Shown: piece after piece, positions 1 to 64,000 of the stretch
Layout of the letters: the number at the start of each line of letters is the position of its first letter
Position numbering within the stretch: position 1 is the first letter of the stretch
DNA from: Squalus acanthias
Lineage: Eukaryota
DNA: 64,000 nt
Assembly: GCA_030390025.1 (NCBI GenBank)
Contig: JASTWF010000034.1
Location: 2,790,001 to 2,854,000 of the forward strand
Direction: 5' to 3'
Notes under the pieces: model-generated
Database searches by the model: none
Told to the model about the DNA's origin: nothing
The model's input: the letters and a program-made list of their open reading frames with translations, nothing else
Made by a program: the position numbers and the translations under genes

Positions 1-2758
1 GCAGCAAGAACCAAGTCCGTGGCACTACGAGTGGCTCAAATGCACAGGAGGGGAGTAAGAGTGGGAAAGCAATAGTGATAGGGGATTCTATCGTAAGGGG
101 ATTCTGTGGCCGCAGACGTGACTCCAGGATGGTATGTTGCCTCCCTGGTGCCAGGGTCAAGGAGGTCACTGAACGGTTGCAGGGCATTCTGAAGGGGGAG
201 GGCGAACTGTCAGAGGTCGTGGTTCACGTTGGCACCAACGACATAGTTAGAAAGAGGGATGAGGTCCTGCCACAAGAATTTCGGGAGCTAGGTAGCAGAT
301 TAAAAAGCAGGACCACAAAGGTTGTGATCTCTGTATTACTCCCGGTGCCACTTGCTACTGAGTACGGGAATAGGAGGATAGAGCAGATGAATGCGTGGCT
401 AAAGAGTTGGTGCAGGAGGGAGGGCTTTCGTTTCCTGGATCACTGTGTCTGCTTCTGGGGAAGGTGGGACCTGTACAAGTCGGACGGGTTGCACCTGAAC
501 CGGAACGGGACCAACATCCTTGCGGGGAGATTTGCTAGTACTGTTGTGGGGGGGTGGGGGGGGGGGGTGCGGTTTAAACTAACTTGGCAGGGGGATGGGA
601 TACGGAGTGGAGCTATAGTAGGGGGTGATGCACAGCCAAATATAGAGGAAAAAACAAGTCAGCCTGGAAGGCAGAGCAAATATATAACGGCCCAAAAAGT
701 AAGGCAAGGCTGGTGGGCATTTATTTTAATGCAAGGAGTATTGCGAGTAAGGCAGATGAATTGAAGGTGTTGATGAACACATGGTAGTATGATATTGTTG
801 CTATCACAGAGACATGGTTGAGGGAGGGACAGGACAGGCAGCTCAATATTCCGGGGTGTAGAATATTTAGGCGAGATAGAGGTGGGTGTAAAAGAGGAGG
901 GGGTGTTGCAATATTAATGAAGGAGTCAATTACTGCTGTAAGGAGGGATGATATCTTAGCAGGTTCCTCTAATGAGGCCATATGGGTAGAACTTAAAAAC
1001 AAAAAGTGGGCAAGCACTTTGCTGGGAGTTTACTGCAGGGCCCCAAACAGTCAGGGGGAGATAGAGGACCAGATATATAGGCAAATCTCAGAGAAGTGTC
1101 GAAATAATAGGGTAATCATAGCAGGGGATTTCAAATTCCCCAAAATTAACTGGGATAGTCAGAGTGTGAAAGGCTTAGAGGGTGCAGAATTCTTAAAGTG
1201 CATCCAGGAGAGCGTTTTGACCCAGCATGTAGAATGTCCTACCAGAGAGGGGGCGGTACTGGACCTAATTCTAGGGAATGTAGCCATGCAAGTGGTAGGA
1301 GTGTTAGTAGGGGAGCATTTTGGTGACAGTAACCATAATTCGGTGAGATTTAAGGTAATCGTGGAAAAGGACAAAGATGGACCTGAAATAATGGTTCTAA
1401 ATTGGGGGAAGGCCGATTTTAGCATGATAAGGCAGCATCCGGCCAAAGTGGACTGGGATCAGCTACTTGTAGGAAAATCCACATCAGAGCAGTGGGAGTC
1501 TTTCAGAAAGGAAATAGAGAGAGTACAACACCAACATGTTCCCGTAAAGGTCAAGTTTGGGACCAACAAGCTAAGGGAACCCTGGATGTCAAGGGATATA
1601 CAAGAATGGATTGGGAAAGAAAGAGAGGCTTTTGGCAGATACAAAGGATTAAAAACAGTGGAAGCCCTAGAGGAGTATAGAAAGTGCCGGGGCGTAATTA
1701 AAAAAGATATTAGGAGAGCGAAGAGGGGGCATGAAAAAAAACACTGGCAGGCAAAAAAAAGGGTAATACCAAGGTGTTTTATAAGTATATTAAGTGCAAG
1801 AGGATAACCAGGGAAAGAGTAGGGCCCATTAGGGACCAAAGTGGCAATCTGTGTATAGAGCCAGAAGATGTGGGTGAGGTTTTAAATGAATATTTTGCAT
1901 CTGTGTTCACTATGGAGAAGGACGATGTAGGCATAGAAATCAGGCAAGGCGATTGTGGTATACTTGAACAAATTAGAATTGAGAGGGAGGAGGTATTGTG
2001 GTTTTAGCGGGCATAAAAGTGTATAAATCCCCAGGCCCAGACGAGATGTATCCCAGGCTGCTGTGTGAGGCAAGGGAGGAGATTGCAGGGGCTCTGAAAC
2101 AAATTTTCAGAACCTCTCCGGTCACAGGGGATGTGCCAGATGACTGGAGAACAGCTAACGTAGTACCATTATTCAAGAAGGTTAGTAGGGATAAACCAGA
2201 GAATTAGAGGCCATTGAGCCTAATCTCAGTGGTAGGGAAATTATTGGAAAAAAATTCAGAGGGGCAGTGTTAGTCTACACTTGAAGAGGCAAGGATTGAT
2301 CAAGGATAGTCAGCATGGCTTTGGAAGGGGGAGATCAGTTCTAAGCAATTTGATAGAAGTGACTAGGTTTCTGGATGAGGGTAGTGCAGTTGATGTAGTC
2401 TACATGAACTTTAGTAACGCTTTTGACAACGTCCCACATGGGAGACTGGTCAAGAAGGTAAGAGCCCATGGGATCCAGGGCAATTTGACAGATTGGATCC
2501 AAAATTGGTTTATTTGCAGGAGGCAGAGTGTGATGGTCGAAGGTTGTTTTTGTGACTTGATGCCTGGGTCCAGTGGTATACCGCAGTGATCGGTGCTGGG
2601 ACCTTTGCTGTTTGTAGTGTACATTAATGATTCAGATATGAATGTAGGAGGCATGATCATCAAGTTCGCAGATGACATGAAAATTGGTGGAGTGGTAAAT
2701 AGCGAAGACGAAAGCCTCAGGCTACAGGACGATATAAACGGTTTGGTTAGATGGGCAG
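1..2758 (+). mobile_element. CR1 LINE, degenerate: ORF1 SGNH esterase domain, ORF2 APE endonuclease and RT N-terminal part; continues at 5541-6130
   Basis: GDSIVR...HVGTND...DGLHL (ORF1); ITETW, GDF, LDLIL, SNHN (endonuclease); KSPGPD, QHGF, FADD (RT); several stops and frameshifts. Confidence 0.93.
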
Positions 2759-3290
2759 AACATAGAAACATCGAAGATAGGACCAGGAGTAGTCCATTCG
2801 GCCCCTCGAGCCTGCCCCGATATTCAATGCGATCATGGCTGATCATTCAACTTCAGTACCCTGTCCCTGCTTTCTCCCCATATCCTTTGATCCACTCAGC
2901 CTTAATAAATATATCTAACTCCTTCTTGATAGATTTAATAAATTGGCATCAACTGCCTTTTGTGGTAGAGAATTTCACAGTTTCACCACTCTCTGGGTGA
3001 AGAAATTCCTCCTCATCTCAGTCCTAAATGGCTTACCCATTATCCTTAGACTGTGACCCCTGGTTCTGGAGTCTCCCGCCAACCGGAACAGCCATCCTAC
3101 ATATAGTCTGTCTATTGCTGTTAGAATTTTATATGTTTCAATGAGATCCCCTCTCATTCTTCTAAACTCTAGCGAATATAAACCTAATCGAAACAATCTC
3201 TCGTCATACGTCATTCCTGCCATCCCAGGTATCAGTTTGGTGAATCTTCGCTGCATTCCCTTCATGGCAAGAACATCCTTCCTCAGATAA
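2759..3290 (-). mobile_element. CR1 3' end on minus strand; same element continues at 4741-5540
   Basis: Reverse-complement (CTATGTTT)-type tail at 2759; LYSLEFRRMRGDL and RTRGHSL motifs; breaks at cagataa. Confidence 0.9.
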
Positions 3291-4740
3291 CCCCTCTTTT
3301 TAAAAAAGGAGGGAGGGAGAAAGCAGGGAATTATAGACCGGTCAGCCTGACATCGGTCGTGGGTAAAATGATGGAAGCAATTATTAAAGATTTCATAACA
3401 GACCATTTGGAAAGTGGCGACATGATAGGTCCAAGTCAGCATGGATTTGTGAAAGGGAAATCATGCTTGACAAATCTTCTGGAATTTTTTGAGGATGTTT
3501 CCAATAGGGTGGACAGGGGGGAACCAGTAGATGTGGTGTATTTGGACTTTCAGAAGGCCTTCGACAAGGTCCCACACAAGAGATTGGTGAGCAAAGTTAA
3601 AGCACATGGGATTGGGGGTAATGTGTTGACGTGGATTGAGAACTGGTTGGCACACAGGAAACAAAGAGTAGGAGTAAATGGGTACTTTTCAGAATGGCAG
3701 GCAGTGACCAGAGGGGTACCGCAGGGTTCGGTGCTGGGACCCCAGCTGTTTACATTATATATTAATGATTTGGACGAAGGGATTAAATGTAATATCTCCA
3801 AATTTGCGGATGACACTAAATTGGGAGGCAGTGTGAACAATGAGGAGGATGCTAGGAGGCTACAGAGTGACTTGGACAGGTTGGGTGAATGGGCAAATGT
3901 ATGTCAGATGAAGTACAATGTGGATAAATGTGAGGTTATCCACTTTGGTGGTAAAAATAGAGAGGCGGACTATTACCTGAATGGTGGCAGATTAGGGAAA
4001 GGGGAGGTGCAACGAGACCTGGGCGTCATGGTACATCAGTCACTGAAGGTGGGAATGCAAGTGCAGCAGGCAGTCAAGAAAGCAAACGGAATGATGTCCT
4101 TCATATTAAGGGGATTTGAGTACAGGAGTAGGGAGGTGATGCTGCAGTTGTACAGGGCCTTGGTGAGGCCACACCTGGAGTATTGTGCGCAGTTTTGGTC
4201 TCCTAACTTAAGGAAGGACATTCTTGCTATTGAGGGAGTGCAGCGAAGGTTCACTAGATTGATTCCTGGGATGGCCGGGCTGACATATCAAGAAAGATTG
4301 GGTCAACTGAACTTGTATCCTCTGGAGTTCAGAAGAATGAGGGGGAATCTTATAGAGACATTTAAAATCCTGACTGGTTTAGACAAATTAGATGCGGGCA
4401 GAATGTTCCCAATGTTAGGGAAAACTAGAACCAGGGGTCACAGTTTAAGGATTAAGGGGAAGCCATTTAAGACTGAACTGAGGAGGAACTTCTTCACCCA
4501 GAGAGTGGTGAATCTATGGAATTCTCTACCACAGAAGGTTGTTGAGGCCAGTTCGCTAAATATATTCAAAAGGGAGTGAGATGTAACACTCACAACTAGG
4601 GGGATCAATGGGTATGGCGAGAAAGCAGGAATGGGGTACTGAGGTAGCATGTTCAGCCATGAACGCATTGAATGGCGGTGCAGGCTCGAAGGACCGAATG
4701 GTCTACTCCTGTTCCTATTTTCTATGTTTCTATGTTTCTA
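3291..4740 (+). mobile_element. Young 5'-truncated CR1 (RT plus C-terminal domain) inserted inside the minus-strand CR1
   Basis: 406-aa open ORF with QHGF, YLDFQKAFDKVPH, GVPQGSVLGP, FADD; tail ctatgtttctatgtttcta. Confidence 0.95.
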
Positions 4741-5540
4741 AGGCGACCAAAACTGCACACAATACTCAAGGTGTGTTCTCAGCAAGGTCCTGTACAACTG
4801 CAGTAAGCCATCCTTGCTCTTGTACTCGAATCCTCTCGCTATGAAGGCCAACTTAGCATTTGCCTTCTTAACCGCCTGCTGCACCTGCATGCTTACCTTC
4901 AGCGACTGGTGCACAAGGACACCCAGGTCACGTTGCACTTCCCCTTTTCCTAATCTATTGTCGTTCAGATAATAATCTGCCTTCCTGTTTTTGCCACCAA
5001 AGTGGAAAACCTCGCATTTATCCACATTATACTGCATCTGCCATGCATCTGACCAATCACCCAACCTGTGCAAATCATACTGGAGTTTCTCTGCATCCTC
5101 CTCACAGTACACACGCCCACCCAGCTTTGTGTCGTCTGCAAGCTAGGAGATATTACATCTAGTTCCCTCATCTAGATCATTAATATATATTGTGAATAAC
5201 TGGGGTCCTAGCACCGATCCCTGCAGTCGCCCACTAGTCACTGCCTGTCACTCGGAAAAAGACCCGTTTATTCCAAAACTTTGCTTCCTGTCTGCCAACC
5301 AGTTTTCTATCCATGTCAGGACCTTATCCCTAATCCCATGTGCTTTAACTTTGCACGCTAATCTCTTATGCGGGACCTTATCGAAATTCTTCTGAAAGTC
5401 CAAATACACCACATCCACTGGTTCTCCGTTATTTATTCTACCAGTTACATCCTCAAAAAATTCCACTCGATTAGTCAAGCATGAATTAGCTACCCTCCAA
5501 TCCATGGGAACTGTTCCAGAGTCTATAGAATTTTGGAAGA
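4741..5540 (-). mobile_element. Remainder of the minus-strand CR1 interrupted at 3290
   Basis: cagataa (3284-3290) joins ggcgaccaaaac (4742), as in the uninterrupted copy near 53437-53452; internal deletion near 5487. Confidence 0.9.
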
Positions 5541-6130
5541 CAGGTAAAATAAGCTGGTTAAAAAGGCATATGGGATACTTGCCTTCATTAGCCGAGGCAT
5601 AGAATATAAGAGCAGGGAGGTTGTGTTGGAGATGTACAAAATGCTAGTTAGGCCACAGCTGGAATACGGTGTGCAGTCCTGGTCGCCACACTATAGGAAG
5701 GATGTGATTGCATTGGAGATGGTGCAGAGGAGATTCACCAGGATGTTACCTGGGCTGGAGCGCTTCAGTTATGAAGAGAGACTGGACAGTCTGGGGTTGT
5801 TTTCCTTAGAGCAGAGAAGGCTGAAGGGGGAGCTGATTCAGGCGTAAAAGATTATGAGGGGCATAGATAGGTTAGATAGAAAGGAATGTTCCCCTTAATA
5901 GAGGGGTCAATCACCAGGGCACATAGTTTCAAGGTAAGGGGCAGGAGGTTTAGAGGGGATTTGAGGAAAAACGTTTTCACCCAGAGTGTGGTTGCAATCT
6001 GGAACTCACTGCCTGAAAGGGTGGTAGAGGCAGGAACCATCACAGAATTCAAGAAGCATTTAAATGAGCACTTGAAACGCTATAGCATACAAGGCTACGG
6101 ACCAAGTGCTGGAAAATGGGATTAGAATAG
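5541..6130 (+). mobile_element. 3' portion of the first CR1
   Basis: LVRPQLEYGVQSWSPH, FSLEQRRL, WNSLPERVV, GYGPSAGKWD. Confidence 0.85.
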
Positions 6131-6132
6131 AC

Positions 6133-8860
6133 AGGGTATTGCGTCCAATTTTGAGCACCATACTTTCGCAAGCATGTCAACGAATAGAGAAGGTGTAGAG
6201 GAGATTTACCAGAATGGTACCAGGGATCTGGAACTTCAATTACGTGTAGAGTCAGGAGAAGCGGGGATTGTTCTTTTTAGAGCAGCGAAGGTTAAGAATC
6301 ACAGAATCGCAGAATCATACAAATTTACGGCACAGTAGGAGGCCATTTGGCCCATTGTATCTGCGCCGGTCGAAATAGAGCTATCCAGCTTAATCCCACT
6401 TTCCAGCTCTTGGTCCGTAGCCCTGTAGGTTATGGCAATTCAAGTGCATATCCATGTACGTTTAAAACGTGATGAGGGTTTCTGCCTCTACCACCCTTTC
6501 AGGCCTTGAGTTTCAGACCCGCACCGCCCTCTGGGTGAAACAAATTCTCCTCATCTCCCGTCTAATCCTTCTACCAATTACTTTAAATCTATGCTCCTTG
6601 GTTATTGACCTCTCTGCCAGGGGAAATAGGTGCTTGTTATCCACTCTATCTAGGCCCCTCATAATTTTATACACCTCAATTAAATCTCCCCTCAGCCTCC
6701 TCTGTTCCAAAGTAAAGAACCCCAGACTATTCTCCAGTCTTGGTAACATCCACGTAAATCTCCTCTATAATGTCTCAAATGCAATCACATCTTTCCTGTA
6801 ATTTTTTGACCAAAATTGTACGAAGTATTCTAGCTGTGGCCTAATTGGTGTTTTATACAGTTCTAGCATAAACTCCCTGCTTTTATATTCTATGCTTCGA
6901 CTAATAAAGCAATGTATCCCACATGCCTTTTTAACTACCCTATCTACATGCCCTGATAGTTTTAGAGATATGTGGAAATGTACTCCAAGGTCCCTCTGTT
7001 CCACTGCATTTCTCAGTATCCTACGATTTATTGCGTTTTCCCTTTGTTTTTGGCCCGCCACAAATGCATTACCTCACACTTCTCCGAATTAAAGTCCATT
7101 TGCCACTGTTCTGCCCACCGGACCAGTCCATTGATATATTATTGCAGTCTACAGCTGTCTTCCTCACTATCAACACATGGCCAATTTTTGTATCATTGCA
7201 AACTTCTTCATCATTTCCCCAACACTGAAGTCTAAATCATTGATATATACCACAAATAGCAGGGGACATAGTACTGAGCCCTGTGGAACCCCACTGGAAA
7301 CAACCTTCCATTCACAAAAACACCCGTTGACCATTACGACCTTTGCTTCCTGCCACTGAGCCAATTTTGGATCCAACTTGCCACTTTCCCATGGATCCAA
7401 TGACCAACCTGTCATGTGGGACCTTGTCAAAGGCCTTACTAATATCTACGTGGACTACATCAATTGCACTCCCCTCATCGACCCTCCTCATTACCTCCTC
7501 AAAAAATTCAATCAAGTTAGTCAGACACGAACTTCCCTTAACATTACCATGCTGACTGTCCTTGATTAATCTGTGCCTTTCTAAATGCCGATTTATACTG
7601 CCCCTCAGAATTTTTCAATATTTTGTTCCACCACCAAGGTTCGACTGACTGCCCTGTAATTACTCGGTCTATCCCTTTCTCCCTTTTTAAACAATGGTAC
7701 AACGATAGCAGTCCTCCAGTCCTCTGGCATCACGCCTGTAACAAGAGAGGATTGGAAAATGATGGTCTGAGCCTCCGCTATTTCCTCCCTTAAAAGCCTG
7801 TGATACATTTCCTCCGAGCCTCGTGATTTATCTAATTTCAAAGATGCTGAACCCATTAATGTTTCCTCTCTCACTATGTTTGTCTCATCTAATATTTCAC
7901 ACTCCTCCTCCTTACCTACAATGTCTGCATCGTCTCACTCTTCTGTGAAGACAGACACAAAGTATTTATTAAGAACCATATCCACGTCTTCCGCCTCTAC
8001 ACACAGATTAACTTTTTGGTCTGTAATAGACCATACTCTTTCCTTAGTTATCCTCTTGCTCTTGATGTATGTATAAAATATGTTTGGGTTTTCCTTGATT
8101 TTACTTGCCAATATTTTTTCATGACATCTCTTTGCTTTCCTAATTTCCTTTTTAATTTCACTCCTGCACTTTCTATACCCCTCTAGGCTTTCTGTAGTAT
8201 TGAGCTCTCGGTATCTGAGAAAAGCTTCCCTTTTTGTTCCCTTATCCTACCCTGTATTCCCCTTGACATCCAGGGAACTCTAGATTTGGAAGTCCCATCC
8301 TTTACCTTTTTGGGAATATATTTGCTCTGAGCCCTCACTGTCTCCTCGTTGAATACTTCCCACGGCTCCGAACTGATTTCCAATTAAGAAGCCGTTACCA
8401 GTCCACTTTTCCTAAATTACATCTCAGCTTAGTAAATTTGGCCGTTCCCAAATTGAAAACTTTTAAAACTGGTCTTTCTTTGTCCTTTTCCATTAGGGGA
8501 GATTTAATATTGATTATCCAGATGGTAATGGGTTTTGATAGAGTAAGTAAGTCTGTTTCCAGAGGCAGAATGTTGGGTAACCAGAGGAAACAAATTTGAA
8601 GTAATTGGCAAAAGAACCAGAGGAGAGATGAGAATTTTCTTTACGCAGTGAGTTGTGATCTAGAATGCACTGACTGAGAACGTGGTGGAAGCAGATTCAA
8701 TAGTAAATTTCGAAAGGGAATGGGGTAATTAGATGAAGGGGAATTTTTATGGGGCTCTGATTAAAGAGTAGGACTGAATTGATAACTCTTTCAAAGAGGC
8801 GGCATGGACACGATGGGCCGAATGCCCTCCGTCTGTGATGTACCGTTCTATGATTCTATG
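6133..8860 (+). mobile_element. Old CR1 3' fragment in two pieces (6133-6296 and 8495-8860)
   Basis: cagcgaaggttaag rejoins gggagatttaat (QRRLRGDL) across the insertion; tail ttctatgattctatg. Confidence 0.8.
6297..8494 (-). mobile_element. Degenerate CR1 ORF2 on minus strand
   Basis: Minus-strand ORF fragments with DISKAFDKVPH, GVPQGSVLCP, RRLRGDL; reverse tail agaatcacagaatc. Confidence 0.9.
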
Positions 8861-8861
8861 A

Positions 8862-8980
8862 GCAAGAGACAGAGAGAGAGAGAAGAGGGAGAGAGAAGAG
8901 GGGGAGAGAGAAAGAAAGGGAGAAAGAGAGAAATAAAAATAGAGACTGAAAGACAGGGAGAGGTACAGAGGGAGAGAAAT
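8862..8980. repeat. AG-rich microsatellite/low complexity
   Basis: (GA)n-rich purine tract. Confidence 0.85.
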
Positions 8981-9067
8981 TAACTTTAAAAGGGGAATTG
9001 GATAAATACCTGAAGGGGAAACATTTGCAGGACAATGGGAAAAGTGCAAGGGAATGGGACTAATTGC

Positions 9068-9560
9068 AGGGGTGAGGCCATGGTGGGATTTGAACATGAG
9101 GAGAAGAATATTTAAATCGAGTGGTTGCCGGATCGGCAGCCAATGTTGGTCAGTGAGCACAGGGGTGATGGGTGAACGGGACATGATATGTGTTAGGATA
9201 TGGGCAGCAGAGTTTTCGATGTGCTCTAGTTTACGGAGGCTTGTTACTGGGAGGCCGGCCAGGACAGCATTGGAATAGTCGACTCTGGGTTTAACAAAGG
9301 CATGGATGAGGGTTTATGCAGCAGAAGGGCTGAGGTGGAGCGGAGATGGGTGAAATTTTGGGGGTGGTGGTCGGCAGGAATGGTGATTGAGAGGATATGA
9401 GTTCGGAACTCAGTTCAGGGACAAAGAGATCGCAGAGGTTGCAAACAGCCTGGTTCAGCCTCAGACATTGACCAGGGAGGGGGACTGAATCGGTAGATAG
9501 AGAATGGAGTTTGTGACGAGGACCGAAGACAATGGCTTCGCTCTTCCCAAGATTTAAATG
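9068..9560 (-). mobile_element. L2-clade LINE ORF2 C-terminal fragment
   Basis: SPITPVLTDQHWLPIRQPLDLNILLLMFKSHHGLTP resembles the L2 HITPVL..LHWLP motif; LNLGKSEAIVFGP upstream. Confidence 0.8.
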
Positions 9561-9803
9561 ACAAAAACAGTAATTCAGTGAAACGTGATTTACAGACCCA
9601 ATATCTGGATATAGAGACTTACTGGGACACCAACAGCAGCAAAGAATGAAGAATAGTAATACAGTTAGCAAAGGTTTGTAGGGTTAATAGCTGGATAGAG
9701 AGGCTTACCAGAACAACAACCGCTGCAAGGAGGGGAGAGTAAATGACACGAACAGTAATACAGTAAAACATGGTTAACAGAATAGCTGGATAGAGAGACT
9801 TAC

Positions 9804-10026
9804 CAGGAACACCAACAGCAGCAAGGAGGGGATAGTAAATGTATTGAATAATCTGAAGTGCCAACTGTATCCGCCAGTCTAATGGTAGCCAATCATAATA
9901 TTCTGAAAGAAATAAAAAATCCAAGCTGAAACTCCTGCTCATTGTTGTAGCATTCCAATCTACTGTTCTCAGATTCTGATCCATTATTGTAACATTCCAA
10001 TCTACTGTTCTCAGATTCTGATCCAT
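9804..10026 (-). CDS. Exon 1 of a GPR139-like class A GPCR (glycosylated N-terminus and start of TM1)
   Basis: ATG at 10026; MDQNLRTVDWNVT...LQIIQYIYYPLLAAVGVP followed by G|GTAAGT donor; 223 nt, so phase 1. Confidence 0.8.
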
Positions 10027-10060
10027 TGTTGTAACGTTCCAATCTACTGTTCTCAGATTC
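9938..10060 (-). repeat. Three 42-bp tandem repeats overlapping the GPCR start
   Basis: NLRTVDWNVTTMDQ / NLRTVDWNVTIMDQ / NLRTVDWNATTMS. Confidence 0.9.
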
Positions 10061-10149
10061 CGACTCCCTCTCTGTGGAGCAGCGCGCTGATCCCTGTTAG
10101 TGCCGGAGGTGATGCTCTCACTGACACTATGGATAACACATTGAAAGGA

Positions 10150-10301
10150 GTCCCTTATTAATAGAAGAGGGAAACCCTGCACTGATACAATCAGAGTCCA
10201 TGGAGACTGACATTAAATACAGACACTGAACAAACATCTTCAGTTAACCCGTGGAGACTGACATTAAATACAGTCACTAAACAAACAGCTCCAGTTAACC
10301 C
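10150..10301 (-). promoter_or_regulatory. Candidate promoter of GPCR exon 1
   Basis: TATA-like CTATTAATAAG on minus strand near 10153-10163; duplicated ~50-bp block at 10201-10250 and 10252-10301. Confidence 0.4.
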
Positions 10302-10344
10302 CTTTCAATCCAACACTTTTTGTACCACAGTAAAGTAGAACATT

Positions 10345-11042
10345 TACCCGGTCCGGATGGGATGTATGAGGATTGCTGAGGGAAGGAATGGTGGAAATAG
10401 CGCAGGCTCTGGCCAGAATATTTCAATCCTCCTCGGATATGGGAGTGCTGCCAGCGGACTGGAGGGTTGCAAATGTTACACCCTGTTTAAAAAAGGAGAG
10501 AGGGATAAACCCTGTAACTGCAGGCCAGTCAGAATAACGTCAGTGGTATGGAAACGTCTAGAGGCCTTATTCACAGAGAAAAGTATCTGTCTTTGGAAAA
10601 AATATGGATTAATAAATGACAACCAGCACGGATATGTTAACGGCAAAGTGTGTCTGACAAACTTGATTAAATTCTTTGATGAAGTAACGGAAATGGTTGA
10701 TGAGGGTAGTGTGGTTGAGGTTGTGTATAGGGACATTAAAATGCATTTCATGAAGTACAATGGAATAGACTTGTTAGGACCAAAGGAACAGTGGCAGTGG
10801 GGATCTGACATTGGCTAAGGGACAGAAAACCGGGAGTAGTGGTGAACGGTTGTTGTTCAGACTGGAGGGAAGTGTACAGTGGTGTCCCCAAATGTCGCTA
10901 TTCGGACAACTGCTCTTTTTGATACATATTAATGATATAGACATATATATATATAGACATGTATATACATGTACATATACACACACACACACAGAGCGGG
11001 ATAAGGTAGGCTTCAGGAGTATATAGACAGACTGGTGAAATG
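10345..11042 (+). mobile_element. Old CR1 RT fragment; resumes briefly at ~12355
   Basis: LFKKGERDKP, QHGY, CLTNLIKFFDEV; DRLVKW frame rejoins gacaaatgg after the insertion. Confidence 0.8.
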
Positions 11043-12354
11043 AGCAAAGTGATGAAAGGTGCCATCGACAGTGCTATTGTGTGGCACTTACTCACTAATA
11101 ACCTTCGCACCGATGCCCAGTTTGAGTTCCGCCAGGACCACTCGGCTCCAGACCTCATTACAGCCTTGGTCCAAACATGGACAAAGGAGCTGAATTTCAG
11201 TGGTGAGGTGAGAGTGACTGCACTTGACATCACGGCAGCATTGGACTGAGTGGGTCATCAAGGAGACCCAGGAAAATTGTGGTCAATAGAAAGCAGGGGG
11301 AAAACTCTCCACTGGCTCAAGTCATACCCGGCACAACGGAAGATGGTTGTGTTTTTGGAGGTCAATCATCACAGCCCCAGGACATCGCTGCATGAGTACA
11401 TCAGGGCAGTGTCCTCGGCCCAACCATCTTCAGCTACGTCATCAATGACCTTCCATCCATCATAAGGTCAGAAATGGGGATGTTCACTGATGACTGCACA
11501 GTGTTCAGCGCCATTCACAACTCCATAGATAATGAAGCAGTCCATGCCCGCATGCAGCAAGACCTGGACGACGTTCAGGCTTGGTCTGATAAGTGGCAGC
11601 AATAACTATCTCCAACAAGAGCCACATCCCCTTGACATTAAATGGGATTAGCATCGCCAAATCCGCCATCATCAATATCCTGTGTGTCACCATTGACCAG
11701 AACCTTAACTGGACCAACCAGATAAATACTGTGGCTGACAGAGAAGGTCAAGGCTGGGTACTCTGCGGCGAGTGTCTCACCTCCTGAGCCCCCAAAGCCT
11801 TTCCACCATCTACACGGCACAAGTCAGGAGTGTGATGGAATACTCTCCACTTGCCTGGATGAATGCAGCTCCAACAACACACAAGAAGCTCGAAATCGTC
11901 CAGGATAAAGCAGCCCACTTGATTGGTACCCCATCCACCACATTAAAAATTCCCTCCCTCCACCAGCGGTGCACCGTGGCTGCAGTGTGTATCATGTACA
12001 AGTTGCACTGCAGCAACTCGCTAAGGCTTCTTCAGCAGCACCGTCCAATCCTGCGGCCTCTACCACCTAGAAGGACAAGGACAGCAGGAGCATGGGAACA
12101 CCACCACCTGTAAGTTTCGCTCCAAGTCACACACCATCCTGACCCGGAAATATATCGTTGTTCCTTCATTGTCGCTGTGTCAAAATCCTGCAACTCCCTC
12201 AGTAACAGCACTGTGGCAGTACCTTCACCTGACGGACTGCAGCTGTTCAAGTCGGCGGCTCACCACCACCTTCTCAAGGGCAATTAGGAATGGGTAATAA
12301 ATGCTGGTCGTGCCAGCGATGGCCACATTCCATAAATGAATAAAAAAGAAAAAA
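11043..12354 (+). mobile_element. Non-LTR retrotransposon of a second CR1/L2-group lineage, 5'-truncated, with A-rich tail
   Basis: DAQFEFRQDHSAPDL, TALDITAALD, IYTAQVRSVMEYSPLAW; ends aatgaataaaaaagaaaaaaa. Confidence 0.8.
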
Positions 12355-12375
12355 AGGACAAATGGAAGGGGAAAT

Positions 12376-13080
12376 TCCATAAATTCCATAGATTCTAGAA
12401 CGGTTCCCGCGGATTGGAATGTCTCAAATCTAACACCACTGTTTTAGAAAGGAGGGAGAGAGAAAACGGGGAACTACAGACCCGTTAACCAGACATCAGT
12501 AGTAGGGAAAATGCTTGAATATATTATTAAGGACGCGGTAACAGGGCACTTAGAAAATTATAATAGGATTGGGCAGAGTCAACACGGATTTATGAAAGGG
12601 AAATTGTGTTTGACAACTCTGTAAGAGTTTTTGGAGATTGTAACGAGCAGAATAGATAAGGGGGAGCCAATAGATGTGGTGGATTTGGATTTTCAGAAGG
12701 TATTCGATAAGGTGTCACACAAGAGGTTATTAAACAAAATTAGGGTTCATGGGATTAGGGGTAATATACTCGCATTGGTTGAGGATTGGTTAACGGACAG
12801 AAAACAGAGAGTTGCAATAAACGCGTCATTTTCGAGTTGGCAGGTTGTAACTATTGGGGTACCGTAAGAATCAGTGATTGGGCATCAGCTATTCACAATC
12901 CGCATCAATGATTTGGATGAGGGGACCAAAAGTAATATATCCAAGTCTGCTGATGATACAAAGCTGGGTGGCAATGTAAGTTGTGAGGACGATGCAAGGA
13001 GGCTTCAATTAGATAAAGACAGGCTAAGTGAGTGGGCAAGAACATTGCAAATGGAATATAACGTGGAGAAATGTGAAGTT
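12376..13080 (+). mobile_element. CR1 RT fragment ending abruptly with no 3' tail
   Basis: DLDFQKVFDKVSH, SADDTKLGG, YNVEKCEV, then unrelated sequence. Confidence 0.88.
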
Positions 13081-13105
13081 GATATCTGGTGATGTCCGCA
13101 GACAC

Positions 13106-13221
13106 GGGCCGAGAAATTTGTCTCAGGCGGTGGGTTAAACGAGCAATATCGGATCGGGCGCCCGTTTCACGCAGCGCCTGAGATTCAGTTCCACTGCAGT
13201 CAATGACGGATTTCTAGGCCT
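13106..13221. mobile_element. Short MITE-like element, probably PIF/Harbinger
   Basis: Imperfect terminal inverted repeats gggccgagaaatt / gatttctaggcct. Confidence 0.5.
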
Positions 13222-13454
13222 AGAGCTTCAATCCTTCACACTATTTTTCCAGCAAAGGTTTCTCCGTAACTCAGTGAAGCCTCTTCAGTGTCAAAGAACT
13301 AGTGTCAGTAATCCTGCACCATCAACACCACTGTGGTCCAAAAATCCATGGTCCCCTGTTTAAAAAAAAACTCCATTCTGGTTCTTAATTGTATAACATG
13401 TAATGAGCAGCTAAACAAGAGGGCAGAGCCACAGTCAGTGACACCGAAACATTC

Positions 13455-13728
13455 ACACAGGCTGCTTAAAGAGACAGGACCAGTCACACAGGCTGTTTAA
13501 ATAGACAGGACCAGTCACACGGGCTATTTGAAGGGACATAACCAGTCAGACAGGCTTTTTAAAGAGACAAGACCAGTCAGACAGGATTTTTAAAGAGACA
13601 GGACCAGTCAGACAGGCTTTTTAAAGAGACAGAACCAGTCACACAGGCTATTTGAAGAGACAGGATCAGTCAGACAGGTTTTTAAATAGACAGGACAAGT
13701 CACACAGGCTTTCAAAACAGAAAGGACA
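13455..13728. repeat. 31-bp minisatellite, about 9 copies
   Basis: Unit acacaggctgtttaaagagacaggaccagtc. Confidence 0.92.
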
Positions 13729-13744
13729 GGAAGCCTATCTTCTC

Positions 13745-15378
13745 AGTAAGGGGATAGAATCGGTGTCCTATGGGCCAATCACGGACGGCCCTTGAAGTGG
13801 CAACATTGTGCGCCTCCCTTCCACGTTGTTGCTGCTGATTCTCCTCTTCATCCTCCTCCTCCTCCTCTCCCTCCTCTCCCTCTTCTTCCTCCTCCTCTCC
13901 CTCTTCCTCCTCCTCCTCAGGTGGTGCACCAATCCCTGGTGGCAATGGTTGGGCCCCCATGATTGCAATGTTATGAAGCATGCAGCACACAACAATGAAG
14001 AGGGAGACACGCTCGAGAGAGTACTGCAGGACTCCTCCTGAGTGGTCCAAACACCGGAACCGTTGTTTCAAGACACCGATCGTGTGTTCAATGAGGTTCC
14101 TGGTGGAGCTATGGCTGTAATTGTATTGCAGCTCGGCAGGGGTGTTGGGGTTATGGAGCGGAGTCATCAGTCAGGTGCAGAGTGGGTAACCCTTGTCCCC
14201 GAGGAGCCATCCACTAGGTTTACACCGTGTTTGGAAGAGGTCTGCGACTCCGGTCTGGCACAGGATATAAGTATCGTGGTTGCTGCCATGATAGCGGGCA
14301 TTGACGGCAAGTATGAGCTGTCTGTGGTCACACACCAACTGGACATTCAGAGAGTGGGAGCCCTTTTGATTTCGGACTACCTCTGCATTCTCATGAGTTG
14401 CCCACATTGCCACATGCGTGCAGTCAAAGGCGCTCTGAATCATGGGGAAGCACATTCTCCTTGCAAAGCTGCGCATTCGCGTTGTTTGTCCTGGGTCATG
14501 GAGAAAGATGTACTGGCGTCTCCGCTTATACAAAGCCTTTGTCACCTTCCGGATGCAACAATGAACAGCGAACTGGGAGATATTCACTATTTCCCCAGTA
14601 GAAGCCTGAAAGGAACCGCTGACTTAGAAATTTAGATCCACTGTCACCTTCACTGCCACCGACAGAGACGTCCTGGTACTGAGCTGAGGCTGCAGATCTG
14701 ATTGCAGGAGATGGCAGAGCTCAGTGACAAATGATAAATCATTATAGGAGGAGAATTGCTCCCTGAATACCCTGGGAGGGTAAGGTCTCCTGTGCAGAGG
14801 CCTGTTGGCCCTCCTCCCTCTGGCAAGATATGCCACTCTCTCTCTGCGTCTCTGCTGCCTCCGAAGGTGAAGCTGGACGTCGAAGATGCCCCGAGTTAGT
14901 ACAGCCCCCATCGAAGCATCTATATATATCGTTAGAAGGTATGTGAAAAAGAAATGAACTCCAAAGTCGTGCTCCGGACCCAAAACTCTTTCGGTCAGCG
15001 TCGAATCTCTCCAGACGTCTGACTCCCTCTCAAAACATTTCGCAGACAAGAAAAGGCAGGAAGCGGCCGCCTTTAAATAGCGCTCCCTTCCCGACTTGAA
15101 AACATTTCCCTTTAATGTGTCATTCCTAGTGGCAGGCGCTAAGGCAGGAGGTGCGACTCAATATCCGGTCCAGGACGCTATCGGGGCATTGCATGCTCGC
15201 ATTAAGTCACGATCTGCGGGCTCAGGAGATTGTGGTGCTCGTCTTTTGCGCTAGCGCAAAACGACGTCAATTTCGCGAGCGGCGCTAAAATAGCCGCGCT
15301 CGGTTGCTCAGTATCGAGCGCCCCGTTAGTGCCTCCAAAGGCGCTGAAGGGCAGCGTTAACCAACCGACTTTCCACCC
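13745..15378 (-). mobile_element. PIF/Harbinger DNA transposon with decayed transposase (ATG near 14911); only one terminus visible
   Basis: SAFDCTHVA, KGSHSLNVQLVCD, GSNHD, LLGDKGYP, IEHTIGVLKQRFRCLD, CCMLHNIA across three frames; poly-Glu tail; terminus gggtggaaagt. Confidence 0.9.
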
Positions 15379-15611
15379 TCATGTTTATCTGTGTTTTCCA
15401 CTTTGTCGTTCCCCATAGCATCCGCGCTGCTGTCAGATATTGATTCTGAATGTGGTATTGTGTTACCAAGATTCAAATGTTCGAAATTCAACTCCAGCAA
15501 ATTTATTGGAGGTGACTTTTTATTCAACGAATTTCAGTCTGCTACCTACACTGAACATTTATATCAGATCAGAAGAATGCTGTCTTGGTTTAGGAGACTT
15601 TTCACCTAATG

Positions 15612-15743
15612 GTGAAAGGACATCGACCTGAAACGTTAACTCTGTTTCTCTCTCTCTCCACAGATGCTGCCTGACCCGCTGAGTATTTCCATCATTTTCT
15701 GTTTTCATTTCAGATTTCCAGTATCCGCAGTATTTTACTTTTG
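15612..15743 (+). mobile_element. Short Penelope-like terminal fragment with truncated hammerhead-like motif
   Basis: 13-bp target duplication ttttcacctaatg (15599-15611 and 15744-15756); homologous to 25712-25845 and 34190-34270. Confidence 0.7.
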
Positions 15744-17059
15744 TTTTCACCTAATGCTCGGTATGGTTACTTACAGAGTCACAGGAACAAATCCTGGCAG
15801 ATCACATCCACATCTTTAAATGTCTGAAATATCCGCTAATCATTCAGTTCCAGTCAATGTCTCCTTTCCCACCCTCTCCAGTTCTGCATTATTGGCACTG
15901 CTTCTGATGGTTAAAGTAGGATTACAAGGATAATTTGCATTCTCACAAAACGTTCATTCAGCCAGATTTCAAAACATTTCTAGCTGATCCATGTTTTGAA
16001 TTTGCAATTGGATCCCATGCCCGTCTGTCACAGTACAGTGGATCTGTCAGTGAGACCCAGAGTGATTCTCTATTGCCTCCTGCTGTACTTCAGGATAAAC
16101 AATCCCAGCTGATTGTAACTGAAGTACTGAGGATAAGAAAATTCTTTGATATCTTCTCGTCCAATATTCTCTGCACATTTTGGAAGCAACATGTGAAAAA
16201 GTACAAGGATAAATCTCTTCCATTTGTGTTCAGATACTTTACAACAGCATTCGGCGGCACTTTGCCTGTGGGTTAAGTCGTCTGATTTCGATGCTGATAA
16301 ATCCATTTAGTGGGACATTACCTGGTCAATCATCACTATTTACTTTAATTCAGAATCCATTATTTGCAATGTTACTTGGCAAATCTTCCTTTCAATGAGG
16401 TAGAATTTGTGTATTTCAACAAAAATGCAGAAAACTCAATCTTCAAAACATATCTGATAGCCCAGTTATCTTTATAACTGCAGTGCACTTGTATTTATTA
16501 TCTTAGCATTGTCGTATTACATCCGTACATTTTACATACAATTGCCTATAATTATTGCATGCCAAGGTCGCAGTTTCTGTATTTTGCTGTTGCATTCATT
16601 TTCAGTTCTAAATAGAATTGATATTCTAACCAAGAGCAGGAAACCAAGCGGGATTTCCCCCTCATTAACATAGTTGCGCAGAAGCGAACTGCACCGCTCC
16701 AAATGCTGACTGATCCCGGGACACGAAGGCTTCCTGACAGGGTCTGGTCCTTTGTGTCCCTGGTACCTCGGGCGGTGCTTTTGTCTGCTGGGCTAAATTT
16801 AGATCGATCATTTAATCTCTCCTTGATCAAACATCTGTTACTTTCATATTGTATGTATTCCCATTTCATTTGTTGATTCCACAATGTATTCCCGATTATT
16901 CTTACAATAAGCCCTGTATTCTGCTCCACAGGTAATAGGATTAGATTATATCGTTGAATGTCGCTCGTGAGTTGCAGATTTCACCCCGAATTCCATCAAA
17001 CTGCTGCTTTTGCTCCCAGCCTGATGAACAATTTCCCTGTTTATTTCCCTTCCTCACAG

Positions 17060-17925
17060 TTAACTTAGTGACGATTGTGATCCTGTCTCGGGGAAAGTGC
17101 GGTCTCTCCAAATGTGTCACTCGCTACCTGGTGGCCATGGCAACGGCGGATCTACTGGTCGTTATCCTCGACCTGATATTGAGACACATTCCGATTGTTT
17201 ATAGTGAACAGTATTATTTCGTGCAGTCCATCCCCGTGTGTAATATTCACGCCGACCTGCTGTTCGCAGCCACAGACTGTTCTGTCTGGTTCACCGTCAC
17301 TTTCACCTTTGATAGATTTGCGGCCATTTGTTGCCAGAAGCTGAAAACTAAATATTGCACCGAGAAAACGGCGGCTGTGTTTCTGGGAACAGTGACTGTG
17401 CTGAGCAGTTTAAAGGACATCACCTGGTATTTTATGTTTACAGATCAGTATATGCTTGGGAACGAGCCCTGGTTTTGTGATGTCACAGAGGGTGTTACAA
17501 AGTCACGGGTCTGGGGACCAATTGAGCTCCTTCATTATATTCTCACCCCGTGTGTCCCATTTGTGGTGATTCTGCTGCTCAATGCTGTCACCGTCAGACA
17601 CATTTTAGTGTCCAGCAGAGCCCGCAGGAGACTCCGGGGTCCCAGCAGTGGGGAGAGTCCCAGAGACCCAGAGATGGAGAGCCGCCGGAAATCCATCATT
17701 TTACTGCTTGTTATCTCCGGCAATTTCATCCTGTTATGGGCAGTGTTTATGGTGTTTTCTATATGTACCCGGATGTGGTATTTGGGGTATCAGTCTGTAT
17801 ATCTACCGTATTATGTAATGGAACTGGGATTCATGCTGCAGCTGCTGAGTTGCTGCACAAACACTGGGATTTATGCCGTGACCCAGACTAAGTTTAGACA
17901 GCAGTTGAAGAATATGGGGAAATAG
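17060..17925 (+). CDS. Exon 2 of a GPR139-like class A GPCR (end of TM1 to TM7 and helix 8)
   Basis: Acceptor ttcccttcctcacAG|TT (phase 1); NLVTIVILSRGKCGLS, MATADLL, FTFDRF, PCVPF, TM7 CTNTGIY; open for 288 codons. Confidence 0.88.
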
Positions 17926-18014
17926 CCCTTTACTCTGATTGTAAAATTAATTAAAGGTTGAGAAGAAGCAGAGACATTGCAGCCTGAGTGTTGACAGTTC
18001 CCTGGGCCTGAAAT

Positions 18015-19250
18015 TGTGGAGCCCAACACAAAGATGGCGGCTCTGGGTCCCGCACAAATGGCGGATCCTTGGCCCAGCACAAATATGGCGGCTATGGGTC
18101 TCGCACAAAGATGGAGGCTCCCGGGCACCGCACAGAAATGGCGGCTCTGGTGCCCCGCACAAAGATGGCGTCTCAGGGGCCCCGCACAAAAATGGCGGCA
18201 CTGGGGCCCAGCACAAAGATGGCGTCTCCGGGGCCCTGCACAAAGATAGCGGCTCTGGTTCCCGCACGAAAATGGCGGCTTTGGGGCCCCGCACATAAAG
18301 GGCTCCTCTGGGGCCGCGCACAAAGATGGCGGCTCTGCGGCACCGCACAAAAATGGCGGCTCTGGGGCTTTTCACAAAGATGGCGGCTCTGGGGCCACGC
18401 ACAAAAATGGCGGCACTGGGGCCCAGCACAAAGATGGCGGCTCCGGGGCCCTGCACAAAGCTCGCGGCTATGGTTCCCGCACGAAAATGGCGGCTCTGGG
18501 GCCCCGCACAAAGATGGCTTCTCTGGGGCCGCGCACAAAGATGGCGGCTCTGCGGCACCGCACAAAAATGGCGGCTCTGGGGCTCAGCACAAAGATGGCG
18601 GCTCTGGTGCAAAGCACAACGATGGCGGCTCTGTATCCACGCGCAAAAATGTTGGCTCTTTGGGCCCCGCACAATGATGGCGGCTCCGGGGCCCAGCACA
18701 TGGATGGCGGATCCGGGAAACAGCACAAAGATGGCGGCTCCGGGGCCCAGCACAACGATGGCGGCTCCGGGGCGCAGCACACAGATGGCGGCTCTGGTTA
18801 CCGCAGAAAAATGGCGGCTCTGGGGCCCCGCACAAAGATGGCGGCTCTGGGGCCCGCACAAAGTTGGCAGCTGTAGGTCCCAGCACAAAGGTGGCGGCAC
18901 CCGCGCCCTGCACAAAGAGGGCGGCTCTGGGGCCCCGCAAAAAGGTGGCAGCACACGCGCCCCGCAGAAAAATGGCGGCACTGATGCCCCGCGCAATGAT
19001 GACGGCTCTCACCCCTCTCCGTGCCCAGCACAAAGATGGCGCCACTAAGGCCCAGCACAAAAATGGCGGCTCCTGCGCCTGACTGAAACATGGCGGCTCT
19101 GGAGCAACGCACAAAGATGGCGGCTCCGGGGCCCAGCACAAAGATGGCGGCACTGGGGCCCCGCACAAAGATGGCGGCTCTGGTGCCCCGCACAATGATG
19201 GCGGATCTGGGTCCCGCACAAAGATGGCTGCTCTGGGGCCCAGCACAAGG
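18015..19250. repeat. GC-rich 27-bp minisatellite, roughly 45 copies
   Basis: Unit gcacaaagatggcggctctggggcccc; 9-aa periodicity in the ORF track. Confidence 0.95.
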
Positions 19251-19570
19251 ATTGCGGCAGTCGCTCGGGGTCTTTCCCTGGCGGCGGGAGGCGAGTGTCT
19301 GGATGGCGGGAGCAGTTGGAGTCCCGGTTACTGTGAGAGCGGGCGGCGAGGCGTAGCAGGCTGGCCCGGCACGGCCCACAGGACCCCGAGCAGCCCAGCC
19401 CGGGGAGGAGATGGCCCAGCACCAGGACTTTATTAGTCATTATAACACTTTAAAATCATTGCACCACTTTACAGATCTTTTATAACCCTTTATAAATCAT
19501 TATGACCATTAATGAAACATTATGACGCTTTTTCAATCAATATGACACTTGATAAATAATTTTATAACTA

Positions 19571-19979
19571 ATTCTTGGGATGTATGCACCGCTGACAATG
19601 CCAGCATTATTGCCCATCCCTAATTGCCCTTGAGCAGGTGGTGGTGAGCCGCCTGATACAAGCGAGTGTCTTGATGGGCCATTTCAGAGGCCAGTTAAGA
19701 GTCAACTACATTGCAGTGGGTCTGGAGTCACATTTCAGCCAAAACAGGTAAGGGGGGCATATTTCCTTCCCGAAAGGCCATTAGTGAAGCAAATGGGTTT
19801 TTACGACATTCCGGTACTTTCATAGTCACCATTATTGACACAAGCATTTTATTCCAGATTTGTTTAATTAATTGAATTTAAATTCCCCCAGCTTCTGGGA
19901 TTTGAATACATGTCCCTGGATCATCTATCCAGTCATCTGGTTTAATATTCAGCAACATAACCACTATGCTACAGTACCC
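19571..19979 (-). mobile_element. tRNA-derived SINE with LINE-derived 3' tail
   Basis: Minus-strand A box TAGCATAGTGG (19961-19971) and decayed B box TATTCAAATCCC; tail matches 12260-12330. Confidence 0.7.
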
Positions 19980-19984
19980 TTCAA

Positions 19985-20180
19985 AAATATCACCGTTCTT
20001 TCATCGTCACTGGTTCAAAAGTCTGAAATTCCTTCCACAAATGTATTGTGGGAGCACCATCACCACGCGGACTGCAGCGGCTCAAGATGAAGGCCCACCA
20101 TTTTCTCATGGGTAACTAGGGATGGGCAAGTGACACCGGCCTTGACAGTGCCACCCCTAGCCTGAGAACAAATACATAGA
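19985..20180 (+). mobile_element. 3' fragment of the LINE family at 11043-12354
   Basis: Similar to 12150-12330 (ggactgcagcggctcaag...gggatgggcaa). Confidence 0.65.
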
Positions 20181-21537
20181 AATAATAAAATAGGATTAAA
20201 ATCAATGATTTTATAATTCATTGATTGAAACCAGATGAGGCCTGTGATCAGAGCGGGACTTCAAGTACGCTAAACAAATTGTCAACAACACTTGGATCTC
20301 CAATTCTGTCGTTGTATGATTGATATTACTCACACTGTACCAATTTCCCAATCATTACAAAATGTGCTGGATAAAGTATCAGATATTACCAAAATTGAAG
20401 TCCATGGGATTAAAGTGGCAGTGATAACAGGGAGTGGTGTGGGGTGTATCAGTATGTAAGAGAGAATTACATTGAGGGGTGTATCAGAGTGTTACAATGA
20501 GAGGGATGGTGTATATCAGAGTGTTACAATGAGGGGTGTGGGGTTTATCAGCGTGTTGTAGTGAGGTGTGTGGGATATATCAGAGAGTTACACTGAGTCA
20601 TGTGGGGTATATGAGAGTGTTAATGTGAAGGGGGTGGGATATATCAGTGTATTACAGTGAGAGGTGACGGCTAAATCACAGTTTTACAGCGAGGGGTGTG
20701 GGGTATATCAGAGTGTTAAAGTGAGGTGAGTGGGGTATATCGGTCTGTTACAGTGAGAGGTTTGAAATATGTAAGAGAGGATTAAAGCAAGGGGTATATC
20801 AGAGTGGTACAGAGAGGTGTGTGAGGTATATCAGTGTGTTACTGTAAGGGATGTGTGGGGTATATCAGAGTGTTATAGTCAGGGGCGTGGGTTTATATCA
20901 GAGTGTTACAGTGAGGGGTGTTGGGTATATCGATATTTACAGTGAAGGGTGTGTGGGGTATATCAGAGTGTTGTAGTCAGGGGAGTGGGTTTACATCAAA
21001 GTGCTACAGTGAGGGATGTGGGGTACATCAGAGTAATACAATGAGCGGTGTTGGGTATCTCAGAGTGTTACAGTGGGATGTGTGGTGTATAACAGAGTGT
21101 TACAGTGAGGGGTGTGGTGTATATCAGAGTGTTACAGTGAGAGGTGTGGTGTATAACAGAGTGTTACAGTGAGAGGTTTTGGGTATATCAGAGTGTTACA
21201 GTGAGAGGTGTGGTGTATAACAGAGTGTTACAATCAGGGGTGTGGGTTTATATGAGTGTTTTACATTGTAGGGTGTCGGGTATGTCAGAGTGTTACAGCG
21301 AGGGGTATGGAGTATATCAGAGAGTGTTACAGTGAGGGGCGTGACGTAAAATGGTGCGTTACAGTGAGCGGTGTTGGGTATATCACAGTTTTACAGTGAG
21401 GGGTATGGAGTATATCAGAGAGTGTTACAGTGAGGGGTGTGGAGTATATCAGAGTGTTACAGCGAGGGGTATGGAGTATATCAGAGAGAGTTACAGTGAG
21501 GGGCCTGGGGTAAAACGGTGTGTTACAGTGAGAGGTT

Positions 21538-22380
21538 TAAGAACATAAGAACGTATGAAATAGGAGCAGGAGTAGGCCATCCGGCCCCTTGAGCCTGCTC
21601 CGCCTTTCAATGACATCATGGCTGATTTTCTGCCTCAATTCCTTTCACCGGACTTATCGCGATATCCCTTGATGCCTTTACTAGTCAGAAACTTATCGAA
21701 ATCTGATTTGAATATACCCAATGACTGAGCCTCCACGGCCGTCTGGGGTAGAGAATTCCAAAGATTCACCACCCTCTTTGTGAAGAAATGTCTTTATTAG
21801 AGTTAAATATATTTCTTAAGGCTAAAGGGATCAAGGGATATGGGGCGAAAACAGGGACAGGGTACTGAATTTGGATGATCAGCCATGATCGCATTAAATG
21901 GCGGAGCAGGCTCGAGGGGCCGAATGGCCGAGTCATGCTCCTATCTTCTATGTTTCTATATTTCTATGCTTCTCATCTCAGTCCTGAATGGCCTACCCTT
22001 TATTTTGAGGCTGTGGCCCCTGGTTCAAGACTCCTCAGCCAAGGGAAACATTCTCCCAGCTTCCAAACTATCAAGCCCTGTAATAAGTTGTTATGCTTCA
22101 ATGAGATCCCCACTCATTCTTTTGAATTCAAGGGAATACAGGCCTAGTTTACACATTCTCTTCTCACACCACAGTCGCGCCTTCGCAGGAATCAATCTCG
22201 TGAACCGTCGTTGCACTCGCTCGATGGCAAGTATATCCTTCCTTAGGTAAGTAGACCAAAATTGTTAACAGTACTCCAGGTGTGATCTCACCAAGGCCGT
22301 ATATAAATTGAGTAAGACATCTTTACTCCTGTACTCAAATCCTCTTGTAATGAAGGCCAGCATACCATTTGCCTTCCTTG
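21538..22380 (-). mobile_element. CR1 3' fragment containing a short plus-strand CR1 tail (21794-21968)
   Basis: Reverse tail aagaacataagaac; nested piece ends ctatgtttctatatttctatg. Confidence 0.85.
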
Positions 22381-23220
22381 GGGTGTGATAGAGATTGTTA
22401 CAATCAGGAGTGTGAGGTATAACGGAGTGTTACAGTGAGGGGTGTGGTTTATATCAGAGTGTTATAGTGAGGGGTGTGTGGTATATCAGATTATTATACT
22501 GATGGGTGTGGGGTACATCAGAATGTTACAGTGAGGGTGTGGGGTATATCAGAGAGTTACAGTGAGTCGTGCGGGGTATATCAGTGTGTTATAGTGAGGG
22601 GTGTGGGGTTTATCAGCGTGTTGTAGTGAGATGTGTGGGGTATATCAGATAGTTACAGTGAGTAGTGTGAGATATATCACAGTGGTACAGTGAGGGGTAT
22701 GGGGTATAACAGAGTGTTACATTGATGGTTGTTGGGTCTATCAGAGTGTTACAGTGAGCAGTGTGGGTTATATCAGAGTGTTACAGTGAGGGGTGTGGAA
22801 TTTATCAGAGTTTCACAGGTAGGGGTGTGATGTATATCAGTGGGTAACAGTGAGGGTTGTGGGGTATATCAGAGTGTTACAGTGAGAGGTGTGGTGTTTA
22901 TCAGCACGTTGCAGTGAGGTGTGTGGTGTATCTCAGAGTGTCATAGGTAGGGGTGTGAGGTATATCAGAGTGTTACAGTGAGGGGTGTGGGGTTTATCAG
23001 CGTCTTGCAGTGAGGTGTGTGGGGTATATCAGAGTGTCACAGGTAGGGGTGTGAGGTATATCACAGTGTTACAGTGAGGGGTGTGGTGTATATCACAGTG
23101 TTACAGTGAGGGGTGTAGTTTATATCGGTGTGTTGCAGTGAGGGGTGTGAGGTATATCAGTGTTACAGTGAGGGGTGTGGGGTATATCAGAGTGTTGCAG
23201 TGAGAGGTGTGTGGTTTATC

Positions 23221-24337
23221 TGTGAAGGAATAAGCCATATAACCTATTCAGGAAAATACACCATTCTCTAAAAGAACTCTGGCCTTATTAAAATATGACA
23301 AACTGGGTCTGGAAATCTAGAAACCTAACTATGAAAAAGCTGTGAAAGCATTCTGACTTTAGAGATAAGATGGTTGTTGACACTCAATCTATAACCTTAT
23401 CGAAACAGAAGGTTAAAGGCTCCGGTAGGCTGGCCTTTTGGAACAAGACAATGGTTCACCCTGGTTAAGGTGTTCTAATTTACACTTCGTAAAGAAGCAC
23501 AAACATCTGCCTTCGTAAAAATGACATCAAGTAATACACACCTGCCGTTACACCGTTTTTATGGTAAATTTAGAACACTTAGAGAAGAGACATAATTCTG
23601 TAATGTTACCAGCTGTAGTGACTGTAAGAATTGCAGTGGTCAGCTGAAAAATGACCAGAGATGATTAGCTTACATCAGCAGAAAACCTTAAAGGAAATAC
23701 CACTGGAAAAGAGTATAAATATTGAACTCTCAAATGGGATATTATACACGCTTTAAAGGGGCAAGGTAATTCTTGGCTTCAGAGGCGACTCTGTATGTCT
23801 TCAACTCTTTGTACCTCTGGTATCAAAGGTATTTGATTTTGGTGGATATCCTGTAGAAAACTAAGAACTGTAAAACTGTAGCGAAGTTAAGATTTGAAAG
23901 TAAGGTTCTCTGATAGAATTGTAAGCTTTCTCTTTTTGGAAATGTTGTTGTTGCGATTGACTCTCCAACTGTAAATTACATGTCGGTTCTTTAATAAATC
24001 TATATAGTTTTAGAATTGTCTCACATAAGACTTCTGTATCAAACTCGCGAACTCAATCTCTGTACACTCTTTGGTGAGGAGTTGCAGAATTCTGGGGAGT
24101 TTTCTGGACGGTCATAATATCCGGAACGTTACAGTCTAGCTAAACTTATTAAAAGTGCTATCTGGAGGACGGTAACATGTTTTGGTTGTTCCTTTCCTTT
24201 AAGCAGAGATAGTCCGGACCTTTAGACCGAATTAAGCATCTTTAGGATTCGGCTACCTCAAAGTTTAGTTGAAAGTGAACGTCTGAAGAATATGCCTGAT
24301 CCGGGGTAGCCCTAAAGGGGTTAGGACTAGTAATTCA
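23221..24337 (+). mobile_element. Solo LTR, 1117 bp
   Basis: TGTGAA...TTCA termini; 4-bp TSD tatc (23217-23220 and 24338-24341); TATAAA near 23715; AATAAA near 23993. Confidence 0.85.
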
Positions 24338-25711
24338 TATCAGCGTGTTGCAGCGAGGTGTATGGGTTAAATCAGAGAGTTGCAGTGAGACATGTGGGGT
24401 ATATGACAGTGTTACAGTCAGGGGTGTGGGATATATCATATAGTTAAAGTGAGTCGGGTGGGGTATATCAGTGTGTTACAGTGAAGAGTGTGGTGTATAT
24501 TAGTATTACAGTGAGAGGTGTCGGGTAAATCACAGTTTTACAGCGAGGGGTGTTGGGTATAACAGAGTATTACAGTGAGGGGTGTGGGGTATATCAAAGT
24601 GTTACAGCGAGGGGTGTGGGGTATATCGGAGTGTTACATTGATGTTTGTTGGGTATATGAAAGTGTTACAGCGAGGGGTGTGGGGTATATCAAAGTGTTA
24701 AAGTGATGTGAGTGGGGTATATCGGTCTGTTACAGTGAGAGGTTTGGGATAAGTAAGAGAATTTAAGTGAATGGTGTGGTGTGTATCACAGTGTTAAAAG
24801 GAGGTGAGTGGGGTATATCGGTCTGATACAGTGAGAGGTTTGAAATATGTAAGAGATGATTCAATTAGGGGTATATCAGAGTGTTACAGTGAGGTGTGTG
24901 AGGTATATCAGTGTTAACTGAAGGGGAGCGGCGTACAACAGAGTGTTACCATAAGGGGTGTGGGGTATACCGGTGTGTTACACGAAGGCATGTGTGGGGT
25001 ATATCAGAGTGCTGTAATCAGGAGATTGGGTTTGCATCAGAGTGCTACAGTTACGGGAGTGGGGTACATCAGAGTAATACAATGACCGGTGTTGGGATTA
25101 TCAGAGTGTTACAGTGAGGGGTGTGGTATATAACAGAGTATTACCGTCAGGGGTTTGGGGTTATATCAGTGTGTTACATTGAGGGGTGTCGGGCATATCA
25201 GAGTGTTACAGCGAGGTGTATGGAGTATATCACAAACTGTTACAGTGAGGGGCGTGGGGTGTAACGGTGTGTTACAGTGAGATGTTTGGGGTATGTAAGA
25301 GAGTGTTACAGTCAGGAGTGTGGGCTATATCAGTGTTATAGTGAGGAGTGTGGTTTATATCAGTGTGTTACAGTGAGGGGTTGTGGGGTATATCAGATTA
25401 TTATAGTGATTGATGGGGGGTATATCAGTGTTACAGTGAGGGGTGTTCAGTATCTCAATATTACAATGAGGGTTGTGGGGTATATCAGTGTGTTACAGCG
25501 AGAAGTTTGGTGTATGAAAGAGAGTGGGGTGTATCTGAGTGTTGCAGTGAGCGATGTGGGTTTATCAGAGTGTAGTGAGCTATACCAGTGTGTTACAGTA
25601 AGTGTTGTGGGGTATATCAGAGTGTTAAAGTGAATGGTGTTGGGTATATCAGAGTGTTACAGTGAGGTGAGTGGAGCATTGCTCTGTATCTAATCCATGT
25701 GTATCTGCCTG

Positions 25712-25845
25712 TTCCAATGAAAGGTCATCGACCTGAAACTTTAACTCTGTTTCTTTCTCCACAGATGCTGCTGACCTGCTGAGTATTTCCAGCATTTTCT
25801 GTTTTTACTTCAGATTTCCAGCATCCACAGTATTTTGCTTTTGTG
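25712..25845 (+). mobile_element. Penelope-like terminal fragment with degenerate hammerhead core
   Basis: ccaatgaaaggtcatcgacctgaaac...cacagatgctgc; near copy of 15612-15743. Confidence 0.65.
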
Positions 25846-26981
25846 CGCCTGTCTGAAAATGTTTGAGGGAGCTTTAAGAACATTAGAAATAGGAGTAGGT
25901 GTCGGCCATGTAAGGAGTGGGGTCAACCTTCGCTTTCTGACACAGTGAGCGGTTCGAATCACTCCAACACCCCTCCGATCCCTAGACTTTGGGCTTATTT
26001 CGGGGTTGTGAACAAAATTGCAGTAAACAGGTTCTGATGAAAGAAATGTACTTTATTAAAAGAAAAAAAAGTAACAAACTTGAAACACACTTATTACTTA
26101 GAGACAGATTCGGGGAACACATGGTACAAGCGAGGGAAATGACAATATTTCAAGCAAAACCTTATCCCTCCCAAAGATCCCACTATCTGGCTAGGTTTTT
26201 GGTTTCAGAAGATCAGGGATATTGCTCACCAACGAACCCTTGACAGGATAGTCGCTCTGGTTTCTTCTTGCGTGCTGGTATTCTGGCCTCCTTCCTCGCG
26301 GCTTGTGGTAAGTTTTGCTGGAGCAGGGAGAGAGCTGTGTTCGCGTCGTCAGTCAGTCCAAAAAGAGAGAGAATATGGCACAGGCTTTCAAATTATACTG
26401 TTTCTTTTTCGTGCCTAAAAACCCCTTACTAAAACGAATTTCTTTTTGAATGTAAATGGCCCTTGCTTCGTCCAATTGTCTAGTTTTTGGCGGGCTGGCC
26501 AGTTTCGATGATTTTTGCTTAGTGTTAATCGTTTTCCGATTTAAAAACACGGCCTTATCTACGCGCGAAATCTTCACCCTATTGTCCTTCTGTTGGCGGG
26601 CTTTTAAATCTGTTCTCTGGATACCTGGTTGATTGTTTTTTTGATGGGATAATGGCTATGAAACTGTGTGATCGAAGTTATATTGTCATTGAATCGTTTG
26701 TAGATTTCCAGCATCTTGTTTGCCCCTGGGGATCCATATTTGAGTGTGTTTGTGAGTTTTGCTATTGTCTCAAACAATTCCCAGACAGCTTGATCTGTTC
26801 ACTGACCGGCCACGCCCCTCGCAGCTTGTGTCTGTGAAAAAAATGTCTCTCCCAACAATAAGATTCGAAAAGTCATTTTCCTCAGGGTTTCCTTCTTGTG
26901 ATCTTTAGGTTTTTACATCAAATCACTTCACTGAGGTCCCATCATCCCAAGTTTGTATGAAAAGTCCAAAAATCACTCCCT

Positions 26982-27980
26982 TTAGGGCTCTGTTCGAGTT
27001 TCTGGGTGATTTTGTGTGGCTGCAGCGCCCTCGTTCATATCTGTGGGCTCCTCCCAGCCTGAGGCTGCGGGCGGGGGATCCTTCTCTCTCTCTTCTTCCA
27101 GTACCACCTCTCCTGTGAAACCCTCACTGTTGGAGGCTGTAGGATGGGAGTCCCCAACTTTAGAACGCTCCCTGCTCTTGGGCGCTTTTCTTTGGGTGGG
27201 ACCCTCTAAACAGATACACCTGTGCCCACAGTAGCCTTTGCTGTGGTGTGCTAGGGGGGACATGCTTAGGGCTTTGTCCACTGGGGGTGTGCTTGAGTCC
27301 CACATAATCGGTGGAGTGACCTCTCCCATGAGACAACACACTGTCCCTCCCGCTGCAGCTTGTGCGTCTGCCACAACTGCGGCTGGCTGCGGATTTCTAA
27401 CTTGGGGGCCAGCCAGCTTTGCTGGCTGTTCCCTTTTAGGTTTAAACAGTTTACATTGGTCAATCTCCCACCCATGGATTCTCTGGGGTTCTAACAGCAG
27501 CCGATCTTTCTGGTGCCGGCTCCCCAGGTTACTGGCTGCTTGCCAGTGAACCTGTTTATAAATCTCGTCCTCTGCCCTGAACGGACCTACTAGGGACTCC
27601 ACACTCTCTCTCTTTACCAGGCCGGCCTTAAAGACGGGATTCTGGGCTTGGACCTGCTTTAAGTCCCGGGGAAAAGCTACCCCCTGTGTGCCTCCCTTGT
27701 CTCGGATTGCAGCTACCGGACCTGCTTTATAGGGATCCCATAACTCTCCTTCACTGGCCCCCTGCTTGGCCAAATTGTCGGCCTTTTGGTTACCCTCCCA
27801 CGTGGTATGGAGGGATCCTAAATCTATGTCCAAATGTTTGGACATTGCCCCAGCCTGCTTGTTCCCTGTGATTCCCATTAAACTGTAGGGGACCCCGTTA
27901 AACCTGGGTGAATTGGTCAGGTCTTCTGAATGGACCACCGTGCTGGCAGCTCCGGTGTCCACCAAACACCTCCCCTGCAC
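26982..27980 (-). pseudogene. pol: Deleted pro-pol remnant: protease fused to RNase H C-terminus
   Basis: CLVDTGA aspartyl protease motif; GNQKADNLAKQGA; no RT or integrase core motifs seen. Confidence 0.75.
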
Positions 27981-28059
27981 TTTCTCTACCCCCTTCTTAA
28001 CATCGTATCCCGGGGAACACAGGTAGACAGGTTGCGCTGGTTCCAGTCATAGGTCTGAG

Positions 28060-29540
28060 TTAGGGGGGGGGGGCTGATGGGATTAATGCACTAGTAGCTA
28101 CATTCCCTGGATCACCAAACAGGACTCTGATGGCCGCTACTATTGTGTCCAGTGTGGGGGAAGAGGTCGGTGCCTCTACTTTTGGGGCAAAAGCTGGGGA
28201 ATTCTTTGTGAGCATATCCTTCCAGGGATTTCTACAGTTTTTTCTCCAGTGCCCCCTCTTCCCGCACCCGAAGCAGTTACGCTTCGTGTCGGAAGATTTA
28301 CCACCTTCCTGGTGCCACTCCTTCTTATCCTGACTGGGCTTTATCTCATGCACCTTCCCTTTCGGTGGGGTGTCTTCAGCTCCCCTACCGTTCCGGTAGG
28401 CTAGGGTCAGTTGCCTGACCACTGCCTCCTCGGTGACCCGGGGATCTCTTGTGTCAAACCAAAGCTCAGCCATGGCTTTTACTCGTGGCAAGCTGTTTGT
28501 CACTAGGCTACGGAGCCAGTGGGCCAGCTCGTCCCTGTTCAGGTTAGCCCTGTCGAGAACAAGCACAACTGTACACCGGCCACAGCCTGTCGGCGAAAGC
28601 CTGTGGCGTCTCCTCTGCGAGCTGCACTGTTTTCTCCACCCGGGAGAAAGGACTTCCCTCATTCATTCCCATGGCCTCTAAAACTTCCTCCCTGAGGGCA
28701 GCATACATGTTCTGTCCTTTCTTGCTCTCAGTAGAGAGTGACTGGTAGAATTTGCCATCTAATGAAAACAGGAGCAATTTTGCCATTTTGGCATCGTCAC
28801 AATCGTTAATGGCTCCTGATTGTTCCACCTCCATGAAGTGGACTGAGGGGTCTTCCTTTTGGGTAAGTTTACTCAGGTGGCTTACCATAGCCCTAAGCTG
28901 TTGTGTACCTTGGGGAGCCAAGAATTGACTTTCAAGGGGTCCCTGACCTCCACCACCGGCGGGCGGGCCGAATTTTTGCTGTCGTGCAGGGCACATTGAC
29001 CCTGGCTCCGACTTCTCCTGCATCGGTTCGCCCCCCTCTCCCTGCTGCCAGACCGAGTCAAAACTCGGCGCCACAGGCGCTGGTGTGCACTCCCTGTCAG
29101 CCTCACAGATTGTCTGCCCCTCCTGCTGCCTAACCAAGCTTCTCCTTGGCGCCACAGGTGGTGGTCGAACAGTCTCCCCCTGCTCTTCCAGGTCTGCCCT
29201 GGCCGCACCCGGGCTTATCAGGCACAGCATGCCTTTTGCCTTGGACAGAGCAAGGTTCAGACTCTCAATCTGCTTCTGACAGGGGCCGTGGTCCCCTACC
29301 TCAAACTCCCTTGTACTGGCTACTCTATAGGCTGCCTGAACATCGTTTAACTTCTCTGTGAGTTCCCTTAATTGCTTGGCAAGGCGGGTGTTCTCTTCCC
29401 GCAATGCCAGTTCACTACTTTTGGCCTCGGTGGCCTGACACTGGAGGTATCCCTTACTGGCACGGTGTTCCTCCAGCATCTGTGACTGTTCCTGATCTTT
29501 TGTGCCGAGCTCTGCTAACAACATATCCCCTGCTATAGCT
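28060..29540 (-). pseudogene. gag: gag remnant, frameshifted, N-terminus deleted
   Basis: Coiled-coil region, capsid-like segment, CFGCGKRGHWRKNC zinc knuckle; split across two ORFs. Confidence 0.8.
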
Positions 29541-30591
29541 CTGGCACGTAGACTTTGGGCTTATTTAGGGGTTGTGAACAAAATTGCAGTAAACAGGTTC
29601 TGATGAAAGAAATGTACTTTATTAAAAGAAAAAAAAGGTAACAAACTTGAAACACATTTATTACTTAAACACAGATTCGGGGAACGCACGGTACAAGCGA
29701 TTGAAATGACAATATATCAAACAAAACCTTATCCCTCCCAAAGATCCCACTATCTGGCTAGGTTTTTGGTTTCAGGAGGTCAGGGATAATGCTCACCAAC
29801 GAATCGTTGACAGAATAGTCGCTCTGGTTTCTTCTTGCGTGCTGGTATTCTGGCCTCCTTTCTCGTGGCTTGGGGTAAGTTTTGCTGGAGCAGGGAGAGA
29901 GCTGTGCTCGCGTCGTCAGTCAGTCCAAAAAGAGAGAGAATATGGCACAGGCTTTCAAATTATACTGTTTCTTTTTCGCGCCTAAAAACCCCTTACTAAA
30001 ACGAATTCCTTTTTGAATGTAAATGACCCTTGCTTCGTCCAATTGTCTAGATTTTGGCGGGCTGGCCAGTCCCGATGGTTTTTGCTTAGTGTTAATCGTT
30101 TTCCGATTTAAAAACACGGCCTTATCTACGCGCCAAATCTGCACCCTATTGTCCTTCTGTTGGCGGGCTTTTAAATCTGTTCTCTGGATACCTGGTTGAT
30201 TGTTTTTTGATGGGATAATGGCTATGAAACTGTGTGAGCGAAGTTATATTGTCATTGAATCGTTTTTAGATTTCCAGCATCTTGTTTGCCCCTGGGGATC
30301 CATATTTGAGTGTGTTTGTGAGTTTTGCTATTGTCTCAAACAATTCCCAGACAGCTTGATCTTTTCACTGACCGGCCACGCCCCTCGCAGCTTGTGGCTG
30401 TGAAAAAAATGTCTCTCCCAACAATAAGATTCGAAAAGTCATTTTCCTCAGGGTTTTCTTCTTGTGATCTTTAGGTTTTTACATCAAATCACTTCACTGA
30501 GGTCCCATCATCCCAAGTTTGTCTGAAAAGTCGAAAAATCACTCCATTTACGGCTCTGTTCGAGTTTCTGGGGGATTTTGCGAAGCCTTCA

Positions 30592-31392
30592 GGCCATTTG
30601 GACCTTCGAGCAGGTTCTGCCATTCAATATGATAATGGCTGTTCTTCTACCTCATCTCCACTTTTCTGCACTATCCCCATATCCCTTCATTCCCTCAATA
30701 TTCAAAAATCTATCGATCCGTGTCTTGAATATACTCAATGACTGAGTCTCCACAACACTCTGGGCTATAGAATTCTAAAGAGTCGCCACCCTCTGAGTGA
30801 AGAGATTTCTCCTCATCTCAGACCTAAATGGCCGTCCCCTTCTTCTGAGACTGTGACCCCTGGTTCTCGACTCCCAGGCGAGGGGAAACATCCTCCCTGC
30901 ATCTAACCAGTCAAGCATAGTAAGCATTTTGTATGTTTCAATTAGATCACACCTCATTCTTCTAAACTCGAGAGAATATAGGCTTCGTCTACTCAATCTC
31001 TCCTCATAGGACAATCCCCCCATGCCAGGAACCAGTCTGGTGAACCTTCCTTGCACTCCCTCTTTGACAAGTATATCCTTCCTTAGGTAAGGAGACCAAA
31101 ATTGTAAACAATACTCCAGGAGTGTACCTCACCAGGGCAATATATAATTGCAATAAAACGTCTTTACTTTTATACTCAAATCCTCTTGTAATGACGGCCA
31201 ACATACCATTTGTTTTCCTAATTGCTTGCTGTACCTGCAGGTTAAAGTTCACTGATTCATGTACAAGAACACCCAGGTCCCTCTGAATACCAACATTTCC
31301 CAATCTCTCACCATTTAAAAAATACTCTAGTAGGAAAAATAGAAAAGCAAAGTGGATAACCTCACATTTTTCAGCATTATATTCCATCCACA
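30592..31392 (-). mobile_element. CR1 3' fragment; its extreme tail (25875-25908) was separated by the provirus
   Basis: YSLEFRRMR, RTRGHSL; tail rejoins across the ggcca TSD. Confidence 0.88.
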
Positions 31393-32467
31393 TATTACTT
31401 CCATGTAAGTTATTAAAATATTAATCACAATGCAACCAAACAATTAACAAATATAAGGTGTTGTATTTATTTAATTCGCAGTATTAAAAAGCACTGAACA
31501 AAATGGGTATCCGTCTTTTCAACTTCAATAACTTCCATAAATAAACGGGTTCGTTTTGAACCAGCACACCACTCATGTAACAGGTCAGAAAAACACATAC
31601 ACAATTTGTGTCACTGAATTATAAACAAAAAGCAGGAAAAACTGTGATTTAACAGAAATAAACATCTGTCTTTCTTTCTGGACAGGAGAACCAGTCAGAC
31701 TGACTGAGAAATGTTTACTCATATGTTGATGTAAAGATTTATAATTTACCAATTTCGCTCCCAGTGTTTTTCTGTCAAACATTCTCCACAATATTATTCC
31801 CTGCTCTTATCAAGAAAAATGTTGAATTATTTTAGGTACTTCACAATTACAAGCGGAGAACAAACTTCATTGTACTCACAATTTTTAATCTCCCATATCA
31901 AACATTCAATCGAATTGTAAGTTATCAGTTTAATCAAAGTATTTTCTGTGTCTTTCTCAATAAACAAATAAAATAGTTTCCTGCAATTTTTATACATCAT
32001 CACATATCTCTTGTTTCTGTTAACACTTCCCTAAATGTTTAAGAGGAAATCTGTATTTACATTATTCCTGTGACTTGTTAGGACTATAGAACGACAGGCA
32101 AAATAAAAGGTTTTGTTTTGTTTCTTCCAAAATCATATTCAAAACTTAGGGGGTGGAAATGTTTTTAACACTCATTTATTGTGAAAAGTACATTAAAAAT
32201 CTTTAAATTCTTTCAAGTTTCATTGCAGCTTTGACAGAAGAAGTTGCTCCAAGTTTATCTTTCCCCCTGCAATGCTGTCGTTAAACATACAACAAACAAA
32301 ATAAAATAAATACTAATTCCAAGCGGAGCTCAAATCAGAAAGTGATTAACATGGCTAAACGTGCTGAGAAAGCGGAGAGGTTATCTCTCCCCAGCCCTGG
32401 CGATGAGTTGGGATCAGTGCTGTACTTGCCCTGGAAGCATTTGATTGGGACCGTGCAGAGAGCTTTA

Positions 32468-33168
32468 GGGGTAAAAATTCAGTTGGTTGCGCCTCCCGTT
32501 AGCGCCTTAAGAGGGCGCTAATGGGGCGCAAAGCCGCTAACGCCCGGGCGCAGCGATGTTTGCGCTGCTCGAGAACTTAACGAGATTGTGCGGCGGCGCT
32601 AAAACTTACTGCTGCGACCACCTGCGCGCGCAGATTGTGACGTCATTCCATGGTGCAACGCCCTTGTGGCGCCCCGGAGCGGAAATTGAGTGGCGCCCTC
32701 TGCCTTACCGCCTGGCGCTTCCAACGACCGGAAGACTGGAACGCTATCAATCGCTGTGGGGCTGGGGGGGGGGGGCGCTATTTAAAGGGGGGCTCTTCCT
32801 GTCTTTTATTGTTGGTGGCATGTTTGAACTACGCATTCTGAGAGAGAGAGGGAGAGACTTCTGGAGAGATTCAACGTTGTGTGAAGGAGTTTTGGGTACT
32901 GAGCAGCACTTTGCAGGTTCATTTTGATTTGCCATTCCTTGTATCGATTTAGCAGAGACTGTGGGAGCTGCACTCTGAGCTCTTTGCCTGGTACTCTCCA
33001 TTGTTCTTTCCAGCACATTTGATGTGCAAGTCTCTCCAGGCCGAGATTCAAGGTTGCAATGAGCAGGATGTGGATGGAAAGCAAGATTAACCATCCCCTT
33101 TAAGAACTGGCCCGTGCCATTGTGTGTGTGTTCCATTCCCAAATGGGGCGCGACCTAATTTCTACCCC
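32468..33168 (+). mobile_element. Non-autonomous PIF/Harbinger derivative with both TIRs
   Basis: TIRs ggggtaaaaatt / aatttctacccc; left ~450 bp is homologous to the reverse complement of 14960-15378. Confidence 0.8.
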
Positions 33169-33170
33169 CT

Positions 33171-34188
33171 TGTGACCAAGAGCTTTTCAGACGCTGGGAA
33201 GCTATCAGCTTGTGTATTCCGATGTCAGCAACAGGAAGTTCACGAAACCAGACGGGACCTTTCCTTATGCATTACAATCAGGTCTATGCATAAGGCTTTC
33301 AAGGTTTTTGCTCAAATAATCAGCGGGGACATTGAGACGGGGCAGCCCCCCTATCAACGAAACTGTTCTGGACAATCATCGAACCTGTCGAACAATAGTG
33401 GAGCAGTTGAAGAACTGATATCATACAATCACCGGCCATCTAACATGATGGACCGAGACCAGTACCTTTTGTTAAAATTCATCATGCCCAGATCAGACAA
33501 TAGAAATGAGCTGATCTGAAGGGAGATTAGTGCGACCGGGAGGGGTATAACTGGGAAGACCCAGCCATTCTCTCTCTCTCTCTCTCTGCCTGGACCCCGG
33601 TTCGCTCTGTCTGCCGGCCAGCAGCCCAGAAAGAAGATGACCAGAAACTTCGCAGCCACATGTCGACGGCAGAAACAGAGCACAGGGCCAGGCTTTTTCC
33701 ATCCATTTCACCGGTGAGCAGTTATCTTCTTCTGTCTGTCGCAAGACAATTTTAGTTAGGCATAAGGGTGGGAATTAATGGGGATATTGCTAAAATTGTA
33801 ATTTTAGGATTTCCCTCGATGTGTCCGTTCTCCTCCCATGTTAAGTGTAAAACCGTCTTCATATGATACAGTTTCTCTGTAGTTTTACTTCTGTAAATAA
33901 AGATTGGTTTTCTTCGCACCAATCCACGGGTCTGTTCGTTTGTCCTTATCGCTGCTCGATAAGTCCTGGGCTCAGAACTAATAAGGGGATAGCGATTCGT
34001 AACCGCACAGCGGGCAGGCCAGTCCAGGAAAAGATAACTGGCTGACCTACAAATAAGGCCGAGACAAAAAAACCCTTATAGTTTGGGTATTGGGCCCCTC
34101 CGTCCGCTCCAGCTCACTGTGCGGCCTGTGAATTTAAGTGCGCAGGATCTTACAGATCGCCGCGCAGCCAAGAACCGTCCAGGTAACA
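33171..34188 (+). mobile_element. Solo LTR, ~1018 bp, a third LTR family
   Basis: TGTGACC...GGTAACA inverted termini; TATAA near 33546; AATAAA at 33896; no TSD. Confidence 0.72.
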
Positions 34189-34189
34189 T

Positions 34190-34350
34190 TGCTCAGCAGG
34201 TCAGGCAGCATCTGTGGAGAGAGAAACTGAGTCAATGTTTCAGCTCGATGACCTTTCATCAGAACTGGAAAATGTCACAGATGTAACAGATTTTAAGCAT
34301 GTATAGAGGCAGTGAAAGGGGGGATGGGAGGAAAGAACAAAAGGGAGGGT
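34190..34350 (-). mobile_element. Penelope-like terminal fragment with intact CTGATGA and GAAAC hammerhead boxes
   Basis: Minus strand reads ccagttCTGATGAaaggtcatcgagctGAAACattgact. Confidence 0.7.
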
Positions 34351-34599
34351 CTGTGTTGTACCTGCCCTGGGTGTATTTGGTGGGATTGGGTAGCGGGAGC
34401 ATTACTCATGCTGTACTTGCCTTGGGAGAATTTGATGGCACAGTGCAGAGGGAGATTTACCCAATACCTAACAGGTGCTGCACCTGCTGTGGAAATGTTT
34501 GATGAGGCAGTGTAGAAGTAGATTTAACCTGTATCTAACCCATGCTGTACCTGCTCTTGGAGTATTTGATGGGGCAGTGTAGAAGGAACTTTAATCTAT

Positions 34600-34885
34600 T
34601 ACATTACATAGTATTTACAGCACAGAAACAGGCCATTCAGCCCAACAGGTCCATGCCGGTGGTTCTGCTCCACAGGAGCCTCCTCCCACCCTACTTCATC
34701 GCACATCCTTCTATTCCTTTCTCTCTCATGTACTTATTCAGCTTCCCATAAAATGCATTGATGTTATTCGCATCAACTACTCCATGTGGCAGCGAGTTCC
34801 ACATTCTCACCACTCGCTGGGTAAAGATGTTTCTCCTGAATTCTTTGTTGGATTTATTATTTACTATCTTATATTGATGGCCATT
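34600..34885 (-). mobile_element. Short old CR1 3' tail fragment
   Basis: acagcacagaaacaggccattc...gagttccacattctcaccactc. Confidence 0.65.
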
Positions 34886-35254
34886 AAATAATCGAAGCCC
34901 TGTACCTGGCCTGGGAGTGTTTGATGGGAGAGTGTAGAGGGAGCTTTACTCTGCATCTAACCCGTGCTGTACCTGCCCTGGGAGTGTTTGATGGGACAGT
35001 GTAGAGGGAGCTGTACACTTTTTCTAACCCGTATTGTATCTGCCTGTGAGTGTTACCCACAGCACCAGCGGCTTTTAAATTCCCCGACTGTCACCCGCAC
35101 TGCCGTTTCTCCCCCCATCTGCATCTCTAACTCCCCGCTCCCCGTGAAATTCCCGTTTTTATCCCCCCTGTTAATTCATCCCCTCCGCTGTCCAAACTGC
35201 CCCCGTTTATCTCCATCACCCCTGTAAAATATCCCCGTCTACAACGCCCTGAAT

Positions 35255-37325
35255 ACTATACGCGTGACACCCCCTGTATACTATAACCCTGTGACACCCC
35301 CTGTACACTATACCCAGTGACACCCCCCTGTATGCTATACCAGTGAAAACCCCTGTACACTAGACCCCTGTGACACGCCCCGTATACTATAACCCTATGA
35401 TTCCCCCTGTATACTCTACCCCTGTGACACCCCCATTTGCAGACGACACTAAACTAGGAGGGGGGGTGGGCTCAGAGGAGGAGACCAGGAAGCTCCAGAG
35501 CGATTTGGACAGACTGGGTGATTGGGCGGATAAATGGCAGATGCACTATAATGTGGACAAGTGCGAAGTTATCCACCTTGGGTGCAGGAACGGGAGGGCA
35601 AATTATTATTTAAATGGCAATAAATTGGGAGAGGGGGAAGTACAGAGAGACCTGGGGGTTCTTGTACACCAGTCACTGAAGGCGAGCATGCAGGTGCAAC
35701 AGGCGGTCAAGAAGGCAAACGGTATGCTGGCCTTCATAGCAAAAGGGTTGGAATACAGGAACAGGGATACCTTGCTGCAGCTGTACAGGGCACTGGTGAG
35801 ACCACACCTCGAGTACTGTGTACAGTTTTGGTCGCCTCATCTGAGGAAAGATGTTCTTGCCATGGAGGGGGTGCAGCGGCGATTCACCAGGCTGATACCA
35901 GGAATGGCGGGATTGACCTATGAGGAGAGACTATGTAGTTTAGGGATGTACACACTGGAGTTTAGAAGATTGAGAGGGGACCTCATAGAAGTGTATAAAA
36001 TTCTGACAGGTCTAGACAGGCTAGATGCAGAAGGAATGTTTCCCTTGGCGGGTGAGAACAGAACTAGAGGACATAATTTAAGGATAAGGGCTAAACCATT
36101 TAGGACAGAAATGAGGGGGAATTTCTTCACTCAGAGGGTGGTGAACCTGTGGAACTCATTGCCACAGTGGGCAGTGTACGCCAGCTCATTAAATATATTT
36201 AAGAGGGAATTAGATATATTTCTACAGGCAAAAGGGGTTAAGGGTTACGGAGAGAAGGCGGGGACGGGATACTGAATTGGAGGATCAGCCATGATCTCAT
36301 TAAATGGCGGAGCAGGCTCGAAGGGCCGGATGGCCTACTCCTGCTCCTATCATCTATGTATCTATGTATCTATGTATACACTATACCGGTGACACCCCCC
36401 TGTATACTATACCCCTGTGACACCCCCTGTACAGTATACCCCGTGACACCACCCTGTATACTATAACCCAGCGACACAACTTCTGTATACTATACCAGTG
36501 ACACCCCCTGTACATTATACCACGTGACACCCCCCGTATGCTATACCCGTGAAAACCACTGTACACTACACCCGTGACACCCCCCGTATACTATACCCGT
36601 GACACCCCTATATACTATACCCGTGACACCCCCTGTACTCTATACCCGTGACAACCCCGTATACTATACCCCTGTGACAACCCCTGTATACTATATCCCT
36701 GTGATACTCCCCTGTATACTATACCCATGACAACCCCTGTACACTAAACCCCTGACACTCCCCTGTATACAATACCCCTGTGACACTCCCCTGTATACTA
36801 TACCCCTGTGACACAACCCCTGTGTACTATACCCGTGACACCCCCTGTATTATATACCCATGTCACACACCCCAGTGTACTATAGCGCTGTGACACCACC
36901 CACATATATTATACCCCTGTGACACTCCCCTGTATACAACACCACTGTGACACCACACTGTAAACTACACCCCTGTGACATCCGCTGTACACGAGAACCC
37001 TGTGACACTCCCCCGTATTACTATTCCCCTGTGACAGCCCCCGTATATTATACTTGTTACACCCCCTGTATACAATACCCGTGACACACAGCTATATACT
37101 ATACCCCCGTGACAAACCCTGTATACAATACCCATGACACACCCCTTTATACTATACCCGTGACAACCCTTTTATACTATACCCCTGACACTCCACTGTA
37201 TACTATACCCATGACATCCCATGTATACAATACCCGTGACACACCCCTGTATACTATACCCCTGTGACATCCCACTGTACATTATAACTCTGCGACACTT
37301 CCGCTTAATACTATACCCATGAAAC
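35255..37325. repeat. 24-28-bp C-rich minisatellite; continues at 41221-41445
   Basis: Unit tatactataccc(ct)gtgacaccccctg. Confidence 0.93.
35435..36376 (+). mobile_element. Young 5'-truncated CR1 inserted in the minisatellite
   Basis: Open from FADDTKLGG to GYGEKAGTGY; tail (tatctatg)n. Confidence 0.95.
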
Positions 37326-37329
37326 CACC

Positions 37330-40300
37330 CCTGCACGTTTAGAGATTTGGTCACACCGCAGGCAAAGGATGCACAGGCAGGAAGTAAATGGGTGACCATC
37401 AGGCAGAGTAAGAGGTGCCGGCAGGCAGTGCAGGGGTCCCCTGTGGACATCCCAATCTCAAACAGATATACCACTTTGAATACTGTTGGGGGGGATGACT
37501 TATCAGGGGAAGGCAGCAGCAGCCAACTTCCTGGCACCATGGGTGGCTCTGCTGCAGAGGCTGGGAGGAAAAAGAGTGGAAGAGCTATAGTGATAGGGGA
37601 CTCAATTGTAACGGGAATAGACAGACGTTTCTGCGGCCGCAACCGAGACTCCAGGATGGTGTGTTGGCTCCCTGGTGCAAGGGTCAAGGACGTCTCGGAG
37701 TGGCTACAGAACATTTTGGAGGGGGAGGGCGAACGGGCAGCTGTCGTGGTGCACATAGGCACCAACGATATAGGTAAAAAAGAGGATGAGGTCCTAAACG
37801 CAGAATATAGGGAGTTAGGAGGTAAATTAAAAAATAGGACCTCAAAGGTAGTAATCTCAGGATTGCTACCAGTGTCCCTTGCTAGTCAGAGTAGAAATAG
37901 GAGGATATTTCAAATGAATACGTGGCTAGTGGAATGGTGCAAGGGGGAGGGATTCAAATTCCTGGGACATTGGAACCAGTTCTGGGGGAGGTGGGACCAG
38001 TACAAACCGGACGGTCTCCACCTGGGCAGGGCCGGGACCGCTGTCCTAGGGGGAGAATTTGCTACTGCTGTTGGGGAGGGTTTAAACTAAAGTGGAAGGG
38101 GGTTGGGCACCTGAGCACGGAGACAGAGGAAAGCGTGTCAGGAAGGGACAGAAGGTATGGAGTAAAAGGTAAAGTGTTATAAAAGGAAAAAGCAGGAACT
38201 AAATGTCACAAAACATATTTGAAAGTTCTTTATCTGAATGCACGTAGCATTCGTAACAAAATGGACGAGTTAACGGCACAAATAACTACGTATGGGTATG
38301 ATCTTGTGGCCATTACAGAAACATGGCTGCAGGGTGACAACGACTGGGAATTAAATATGCCAGGGTATTGAACAATTAGGAAGGACAGGCAGGAAGGAAG
38401 GGGAGGTGGGGTGGCTATGTTAATAAAGGAAGGAATCACTGTAATACAGAGAAATGATATTGGGTCAAAGGATCAGGATAATGAAACAGTTTGGGCGGAG
38501 ATAAGGAATAATAAGGGGAAAAACACACTAGTGGGAGTAGTATATAGGCCTCCTAATAGTTGCAACTCCACTGGAAGAAGTAGTAAATGAGAAATAGTTG
38601 GGGCATGTAATAAGGGAACAGCTATAATTATGGGGGATTTTAACTATCATATTAACTGGACAAATCAAATTGGGCAGGGCAGCCTTGAAGAAGAGTTTAT
38701 TGAGTGTATTGGGGATGGATTTCTTGAGCAGTACTTAACTAATCCTACAAGGGGGCAAAAACCTTGCAACTGGTCCTGTGTAATGAGTCAGGATTAATTA
38801 ATAATGTCCTCGTTAAGGATCCCCTTGGAATGAGTGACCATAACATGGTTGAATTCCATATCCAATTAGAGGGTGAGAAGGTTGGTTCTCAAACAAGCGT
38901 ACTGGGCTTGAATAAAGGAGACTATGATGGTATGAGAGCGGAATTGATTAAAGTGGACTGGTAAAATAGATTAAAGGGTAAGACGGTACATGAGCAGTGG
39001 TATTCATTCAAGGAGTTATTTTACAACTTTCAAAAAAAAAATATTCCACTGAGGAAAAAAGGGTGTAGAAGAAATGCCAGCCATCCGTGGCTAAGTAAAG
39101 AAATTAAGGATAGTATGCGAATAAAAACAAAGACGTGTAAGGTTGCCAAACTTAGTGGGAGGATAGAAGATTGGGAAGTCTTCAAAAAAGAGCAAAAAGT
39201 AACTAAAGGATTGATTAAGAAAGGGAAGATAGATTATGAAAATAAATTAGCAAAAAATATAAAAACCGATAGCAAGAGTTTCTATAGTTATATAAAAAGA
39301 AAAAGGGTGTTAAGGCAAACGTAGGTCCCTTAGAGGATGGGACCGGGAAATTAGTGGTGGGAAACATGGAGATGGCAGAAATTCTCAACAAATATTTTGC
39401 TTCAATCTTTACGGTAGAGGACACTAAGAATATCCCAGCACTGGACAAACAGGGGGCTCTAGTGGGGGAGGAGCTAAATACGATTAAAATCACTAAGAAA
39501 TTGGTACTCAGTAAAATAATGGGACTGAAGGCGGATAAATCCCCTGGACCTGATGGCTTACATCCTAGGGTCTTGAGGGAAGTGGCAGTAGGGATTGTGG
39601 ATGCTTTGGTAATAATTTTCCAAAATTCCCTGGACTCAGCAAAGGTCCTGGCAGATTGGAAAACTGCTATTGCAACACCCTGATTTAAAAAGGGTCGTAG
39701 GCAGAAGGCTGGAAATTATAGATCAGTTAGCCTATCATATGCGGTGGGTAAAATTTTGGAGTCTATTATTAAGGAGACAGTAACGGAACATTTAGATAAA
39801 CATAATTTAATAGGACAAAGTCAGCATGGCTTTATGAAGGGGAAGTCATGTCTGACAAATTTGCTTGAGTTATTTGAGGACATAACGTACAGGGTGGATA
39901 AAGGGGAACCAGTGGACGTAGTGTATTTAGACTTCCAGAAGGCATTCGACAAGGTGCCACATAAAAGATTATTGCTCAAGATAAAAAATCACTGGATTGG
40001 GGGTAATATTCTGGCATGGGTGGAGGATTGGTTATCTAACAGGAAGCAGAGAGTTGGGATAAATGGTTCATTCTTGGACTGGCAACCAGTAGCCAGTGGT
40101 GTTTCGCAGGGGTCGGTGCTGGGTCCACAACTCTTTACAATCTATATTAACGATTTGGAGGAGGGGACCGAGTGTAACATATCAAAGTTTGCACATGAAA
40201 GAAAGATGGGAGGGAAAGTAGAAAGTGAGGAGGACATAAAAAACCTACAAGAGGATATAGACAGGCTGGGTGAGTGGGCGGAGATTTGGCAGATGCAAAA

Positions 40301-41220
40301 CAATATTGGAAAATGTGAGGTTATGCACTTTGGCAGGAAAAATCAGAGAGCAAGTTATTATCTTAATGGCGAGAAACTGGAAAGTACTGCAGTACAAAGG
40401 GATCTGGGGGTCTTGGTGCAAGAAAATCAAAAAGTTAGTATGCAGGTGCAGCAGGTGATCAAGAAGGCCAACGGAATGTTGGCTTTTATTGCTAGGGGGA
40501 TAGATTATAAAAACAGGGAGGTATTGCTGCAGTTATATAAGGTATTGGTGAGACCGCACCTGGAATACTGCATACAGTTTTCGTGTCCATACTTAAGAAA
40601 ATACATACTTGCTCTCGAGGCAGTACAAAGAAGGTTCACTCGGTTAATCCCGGGGATGAGGGGATGGACATATGAGGAGAGGTTGAGTAGATTGGGACTC
40701 TACTCATTGGAGTTCAGAAGAATGAGAGTCGATCTTATTGAAACATATAAGATTGTGAAGGGGCTTGACCGGGTGGATGCGGTAAGGATGTTCCCAAGGA
40801 TGTGTGAAACTAGAACTAGGGGGCATAATCTTCGAATAAGAGGCTGCTCTTACAAAACTGAGATGAGGAGAAACTTCTTCACTCAGAGGGTAGTAGGTCT
40901 GTGGAATTTGCTGCCCCAGGAAGCTGTGGAAGCTACATCATTAAATAAATTTAAAACAGAAATAGACAGTTTCCTAGAAGTAAAGGGAATTAGGGGTTAC
41001 GGGGAACAGGCAGGAAATTGGACATGAGGCTGAGTTCGGATCGCTCAAGGCCCTGTGGGTGGCGGAGCGGGCCCAGGGGCTGAGTGGCCGGGTCCTGCTC
41101 CTACTTCTTGTGTTCTTTAGATTTGAGGTTAGGATAAGTTCATCCATGATCTTATTGAATGGCAGAGCAGGCTCGAGGGGCCGATTGGCCTACTCCTGCT
41201 GCTATTTCTTATGTTCTTAT
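37330..41220 (+). mobile_element. Near full-length CR1 (ORF1 esterase to 38090; ORF2 with several stops)
   Basis: GDSIV, HIGTND, DGLHL; LNARSI, ITETWL, SDHNMV; 427-aa RT ORF with FADD changed to FAHE; tail ttcttatgttcttatgt. Confidence 0.95.
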
Positions 41221-41446
41221 GTATACTATACCCGTGACACTCCCCCTGTATACTATACACGTGACACCCCCTGTATACTATACACGTGACAATCCCCTGT
41301 ATACTATACCACTGTAACATCCCCCTGTATACTTTACCCCGTGACACTCCCCCTGTATACTTTACCCCTGTGACACCAACACTGTATACTGCACACCTGT
41401 CACAATCCCCAGTATAGTTAACCCCCGTGATACACCCTGTATACTG

Positions 41447-42790
41447 AAAGCACGGGAGCAGAGCGAGAGCGCCAAAACCCGGGAGAGTTCAAAAGCAGCG
41501 GGACCAGAGCGAGAGCGCCAAAACCTGGGAGAGTTCAAAAGCAGACGGGAGCAGAGCGAGAGCGCCAAAACCCGGGAGAGTTCAAACCCCGGGAACAGAG
41601 CGAGAGCACCAAAACCCGGGACAGTTCAAAAGCAGCGGGAGAGTTCAAAAGCAGCGGGAACAGAGGGAGAGCGCCAAAACACGGGAGAGTTCAAACCCCG
41701 GGAACAGAGCGGGAGCGACAAAACCCGGGCCAGTTCAAACCCCGGGAACAGAGCGAGAGCGCCAAAACCCGGGAGAGTTCAAAAGCAGCGGGAGCGGAGC
41801 GAGAGCGCCAAAACCCGGGAGAGTTCAAAAGCAGCGGGAGCAGAGCGAGAGCGCCAAAACCCGGGAGAGTTCAAAACCCGGGAGAGTTCAAAACCCGGGA
41901 GTGTTCAAAACCCCGGGAACAGAGTGAGAGCGCCAAAACCCGGGAGAGTTCAAAAGCAATGCGTACAGAGCGAGAGCGTCAAAACCCGGGAGAGTTCAAA
42001 ACCCGGGAACAGAGCGAGAGCGCCAAAACCCGGGAGAGTTCAAAAGCAATGCGTACAGAGCGAGAGCGTCAAAACCCGGGAGAGTTCAAAAGCAGCGGGA
42101 GCAGAGCGAGAGCGCCAAAACCTGGGACAGTTCAAACCCCGGGAACAGAGCGAGAGCACCAAAATCCGGGAGAGTTCAAAAGCAGCGGGAGAGTTCAAAA
42201 GCAGCGGGAACACAGCGAGAGCGTTAAAACCCGGGAGAGTTCAAAAGCAGCGGGAACAGAGGGAGAGCGGCAAAACCCGGGAGAGTTCAAACCCCGGGAA
42301 CAGAGCGAGAGCGCCAAAACCCGGGACAGTTCAAACCCCGGGAACAGAGCGAGAGCGCCAAAACCCGGGAGAGTTCAAAAGCAGCGGGAGCAGAGCGAGA
42401 GCGCCAAAACCCGGGAGAGTTCAAAAGCAGCGGGAGCAGAGCGAGAGCGCCAAAACCCGGGAGAGTTCAAAACTCGGGAGTGTTAAAAACCCGGGAACAG
42501 AGTGAGAGCGCCAAAACCCGGGAGAGTTCAAAACACAGGAACAGAGCGAGAGCGCCAAAACCCAGGAGTGTTCAAAACCCGGGAACAGAGCGAGAGCGCC
42601 AAAACCCGGGAGAGTTCAAAACCCGGGAACAGAGCGAGAGCGCCAAAACCCGGGAGAGTTCAAAAGCAACGCGTGCAGAGCGAGAGCGTCAAAACCCGGG
42701 AGAGTTCAAAACCCGGGAACAGAGCGAGAGCGCCAAAACCCGGGAGAGTACAAAACCAGGAGAACAGAGGGAGAGTTGAAAACCCGGGAG
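41447..42790. repeat. 43-46-bp GC-rich tandem array, roughly 28-30 units
   Basis: Unit gagcgagagcgccaaaacccgggagagttcaaaa(gcagc)gggaaca. Confidence 0.95.
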
Positions 42791-43420
42791 ACGCTGAGAT
42801 ACAACGGACCGGTGAGTGTGAAGAAGTAAAAAAGTAATCGAAGTGTGACGTCACAAGAGAACAGGTAAGTGATTGGTTGGTGAGTATTTCTCTATTTCTC
42901 GCTTTTTTATAACTTGAGCGTCTAAATTTAAGTGCCTTGTTGTAGATTAAAAGATAAAAAGCCACCCAAATTTTAAAACTAATTAATTATTTGAGATGGG
43001 AGACCAGGCAATGTGTTGTTGTTGTTGCATGTCGGAGCTCTTGGACACCATTGAGGTCCAGGGCGACCAAATCTGCAGCAAATGTTGGCTGCTCGATGAA
43101 TTTCGGATCAGAGTTGATGAGCTGGAGTCCGAGCTCCAGACACTGCGACACATTAGGGAGGTGGAGCATTACCTGGACACTATGTTCCAGGAGGCATTCA
43201 CACCCACTAGAATAATTACTTCCAATTTGGCCCATGGTCAGGGACAGGAAGGTGTGACTACAAGCGAGGTAGGTATTGGTTTCCAAGAGGAAGTGGTGGA
43301 GGAGCTTCAGCCCTAGGCCTTGTCCAACAGGTGCGAGATTCTTGCTCCCTGTGTGAACGAGGCCAGGGACGGCAGGGAGGATGAGCAAACTGACTACTGC
43401 ATCGTAGTACAGGGAGCAGT
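42791..43420 (+). mobile_element. CR1 5' UTR and ORF1 N-terminus (zinc finger plus leucine zipper)
   Basis: CCCCM...ICSKCWLLDEFRIRVDELESELQTLR; TGACGTCA and splice-donor-like caggtaagt upstream. Confidence 0.75.
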
Positions 43421-46400
43421 TTGGTGGAACAGTGCAGAGGGAGATTTACTCTGTATCTAACCTGTGCTGGATCTGCCCTTGGAGTGTTTGATGTGACAGT
43501 GTAGAGGGAGATTTACTCTGTATCTAATGCGTGCTGTACCTGCCCTGGGACTGTTTGATGCGACAGTGTAGAGGGAGCTTTAATCTTTATCCAACACGTG
43601 CTGTACCTGCCCTGGGAGTGTTTGAGTGTCTCACTCCCTCTCTCTCTCTCTCCATCTCGTTCCCTCTCTCTGTCCATCTCGCTCCCTCTGTCTTTCTCTT
43701 TCTCAATGTCTATCCATCTGTCCCTCTCTTTCGCTGTTTCCTCTCTCTGCTACCGTCCATGTCCTCATCTCTCTCTCCCTCGTCTTCTCTTCTGCCAACA
43801 CACTATCTCTATCCCTACTTCTCTCCTTCTCCCTGTCCATCTTTCTTTTTTACTCTCTCCCTCTCTCTCTGTTCCCACTATATTTTTTTCTTGATTGAAA
43901 AGTACCCTGAAGTATTTCAGCCTGACTGTTTAAAATAACAACAATAAATCACATTTTTGAGACATTTTTTATATCTTAAATATAGGGCTCCGAATTTGAT
44001 GGCTATATCTAGTTTCTCTATCTGAAAGATTTGAGTGCTTAACATTGAATAGGATGTGGGTACAGAGAATGTTTCAGATATTCCTGCATTGTGGAACGGT
44101 GTGAGATCTTTGCAGATGCAGGAAATGGGATTGTTGAAAGGAGATGGGGATTTTTGTTTGGTTGAATAAGCTGAGAATTAGATCTTGTCTGAATAACTTC
44201 AAACTGATCAAACACATGAAGGAACTATAGATGGGGGTAATACACAAACCTGAGACCCCAGACAAGGGCCGAAGGAAGGTTTGTTCACAGATTAACCATT
44301 CTCCAGGCTGATAGTTTCGGGATGATATCATTCTGGAGGCCTGGGCAAACATACAGAAAGCAGGAGTTCAAATCCCTCCCTGGGCTGTTGTCAATTTGAA
44401 TTATTTCTTACTAAATAAAATAAATCTGGAATACAACAGATTTCTATGATTCTATGAAAGTACCAATCTCATTCACAGGTCGGCTCTTGAGAGCGTCGAT
44501 TAGTTCTGGAGGTCAAACCAATGACTCATTCCTGCAGCACCGAGCATAAACACACTAGACCACAATGATAGACCATTTTGTAACAGGCATTCGCTGGAAA
44601 TTCACAAACAGGCATATTTTAATTTTAAATTTAAATTTGAGGGATTTTTTTTTGCAGGACGGGGGCAATATATATTTACGGTTTTCTGAATATGAAGTTG
44701 TGTTAAGAGACATTAGCAAAGCCCTAAAAAGGAACCCGTTATCATCCACGCACGTTTAAGTGGTGGATTGATCCAGTATTATCACACGTTCGGTGTAATT
44801 GGGTCATAGGTTTAAATCTGCATTAATTCTTTTAAAAAATTAAGGCGACAGCCGTCTTAAAAATAAATATTAAATTAACCATGTGCATTGCAGAGCACGT
44901 GGTGAGTGAGCATTGAAATATTTACTGGTCACAGATATCAAGTTTTGAAATATTGGCTATATTTTTGGTGGTTGGAGAGAAAGAGGCAAAAAAAGGCATC
45001 AAATTAAAGCTGTTTATTTTGATGCTGATCACAATAACTGGCCTGTTGCCGGGTTTGGGGTTGGGGTGAAAAGACGTGGCCTTCTTCCCCTGGCCATGCT
45101 TCCCCTCCACACCCAAAAAGCCCTCCACGCAAACATCGGGGTATAAATCTCACCACCAACGCTGGGCTTTGGGCCAGAGACACAAGCAGAGATAAAGTCT
45201 TCCAGTAGGCAGGGCCTCGGGGGTGTGGGGGGAAAATGGAGGCCCAGGAGCCCTAGATCAAGAGCAGTGCCCCCAGGGGTCGGCTCACCCACACACACGC
45301 CGAGGCCCGGCGTTAGAGGTAGTTTTAATAAAAAATCCAAAACGGAATAGCTCAACATAAAGGACTGTGTGGAAACAGCTTTAATCTCTATCTAAACCGT
45401 GATGTGTCTGCCCTGTGAATGTTTGATTAGGCGGTGTTGAGGGATCCCTATTTTGATCTAAGCGGTGCTGTAGCTACCGTGGGAGCTTTTACTCGGGCAG
45501 TGTAGAGGGAAATTTACTCTGTATATGTGCCGTGCTGTACCTGTCCTGTCAGGGATTGATGGAACAGTGCAAAAGGGAACTTTAATCTGTATCTAACCCA
45601 AGCTGTACCTGCCCTGGGAGTGTTTATGGGACAGTGTAGAGATAGCTTTAATCTGTATCTAACCCGTGCTGTACCTGTCCTGGGAGTGTTTGACGGGACT
45701 GTGTACAGGGAGCTTTACTCTTGGAGCAACTTCTTCTTTCAAAGCTGCAATGAGACTTGAGATTTTTAGTGACATTTTCACAATAAATGAGTGCTAAAAA
45801 TATTTTTTCCCCCTAAGTTTCTGAAATGTTTTTGGAAGAAACTGAAGCAGAAGTCAATTTCCCCTCACCTAAACAAATTTCAACCAGGTCTTGAAGTCCA
45901 AACGTTTTTAAAGAGGCTCTGAACAGCTTAAAATGTTTTATAATTGAAATTTCTCAATATTTGATTTTGAGTGTTCAAGTGAAGTGTGAAGCTTTACACA
46001 AACATGCAACCATGCTGTTGAGGAGGGGGAGGGCAGGGGAGGGTTTGTAGGAGTTACATATTATTTTTAAATGAAATTTTAAAAATACAATTAAGACATT
46101 TAGGAAGAGAACCAAAAAAGGGGAAAAACACAAACATTTTATTTTGTCTGTCGCTCTTTTGTCCTAACAAGTCGCAGGAATAATGGAAATATAGATTGCA
46201 TCTTAAACATTTAGTGGAGTGTTAACAGAAACAAGTGTTATGTAATGAAGTATAAAAATTACAGGATGCTACTTTAGAAGAAACCACTCTTTGTTTATTG
46301 AGAAAGACACATAAAGTACTTTGATTAAACTGATAACGTACAATTCGATTTGGTTTGAATGTTTGAAATAGGAGATACAGAATTGAGAGAACAATGAAGT

Positions 46401-46894
46401 TTGTTTCCCGCTTTTAATTGGGAAGTACCTAAAATAATTCAACACTTTTCATGATAAGAGCATGAATAATATTGTGGAGAATGATTGAGAGAAAAACATT
46501 ACAAGCGAAATTGGTAAATTATAAATCTTTACATCAACATAAGAGTAAACATTTCCAAGTCAGTCTGACTGGTTCTCCTGTCCAGAAAAAAATACAAATG
46601 TTTATTTCTGTTAAATCACAGCTTTTCCTGCTTTTTGTTTATAATTCTGTGACGCAAATTGTGTATGTATTTTTCTGCAATTGTGAATAAGTGCTGCATT
46701 TCTGACCGGTTATATGGTGGTTGTGCTGGTTCAAGAAGACCACGTTTATTAATGGAAGTGATTGAAGTTGGAAAATACGGATACCCGTTTTGTTCAGTGC
46801 TTTTTAATACTGCCAATTAAAGAACTACAACACTTTATATTTGTTGATTGTCTGGTTGCATTGCGATTAATCTAATAACTTAAGTGGACATAAT

Positions 46895-47513
46895 ATGTGG
46901 ATGGAATATAATGCTGAGAAATATGAAGTTATCCACTTTGGCAGGAAAAGCAGAGTATTTTTAAAATGGTGAGAGATTGGGAAATGTTGGTATTCAGAGG
47001 AATCTGGGTTTCCTTGTACAAGAAACACTGAAAGTTTACGTGCAGGTACAGCAAGCAATTAGGAAAGCAAATTGTATGTTGGCCTTTATTACAAGAGCAT
47101 TTACGTATAAGGGTAAAGAAGTCTTACTGCAATTATATAGGGCCCTGATGAGACCACACCTGGAGTATTGTGTACAGTTTTGGTCTCTTTACCGAAGGAA
47201 GCATATACTTGCCGTAGGGGGAGTGCAACAAAGGTTCACCAGACTGGTTCCTGGGATGGGGAGATTGCCCCTGAGGAGAGATAGAGTAGACTAGGCTTAT
47301 ATTCTCTAGGGTTTAGAAGAATGAGAGGTAATCTCATTGATACATAAAAAATTCTGACAGGACTTGACAGGGTAGATGCAGGGAAGATCTTTCCCCTGGC
47401 TGGGGTGTCGAGAACAAGGGGTCACAGTCTCAGAATAAGGGGTCGACCATTTAGGACTGAGATGAAGAGAAATATCTTCACTCAGAGGGTGGTGAATCTT
47501 TGGAATTCTCTAT

Positions 47514-47520
<7 letters not shown>
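46895..47520 (+). mobile_element. CR1 3' fragment, part of an inverted duplication
   Basis: LMRPHLEYCVQFWS, RTRGHSL; cut by (GA)n. Confidence 0.88.
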
Positions 47521-47552
<32 letters not shown>

Positions 47553-48559
47553 TTAAACGATTCAATTTGTGGAGCGCAATCTGGCTGGTAAATCCAGTTT
47601 CTTTACCTGAAAGATTTGAGTTTTTAAAGTTGATCTAGGATATGGGATCAAGGGCTGCTCCCGACATTCCTGCATTGTGGAACCGTATGATATCTCTGCA
47701 GAGGCAGGAAATGGCATTGTTGAATGGAGGTGTAGATTTTGCCCAGGGCAGCATTCTGGCCAGGGACATGCTTTTTCTGATCTGTTGCATCCTGTGTAGA
47801 TCAGAAACAGGTAAAAGTGTTCATGATAATCACCCCAAAACAATGAAATGGTTAAACCATGTCTGGCCAACGCGAATTACTTCAAGCGCAGGAGATGGTG
47901 GAATATTCAAATCCCAAGGTTCCCAGACCAGATGAGGCAGCAGGTGTTGGCACACATTCTAGTTCTGTATCGCTTGTGTCTTTGGAGCAGTTTCAGTTTA
48001 ACTTTAAAATGTCTCTCTCAAATAATAGACCTGAGAGAGATCCTGTGAGAAATTGAGAACAGACATTCTGAGAGTTACAAAGATAGAGGTGTAGACATTT
48101 CAAGAAATACAAAATTATTACGTAATAAAGGAAAGGTACAGAGAGATACAGAAATATAAAACGAGATCGATATACAGAGAAGCACATAGAGAGAGAGGTA
48201 CAGAGATTTAAAGAAAACTGTAGAGATACAGAGATATAATTAAACGCATTAGAGATACAGGACACGAGTTTTTGTACAACCTGCGTGTGTGCTGCACTGG
48301 TCTCAGAATGTAGCCCAGGGACCTTCACCGTCTGTACCTCCAAATTTAAATAAAACATCTTTCATTCTCCTATTTCATCACTCCCAAATTCCCATATAAC
48401 CAGTGAGAGAAGCTGAGGACGAGAAAGCAGATACTGAGAAATATAAAGACAGAGATCAATAAAAAAGTAGAAAGATATATGGAGAGATTAAGGTGCAGAA
48501 AGAGATTAAAGGAGAGATGGAGAGAGAGAGGTACAGACAAAGATGGAGAACTAAAGATA

Positions 48560-48800
48560 AATATACGGGACGATTAAAATCGGGGATGCGCAAGAGGCCA
48601 GAATTGGAGGAGCGCAGAGATCTCAAAGGGCTGTGTGGACAGAGGAGGTTACAGCGATAGGGAGGGGCAAGGCGTACATTAAAATTGAAGCGTTGCCAGG
48701 CCGGGAGTTAATGTCGGTCAGCGACCACAGGGGTGATCGGTGAAAGGGATTTGGTGCGAGTTCGGACTACCAAAGGTTTGGATGAGGATTTCAGCAGCTC
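48560..48800 (-). mobile_element. L2-clade 3' fragment
   Basis: Similar to 9100-9200 (ggtcagcgaccacaggggtgat). Confidence 0.65.
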
Positions 48801-49255
48801 ATTCTTCAATTTCATATGAAACACTCGCTGGCATGTATGGCACAGGATAGATACAGATTAAAGCTGTCTCTACACTGTCCCATCAATCACTCACTGGGTC
48901 GGTACAGCATTGTGAGAAAAAGGTTAATGCTTTCACAATGCTACCCATAAAACACCAGCTGGGCAAGTACAGCACAGGTTAGATACAGATTAATGCTCCC
49001 TCTACGCTGTACCATCAAACACTCCCAGGGCATGTACAACACGGCTTAGATACAGATTAACGCTGTCTTTCAGACTGTCCCATCAAACACTCACACGGCA
49101 GGAACTGCACGGTTTAGATACAGATTAAAGCTGTCTTTCAGACTGTCCCATCAAACACTCACAGGTCGGGAACTGCATGGGTTATTTCCAAAGTAAAGAT
49201 CGCTTTACACTGTCCCATCAAACATTCACAGGGCAGTACAGCACAGTTGCGCTCT

Positions 49256-49298
<43 letters not shown>

Positions 49299-49629
49299 CC
49301 CCCCCCCTATTTCTCTCGCTCCCTCTTTTTCTGTCTCTCTGCATCTGTTATGACAGGTACAGCATGGGTTAGATAATTCTAACCTGCCCCATCAAATTTT
49401 TCCACAGCAGGTGCAGCACGTGTTCAAATACTCCCTGGGAAGTTCCTGCTACCCAGACCCAGCAAACACACCCAGCGCAAGTACAGCACAGGTTAGATAG
49501 AGAGGAATGCTCTGCCTACCCAGTCGCGTCAAACACTCCCAGGCAGGTACACCACGGGTTAGATACAGAGTAAAGCTACATCTTTCAGTGTGTGCGAGTG
49601 TAGATTTCAGTGTGTGTGCGTGTGTATAA

Positions 49630-51025
49630 TTACATAAGAAATAAGAAGTAGGAGCAGGAATAGGACATTTGGCCACTCGAGCCTGCTCTGCCATTCAATG
49701 AGACCATGGCTGATCTGATCTTGACCTGAATTCCACTTACCTGCCTGTTCCCCATAATCCTTGACTCCTCTGTATCTCAAATATCTGTCTATTTAATCTT
49801 TGAATATATTCACTGACTCCACCACCTCAGCTCTCTGGGGTAGAGAATTCTAAAGATTCACGACCCTCTGAGAGAAGAGGTTTCTTCTCATCTCCGTCTT
49901 AAATGGGCGACCCCTTAACCTGAAACTATGACCCCTCGTTCTAGATTTCCCCACAAGGGGAAACATCCTCTCAGCAGCTACCCTGTCAAGCCCCCTCAGT
50001 ATCTTATATATTTCAATAACATCACCTCTCATTCTTCTAAACGCCAACCTGCTCAACCTTTCCTCATAAGACAACCCTATAATCTCAGGAATCAACCGAG
50101 CGAACGTTCTCTGAACCCCCTCAAATGCAAATATATTGTTTCTTAAATAAGTTGAGCAAAACTGTACGCAGTACTCCAGGTGTGGTCTCTCCAACCATCT
50201 GTACAGTTGTAACAGGACTTCTCTACTTTTATACTCCATTCACGAGCAATAAAGCCCAACATTCCCAGATCCTTCTGTACCGCAGCATTCTGCAGTCTAT
50301 CTCCATTTAAATAATATTTTGCTTTTCTAATCTTCCTGCCAAAGTGGATAACCTCACATTTTCCCAAATTATACTACATCTGCCAATTTTTTGCCCACTC
50401 ACTTAACCTATCTATATCCCTTTGCAGACTTTTCGTGTCCGCCGAGCAACTTGCTTTCCCACCTATCTTTGTATCGTCAGCAAAATTGGCTACAGTACAC
50501 TCGCTTCCTTCATCAAAGTAATTAATATATATTGTAAATAGTTGAGGCCCCAGCACTAATCCCTGTGGCACCACACTAGTTCAAGTTTGCCAACCTGAAA
50601 AGGACCCATTTATCCCGACACTCTGTTTTCTGTTAGTTAGCCAATCCTCTACCAATGCTAATATATTACCCCCAACCCCGTGAGCTCTTAACTTGTGCAG
50701 TAACCTTTTATGTGGCACGTTATCGAATGCCTTTTGTAATTCCAAATACACCACATCCACTGGCACACCCTTGCTCGTTACATCCTCAAAGAACTCTAAT
50801 AAATTTGTTAAACATGATTTCCGATTCATAAAACCATGACGTCTCTGCTTGATTGTATTATGATATTCTAAGTGTCCTGCTACTACTCCCTTAATAATGG
50901 ATTCCAGTATTTTCATAATGACAGATGTCAAGCTAACTGGCCTGTAGTTCCCTGTTTACTCTCTCCCGTCTTTCTTGAATAGCAGTGTTACATGTGCGAC
51001 CTTCCAATCCGCTGGGACCGTTCTA
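49630..51025 (-). mobile_element. Degenerate CR1 RT and 3' end
   Basis: YLELQKAFDNVPH, FADDTKIGG, RTRGHSF; reverse tail cataagaaataag. Confidence 0.9.
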
Positions 51026-51354
51026 GGTAGAGCACGGGTTGGATACAGATTAAAGCTTTCTCTACACTGTCCCATCAAACATTCACTGGGTTGGTGCAGC
51101 ATTGTGAGAGACAGATTAATGATCTAACAATGCTACCCGTAAAACACAAGCTGGGCAAGTGCAGCATGGGTTAGATACAGATTAAAGCTCTCTCAACCCG
51201 GTCTCACCAAACACACCCAGGCCAGGTACAGCACCGTTGCTCTCTCTGTCTCTCTCTTTCAGTGTCACTCTGCCTCTGTTATGGCAGGCACAGCATGAAT
51301 TAGATACTTCTACACTGCCCCAACAATCATTTCCCCCAGAATAGATCAACATAA

Positions 51355-52100
51355 AGAACTGTGTGGAAATAGTTTTAATTTGTATCTAAACTGTGCTGTA
51401 CTTGCCCTACGAGTGTTTGATGGGACAGTGTAGAGGGAGCTTTACTCTGTATCTAACGCGTGCTGTACCTGTCCTGGCAGTGTTTGATGGAACAGTGTAG
51501 AGCGAGATTTACTCTGTATCTATCCCGTGCTGTACATGCCCTGGGAGTGTTTGATGGAACAGTTTAGAGCAAGATTTACTCTGTATCTATCCCGTGCTGT
51601 ACCTGCCCCGGGAGTGTTTGATGGGACAGTGTAGAGAGAGTTTTACTCTGTATCTAACCCGTGCTGTACCTGCCCTGGGAGTGTTTGATGGGACGGTGTA
51701 GAGGGAGATTTACTCTGGATCTATCCCGTGCTGTACCTGCCCTGGGAGTGTTTGATGGGACGGTGTAGAGGGAGATTTACTCTGTATCTAACCCGTGCTG
51801 TACCGGCCCTGGGAGTGTTGGATGTGACGGTGTAGAGGGAGGTTTACTCTTTATCTAACCCGTGCTGTACCTGCACCGGGAGTGTTTGATGGGACTGTGT
51901 AGAGAGAATTTTACTCTGTATCTAACCCATGTTGTACCTGCAATGGGAGTGTTTGATGGGACGGTGTAGAGGGAGATTTACTCTGTATCTATCCCATGCT
52001 GTACCTGCCATGGGTGTGTTTGATATGATAGTGTGGAGGGAGCTTTACTCTGTATCTAACCCGTGCTGTACCAACCCTGGGAGTGTTTGATGGGACCGTG
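51355..52100. repeat. 67-bp satellite, about 11 units; related blocks in both orientations between 32.4 and 60.9 kb
   Basis: Unit tttactctgtatctaacccgtgctgtacctgccctgggagtgtttgatgggacagtgtagagggagc. Confidence 0.95.
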
Positions 52101-52379
52101 TAAACAGGGAGCTAAACTGGGACCATTTTCCTCATTCGCAGAACATAACGGTGCTTCATAATAGACGTGTTAGCAAAATTGAAGACTATGGGATTAAAGG
52201 GACAGTGTGCAAGTGGATACATCATTTATTAAGAGATCAAAAGCAGAGAGTAGTTGTGAAGAGTTGTTTTTCAGACTGGAGGGAAGTATACCGTAGTGTT
52301 CCCCAGATGTCGATATGTGCACCACTGCTCGTTTTGATATATATATTAATGACCTGGACTTGGGTATACAGGGCACAAT

Positions 52380-52840
52380 GGCTCCTGGGTTTGGGAGGGT
52401 AAGTTTCAGCCAGGGTTCCAAATCCTGATGATCGTCCAGTGGCTCCTGGGTTTGAGAGGGTGGGATTGAGCTCCTGATCACTGTTCAGTGACCCCTGGGC
52501 TTGAGAGGATGGGATTTTGCCACGGTTCATGCTCCTGATCACTGTCCAGAGATCCCTGGTTTATAGAGAGGAACAATCATCCAGGGTTCCTGCTCCTGAT
52601 CACTGTTCAGTGACCCCTGGGTTGGAGAGGGTGGCATTTTGCCAGCGTTCCTGCTCATGATAGCTGTTCAGTAGCCCCTGGATTTGAGAGGATTGGCTTT
52701 TGCCAGTGTTCCTGCTCCTGATCACTGTCTAGTGGCCCCTCGATTTGAGAGGGTGGGATTTTGCCAGGTTCCTGCTTCTGATCACTATCCAGTGACCCCT
52801 GGGTTTGAGAGGTTTTGATTTTGACAGGGTTCCTGCTTCC
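52380..52840. repeat. ~61-bp minisatellite
   Basis: Unit cctgctcctgatcactgtycagtgacccctgggtttgagagggtgggattttgccagggtt. Confidence 0.88.
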
Positions 52841-52911
52841 GATATAATTGAATATATAATAAAATCAGATGATTCACAATACTACACTGTTCCATCAAAC
52901 ACTCCCAGCAC

Positions 52912-53808
52912 GCATAGAAACATAGAAACATAGAAGATAGGAACAGGAGTAGACCAGAGGGCCCCACAAGCCTGCTCCGCCATTTAATGAGATCATGGCT
53001 GATCATCCAAATTCAGTACCCTGTCCCTGCTTTCTCCCCATATCCCTTGATCCCTTTAGCCTTAAGAAATATATCTAACTCCTTCTTGAATATATTTAAT
53101 GAATTGGCCTCAACTGCCTTCTGTGGTAGAGAATTCCACAGGTTCACCACTCTTTGGGTGAAAAAGCTCCTCCTCATCTCAGTCCTAAATGGCTTATCCC
53201 TTATCCTTAGACTGTGACCCCTGGTTCTGGACTCCCCGACCATCGGGAACATCCTTCCTGCATCTAGTCTGTCCAGTCCTGTCAGAATTTTATAAGTTTC
53301 AATGAGATCCCCTCTCATTCTTCTAATCTCTAGCGAATACAAGCCCAATCGATCCAATCTCTCCTCATACGTCATTCCTGCCATCCCAGGTATTAGTCTG
53401 GTGAATCTTTGCTCCATGGCAAGAACATCCTTCCTCAGATAAGGCGACCAAAACAGCACACAACACTGAAGGTGTGGTCTCACCAAAGCCCTGTACAACT
53501 GCAGCAAGACATCCTTGCTCCTGTACTCGAATCCTCTCGCTATGAAGGCCAACATACCATTTGCCTTCCTAACCGCCTGCTGCACCAGCATGCTTACCTT
53601 CAACGACTGGTGCACAAGGACTCCCAGGTCTCGTTGCACTTCCCCTTTTCCCAATCTATTGCCGTTCAGATAATAATCTGCTTTCCTGTTTTTGCCACCA
53701 AAGTGGATAACCTCGCATTTATCCACAGTATACTGCATCTGCCATGGATCTGCCCAATCACCCAACTTGTCCCGATCATACTGGAGTTTCTCTGCATCCT
53801 CCTCACAG
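52912..53808 (-). mobile_element. Young 5'-truncated CR1
   Basis: 250-aa open C-terminal ORF2; reverse tail catagaaacatagaaacatag. Confidence 0.95.
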
Positions 53809-54889
53809 GCCTTGTCAGGTAAAGATTAAAGCACACTGTACACTCTCCCATCAAACACTCCTGCGGCAGTTACAGCACGGGTTAGATAGAAAGTAAACAC
53901 CCACTACACAGTCCCATCAAACACTCCAAGGACAGGTACAGCTAGGTGTAGATACAGAGTAAAGCTGCCTCAATACCGTCCCATCAAAAATCCTAGGGCA
54001 GGTACAGCACGGGCTAGATACAGAGTAAAGCTACCTTCACATTCTCCAATCAAACACTCCCCGGACAGGTAGAACCTCAGACTTTTGCCAGGGAGAGAGA
54101 TGGAGTCGGTGGACACATAGCATGTATAGTACCAGATAAGAGTGAATCTTTCCCTTTTTCTCAATGTTTACTGCACATGTACAGGAGCTGACACTGAGAC
54201 ACACACAGTGTACAGTACCAGACGGGAGTGCATCATTCCCTTTTACCTGGTGTGTACTGTACATGTACAGGAGCTGACACTGAAACACACATGGTCCGTA
54301 CTGTACCAGATAAGTGTGTATAGTTCTCTTTTAGAAAAGCACTCCTAGGGCAGGTACAGTACGGTTAGATACAGATTAACGCTCCCATACACTGCCCCGT
54401 CCAACTCTCCCAAGGCAAGTACAGCAAGGGTTAGATAAAGATTTTTTCCCAAACACTGCCCCATCAAACATTCCACAGCATGTGCACCCCATGTTAGATA
54501 TAGATTAATACTCCGTCTACACTGTCTCATCAAACACTTTGTGGGCAGTGTTGTGGGAGCTTTCCTTTGTTTCGAACACTCTCTGTACTTACCCTGAGTA
54601 TGTTTGGTGGGACAGTTTAGTGGGAGCTTTATTCTGTCCCTCACCCGTGCTACACCAGCCCTGGTATAGTCTCTCTTGTGGATCTCAGCACTCCCATTCA
54701 GTGCAGTGAAGAGGGAATCCTGCCCATCTGTCAACAAGTGAGAGGAGGCTTAGAAGGTGACGGGATTGGTGGTAGGGTTGAAAGAACACATCCGATAGAT
54801 CAATTTGAAACATAAATGGATGTTATTTCCAGAAATATCAAAGTATCCAGAAAATACAGTCGTTCTTATGCTCTGTCATAACTTTCTCT

Positions 54890-56140
54890 GTGTACAGTCT
54901 GTCCCTCTCCCAATGTGGAGTCTGACTCTGTAACAAGTGTCCCTGTGTACAGTGTGTCTCTCCCAGTGTGGAGTCGGGCTCTGTAACAAATGTCCCTGTG
55001 TACAGTGTGAGTCTCTGATGGTGTGGAGTCGGACTCTGTAACAAGTGTCACTGTATAAAATTTGTGTCTCTCCCAGTGTGTAGTCGGACTCTGTAACAAG
55101 TGTCCCTGTGTACACTTTGTGTCTCTCCCAGTGTGTAGTCGGACTCTGTGACAAGTGTCACTGTGTACAGTATGTGTCTCTGCCAGTGTGGAGTCGGACT
55201 CTGTAACAAGTGTCCCTGTGTACAGTGTGGAGTCGGAATCTGGAGCAAGTGTCCCTGTGTAAACTGGCTGTCGCGCATAATAATGAACATGCCCGCCGCA
55301 CATATTCATTAAAATGGCCCGAGCCCGTGTCACTTAAAATGGCCGCCGCTCATATCACTTAAAATGGCCGGCGTACTTCTTACATAAAATAGCTGCCACG
55401 GATATCACATAAAATCGCTGCCACGAGTAGATGTCACTTAAAATGGCCGCCACAGATAGATATCACTTAAAATGGCCACGGAGATGGATAACGCTTAAAA
55501 TGGCTGCCGTAGATAGATACCTCTTTAAATGGCCGCCACTAGTAGATATCACTTAAAAAACCACCGTGCATATCATTGAATCGTCAAATTCATCGCTCTT
55601 CACGGAAACAGAAGCATTGTTCTAGAATTAAAACAAGCCTTTACACAGGTTCACGTTGATAACTTTAATTTCCACTCGCGGTGGGGAGCATCTCTCTCCC
55701 GCACCACAGGTTAACGTGTTTGTGTCACATTGGAAGGCCAGGGCTACTTTAAACCTAGGCTCTCCCAGTGTCTCTCCCAGTGTGGAGTCGGACGCTGTAA
55801 CAAGTGTCCCTGTATTATGTGTGAGTCTCTGCTGGTGTGGAGTCGGGCTCTGTAAGATGTGTCCCTGTGTACAGTGTATCTCTCCCAGTGTGGAGTCGGA
55901 CTCTGTAACAAGTGTCCCTGTGTACAGTGTGTGTATCTCCCAGTGTGGAGTCGGACTCTGTAACAAGTGTCCCTGTGTACAGTGTGTGTGTCTCCCATTG
56001 TGGAGTCAGACTCTGTAAGAAGTGTCCCTGTGTACACTGTGTCTCTCCCAGTGTGGAGTCAGACTCTGTAAGAAGTGTCCCTGTGTACAGCTTGTGTCTC
56101 TCCCAGTGTGGAGTCGGACTCTGTAACAAGTGCCCCTCTG
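54890..56140. repeat. ~55-bp minisatellite in two blocks (54890-55260 and 55760-56140)
   Basis: Unit cccagtgtggagtcggactctgtaacaagtgtccctgtgtacagtgtgtgtctct. Confidence 0.92.
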
Positions 56141-56164
56141 TTTTCTGGCCACCGCGCATATTAT

Positions 56165-58048
56165 GAATATTTTGTATCAGTCTTTACAGTAGAGGACACT
56201 AAGAATATCCCAACACTGGACAAACAGGGGGCTATAGGGGGAGAGGAGCTAAACACGATCAAAATCACTAAGGAAGTGGTACTCGGTAAAATAATGGGAC
56301 TCAAGGCGGATAAATCACCTGGACCTGATGGCTTACATCCTAGAGTCTTGAAGGAAGTGGCGGTAGGGATTGTAGATGCATTGGTAATAATTTTTCAAAA
56401 CTCCCTGGATTCCGCTAAGGTCCCGGCAGACTGGAAAACTGCTAATGTAACACCCTTATTTAAAAAGGGCAGTAGACAGAAGGCTGGTAACTATAGACCG
56501 GTTAGCCTAACATCTGTGGTAGGTAAAATTTTGGAGTCCATTATTAAGGAAACAGTAACAGGACATTTGGATAATCATAATTTAATAGGACAAAGTCAGC
56601 ATGGTTTTACGAAGGGGAAGTCATGTTTGACAAATTTGCTGGAGTTCTTTGAGGAAGTAACATATAGAGTGGATAAAGGGGAACCAGTGGACGTAGTGTA
56701 TTTAGACTTCCAAAAGGCATTTGACAAGGTGCCACACAAAAGATTATTGCTTAAGGTAAAAAATCACGGGATTGGGGGTAATATTCTGGCATGGATAGAG
56801 GATTGGCTATCTAACAGAAAGCAAAGAGTTGGGATAAATGGTTCATTCTCAGACTGGCAATCAGTAACTAGTGGTGTTCCACAGGGGTCAGTGCTGGGTC
56901 CCCAACTCTTCACAATCTATATTAACGATTTGGAGGAAGGGACCAAGTGTAACATATCAAAATTTGCAGATGATACAAAGATGGGAGGGAAAGTAGTGAG
57001 TGAGGAGGACATAAAAAACCTGCAAGGGGACATAGACAGGCTAAGTAAGTGGGCAGAGATTTGGCAGATGGAATACAACACTGGAAAGTGTGAGGTGATG
57101 CACTTTGGCAGGAAAAATCCTAGAGCAATTTATTATCTTAATGGCAAGAAACTGGAGAGTACTGAAGTGCAAAGGGATCTGGGGGTCCTGGTGCACGAAA
57201 CTCAAAAGGTTAGTATGCAGGTGCAGCAAGTGATTAAGAAGGCAAATGGAATGTTGGCTTTCATTGCTAGGGGGATAGAATATAAAAATAGGGAGGTATT
57301 GCTTCAGTTGTACAAGGTATTGGTGAGACCGCACCTGGAATACTGCATACAGTTTTGGTGTCCTTACTTAAGGAAAGACATCCTTGCTCTCGAGGCAGTG
57401 CAAAAAAGGTTCACTCGGTTAATCCCGGGGATGAGGGGGTGGTCATATGAGGAGAGGTTGGGTAGATTGGGACTCTACTCATTGGAGTTCAGAAGAATGA
57501 GAGGCGATCTTATTGAAACATATAAGATTGTGAAGGGGTTGGATCGGGTGGATGCGGGGAGGATGTTCCCGATGACGGGTGAGACGAGAACTAGGGGACA
57601 TAGTCTTAGAATAAGGGGCTGCTCTTTCAAAACTGAGATGAGGAGGAACTACTTCACTCAGAGGGTGGTAGGTCCATGGAATATGCTGCCACAAAAAGCT
57701 GTAGAAGCTACAACATTAATTACATTTAAAACAGAAATAGACAGTTTCCTAGAAGTAAAGGGCATTAAGGGTTACGGGGAGCGGGCAGGAATTTGGACAT
57801 GAGTCTAGGTTCGGATCGGTCATGGCCCTGTGGGTAGTGGAGCGGGCCCAGGGACTGTGTAGCCTGATTCTGCTCCTATTTCGTGTGTGCAATTCTGTTA
57901 GATGCAGGAGATGGTTCTGTGATAGATAGTAGATTGGCGGTTAGGATCAGATCAGCCATGATCTTATTGAATGGCGGAGCAGGCTCGAGGGGCCGATTGG
58001 CCTACTCCTGCTCCTATTTCTTATGTTCTTATGTTCTTATGTTCTTAT
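56165..58048 (+). mobile_element. Young 5'-truncated CR1 with uninterrupted RT domain
   Basis: Open to 57802 with KSPGPDG, QHGF, GVPQGSVLGP, FADD; same subfamily as 37330-41220; tail (ttcttatg)3. Confidence 0.95.
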
Positions 58049-59594
58049 TACTTAAAATTGCCACTACGGATGTCGAATAAAATCACTGCCAGGAATAGCT
58101 GTCACTTAAAATGCACGCCACGGATAGATATCACTTAAAATGCCCGCCACGGATAGATATCATTTAAAATGGCCACCACAGATAGATATCATTTAAAAAG
58201 CTCGCCACGGATAGATATCACTTAAAATGGCCACCGTGCATATAACTTAACCATCAAATTCATCACATTGCCCGGAAACAGAAGCATTACATGGAATTAT
58301 AACAAGCTTTCCACAGGTTCACGTTGCTAACTTTAATTTCCACTCGGGGTGGGGGCTCTCTCTGTCTCGCTCCGCGGGTTAACGTGATTCTGTCACATTG
58401 CAAGGCCAGGGTTACATTAACACTAGGCTTTAAACTTCTTTAAAACTCAAGGGCCGCAGCCAACAGGAACAAGTTAACACGAGGCACCAGAAACTCAGGT
58501 TCCGCGACAGGAAATGAAACCCCGGGGTAATAAACAGATACAAACTCACGTGGGCCCATTGGGTGCAGCCTCAGTGTGAAGGCCTCAGTTTGTCCACTGC
58601 GGAGGAAGATACCACAGGGAGTAGTTGAGGCGAATAAAAGAGATGCATTCAAGGGGAAGCTAGATAAGCAGATGAGGGAGAAGGGATTCGAGGTTTATGC
58701 TGATAGAGTTAGATGAGAAACGATGGGAGGAGGCTTGAGTGGAGCATAAATGCCAGCGTGGACTGGTTGGGCCGAATGGCCTGTTTCTGTGCCGTGTATG
58801 CTATGCATTTCTATTTAATTATATGTAATTTTAGTAAATCGCTTCTGCACCCTCTCCAAGGCCTTGACATCATTCCTTGAAGTGTGGTGCCCAGAACTGA
58901 ACACAGTACTCCAGCTGGGGCCTAATCAGTGTTTTATAAAGGGCCTATTTGTCACAGAATGCCACACCACCATAATCAAGCTGGAGTGTTGTATTGCAGT
59001 TTGTTTGGCGTTATGTGTGTTTCAAGGGGTGACTCCTTCATCCTTTGTCAATTTTTTTCCCCATTCAGAACTGCAATGCCATGTTGTGACCTCGCAGCTT
59101 AAAGATGGGCTGCCAGAGTCGGAGCTGAATTCTGGGAATAAAAACAGATTAAAAATAAAACGGCCAACAAGCAGGTAAATAAATATAACAAAAAACATAT
59201 GAACAGATCCGCAAAATGTAGAACTTAACGCAGACAGGAAACAGCTGGCAGAATTCTGATCTCCGCAACAAATTCCTGATAGCACCTCGACACCCTTACC
59301 CAACAAAAATCCATCGATTTCCGCCTTGAAAGCATCCATAGCCTTTTTGGGGGAAGCGAGTTCCAGATTTCCTCTTTCACGAAGCACTGCGACACATAAA
59401 GTCTACCTCGCTGACAATAGGATCAGTTTAGGGAAGAACCTTTAACTGATGGGGGCAACATTTCGCCCATTACCCAACTGCAGTGCAACTGGAAGCCGCT
59501 GGGCCCACTGACCCACACCACTGATTCGGTTACATTGGCCTCAGGGCTAACGGACGAGCTGGACGTGTCGTGCTCCTGCATGGTTCTTGCAAAC

Positions 59595-60450
59595 CATTTC
59601 TTGCAGATAAGGACTCATGGGGTTTGGGGATAATATATTAGCTTGGATAGAGCATAGGTTAACGGACAGAAAACAGAGGGATATTTACTCTGTATCTAAG
59701 CCGTGCTGTACCTGCCCCGGCAGAGGCAGGGAGACAGAGAGACAGAGAGAGTAGGGATAACCAGGTCATTTTCCAGTCGGCAGACTATAAGTAGTGGGGT
59801 GCCGCAAGAATCCGTGTTTGGGCCTCAGCTATTTACAATCTATATTGACGACTTAGATGAAGGGACCGAGTGCAATGTAACCAAGTTTGCTGACGATACA
59901 AAGCTAGGTGGGACAGTAAGCTGTGTGGAGCACACAAAGAGATATTGACAGGTTAATTGAGTGGGTAATAAGGTGGCAGATGGAGTATAATGTGGAGAAA
60001 AGTAACGTTATTCATTTTGGTAGGAAGAATAGAAAAAAAAGTATTTTTAAATGGTGAGAAACTATTAAATGTTGGTGTTCAGAGAGATTTAGTTGTCCTC
60101 TCACAGGAAACACAGAAATTTAGCATGCAGGTACTGAAAGCAATTAGGAAGGCAATGGCATGTTGGCCTTTATTGCAAGTGGGTTGGAGTGTAAGAGTAA
60201 GGAAATCTTACTTTAATTGTACAGGGATTTGGTGAGACCACACCTGCTGTGCACAGTTTTGGTCTCCTAATCTGAGGAATGAGGTTCTTGCCTCAGAGGC
60301 TGTGCAACGAAGGTTTACTAGATTGATTCCTGTGATGAAAGGGTTGTCCTATGAGGAGATTGAGTAGACTGGGCCTATACTCTCTGGAGTTTAGAAGAAT
60401 GAGAGGTGATGTCATTGAAATATATAAGATTCTGAGTGGGATTGACAGGG
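59595..60450 (+). mobile_element. Degenerate CR1 RT fragment
   Basis: SGVPQESVFGP, FADDTKLGG. Confidence 0.85.
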
Positions 60451-60869
60451 TATACAGCATGGGTTAGATACAGAGTAATGCACCCTCTACTCTGTCCCAT
60501 CAAACAATCTTTGTCACTCGCTCATTCTGCCCCTCAATCTCCCGCTGTCTTTCTATTTCTCTCTCTCTCTCCCTCTCTCTCCAGATACTCGTTTCTGTCA
60601 CACTCACTCTGTCCAACTCTCTCTCCTTCTCTTCCTCTTTCTCTGTGTCATTGTCTGTCTCTCCCTCTCTCTCTCTGTCCTCCTCTCTCCCTGCCACCCT
60701 CACTCTGTCCGTCAGTCTCTCTCTGCTTCTCTCCCTCTCTCTGTCTCTCTCTCCGTCTTCCTGCCTCTGTTAGGGGCGGTACAACATGGGTTAGATAAAG
60801 GGTAGATCTCCCTCTACACAGGCCCATCAAACACTCCCAGGGCAGGTAAAGCACGGGATAGGACACACA

Positions 60870-62517
60870 TATAAACATATGAACAATGACGGACAATTAA
60901 AGACCATTTGGTCCATCGAGCCTGTCCCACACAATTGAGGTCCCTTGTGTATCACAACATATACGCTCCACCCCACCGGAAACCATGTGATATCCTGGGA
61001 GAGGCGAAAAACGCAGGCCAATTTGGGGAAAATAAACCAGGGAAATTCCTCTCTAACCCATCTAGGCAATGGAAACTAATCCAGGAGATCACTCTGGCCC
61101 TGAATTCCCCTCCGTACCTGCCTTCTGTAAGAGGTGATCTCCGCCCCAGCCAGAAGCAGGTCCAGCTCTCGCTTCAAGGAATTCAGTGTTCCGCATTCAC
61201 CACATGAGTAGGCAGCCTGTCTGGGAAACGAACCACCTCCTGACATCTAATCTAGATGTAGACTCATACAACTTCAGTTAGTGAGCCCTGGTCCTGCCTA
61301 ATTGAAATAAACTGCCAGCTGGTACAAAATCTATTCCCTTCATTAACTTATAAACCTCAATCAGATCTCCGCTAAGTCTACGCTTCTCTAAGGTAGAACA
61401 TCCCAACCCTTTTAGCCTTTCTTGATGACTAAGACACTTTACACTGGGAATTAGTCTAGTGGCTCCTCCTCTGTACCCTTTCCAAAGCCTCAATATCACC
61501 CACCATGTGAGGAGATCAAAACTGGGCACAATATTTCAAGTGTGGCCTGACTAATGTCCTTTACAAGGAAAAACAGTATGCCTCGCCCTGTACTCGATTG
61601 TCCTATGGATACGCCCCAACACCCTATTTGCTCTAGCTATCGCTGCACAGCTTTGCTCATGTACCTTTAAGGATGTATGCACTATCTGTAATGCCTTTCC
61701 CTGAAGGGTGTATGAATGTTTAGCATTTGCCCTTCCCACATGCATAACACTGCACGTATTTAAGTTATACATCATTTTCCAGTCTTGAGACCAATCACCC
61801 AACAGATTAAGATCTGGCTGAAGCGGACGATCATCATCTACAGTTCTAACACTCGCACAATTCTTGGTATCATCTGCAAATTTTCAGATTGTGCCCCCAA
61901 CACCTACATCCAGATCATTAATAAAAATAGTAAAGCGCAACACTCCCAACACTGATCCCTGTGGGACACCACTGATGACCGGTCTCCAAACAGTTCCCAA
62001 TCCATCTATAACTACTTTTTTGCCTACGTCCTGCCATCCAGTTCTGAATCCAGCTCAATATATTACCACTAATACCAGAGTATTTGATCTTATAGAGAAG
62101 CCTCTTATGCGGTACCTTATCCACCAACTTTGTAACTTCTTCAAAAATACAATTAGATTTGTAAGACATGACCGCCTTGTTATGAAGTAATGTTGGGTGT
62201 CCCTAATATGACCCTCTCTATCCAAGTATTCATATATTGCATCCTTAATGATTCCTTCAAGCATATTACCTATTACTGATGTTAAACTAATGGGCCTATA
62301 CTTACCCGGGTCTGTCTTGTCACCTTTTGTAACGATGTGGACTACATTAGCCTCCTTGCAGTCTACAGGAACCATTCCAGAGTGCAGTAAGGTTTTAAAA
62401 ATACAGGCTCGGGTCCAGCAAAGCACATGCCCCATCTCCCTGAGGACTGTCGAGTGGATACCATCCGGCCCGGCTGCTCCATCTATTTTCAAGTTCTTAA
62501 TTATTTCTAAAACAATC
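60870..62517 (-). mobile_element. CR1 of a distinct subfamily, interrupted by the Gypsy LTR
   Basis: AAGPDGIH, YRPISLTSV, LEKRRLSGDL; different 3' UTR. Confidence 0.85.
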
Positions 62518-62715
62518 TGTGTTTGGTAACACAATACAGCTTCCTGTGACTCGAACTTTATTGCATCACTTCCTGTGATTAGTCCAGGATAAATACTGGA
62601 CTGATCAGTTGGATCCTGGAGAGGCATAGAGTAAGACCTCTTTTGTATGTAGCACCTTTTTAGTTGATTAAAGCTTACTTTAAGTTCACCACGCGTAAGG
62701 CTCATTCTTACGACA
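62518..62715 (+). mobile_element. Putative 5' LTR (~200 bp) of a Gypsy element
   Basis: TGT...ACA termini between the CR1 break and the gag leader; ATTAAA at 62667; partner LTR lies outside the window. Confidence 0.6.
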
Positions 62716-62793
62716 ATTTAATCAACTTTGAAAAACTTCGCACTCAAACTTTTTAGACGAACTCGGAACTAAGGATCCAGGGAATCACCCATC

Positions 62794-64000
62794 ATGGAAA
62801 ACATCCTTAAACCATCGCGTCTTGACTTGGACCCAAACACCCCAGCAGCGGTAAGGTGTGGAAACACTGGTATCGCACGTTTGACAATTTTCTCGAATAT
62901 TGCAATGCTGATGGTGACTCAAAGTTGCGGATACTCATCAACTGTGTCACCCCGAATGTATTTCAGTATGTGGAGGAATGGGGCAGTTACGAGAAGGCAA
63001 TTCGGACGCTTAAAAGGCTATATACTAAGACACCGAATGAGGTCTATGCCAGACATCTACTAGGTACAGCCCAACAAGGGCCGGAGGAATCCATTGATAA
63101 ATTCCTCCAAGAGCTTCGCAGACTTAGTATGGACTGTAACTTTCAGGCGGCCTCAGCTGAGCTGTACCGTGAAGAAATGATCCGTGATGCTTTCATCTGC
63201 GGGCTTGCCTCCCCATTTATACGCCAGCGTCTACTGGAAAGTAAGACACTTGAGCTTCAGAGAGCTTATGACATGGCTTGCTCTCTAGATCTGGCAAAAA
63301 GAAATGCAGACCTTTATACAGTGCCCAGACCTCGGTCTGCTGCCTTAACTACAGTCAGGCAATTTAAGAGGCCACAGGTGAACTCTATTAGGGAGGACTT
63401 TATCCCTGACGATCAATCTGATGACTTCACTGATGAAGAGGATGATGACCCCACTGTGGCAGCCTCTTGGCAATCTAAGAAATGCTTCTTTTGTGGTGAT
63501 GAGTTTCACCCTCGGAAATTCTGCCCTGCTCGCAATGCGTTTTGCAGTCATTGCAACAAAAAGGGTCATTTTGCAAAGGTTTGCCTATCAAGAGCCTCTA
63601 CGAGGGCTTATCAAGCTAAGTCCTACCGAACTGCCCCGGTAAGGGCCTATCAAGATGTTCCGGCTAAAATCTATCGTGCTTCCTCTCGGGTTTTCTCTCG
63701 AAGAAACACACCTAGAGTTTCAGCCACTCTTTGTGCAACGACACCAATTACAGCTGCTTGTCCTCAGAACCTATTCCATGCAGCTACAAAAGCATCAATT
63801 AATGGACATACTTTAGATGCCTTAATTGACTCAGGTAGCACTGATAGTTTCATTAGGGAACAGATTGTTGCAGAGTTAAAGCTACATGTTTTCCCATCGG
63901 ACCAGGCAATTGCGATGGCTCAGTCATCACTTAATACCAGAATTTCTGGCTTTTGTATGGTTGAAATAACACTTAATGGTCACAGGTATCCCTCCACCCG
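62794..64000 (+). mobile_element. gag-pol: Ty3/Gypsy gag-pro ORF running off the window; one frameshift near 62851
   Basis: MENILKPSRLDLDP, then a frame open from 62859 to the end by manual translation: WKHWYRTF, IRDAFICG, CFFCGDEFHPRKFC, CSHCNKKGHFAKVC, LIDSGSTDSFI. Confidence 0.92.

Follow-up and report, generated by a model that had tools for sequence, protein, structure and literature searches.

At the left end of the window, by which we mean the whole 64-kb stretch of Squalus acanthias DNA analysed here, lie two GPR139-like coding exons, exon 1 on the minus strand and exon 2 on the plus strand, 7 kb apart and oriented away from each other. Coordinates and strands thus confirm the outward-facing layout, with about 7 kb between the exons, that the earlier note had described. 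Exon 1 extends from an ATG at 10026 to 9804 (74 codons plus 1 nt, phase 1), with further in-frame ATGs at 9984 and 9942, and its 3′ end reads GTT CCT G directly before the donor GTAAGT. A pyrimidine tract and CAG precede exon 2, whose first base is 17060 and which begins TT AAC. The splice sites of both exons are canonical, and translation across the join gives YYPLLAAVGVP-V-NLVTIVIL. Searches of the 64-kb window by blastn and tblastn with both exons, and by tblastn with homolog N-termini, did not reveal a further copy of either exon, be it exon 1 on the plus strand or exon 2 on the minus strand, in agreement with the earlier note; the same searches revealed no other family exon within 46 kb to the right of exon 2. 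As all 64 kb are free of N, there is no scaffold gap between the exons.

Exon 1 (9804–10026, minus strand) encodes the receptor N-terminus, in which a 14-amino-acid (42-bp) unit is repeated about three times, and the first half of TM1. Its product is 59–66% identical to the N-termini of the best homologs. The adjoining segment at 10027–10340 (minus strand) is the likely 5′ UTR and promoter, carrying two copies of a 51-bp repeat at 10201–10301 and, at about 10163–10154, the motif TATTAATAAG, which we take to be TATA-like; contigs from other sequencing runs match this segment at 92–94% identity. On the other side of the exon, the exon-1 end and its donor recur in tandem as two decayed copies within the 5′ end of the intron (9555–9803, minus strand), as sequence comparison revealed; the earlier note had missed them. 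Their last exon-like bases are 9709 and 9623, in phases 0 and 2 counted from the ATG at 10026, so that both units are out of frame with exon 2. Directly behind them lies a LINE fragment (9070–9554, minus strand) without Pfam match, presumably L2-like.

Exon 2 (17060–17925, plus strand) codes for the receptor from the middle of TM1 as far as the beginning of helix 8. It is preceded by the 3′ part of an intron (15379–17059, plus strand) with a pyrimidine tract, a CAG acceptor and a short repeat at 15613–15744. Its product was recognised as a rhodopsin-class GPCR by the Pfam 7tm_1 model (E 1e-18; 68.2 bits against a curated cut-off of 30.5). It deviates from the consensus at only one of 114 highly conserved columns, compared with a median of two, and at least one deviation in 89 of 117, among homologs picked by their likeness to exon 2. 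The exon ends in a premature TAG (17923–17925) at a position where 100 of these 117 homologs carry Tyr, and the stop matching that of the homologs is the TGA at 17959–17961, 11 codons beyond. The earlier note had described both exons as open with canonical splice sites; the splice sites stand, but exon 2 is not fully intact owing to the TAG. This stop leaves TM7 intact and may be tolerated. Where a full family member has both exons in order on the same strand and a complete C-terminus, here the exons lie on opposite strands and the TAG comes 11 codons early. About 65 bp past the homolog-matching stop begins a 27-bp satellite array (18027–19258), and the first plus-strand AATAAA downstream of exon 2 is found only at 20184.

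The interval between the promoter and the intron of exon 2 is filled with repeats. Repeat comparison identified a CR1-type reverse transcriptase fragment without 3′ tail upstream of the promoter (10341–10940, plus strand), whose junction with the exon-1 promoter is also present in another organism (a contig piece of run X13, 10308–10447, spans it), and a 5′-truncated LINE of a different family with an A-rich tail (11055–12349, plus strand). They are followed by a second CR1-type fragment (12350–13080, plus strand), a candidate rearrangement junction, which is cut after a KCEV motif and stops abruptly 25 bp before a PIF/Harbinger-type DNA transposon (13106–15378, minus strand). DDE_Tnp_4 was recognised in two frames of this transposon, which also harbours a 31-bp array internally. 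A second element, at 32468–33168, has similar ends; no matching 3-bp target duplication was found at the ends of the first. The earlier note had proposed CR1 copies in both orientations as substrates of an inversion and the cut at 13080 as a candidate breakpoint. Neither proposal found support in the window. Inverted repeat pairs within 1–18000, CR1 pairs included, are old and only 64–79% identical, and no near-identical pair flanks exon 1 in this region (best 79%). Left of exon 1, the window yielded no counterpart to the 3′ part that the CR1 element cut at 13080 has lost; two minus-strand CR1 elements there run through the equivalent point, and neither starts at the cut. Since many CR1 ends in the window lack a tail, the cut at 13080 is not special. 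For want of a complementary half in the window, 13080 was dropped as an established breakpoint.

By their sequences, both exons are members of a very large GPR139-like family of sharks. Exon 2 gave 2,467 matches; among the best 120 of these, 118 came from three shark genomes and 119 were 73–81% identical to its product. The motifs flanking the join are shared throughout the family, being present at the exon-1 end in 91 of 93 homologs and at the exon-2 start in 88 of 93, and of the 90 homologs possessing exon 1, 80 have Val where the intron interrupts a codon. Nearly any exon 1 of the family consequently fits nearly any exon 2. The seamless TM1 reported in the earlier note is thus real as a joined sequence but fails as an argument for one gene; judged by these alignments, the phase match adds nothing beyond family membership, and the join is uninformative on pairing. 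Incomplete relatives are frequent: the TM1 half encoded by exon 1 is missing from 30 of the best 120 gene models, several of which start with repeat-derived sequence or at exon 2. The same half is absent from 20 of 27 further members drawn from clusters chosen for exon-1 absence (a biased pick, from which two 29-amino-acid members were dropped), many of them labelled partial on scaffolds of at least 0.2 Mb. Models without exon 1 may in part reflect annotation failure across long introns. Partly duplicated exon-2 pieces occur in the relatives P0001, P0002 and P0041.

Within species, exon 1 and exon 2 of the relatives tend to be inherited together: the nearest exon-1 neighbour ranked among the top three by exon 2 in 16 of 31, 11 of 36 and 13 of 19 cases, where about 3 were expected. 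A Mantel test gave no signal in one of the three species (rho 0.01), and the comparison is limited by RefSeq-type models being same-strand by construction. With the species signal removed, the exon-pairing score had a median of −0.002 for true and −0.012 for mismatched pairs against 0.057 for the window, true and mismatched pairs being indistinguishable and the test powerless. An apparent mismatch of the two window exons in the uncorrected score (rho −0.06, as low as in 9 of 93 true pairs) was due to the species signal.

Of 20 listed sequencing runs, none is recorded as RNA and six are guessed to be, which has no bearing on expression. Contigs from four of the 20 were overlaid on 1–17990 at a minimum likeness of 92; repeats dominate this overlay, of which 15 of 2,042 joints, 24 of 9,993 loose ends and 32 of 436,764 pieces were listed. 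Among the 15 listed joints none links the exons or changes strand, and among the listed pieces none spans 10.5–13.6 kb, which in neither case is evidence of absence. Many paralogous contigs cover both exons (in runs X1 and X5, for example, 54 and 45 at 17686 and 21 and 32 at 10036), and all overlaid contigs of X1 and X5 show a letter other than that of the window at several sites (16303, 16400, 16922). The junction of transposon and intron at 15378 is bridged with 0 differences in both runs (X1, 15262–15515; X5, 15268–15445), which represent two samples of two studies, one of them possibly the source sample. The best DNA runs contain only 0.52–0.61 of the sampled words of 15400–17990. The one overlaid run guessed to be RNA has contigs at 10036, 17205 and 17686 with the letters of paralogs and not of this copy.

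The earlier note had offered an inversion through the intron, with paralogs and misassembly also among its options; rearrangement in a repeat-rich gene cluster is the right kind of explanation. We assign a probability of about one half to the reading that the exons are halves of two gene copies joined by deletion or inverted duplication. Exon 1 would then start a leftward gene with its own exon 2 left of the window and an intron of more than 9.8 kb. A neighbouring copy would have lost its promoter and exon 1, either by deletion between head-to-head copies or by inverted partial duplication, and the plus-strand exon 2 would be what is left of it. The two copies would then meet at some point in the repeat-filled interval 10450–15378, with 13080 as one candidate. 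The two exons likely make no joint mRNA. Exon 2 shows hardly any decay, which points to a probably recent rearrangement. In favour of two copies we counted the family size, the family-wide junction motifs, the relatives lacking exon 1, the premature TAG and the paralogous contigs, together with the partly duplicated exon-2 models, the window free of N, the co-inheritance of exons in relatives, and the lack in 1–18000 of any inverted repeat pair above 79% and of a complementary CR1 half. Counted against it were the 46 kb to the right of exon 2 devoid of other family exons, as an isolated locus would favour one inverted gene, and the near-consensus state of exon 2, unlike that of an old orphan.

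These last observations lead to a possible, if doubtful, alternative, in which a single gene was broken when a segment with its promoter, exon 1 and some of the intron was inverted; the far breakpoint would probably lie left of the window, and the product would be a recent and possibly polymorphic pseudogene. That the 64 kb contain a single exon 1 and a single exon 2, both little decayed, is consistent with such an event, as are the abrupt CR1 end 25 bp before the transposon and the transposon's unmatched target duplication. It is weakened by the inverted repeats, of which none around exon 1 in 1–18000 exceeds 79%, by the two minus-strand CR1 elements left of exon 1 that run through the cut where a piece starting at it would be expected, by the frequency of abrupt CR1 ends in the window and by the family-wide phase match. 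We consider it unlikely that the assembler, misled by a repeat shared within 10.4–15.4 kb, fused sequence upstream of one paralog to intron sequence of a second one. Numerous near-identical paralogs, the low word content of the best DNA runs over 15400–17990 and the differing letters of the X1 and X5 contigs would fit this misassembly; however, every repeat in the interval measures 2.3 kb at most, the junction at 15378 stands without differences in two samples of two studies, and 64 kb without N and with resolved kilobase satellite arrays suggest a long-read contig.

Two interleaved antisense genes, in which exon 2 would be spliced over at least 17 kb to another exon 1, on the plus strand and beyond the left end of the window, and our exon 1 would splice leftward, would agree with the canonical sites on both exons, but they require a longer intron enclosing an opposing promoter and an exon 2 with a premature stop, and we regard them as improbable. 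Still more remote is a functional arrangement, which the earlier note had raised as speculative: trans-splicing, with Drosophila mod(mdg4) as a model, or exon 1 on a reversible inversion. In-phase canonical sites on opposite strands and the many relatives' models without exon 1 would agree with it, and yet we found no support for it: inverted recombination sites were not found in the window, exon 2 stops prematurely, the presumed-RNA contigs at 10036, 17205 and 17686 (RNA status guessed) derive from paralogs, and in relatives the two exons mostly stay together. In human data, parts of PMC3875859 report sense-antisense fusions to be mostly artefacts.

On the two-copy reading little is at stake, the locus being one more broken copy that illustrates family turnover via partial duplication and rearrangement. 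It also calls for caution, as, where a family has a fixed intron, a matching phase says nothing on which exons belong together. Gene fragments are a feature of birth-and-death receptor clusters, for instance those of olfactory receptors. Like them, the shark family is large and recent and has partial copies, premature stops and repeat-filled junctions; it differs from olfactory receptor clusters in the intron inside TM1, owing to which rearrangements leave recognisable half-genes. For Drosophila mod(mdg4), sections of PMC12692577 describe every mRNA as the product of trans-splicing, in which common exons are joined to alternative 3′ exons with their own promoters. The window resembles that system, as far as these sections describe it, in having potentially joinable exons on opposite strands, and differs in that its relatives have ordinary two-exon models and that a joined RNA and a promoter of the acceptor exon would here be hypothetical. 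It is highly improbable that the family mixes N-terminal/TM1 exons with receptor-core exons by trans-splicing or invertible segments. If it did, the many exon-2-only copies would serve as live acceptor modules, and a vertebrate GPCR family would gain combinatorial receptor diversity. Either trans-splicing or a switch, if demonstrated, would be a new route to diversify vertebrate receptors.

No description of a GPR139-like family in sharks was found among literature titles and abstract beginnings; the main text of PMC11979771 has 0 occurrences of GPR139, and its supplements could list such genes. The exon-2 product alone gave no match to solved structures at E 1e-8. Human GPR139 (PDB 7VUG, 9M42) is the best solved-structure match of homolog P0007 (E 7.9e-10, TM1 to helix 8), a distant likeness seen via this homolog as a best match and not from a tree. 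Closer are models of Heptranchias perlo, Heterodontus francisci and Pristiophorus japonicus annotated as probable G-protein coupled receptor 139, which have the N-terminal 14-amino-acid repeats and the join residues in common with the window. Many of these RefSeq/UniRef models are partial, with exon 2 only; the window differs from them, known as they are from their sequences alone, in having exon 1 nearby on the opposite strand. The Heptranchias model P0077 starts with a unit resembling the decayed copies of the exon-1 end and donor.

Exon 1 of the GPR139-like receptor occupies 10026 (ATG) to 9804 on the minus strand, a stretch of 74 codons and one further base that ends at a GTAAGT donor, and exon 2 starts on the plus strand at 17060, preceded by a pyrimidine tract and CAG. 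The opposite-strand, phase-matched arrangement with canonical donor and acceptor described in the earlier note was borne out by the window sequence, which contains no N, and the joined product gives the TM1 sequence reported there. That no plus-strand exon 1 and no minus-strand exon 2 lie in the window also held: searches with both exons and with homolog N-termini revealed no further copy of either in the 64 kb. The exceptions are two decayed tandem units at 9709 and 9623, each comprising the end of exon 1 with its donor, whose phases do not match exon 2. These units lie within 9555-9803 (-), 3' of the true donor, at spacings of 95 and 86 bp. As the Heptranchias model P0077 begins with a similar unit, this threefold arrangement may have an old, shared origin. 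The view that both exons remain open had to be abandoned for exon 2, which terminates at a premature TAG (17923-17925); 100 of 117 homologs carry Tyr at this position, and the homolog-matching stop follows 11 codons later. The N-terminal 14-aa repeat encoded at 9940-10060 (-) has a predicted N-glycosylation sequon in every copy, and its copy number differs widely among homologs.

The exon-2 product represents a rhodopsin-class GPCR core (Pfam). At an E-value threshold of 1e-10 it has 2,467 relatives; the best 120 are shark models without exception, carry the name 'probable G-protein coupled receptor 139' and reach identities of at most 81%. Exon 1 matches the N-termini of shark GPR139-like models, 14-residue repeats included. 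Because human GPR139 is the solved structure nearest to a homolog, yet a distant one (E 7.9e-10), we kept to 'GPR139-like', which seems a fair label. Contigs of four public runs stack on both exons and the intron ends at identities of at least 92%, consistent with many close paralogs. A literature search, mainly of open texts without supplements, found no published account of this shark family, which may itself be of interest.

Half-genes are frequent among these relatives. The exon-1 half of TM1 is absent from 30 of the best 120 models, some of which start within a repeat and others directly with exon 2; part of them may reflect annotation failure. In clusters selected for this trait, and hence a biased pick, it is also missing from 20 of 27 further members (a count that leaves out two 29-aa members), and partial duplicates of exon 2 occur in some models. 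For complete models, which are same-strand by construction, the nearest neighbours of exon 1 and exon 2 within species agreed in 16/31, 11/36 and 13/19 cases, with about 3 expected, and a Mantel test was positive in two of three species. Both exons of complete models tend to be inherited together within species, which argues against free exon mixing as the norm.

The seamless TM1 join, although correct as sequence, is no argument for one gene. An exon 1 is recognisable in 93 homologs, of which 91 share the exon-1 end motif and 88 the exon-2 start motif, and the residue split by the intron is Val in 80 of 90 homologs. Within the family, nearly every exon 1 fits nearly every exon 2, and the near-invariance of the motifs makes the fit uninformative. 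A first version of an exon-lineage test leaned towards a mismatch of the window pair; with the species signal removed, true and mismatched pairs were indistinguishable.

From the exon-1 promoter to the native 3' intron the interval consists of repeats: a CR1 fragment, a second LINE, a CR1 fragment truncated at 13080, 25 bases without an assigned element and a 2.3 kb Harbinger-type transposon (13106-15378). CR1 copies had been proposed as inversion substrates, but inverted repeat pairs in 1-18000 are just 64-79% identical and appear too old for recent recombination. Nor does the cut at 13080 stand out as a breakpoint, since the remainder of this CR1 was not found left of exon 1 within the window, where abrupt CR1 ends are frequent. 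A contig from another organism spans the promoter-CR1 junction near 10340, which suggests that this junction is ancestral. At 15378, contigs of two samples cross from the transposon into the intron with 0 differences, which shows only that this second junction exists. Any rearrangement junction would therefore fall between about 10450 and 15378. Tandem Repeats Finder detects no 26-bp satellite array from 10340 to 17060. The transposon, which holds a 31-bp tandem array, is possibly young, because its listed contig pieces in two samples are free of differences. A short element with terminal inverted repeats at 32468-33168, 66% like the 5' end of the Harbinger-type transposon, is probably a non-autonomous relative.

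We favour, with a probability of about 0.5, the reading that the exons are halves of two gene copies. Exon 1 would open a leftward gene with its exon 2 beyond the window; the exon 2 found on the plus strand would be the orphan of a neighbouring copy whose promoter and exon 1 were removed by deletion or inverted partial duplication. A single gene broken by inversion is a possible but less probable origin, because exon-2-only models are frequent among relatives, the window holds no breakpoint halves, and deletions generally outnumber inversions. Under either reading the event was probably recent, as exon 2 has barely decayed, departing from the consensus at 1 of 114 conserved columns (homolog median 2). 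Two intact interleaved genes would be a very unlikely arrangement. Most likely, the locus is ordinary debris of the shark GPR139-like family.

Trans-splicing or a switch is the least probable explanation, and the co-inheritance of exons in relatives speaks against it. Drosophila mod(mdg4) is the textbook example of a locus whose exons lie on opposite strands. All its mRNAs are made by trans-splicing onto 3' exons that have promoters of their own (PMC12692577). In human data, sense-antisense fusions are reported to be largely artefacts (PMC3875859). Our overlay on 1-17990 took contigs throughout, from 4 of 20 listed runs; among the best 15 of 2,042 joints, a repeat-dominated set, none links exon 1 with exon 2, an outcome that counts neither for nor against a joined RNA or a second orientation. 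In an RNA-like run, contigs at three exon/UTR sites bear letters unlike this copy, and this signal therefore stems from paralogs. Even the best-matching DNA runs contain just 0.52-0.61 of the words of 15400-17990, and some window letters are absent from every contig overlaid, contigs being prone to lose rare variants; this leaves room for a private copy or for a misassembly, which we consider improbable.

Satellites occupy 18027-19258 (27-bp), starting about 65 bp 3' of the receptor's usual stop, and 55289-58235 (25-29-bp); their core, AAGATGGCGGC / AAAATGGCCGCC, resembles a YY1 motif. Three CR1 elements are nested at 1-6136, a plus element being broken at about 2760 by a minus element that is in turn split by a plus element (3288-4740). 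At 25983-30580, two direct repeats of 1,033 bp each, 96% identical, enclose minus-strand frames with no RT and no Pfam match, in which we take two motifs to be CCHC-like and DTG protease-like; this is probably a non-autonomous LTR retroelement. An LTR retrotransposon has an open gag-protease frame at 62826-63998 (+), which matches Asp_protease_2 (Pfam) and continues past the window end.

Follow-up and report, generated by a model that had tools for sequence, protein, structure and literature searches.

The far end of the 64,000-nucleotide stretch of DNA analysed here (the window) is best explained as the 5' end of a young Ty3/Gypsy element, from a lineage that is widespread in animals and lacks a tRNA primer. 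An arm within its 5' LTR pairs with a site lying one base beyond the LTR end and, as judged from the comparison of sequences, this pairing is a real, lineage-wide RNA feature. Self-priming is its best reading, with cleavage and priming steps that we infer from those of Tf1; taken as a whole, including these steps, tRNA-free priming by the element's own 5' R arm appears probable. Somewhat short of an even chance, in our view, is the broader proposal that this animal Gypsy lineage, represented by flatworm, nematode, snail and crustacean proteins as well as by the present vertebrate-like genome, arrived at tRNA-free priming on its own, separately from Tf1/sushi, with a single duplex acting both as primer and as 5' poly(A) mask and with an adjacent RCC...GGY hairpin, rather than the distance from the cap, guiding the RNase H cut.

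Repbase mentions self-priming for some animal Gypsy families. A search of the open literature, with subscription journals and Repbase outside its scope, turned up no description of self-primed members of this lineage, and the consulted portions of PMC3601003, PMC5006619 and PMC6934838 name no self-priming animal element outside the chromoviruses. According to excerpts of PMC7175516, PMC6317226 and bioRxiv 10.1101/2022.12.06.519325, self-priming has been experimentally shown only for fission-yeast Tf1 and is regarded as characteristic of the Tf1/sushi chromoviruses. If true, a second, non-chromovirus Gypsy lineage with another fold would make the loss of the tRNA primer a repeated solution. Such elements would escape control by tRNA fragments, and LTR finders requiring a tRNA site would under-call them. 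In addition, a 70-nt RNA containing the predicted cut site could serve as a test system for RNase H cutting of an RNA:RNA duplex.

Boundaries and coding capacity of the element

The element is inserted into host sequence that contains, on the reverse strand, a decayed LINE reverse-transcriptase frame fragment (62055..62520; Pfam RVT_1, E 3e-5), which we take to be CR1-like. Assembled contigs from four public runs were aligned to 62400-63200 in order to place the boundaries of the LTR. Host LINE copies in runs X10 and X3 match up to 62520 and then diverge, while in contigs of the 3' LTR (X10, X8) position 62524 is directly preceded by a G-rich polypurine tract and TG. Both observations place the LTR start at about 62520-62522, not at 62518 as the earlier note had it, and the LTR length at about 194 instead of 198 bp. 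On the opposite side, loose contig ends with unlike flanks begin behind 62715 (seven in run X10, one in X19), so that the LTR 3' end proposed at this position is borne out; relatives with both LTRs end alike, in CA followed by one base and TTTA. The 5' LTR thus delimited lies on the forward strand (62522..62715) and ends in ...TACGACA, and no second LTR copy was found within the 64-kb window. An imperfect inverted repeat of 15 nt (62576..62607, forward strand), whose centre is the sole TATA-like word of the LTR, ATAAATA (62589-62595), may on the basis of its sequence represent the promoter region.

Runs X3, X19 and X8 contain a sister LTR variant (62564-62715) that differs by 12 letters and one gap; its sole change inside the hairpin that follows the pairing arm affects the loop position 62679. 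At least half of the words of the element (62518-64000) were present in 20 of the 24 listed public runs, which come from 11 studies and seven coded organisms, and the fraction of element words ranged from 0.57 to 0.84 in runs X1-X20 of these seven organisms. This distribution may reflect a recent burst shared by close species, or horizontal spread. Elsewhere in the window, a 576-codon open LINE reverse-transcriptase frame (56072-57802, forward strand) constitutes a younger copy of the LINE type found at the insertion site, and a tandem minisatellite-like repeat (54800-56100) gives rise to long spurious reading frames on both strands.

Downstream of the LTR, the gag ATG and first codons occupy 62794..62855 (forward strand). 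About 20 codons of the ATG frame (from 62794) match relatives, and the Gag-protease homology then carries on in another frame, open from 62826 to the window end. Because the homology leaves the ATG frame for the frame open from 62826, this gag copy is frameshifted, the shift falling within 62794..62855; the frame break looks private to this copy. The downstream reading frame had been described as nearly intact, which holds for the long frame open from 62826 but not for the ATG frame, which breaks and stops at 63063. The Gag-protease frame proper (62856..64000, forward strand) comprises a capsid-like region, two CX2CX4HX4C knuckles at 63483-63584 and the aspartic protease DSG at about 63828. 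It is open to the end of the window, which falls inside the protease; RT, RNase H, integrase and the 3' LTR lie beyond.

Pairing of the LTR arm with the primer site

In this copy, the LTR arm AGTTGATTAAA (62662-62672, forward strand), the candidate self-primer, is the exact reverse complement of TTTAATCAACT (62717-62727, forward strand), the putative primer-binding site, which a one-base spacer (A, 62716, forward strand) separates from the LTR end. The perfect complementarity reported for these two 11-mers was therefore correct, as was the statement that no TGG-type tRNA site follows the LTR end, and no further Watson-Crick pair is possible on either side of the 11-bp duplex. Dinucleotide shuffles of the LTR produced a complement of at least 11 bp within five bases of the LTR end in 6 of 20,000 cases, and matches of at least 11 were found at 4 of 8,815 positions of the window and at 1 of 1,376 positions ending in ACA. 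The pairing probability of arm and primer site was about 0.9 in local folds with four assumed RNA starts from 62620 to 62662; since the duplex was kept for all four, folding does not place the RNA start. Two properties of this copy were counted against self-priming, namely the energy of the duplex (-9.8 kcal/mol), among the weakest of the families, and the unexceptional fold of the whole 139 nt (z -1.6). No variant letters were listed in either arm among the run contigs, with 11 variant places elsewhere in the LTR; unvaried arms are expected by chance about half the time and were hence not counted as support.

The main evidence comes from the comparison of related elements. Scans of metagenome and genome contigs yielded 82 loci (the best 80 of 200 matches, plus 2), which fall into 30 families by their gag DNA when the window is counted. 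Where both LTRs are present, CA closes the LTR and is followed, after one base, by TTT(A/T); a strict 5-bp target duplication was present in 8 of 22 loci with LTR pairs. When no boundaries were used, an inverted repeat of at least 11 bp was detected just before gag in 47 of 69 loci versus 4 of 371 control positions; this count leaves out 11 loci with too little upstream DNA and 2 with no gag start, and several of the 69 loci are redundant, as the same insertion was seen in 7 of the 8 locus pairs checked. A duplex of 9-19 bp joins the LTR arm to the site that begins one base beyond the CA of the LTR in 25 of the 30 families, including the window, with the arm's 3' end nearly always reading TAAA. 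The initial count, based on the best copy per family, gave a duplex of at least 9 bp in 21 of 25 families with upstream DNA, and four families were added later. Among the families without the duplex, three have little upstream DNA, while two (L052 and L067/L068) do have it and yet fail in register, a fact counted against self-priming. No family with a duplex (0/25) carries TGG at the primer position.

Pairing was kept with different letters from family to family, which upholds the self-priming signature that had been proposed from this copy. The primer site pairs on average over 14.2 bp with its own LTR versus 4.9 bp with the LTRs of other families, and the own LTR is strictly the best partner in 18 of 21 families and tied in 2. 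The earlier note had suggested aligning family copies for covariation of the two arms. With anchors chosen so as not to favour the outcome (CA-N-TTT(A/T), and (T/A)AAA plus a GCCT-like word, positions 5-11 being ignored), positions 5-11 were paired in 144 of 154 cells, as compared with 83 ± 6 for permuted partners (highest 107 in 2,000 permutations), a contrast that gives no strict probability because the families are related. Of 79 loci, the strict anchors recovered 51, belonging to 22 families, and the 28 missed were counted against the reading. At positions 14-16 the pairing rate is down to 0.63-0.69, and from position 17 on it is about 0.3. The first four bases of the primer site (TTTA) are nearly invariant, and positions 5-16 vary with the family and track its own LTR. 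Within families, one locus (L009) combines a single change in both LTR arms with the matching change in the primer site, whereas unmatched changes in the primer site (L006, L011) or in the arm (L016, L023) count against self-priming. In the family of L012-L015, L020, L021 and L034, primer-site position 14 is paired in some copies and unpaired in several young ones, hinting from these sequences that only about 13 bp may be needed there.

These data bear directly on two other explanations. Fortuitous pairing of an A-rich poly(A) signal with T-rich leader sequence could be invoked since both arms are AT-rich and the folding z is only -1.6, but the cross-family controls (repeats before gag, own versus foreign LTRs, real versus permuted partners) and the shuffles of the LTR refute it, and we give it practically no credence. 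It is also improbable, though less strikingly so, that a host RNA, such as a tRNA fragment, is what the site binds, the LTR complement being secondary. The nearly invariant TTTA start would speak for it, and half tRNAs are used by some copia lineages according to an excerpt of PMC6317226; however, positions 5-16 are family-specific and follow the own LTR, TGG is missing from 25 of 25 families, and Rfam gave no match in 62450-62900. A comparison confined to the tRNAs of the window (none) and of all loci (one) gave a best match to the site of 5 nt, which does not weigh on either side. As a separate observation, locus L020:5028-12630 contains a lineage member nested in another LTR element whose primer site starts with TGG, as in the tRNA type.

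Poly(A) hexamer, junction hairpin and the proposed course of priming

The geometry of the duplex is constrained at one side only. Its 5' limit varies, giving lengths from 9 to 19 bp (11 in the window), and the arm's 3' end alone is fixed. The base that follows the arm is unpaired with the spacer in 21 of 21 families, the spacer being A in 24 of 25. In the window, the last six bases of the arm form the poly(A) hexamer ATTAAA (62667-62672). AATAAA or ATTAAA lies within the arm in 15 of 21 families, such a hexamer occurring elsewhere in the LTRs once in 4,125 nt, and the arm hexamer is nearly always the sole one over the final 200 nt of the LTR. Six families without a canonical hexamer still pair, with forms that include CATAAA, TGTAAA, AGTAAA, GTTAAA and GGTAAA.

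The association of arm and hexamer could also mean that the duplex solely hides the poly(A) signal of the 5' LTR to permit read-through, priming being carried out by something else. That the hexamer of the arm is nearly always the only one near the LTR end would agree with such a role, and so would the position of the complement, which follows the LTR at the 5' end and allows masking there alone. Nevertheless, masking alone does not require the complement to lie exactly one base after the terminal CA, as it does in 21 of 21 families, nor does it account for the pairing kept in the six families devoid of the canonical hexamer. Moreover, the gag ATG lies as near as about 17-26 nt after the LTR end in several families, which leaves no room in them for another primer site. 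Masking as the only function is consequently unlikely in our judgement.

Immediately after the arm, the window shows a 5-bp hairpin, GCTTA/TAAGT (62673..62685, forward strand), whose first base is the one directly 3' of the arm. Junction hairpins of at least 4 bp (range 4-7 bp) starting right after the arm were found in 19 of 25 families, compared with 4.9 families, and 13 at the highest, in 5,000 shuffles keeping the first four bases; moving the start by 2-8 bases left stems in 4-10 families. The hairpin reads GCCT...AGGY in most relatives, the window having T-A where most have C-G, and position 4 is occupied by several pair types among families. The earlier note had mentioned neither the hexamer within the arm nor this hairpin. 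A second small hairpin, CGTAAG/CTTACG (62694..62712, forward strand), lies near the LTR end and is without enrichment across the lineage.

Under self-priming, the 5' R arm would fold back in the element RNA and pair with the site one base beyond the LTR end, and the short hairpin beginning at the base after the arm could stack on the duplex of arm and primer site. By analogy with Tf1, the element's RT/RNase H would most likely cut at 62672|62673 (62672/62673, forward strand), and the arm's 3' end, again following Tf1, would start minus-strand synthesis, first across the spacer and then across the CA that ends the LTR. The minus-strand DNA of about 44 nt might then transfer to the 3' R via the stretch from the cut to the poly(A) site. 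As the poly(A) hexamer usually lies within the arm, this duplex would also conceal the signal in the 5' LTR, whereas the one in the 3' LTR would stay accessible.

Since the two LTRs carry the same arm, sequence does not distinguish which copy primes, and a different geometry can be envisaged in which the 3' R arm, from the same molecule after circularization or from a second packaged RNA, pairs with the site, the cut occurs after TAAA and the 3' end of the long RNA acts as primer. The likeness of arm and hairpin in both LTRs, the fixed 3' end and variable 5' end of the arm, and a start at the arm without a promoter word would be compatible with this arrangement. Yet it would presumably occupy the 3' R needed for the first strand transfer, the 5' arm lies just 24-87 nt from the primer site and pairs with it with high probability in local folds, and Tf1 uses the 5' copy in the portions of the literature consulted. 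We therefore give the 3' R geometry little weight and favour priming by the 5' arm. The longest loop between arm and site (87 nt, in L061) contains a second copy of the primer site, apparently a local duplication.

Regarding the transcription start, just 2 of 21 families have a TATA-like word some 30 nt ahead of the arm, its lack in the other 19 being counted against self-priming; in the window this word lies 73 nt before the arm. The RNA may start at the arm or upstream of it, and the start at about 62662 deduced in the earlier note is possible, being neither supported nor refuted by these data. Runs X3 and X19, which may derive from RNA, also contain flanking sequence and give no indication of the start or of the poly(A) site. 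Contigs L025 and L031, which begin exactly at the arm, were considered as a start-site hint and discarded, as the 55 nt that separate this point from the LTR end fit an assembly word length. A primer made by splicing was likewise dismissed on inspection by eye, since the arm is contiguous in DNA; antisense donor-like words (YTTACS) occur in 7 of 22 LTRs, at no fixed place.

Lineage placement and comparison with known elements

Membership in Ty3/Gypsy is indicated by the LTR, Gag and protease of the window, together with the PR-RT-RH-IN order (hmmscan of P0001 and P0003) and the LTR pairs supplied by its relatives, Ty3 Gag-Pol being the best solved relative. A search with the Gag-protease of the window retrieved full-length proteins of about 1,200 aa with 34-37% identity, and an RT-RNase H search gave 1,828 matches among 8,000 scored candidates. 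Named relatives among the matches listed come from Trichuris, Sparganum, Paragonimus, Trichobilharzia and Biomphalaria, and a Gag match from Macrobrachium. Members of the lineage encode gag and pol in one frame of about 1,200 aa, measure about 4.0-4.5 kb, and have LTRs of 180-310 bp and 5-bp target duplications. Two CCHC knuckles are present in 90 of 91 full-length relatives as well as in the window, GPY/F near the C-terminus was found in 0 of 91, and the RT active site reads YxDN instead of YxDD in 75 of 91 (set P0001-P0134). No chromodomain was detected by hmmscan in P0001 and P0003 or in the Pfam lists of 120 relatives among the matches listed. A literature search for YxDN in Gypsy elements gave only a BEL/Pao paper, the accessible text of searchable literature supplements yielded no RT words of this lineage, viral contigs contained no relative of the element, and the ESM Atlas gave only generic names for lineage proteins. 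Saci-2 (CCCH) and CsRn1 (CHCC, tRNA-Trp) were rejected as candidates on their Gag motif, as given in partial sources.

In an RT tree, a check that the earlier note had called for, a branch with support 100/99 sets the RTs of the relatives against six other Gypsy RTs that carry outgroup labels assumed by us and include no named chromovirus or Cigr-1 RT. The window Gag falls among the relatives in a quick tree with long outgroup branches, being 44-56% identical over 150 aa. As the window contains no RT, its placement rests on Gag, and the link to the RT clade is made via the relatives.

In Tf1, the primer consists of the first 11 bases of its own RNA, and RNase H cuts between bases 11 and 12 (excerpts of PMC7175516 and PMC5341516); Tj1 from S. 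japonicus has been proposed to prime likewise (excerpt of PMC4600332). The Tf1/sushi group is defined by self-priming, the pretzel and the chromodomain in the part of bioRxiv 10.1101/2022.12.06.519325 available to us, although for Tf1 itself sources differ, the chromodomain being scored 'no' in a table of PMC2774666 and 'yes' in that preprint. As in Tf1/Tf2 of Schizosaccharomyces pombe, Tj1 and Tf1/sushi, to judge from these partial sources, our lineage has no tRNA site and its primer site is complementary to the LTR, and the duplex of this copy measures 11 bp, as in Tf1. In contrast, the lineage has two CCHC knuckles where an excerpt of PMC2774666 gives none for Tf1 and one for Sushi-ichi, it lacks GPY/F and the chromodomain, its RT is mostly YxDN, its duplex spans 9-19 bp with an arm overlapping the poly(A) hexamer, and a local junction hairpin takes the place of the three-duplex pretzel. 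Neither component of a pretzel was enriched across families, the stem at the LTR end scoring 97 versus 108 ± 6 in shuffled sequences and the loop versus leader pairing -210 versus -207 ± 12 kcal/mol, with 113 of 300 shuffles as low. The two extra duplexes needed by Tf1 were not found across families, which was counted against self-priming. Hence, by the present analysis, the element would work like Tf1 and yet depart from Tf1/sushi in four membership features: two CCHC knuckles, no chromodomain, no GPY/F and no pretzel. The suspicion that its double-knuckle Gag is unlike the Tf1/sushi type is thereby substantiated.

By the description of its markers rather than by sequence, the element resembles Cigr-1 from Ciona intestinalis (GyDB Ty3/Gypsy branch 2). 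In Cigr-1, too, one frame of about 1,200 aa lies between short LTRs. Both share two CCHC knuckles, ILG, the integrase after RNase H, the loss of GPY/F and the lack of a chromodomain and of env, as far as the excerpt of PMC2774666 describes Cigr-1 and with the pol features on our side taken from the relatives. This combination is also common to some Osvaldo elements. The protease flap of Cigr-1 is listed as TANG (GANG type) in a partial source; this word was not seen in the window or in P0001-P0005, where inspection by eye gave MA(S/T/Q)x at the place at which the flap probably lies. Excerpts of PMC6238403, PMC8556966, PMC3670739, PMC8220671 and PMC2582038 place the Cigr-1 clade in molluscs and annelids, with Biomphalaria glabrata among the reported hosts, and the relatives identified here include multi-copy B. 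glabrata proteins.

With the TAR lineage of plant Ty1/copia (Houba, Osr-1), our lineage shares self-priming predicted from sequence outside Tf1/sushi, though TAR belongs to another superfamily and to plants; the excerpt of PMC6317226 predicts self-priming for Tcn1 and TAR copia. The double CCHC Gag is common to our lineage and to the Mag cluster (A, B and C clades; SURL). Similarity to P0006 and P0007, presumably Mag-like, is weak, with 25-27% identity in Gag and about 27-33% in RT, and the long branch with support 100/99 also excludes L082. This locus, as well as L081 and P0044, corresponds to Gypsy sequences filed under bacterial bins or names, which most likely represent animal host DNA.
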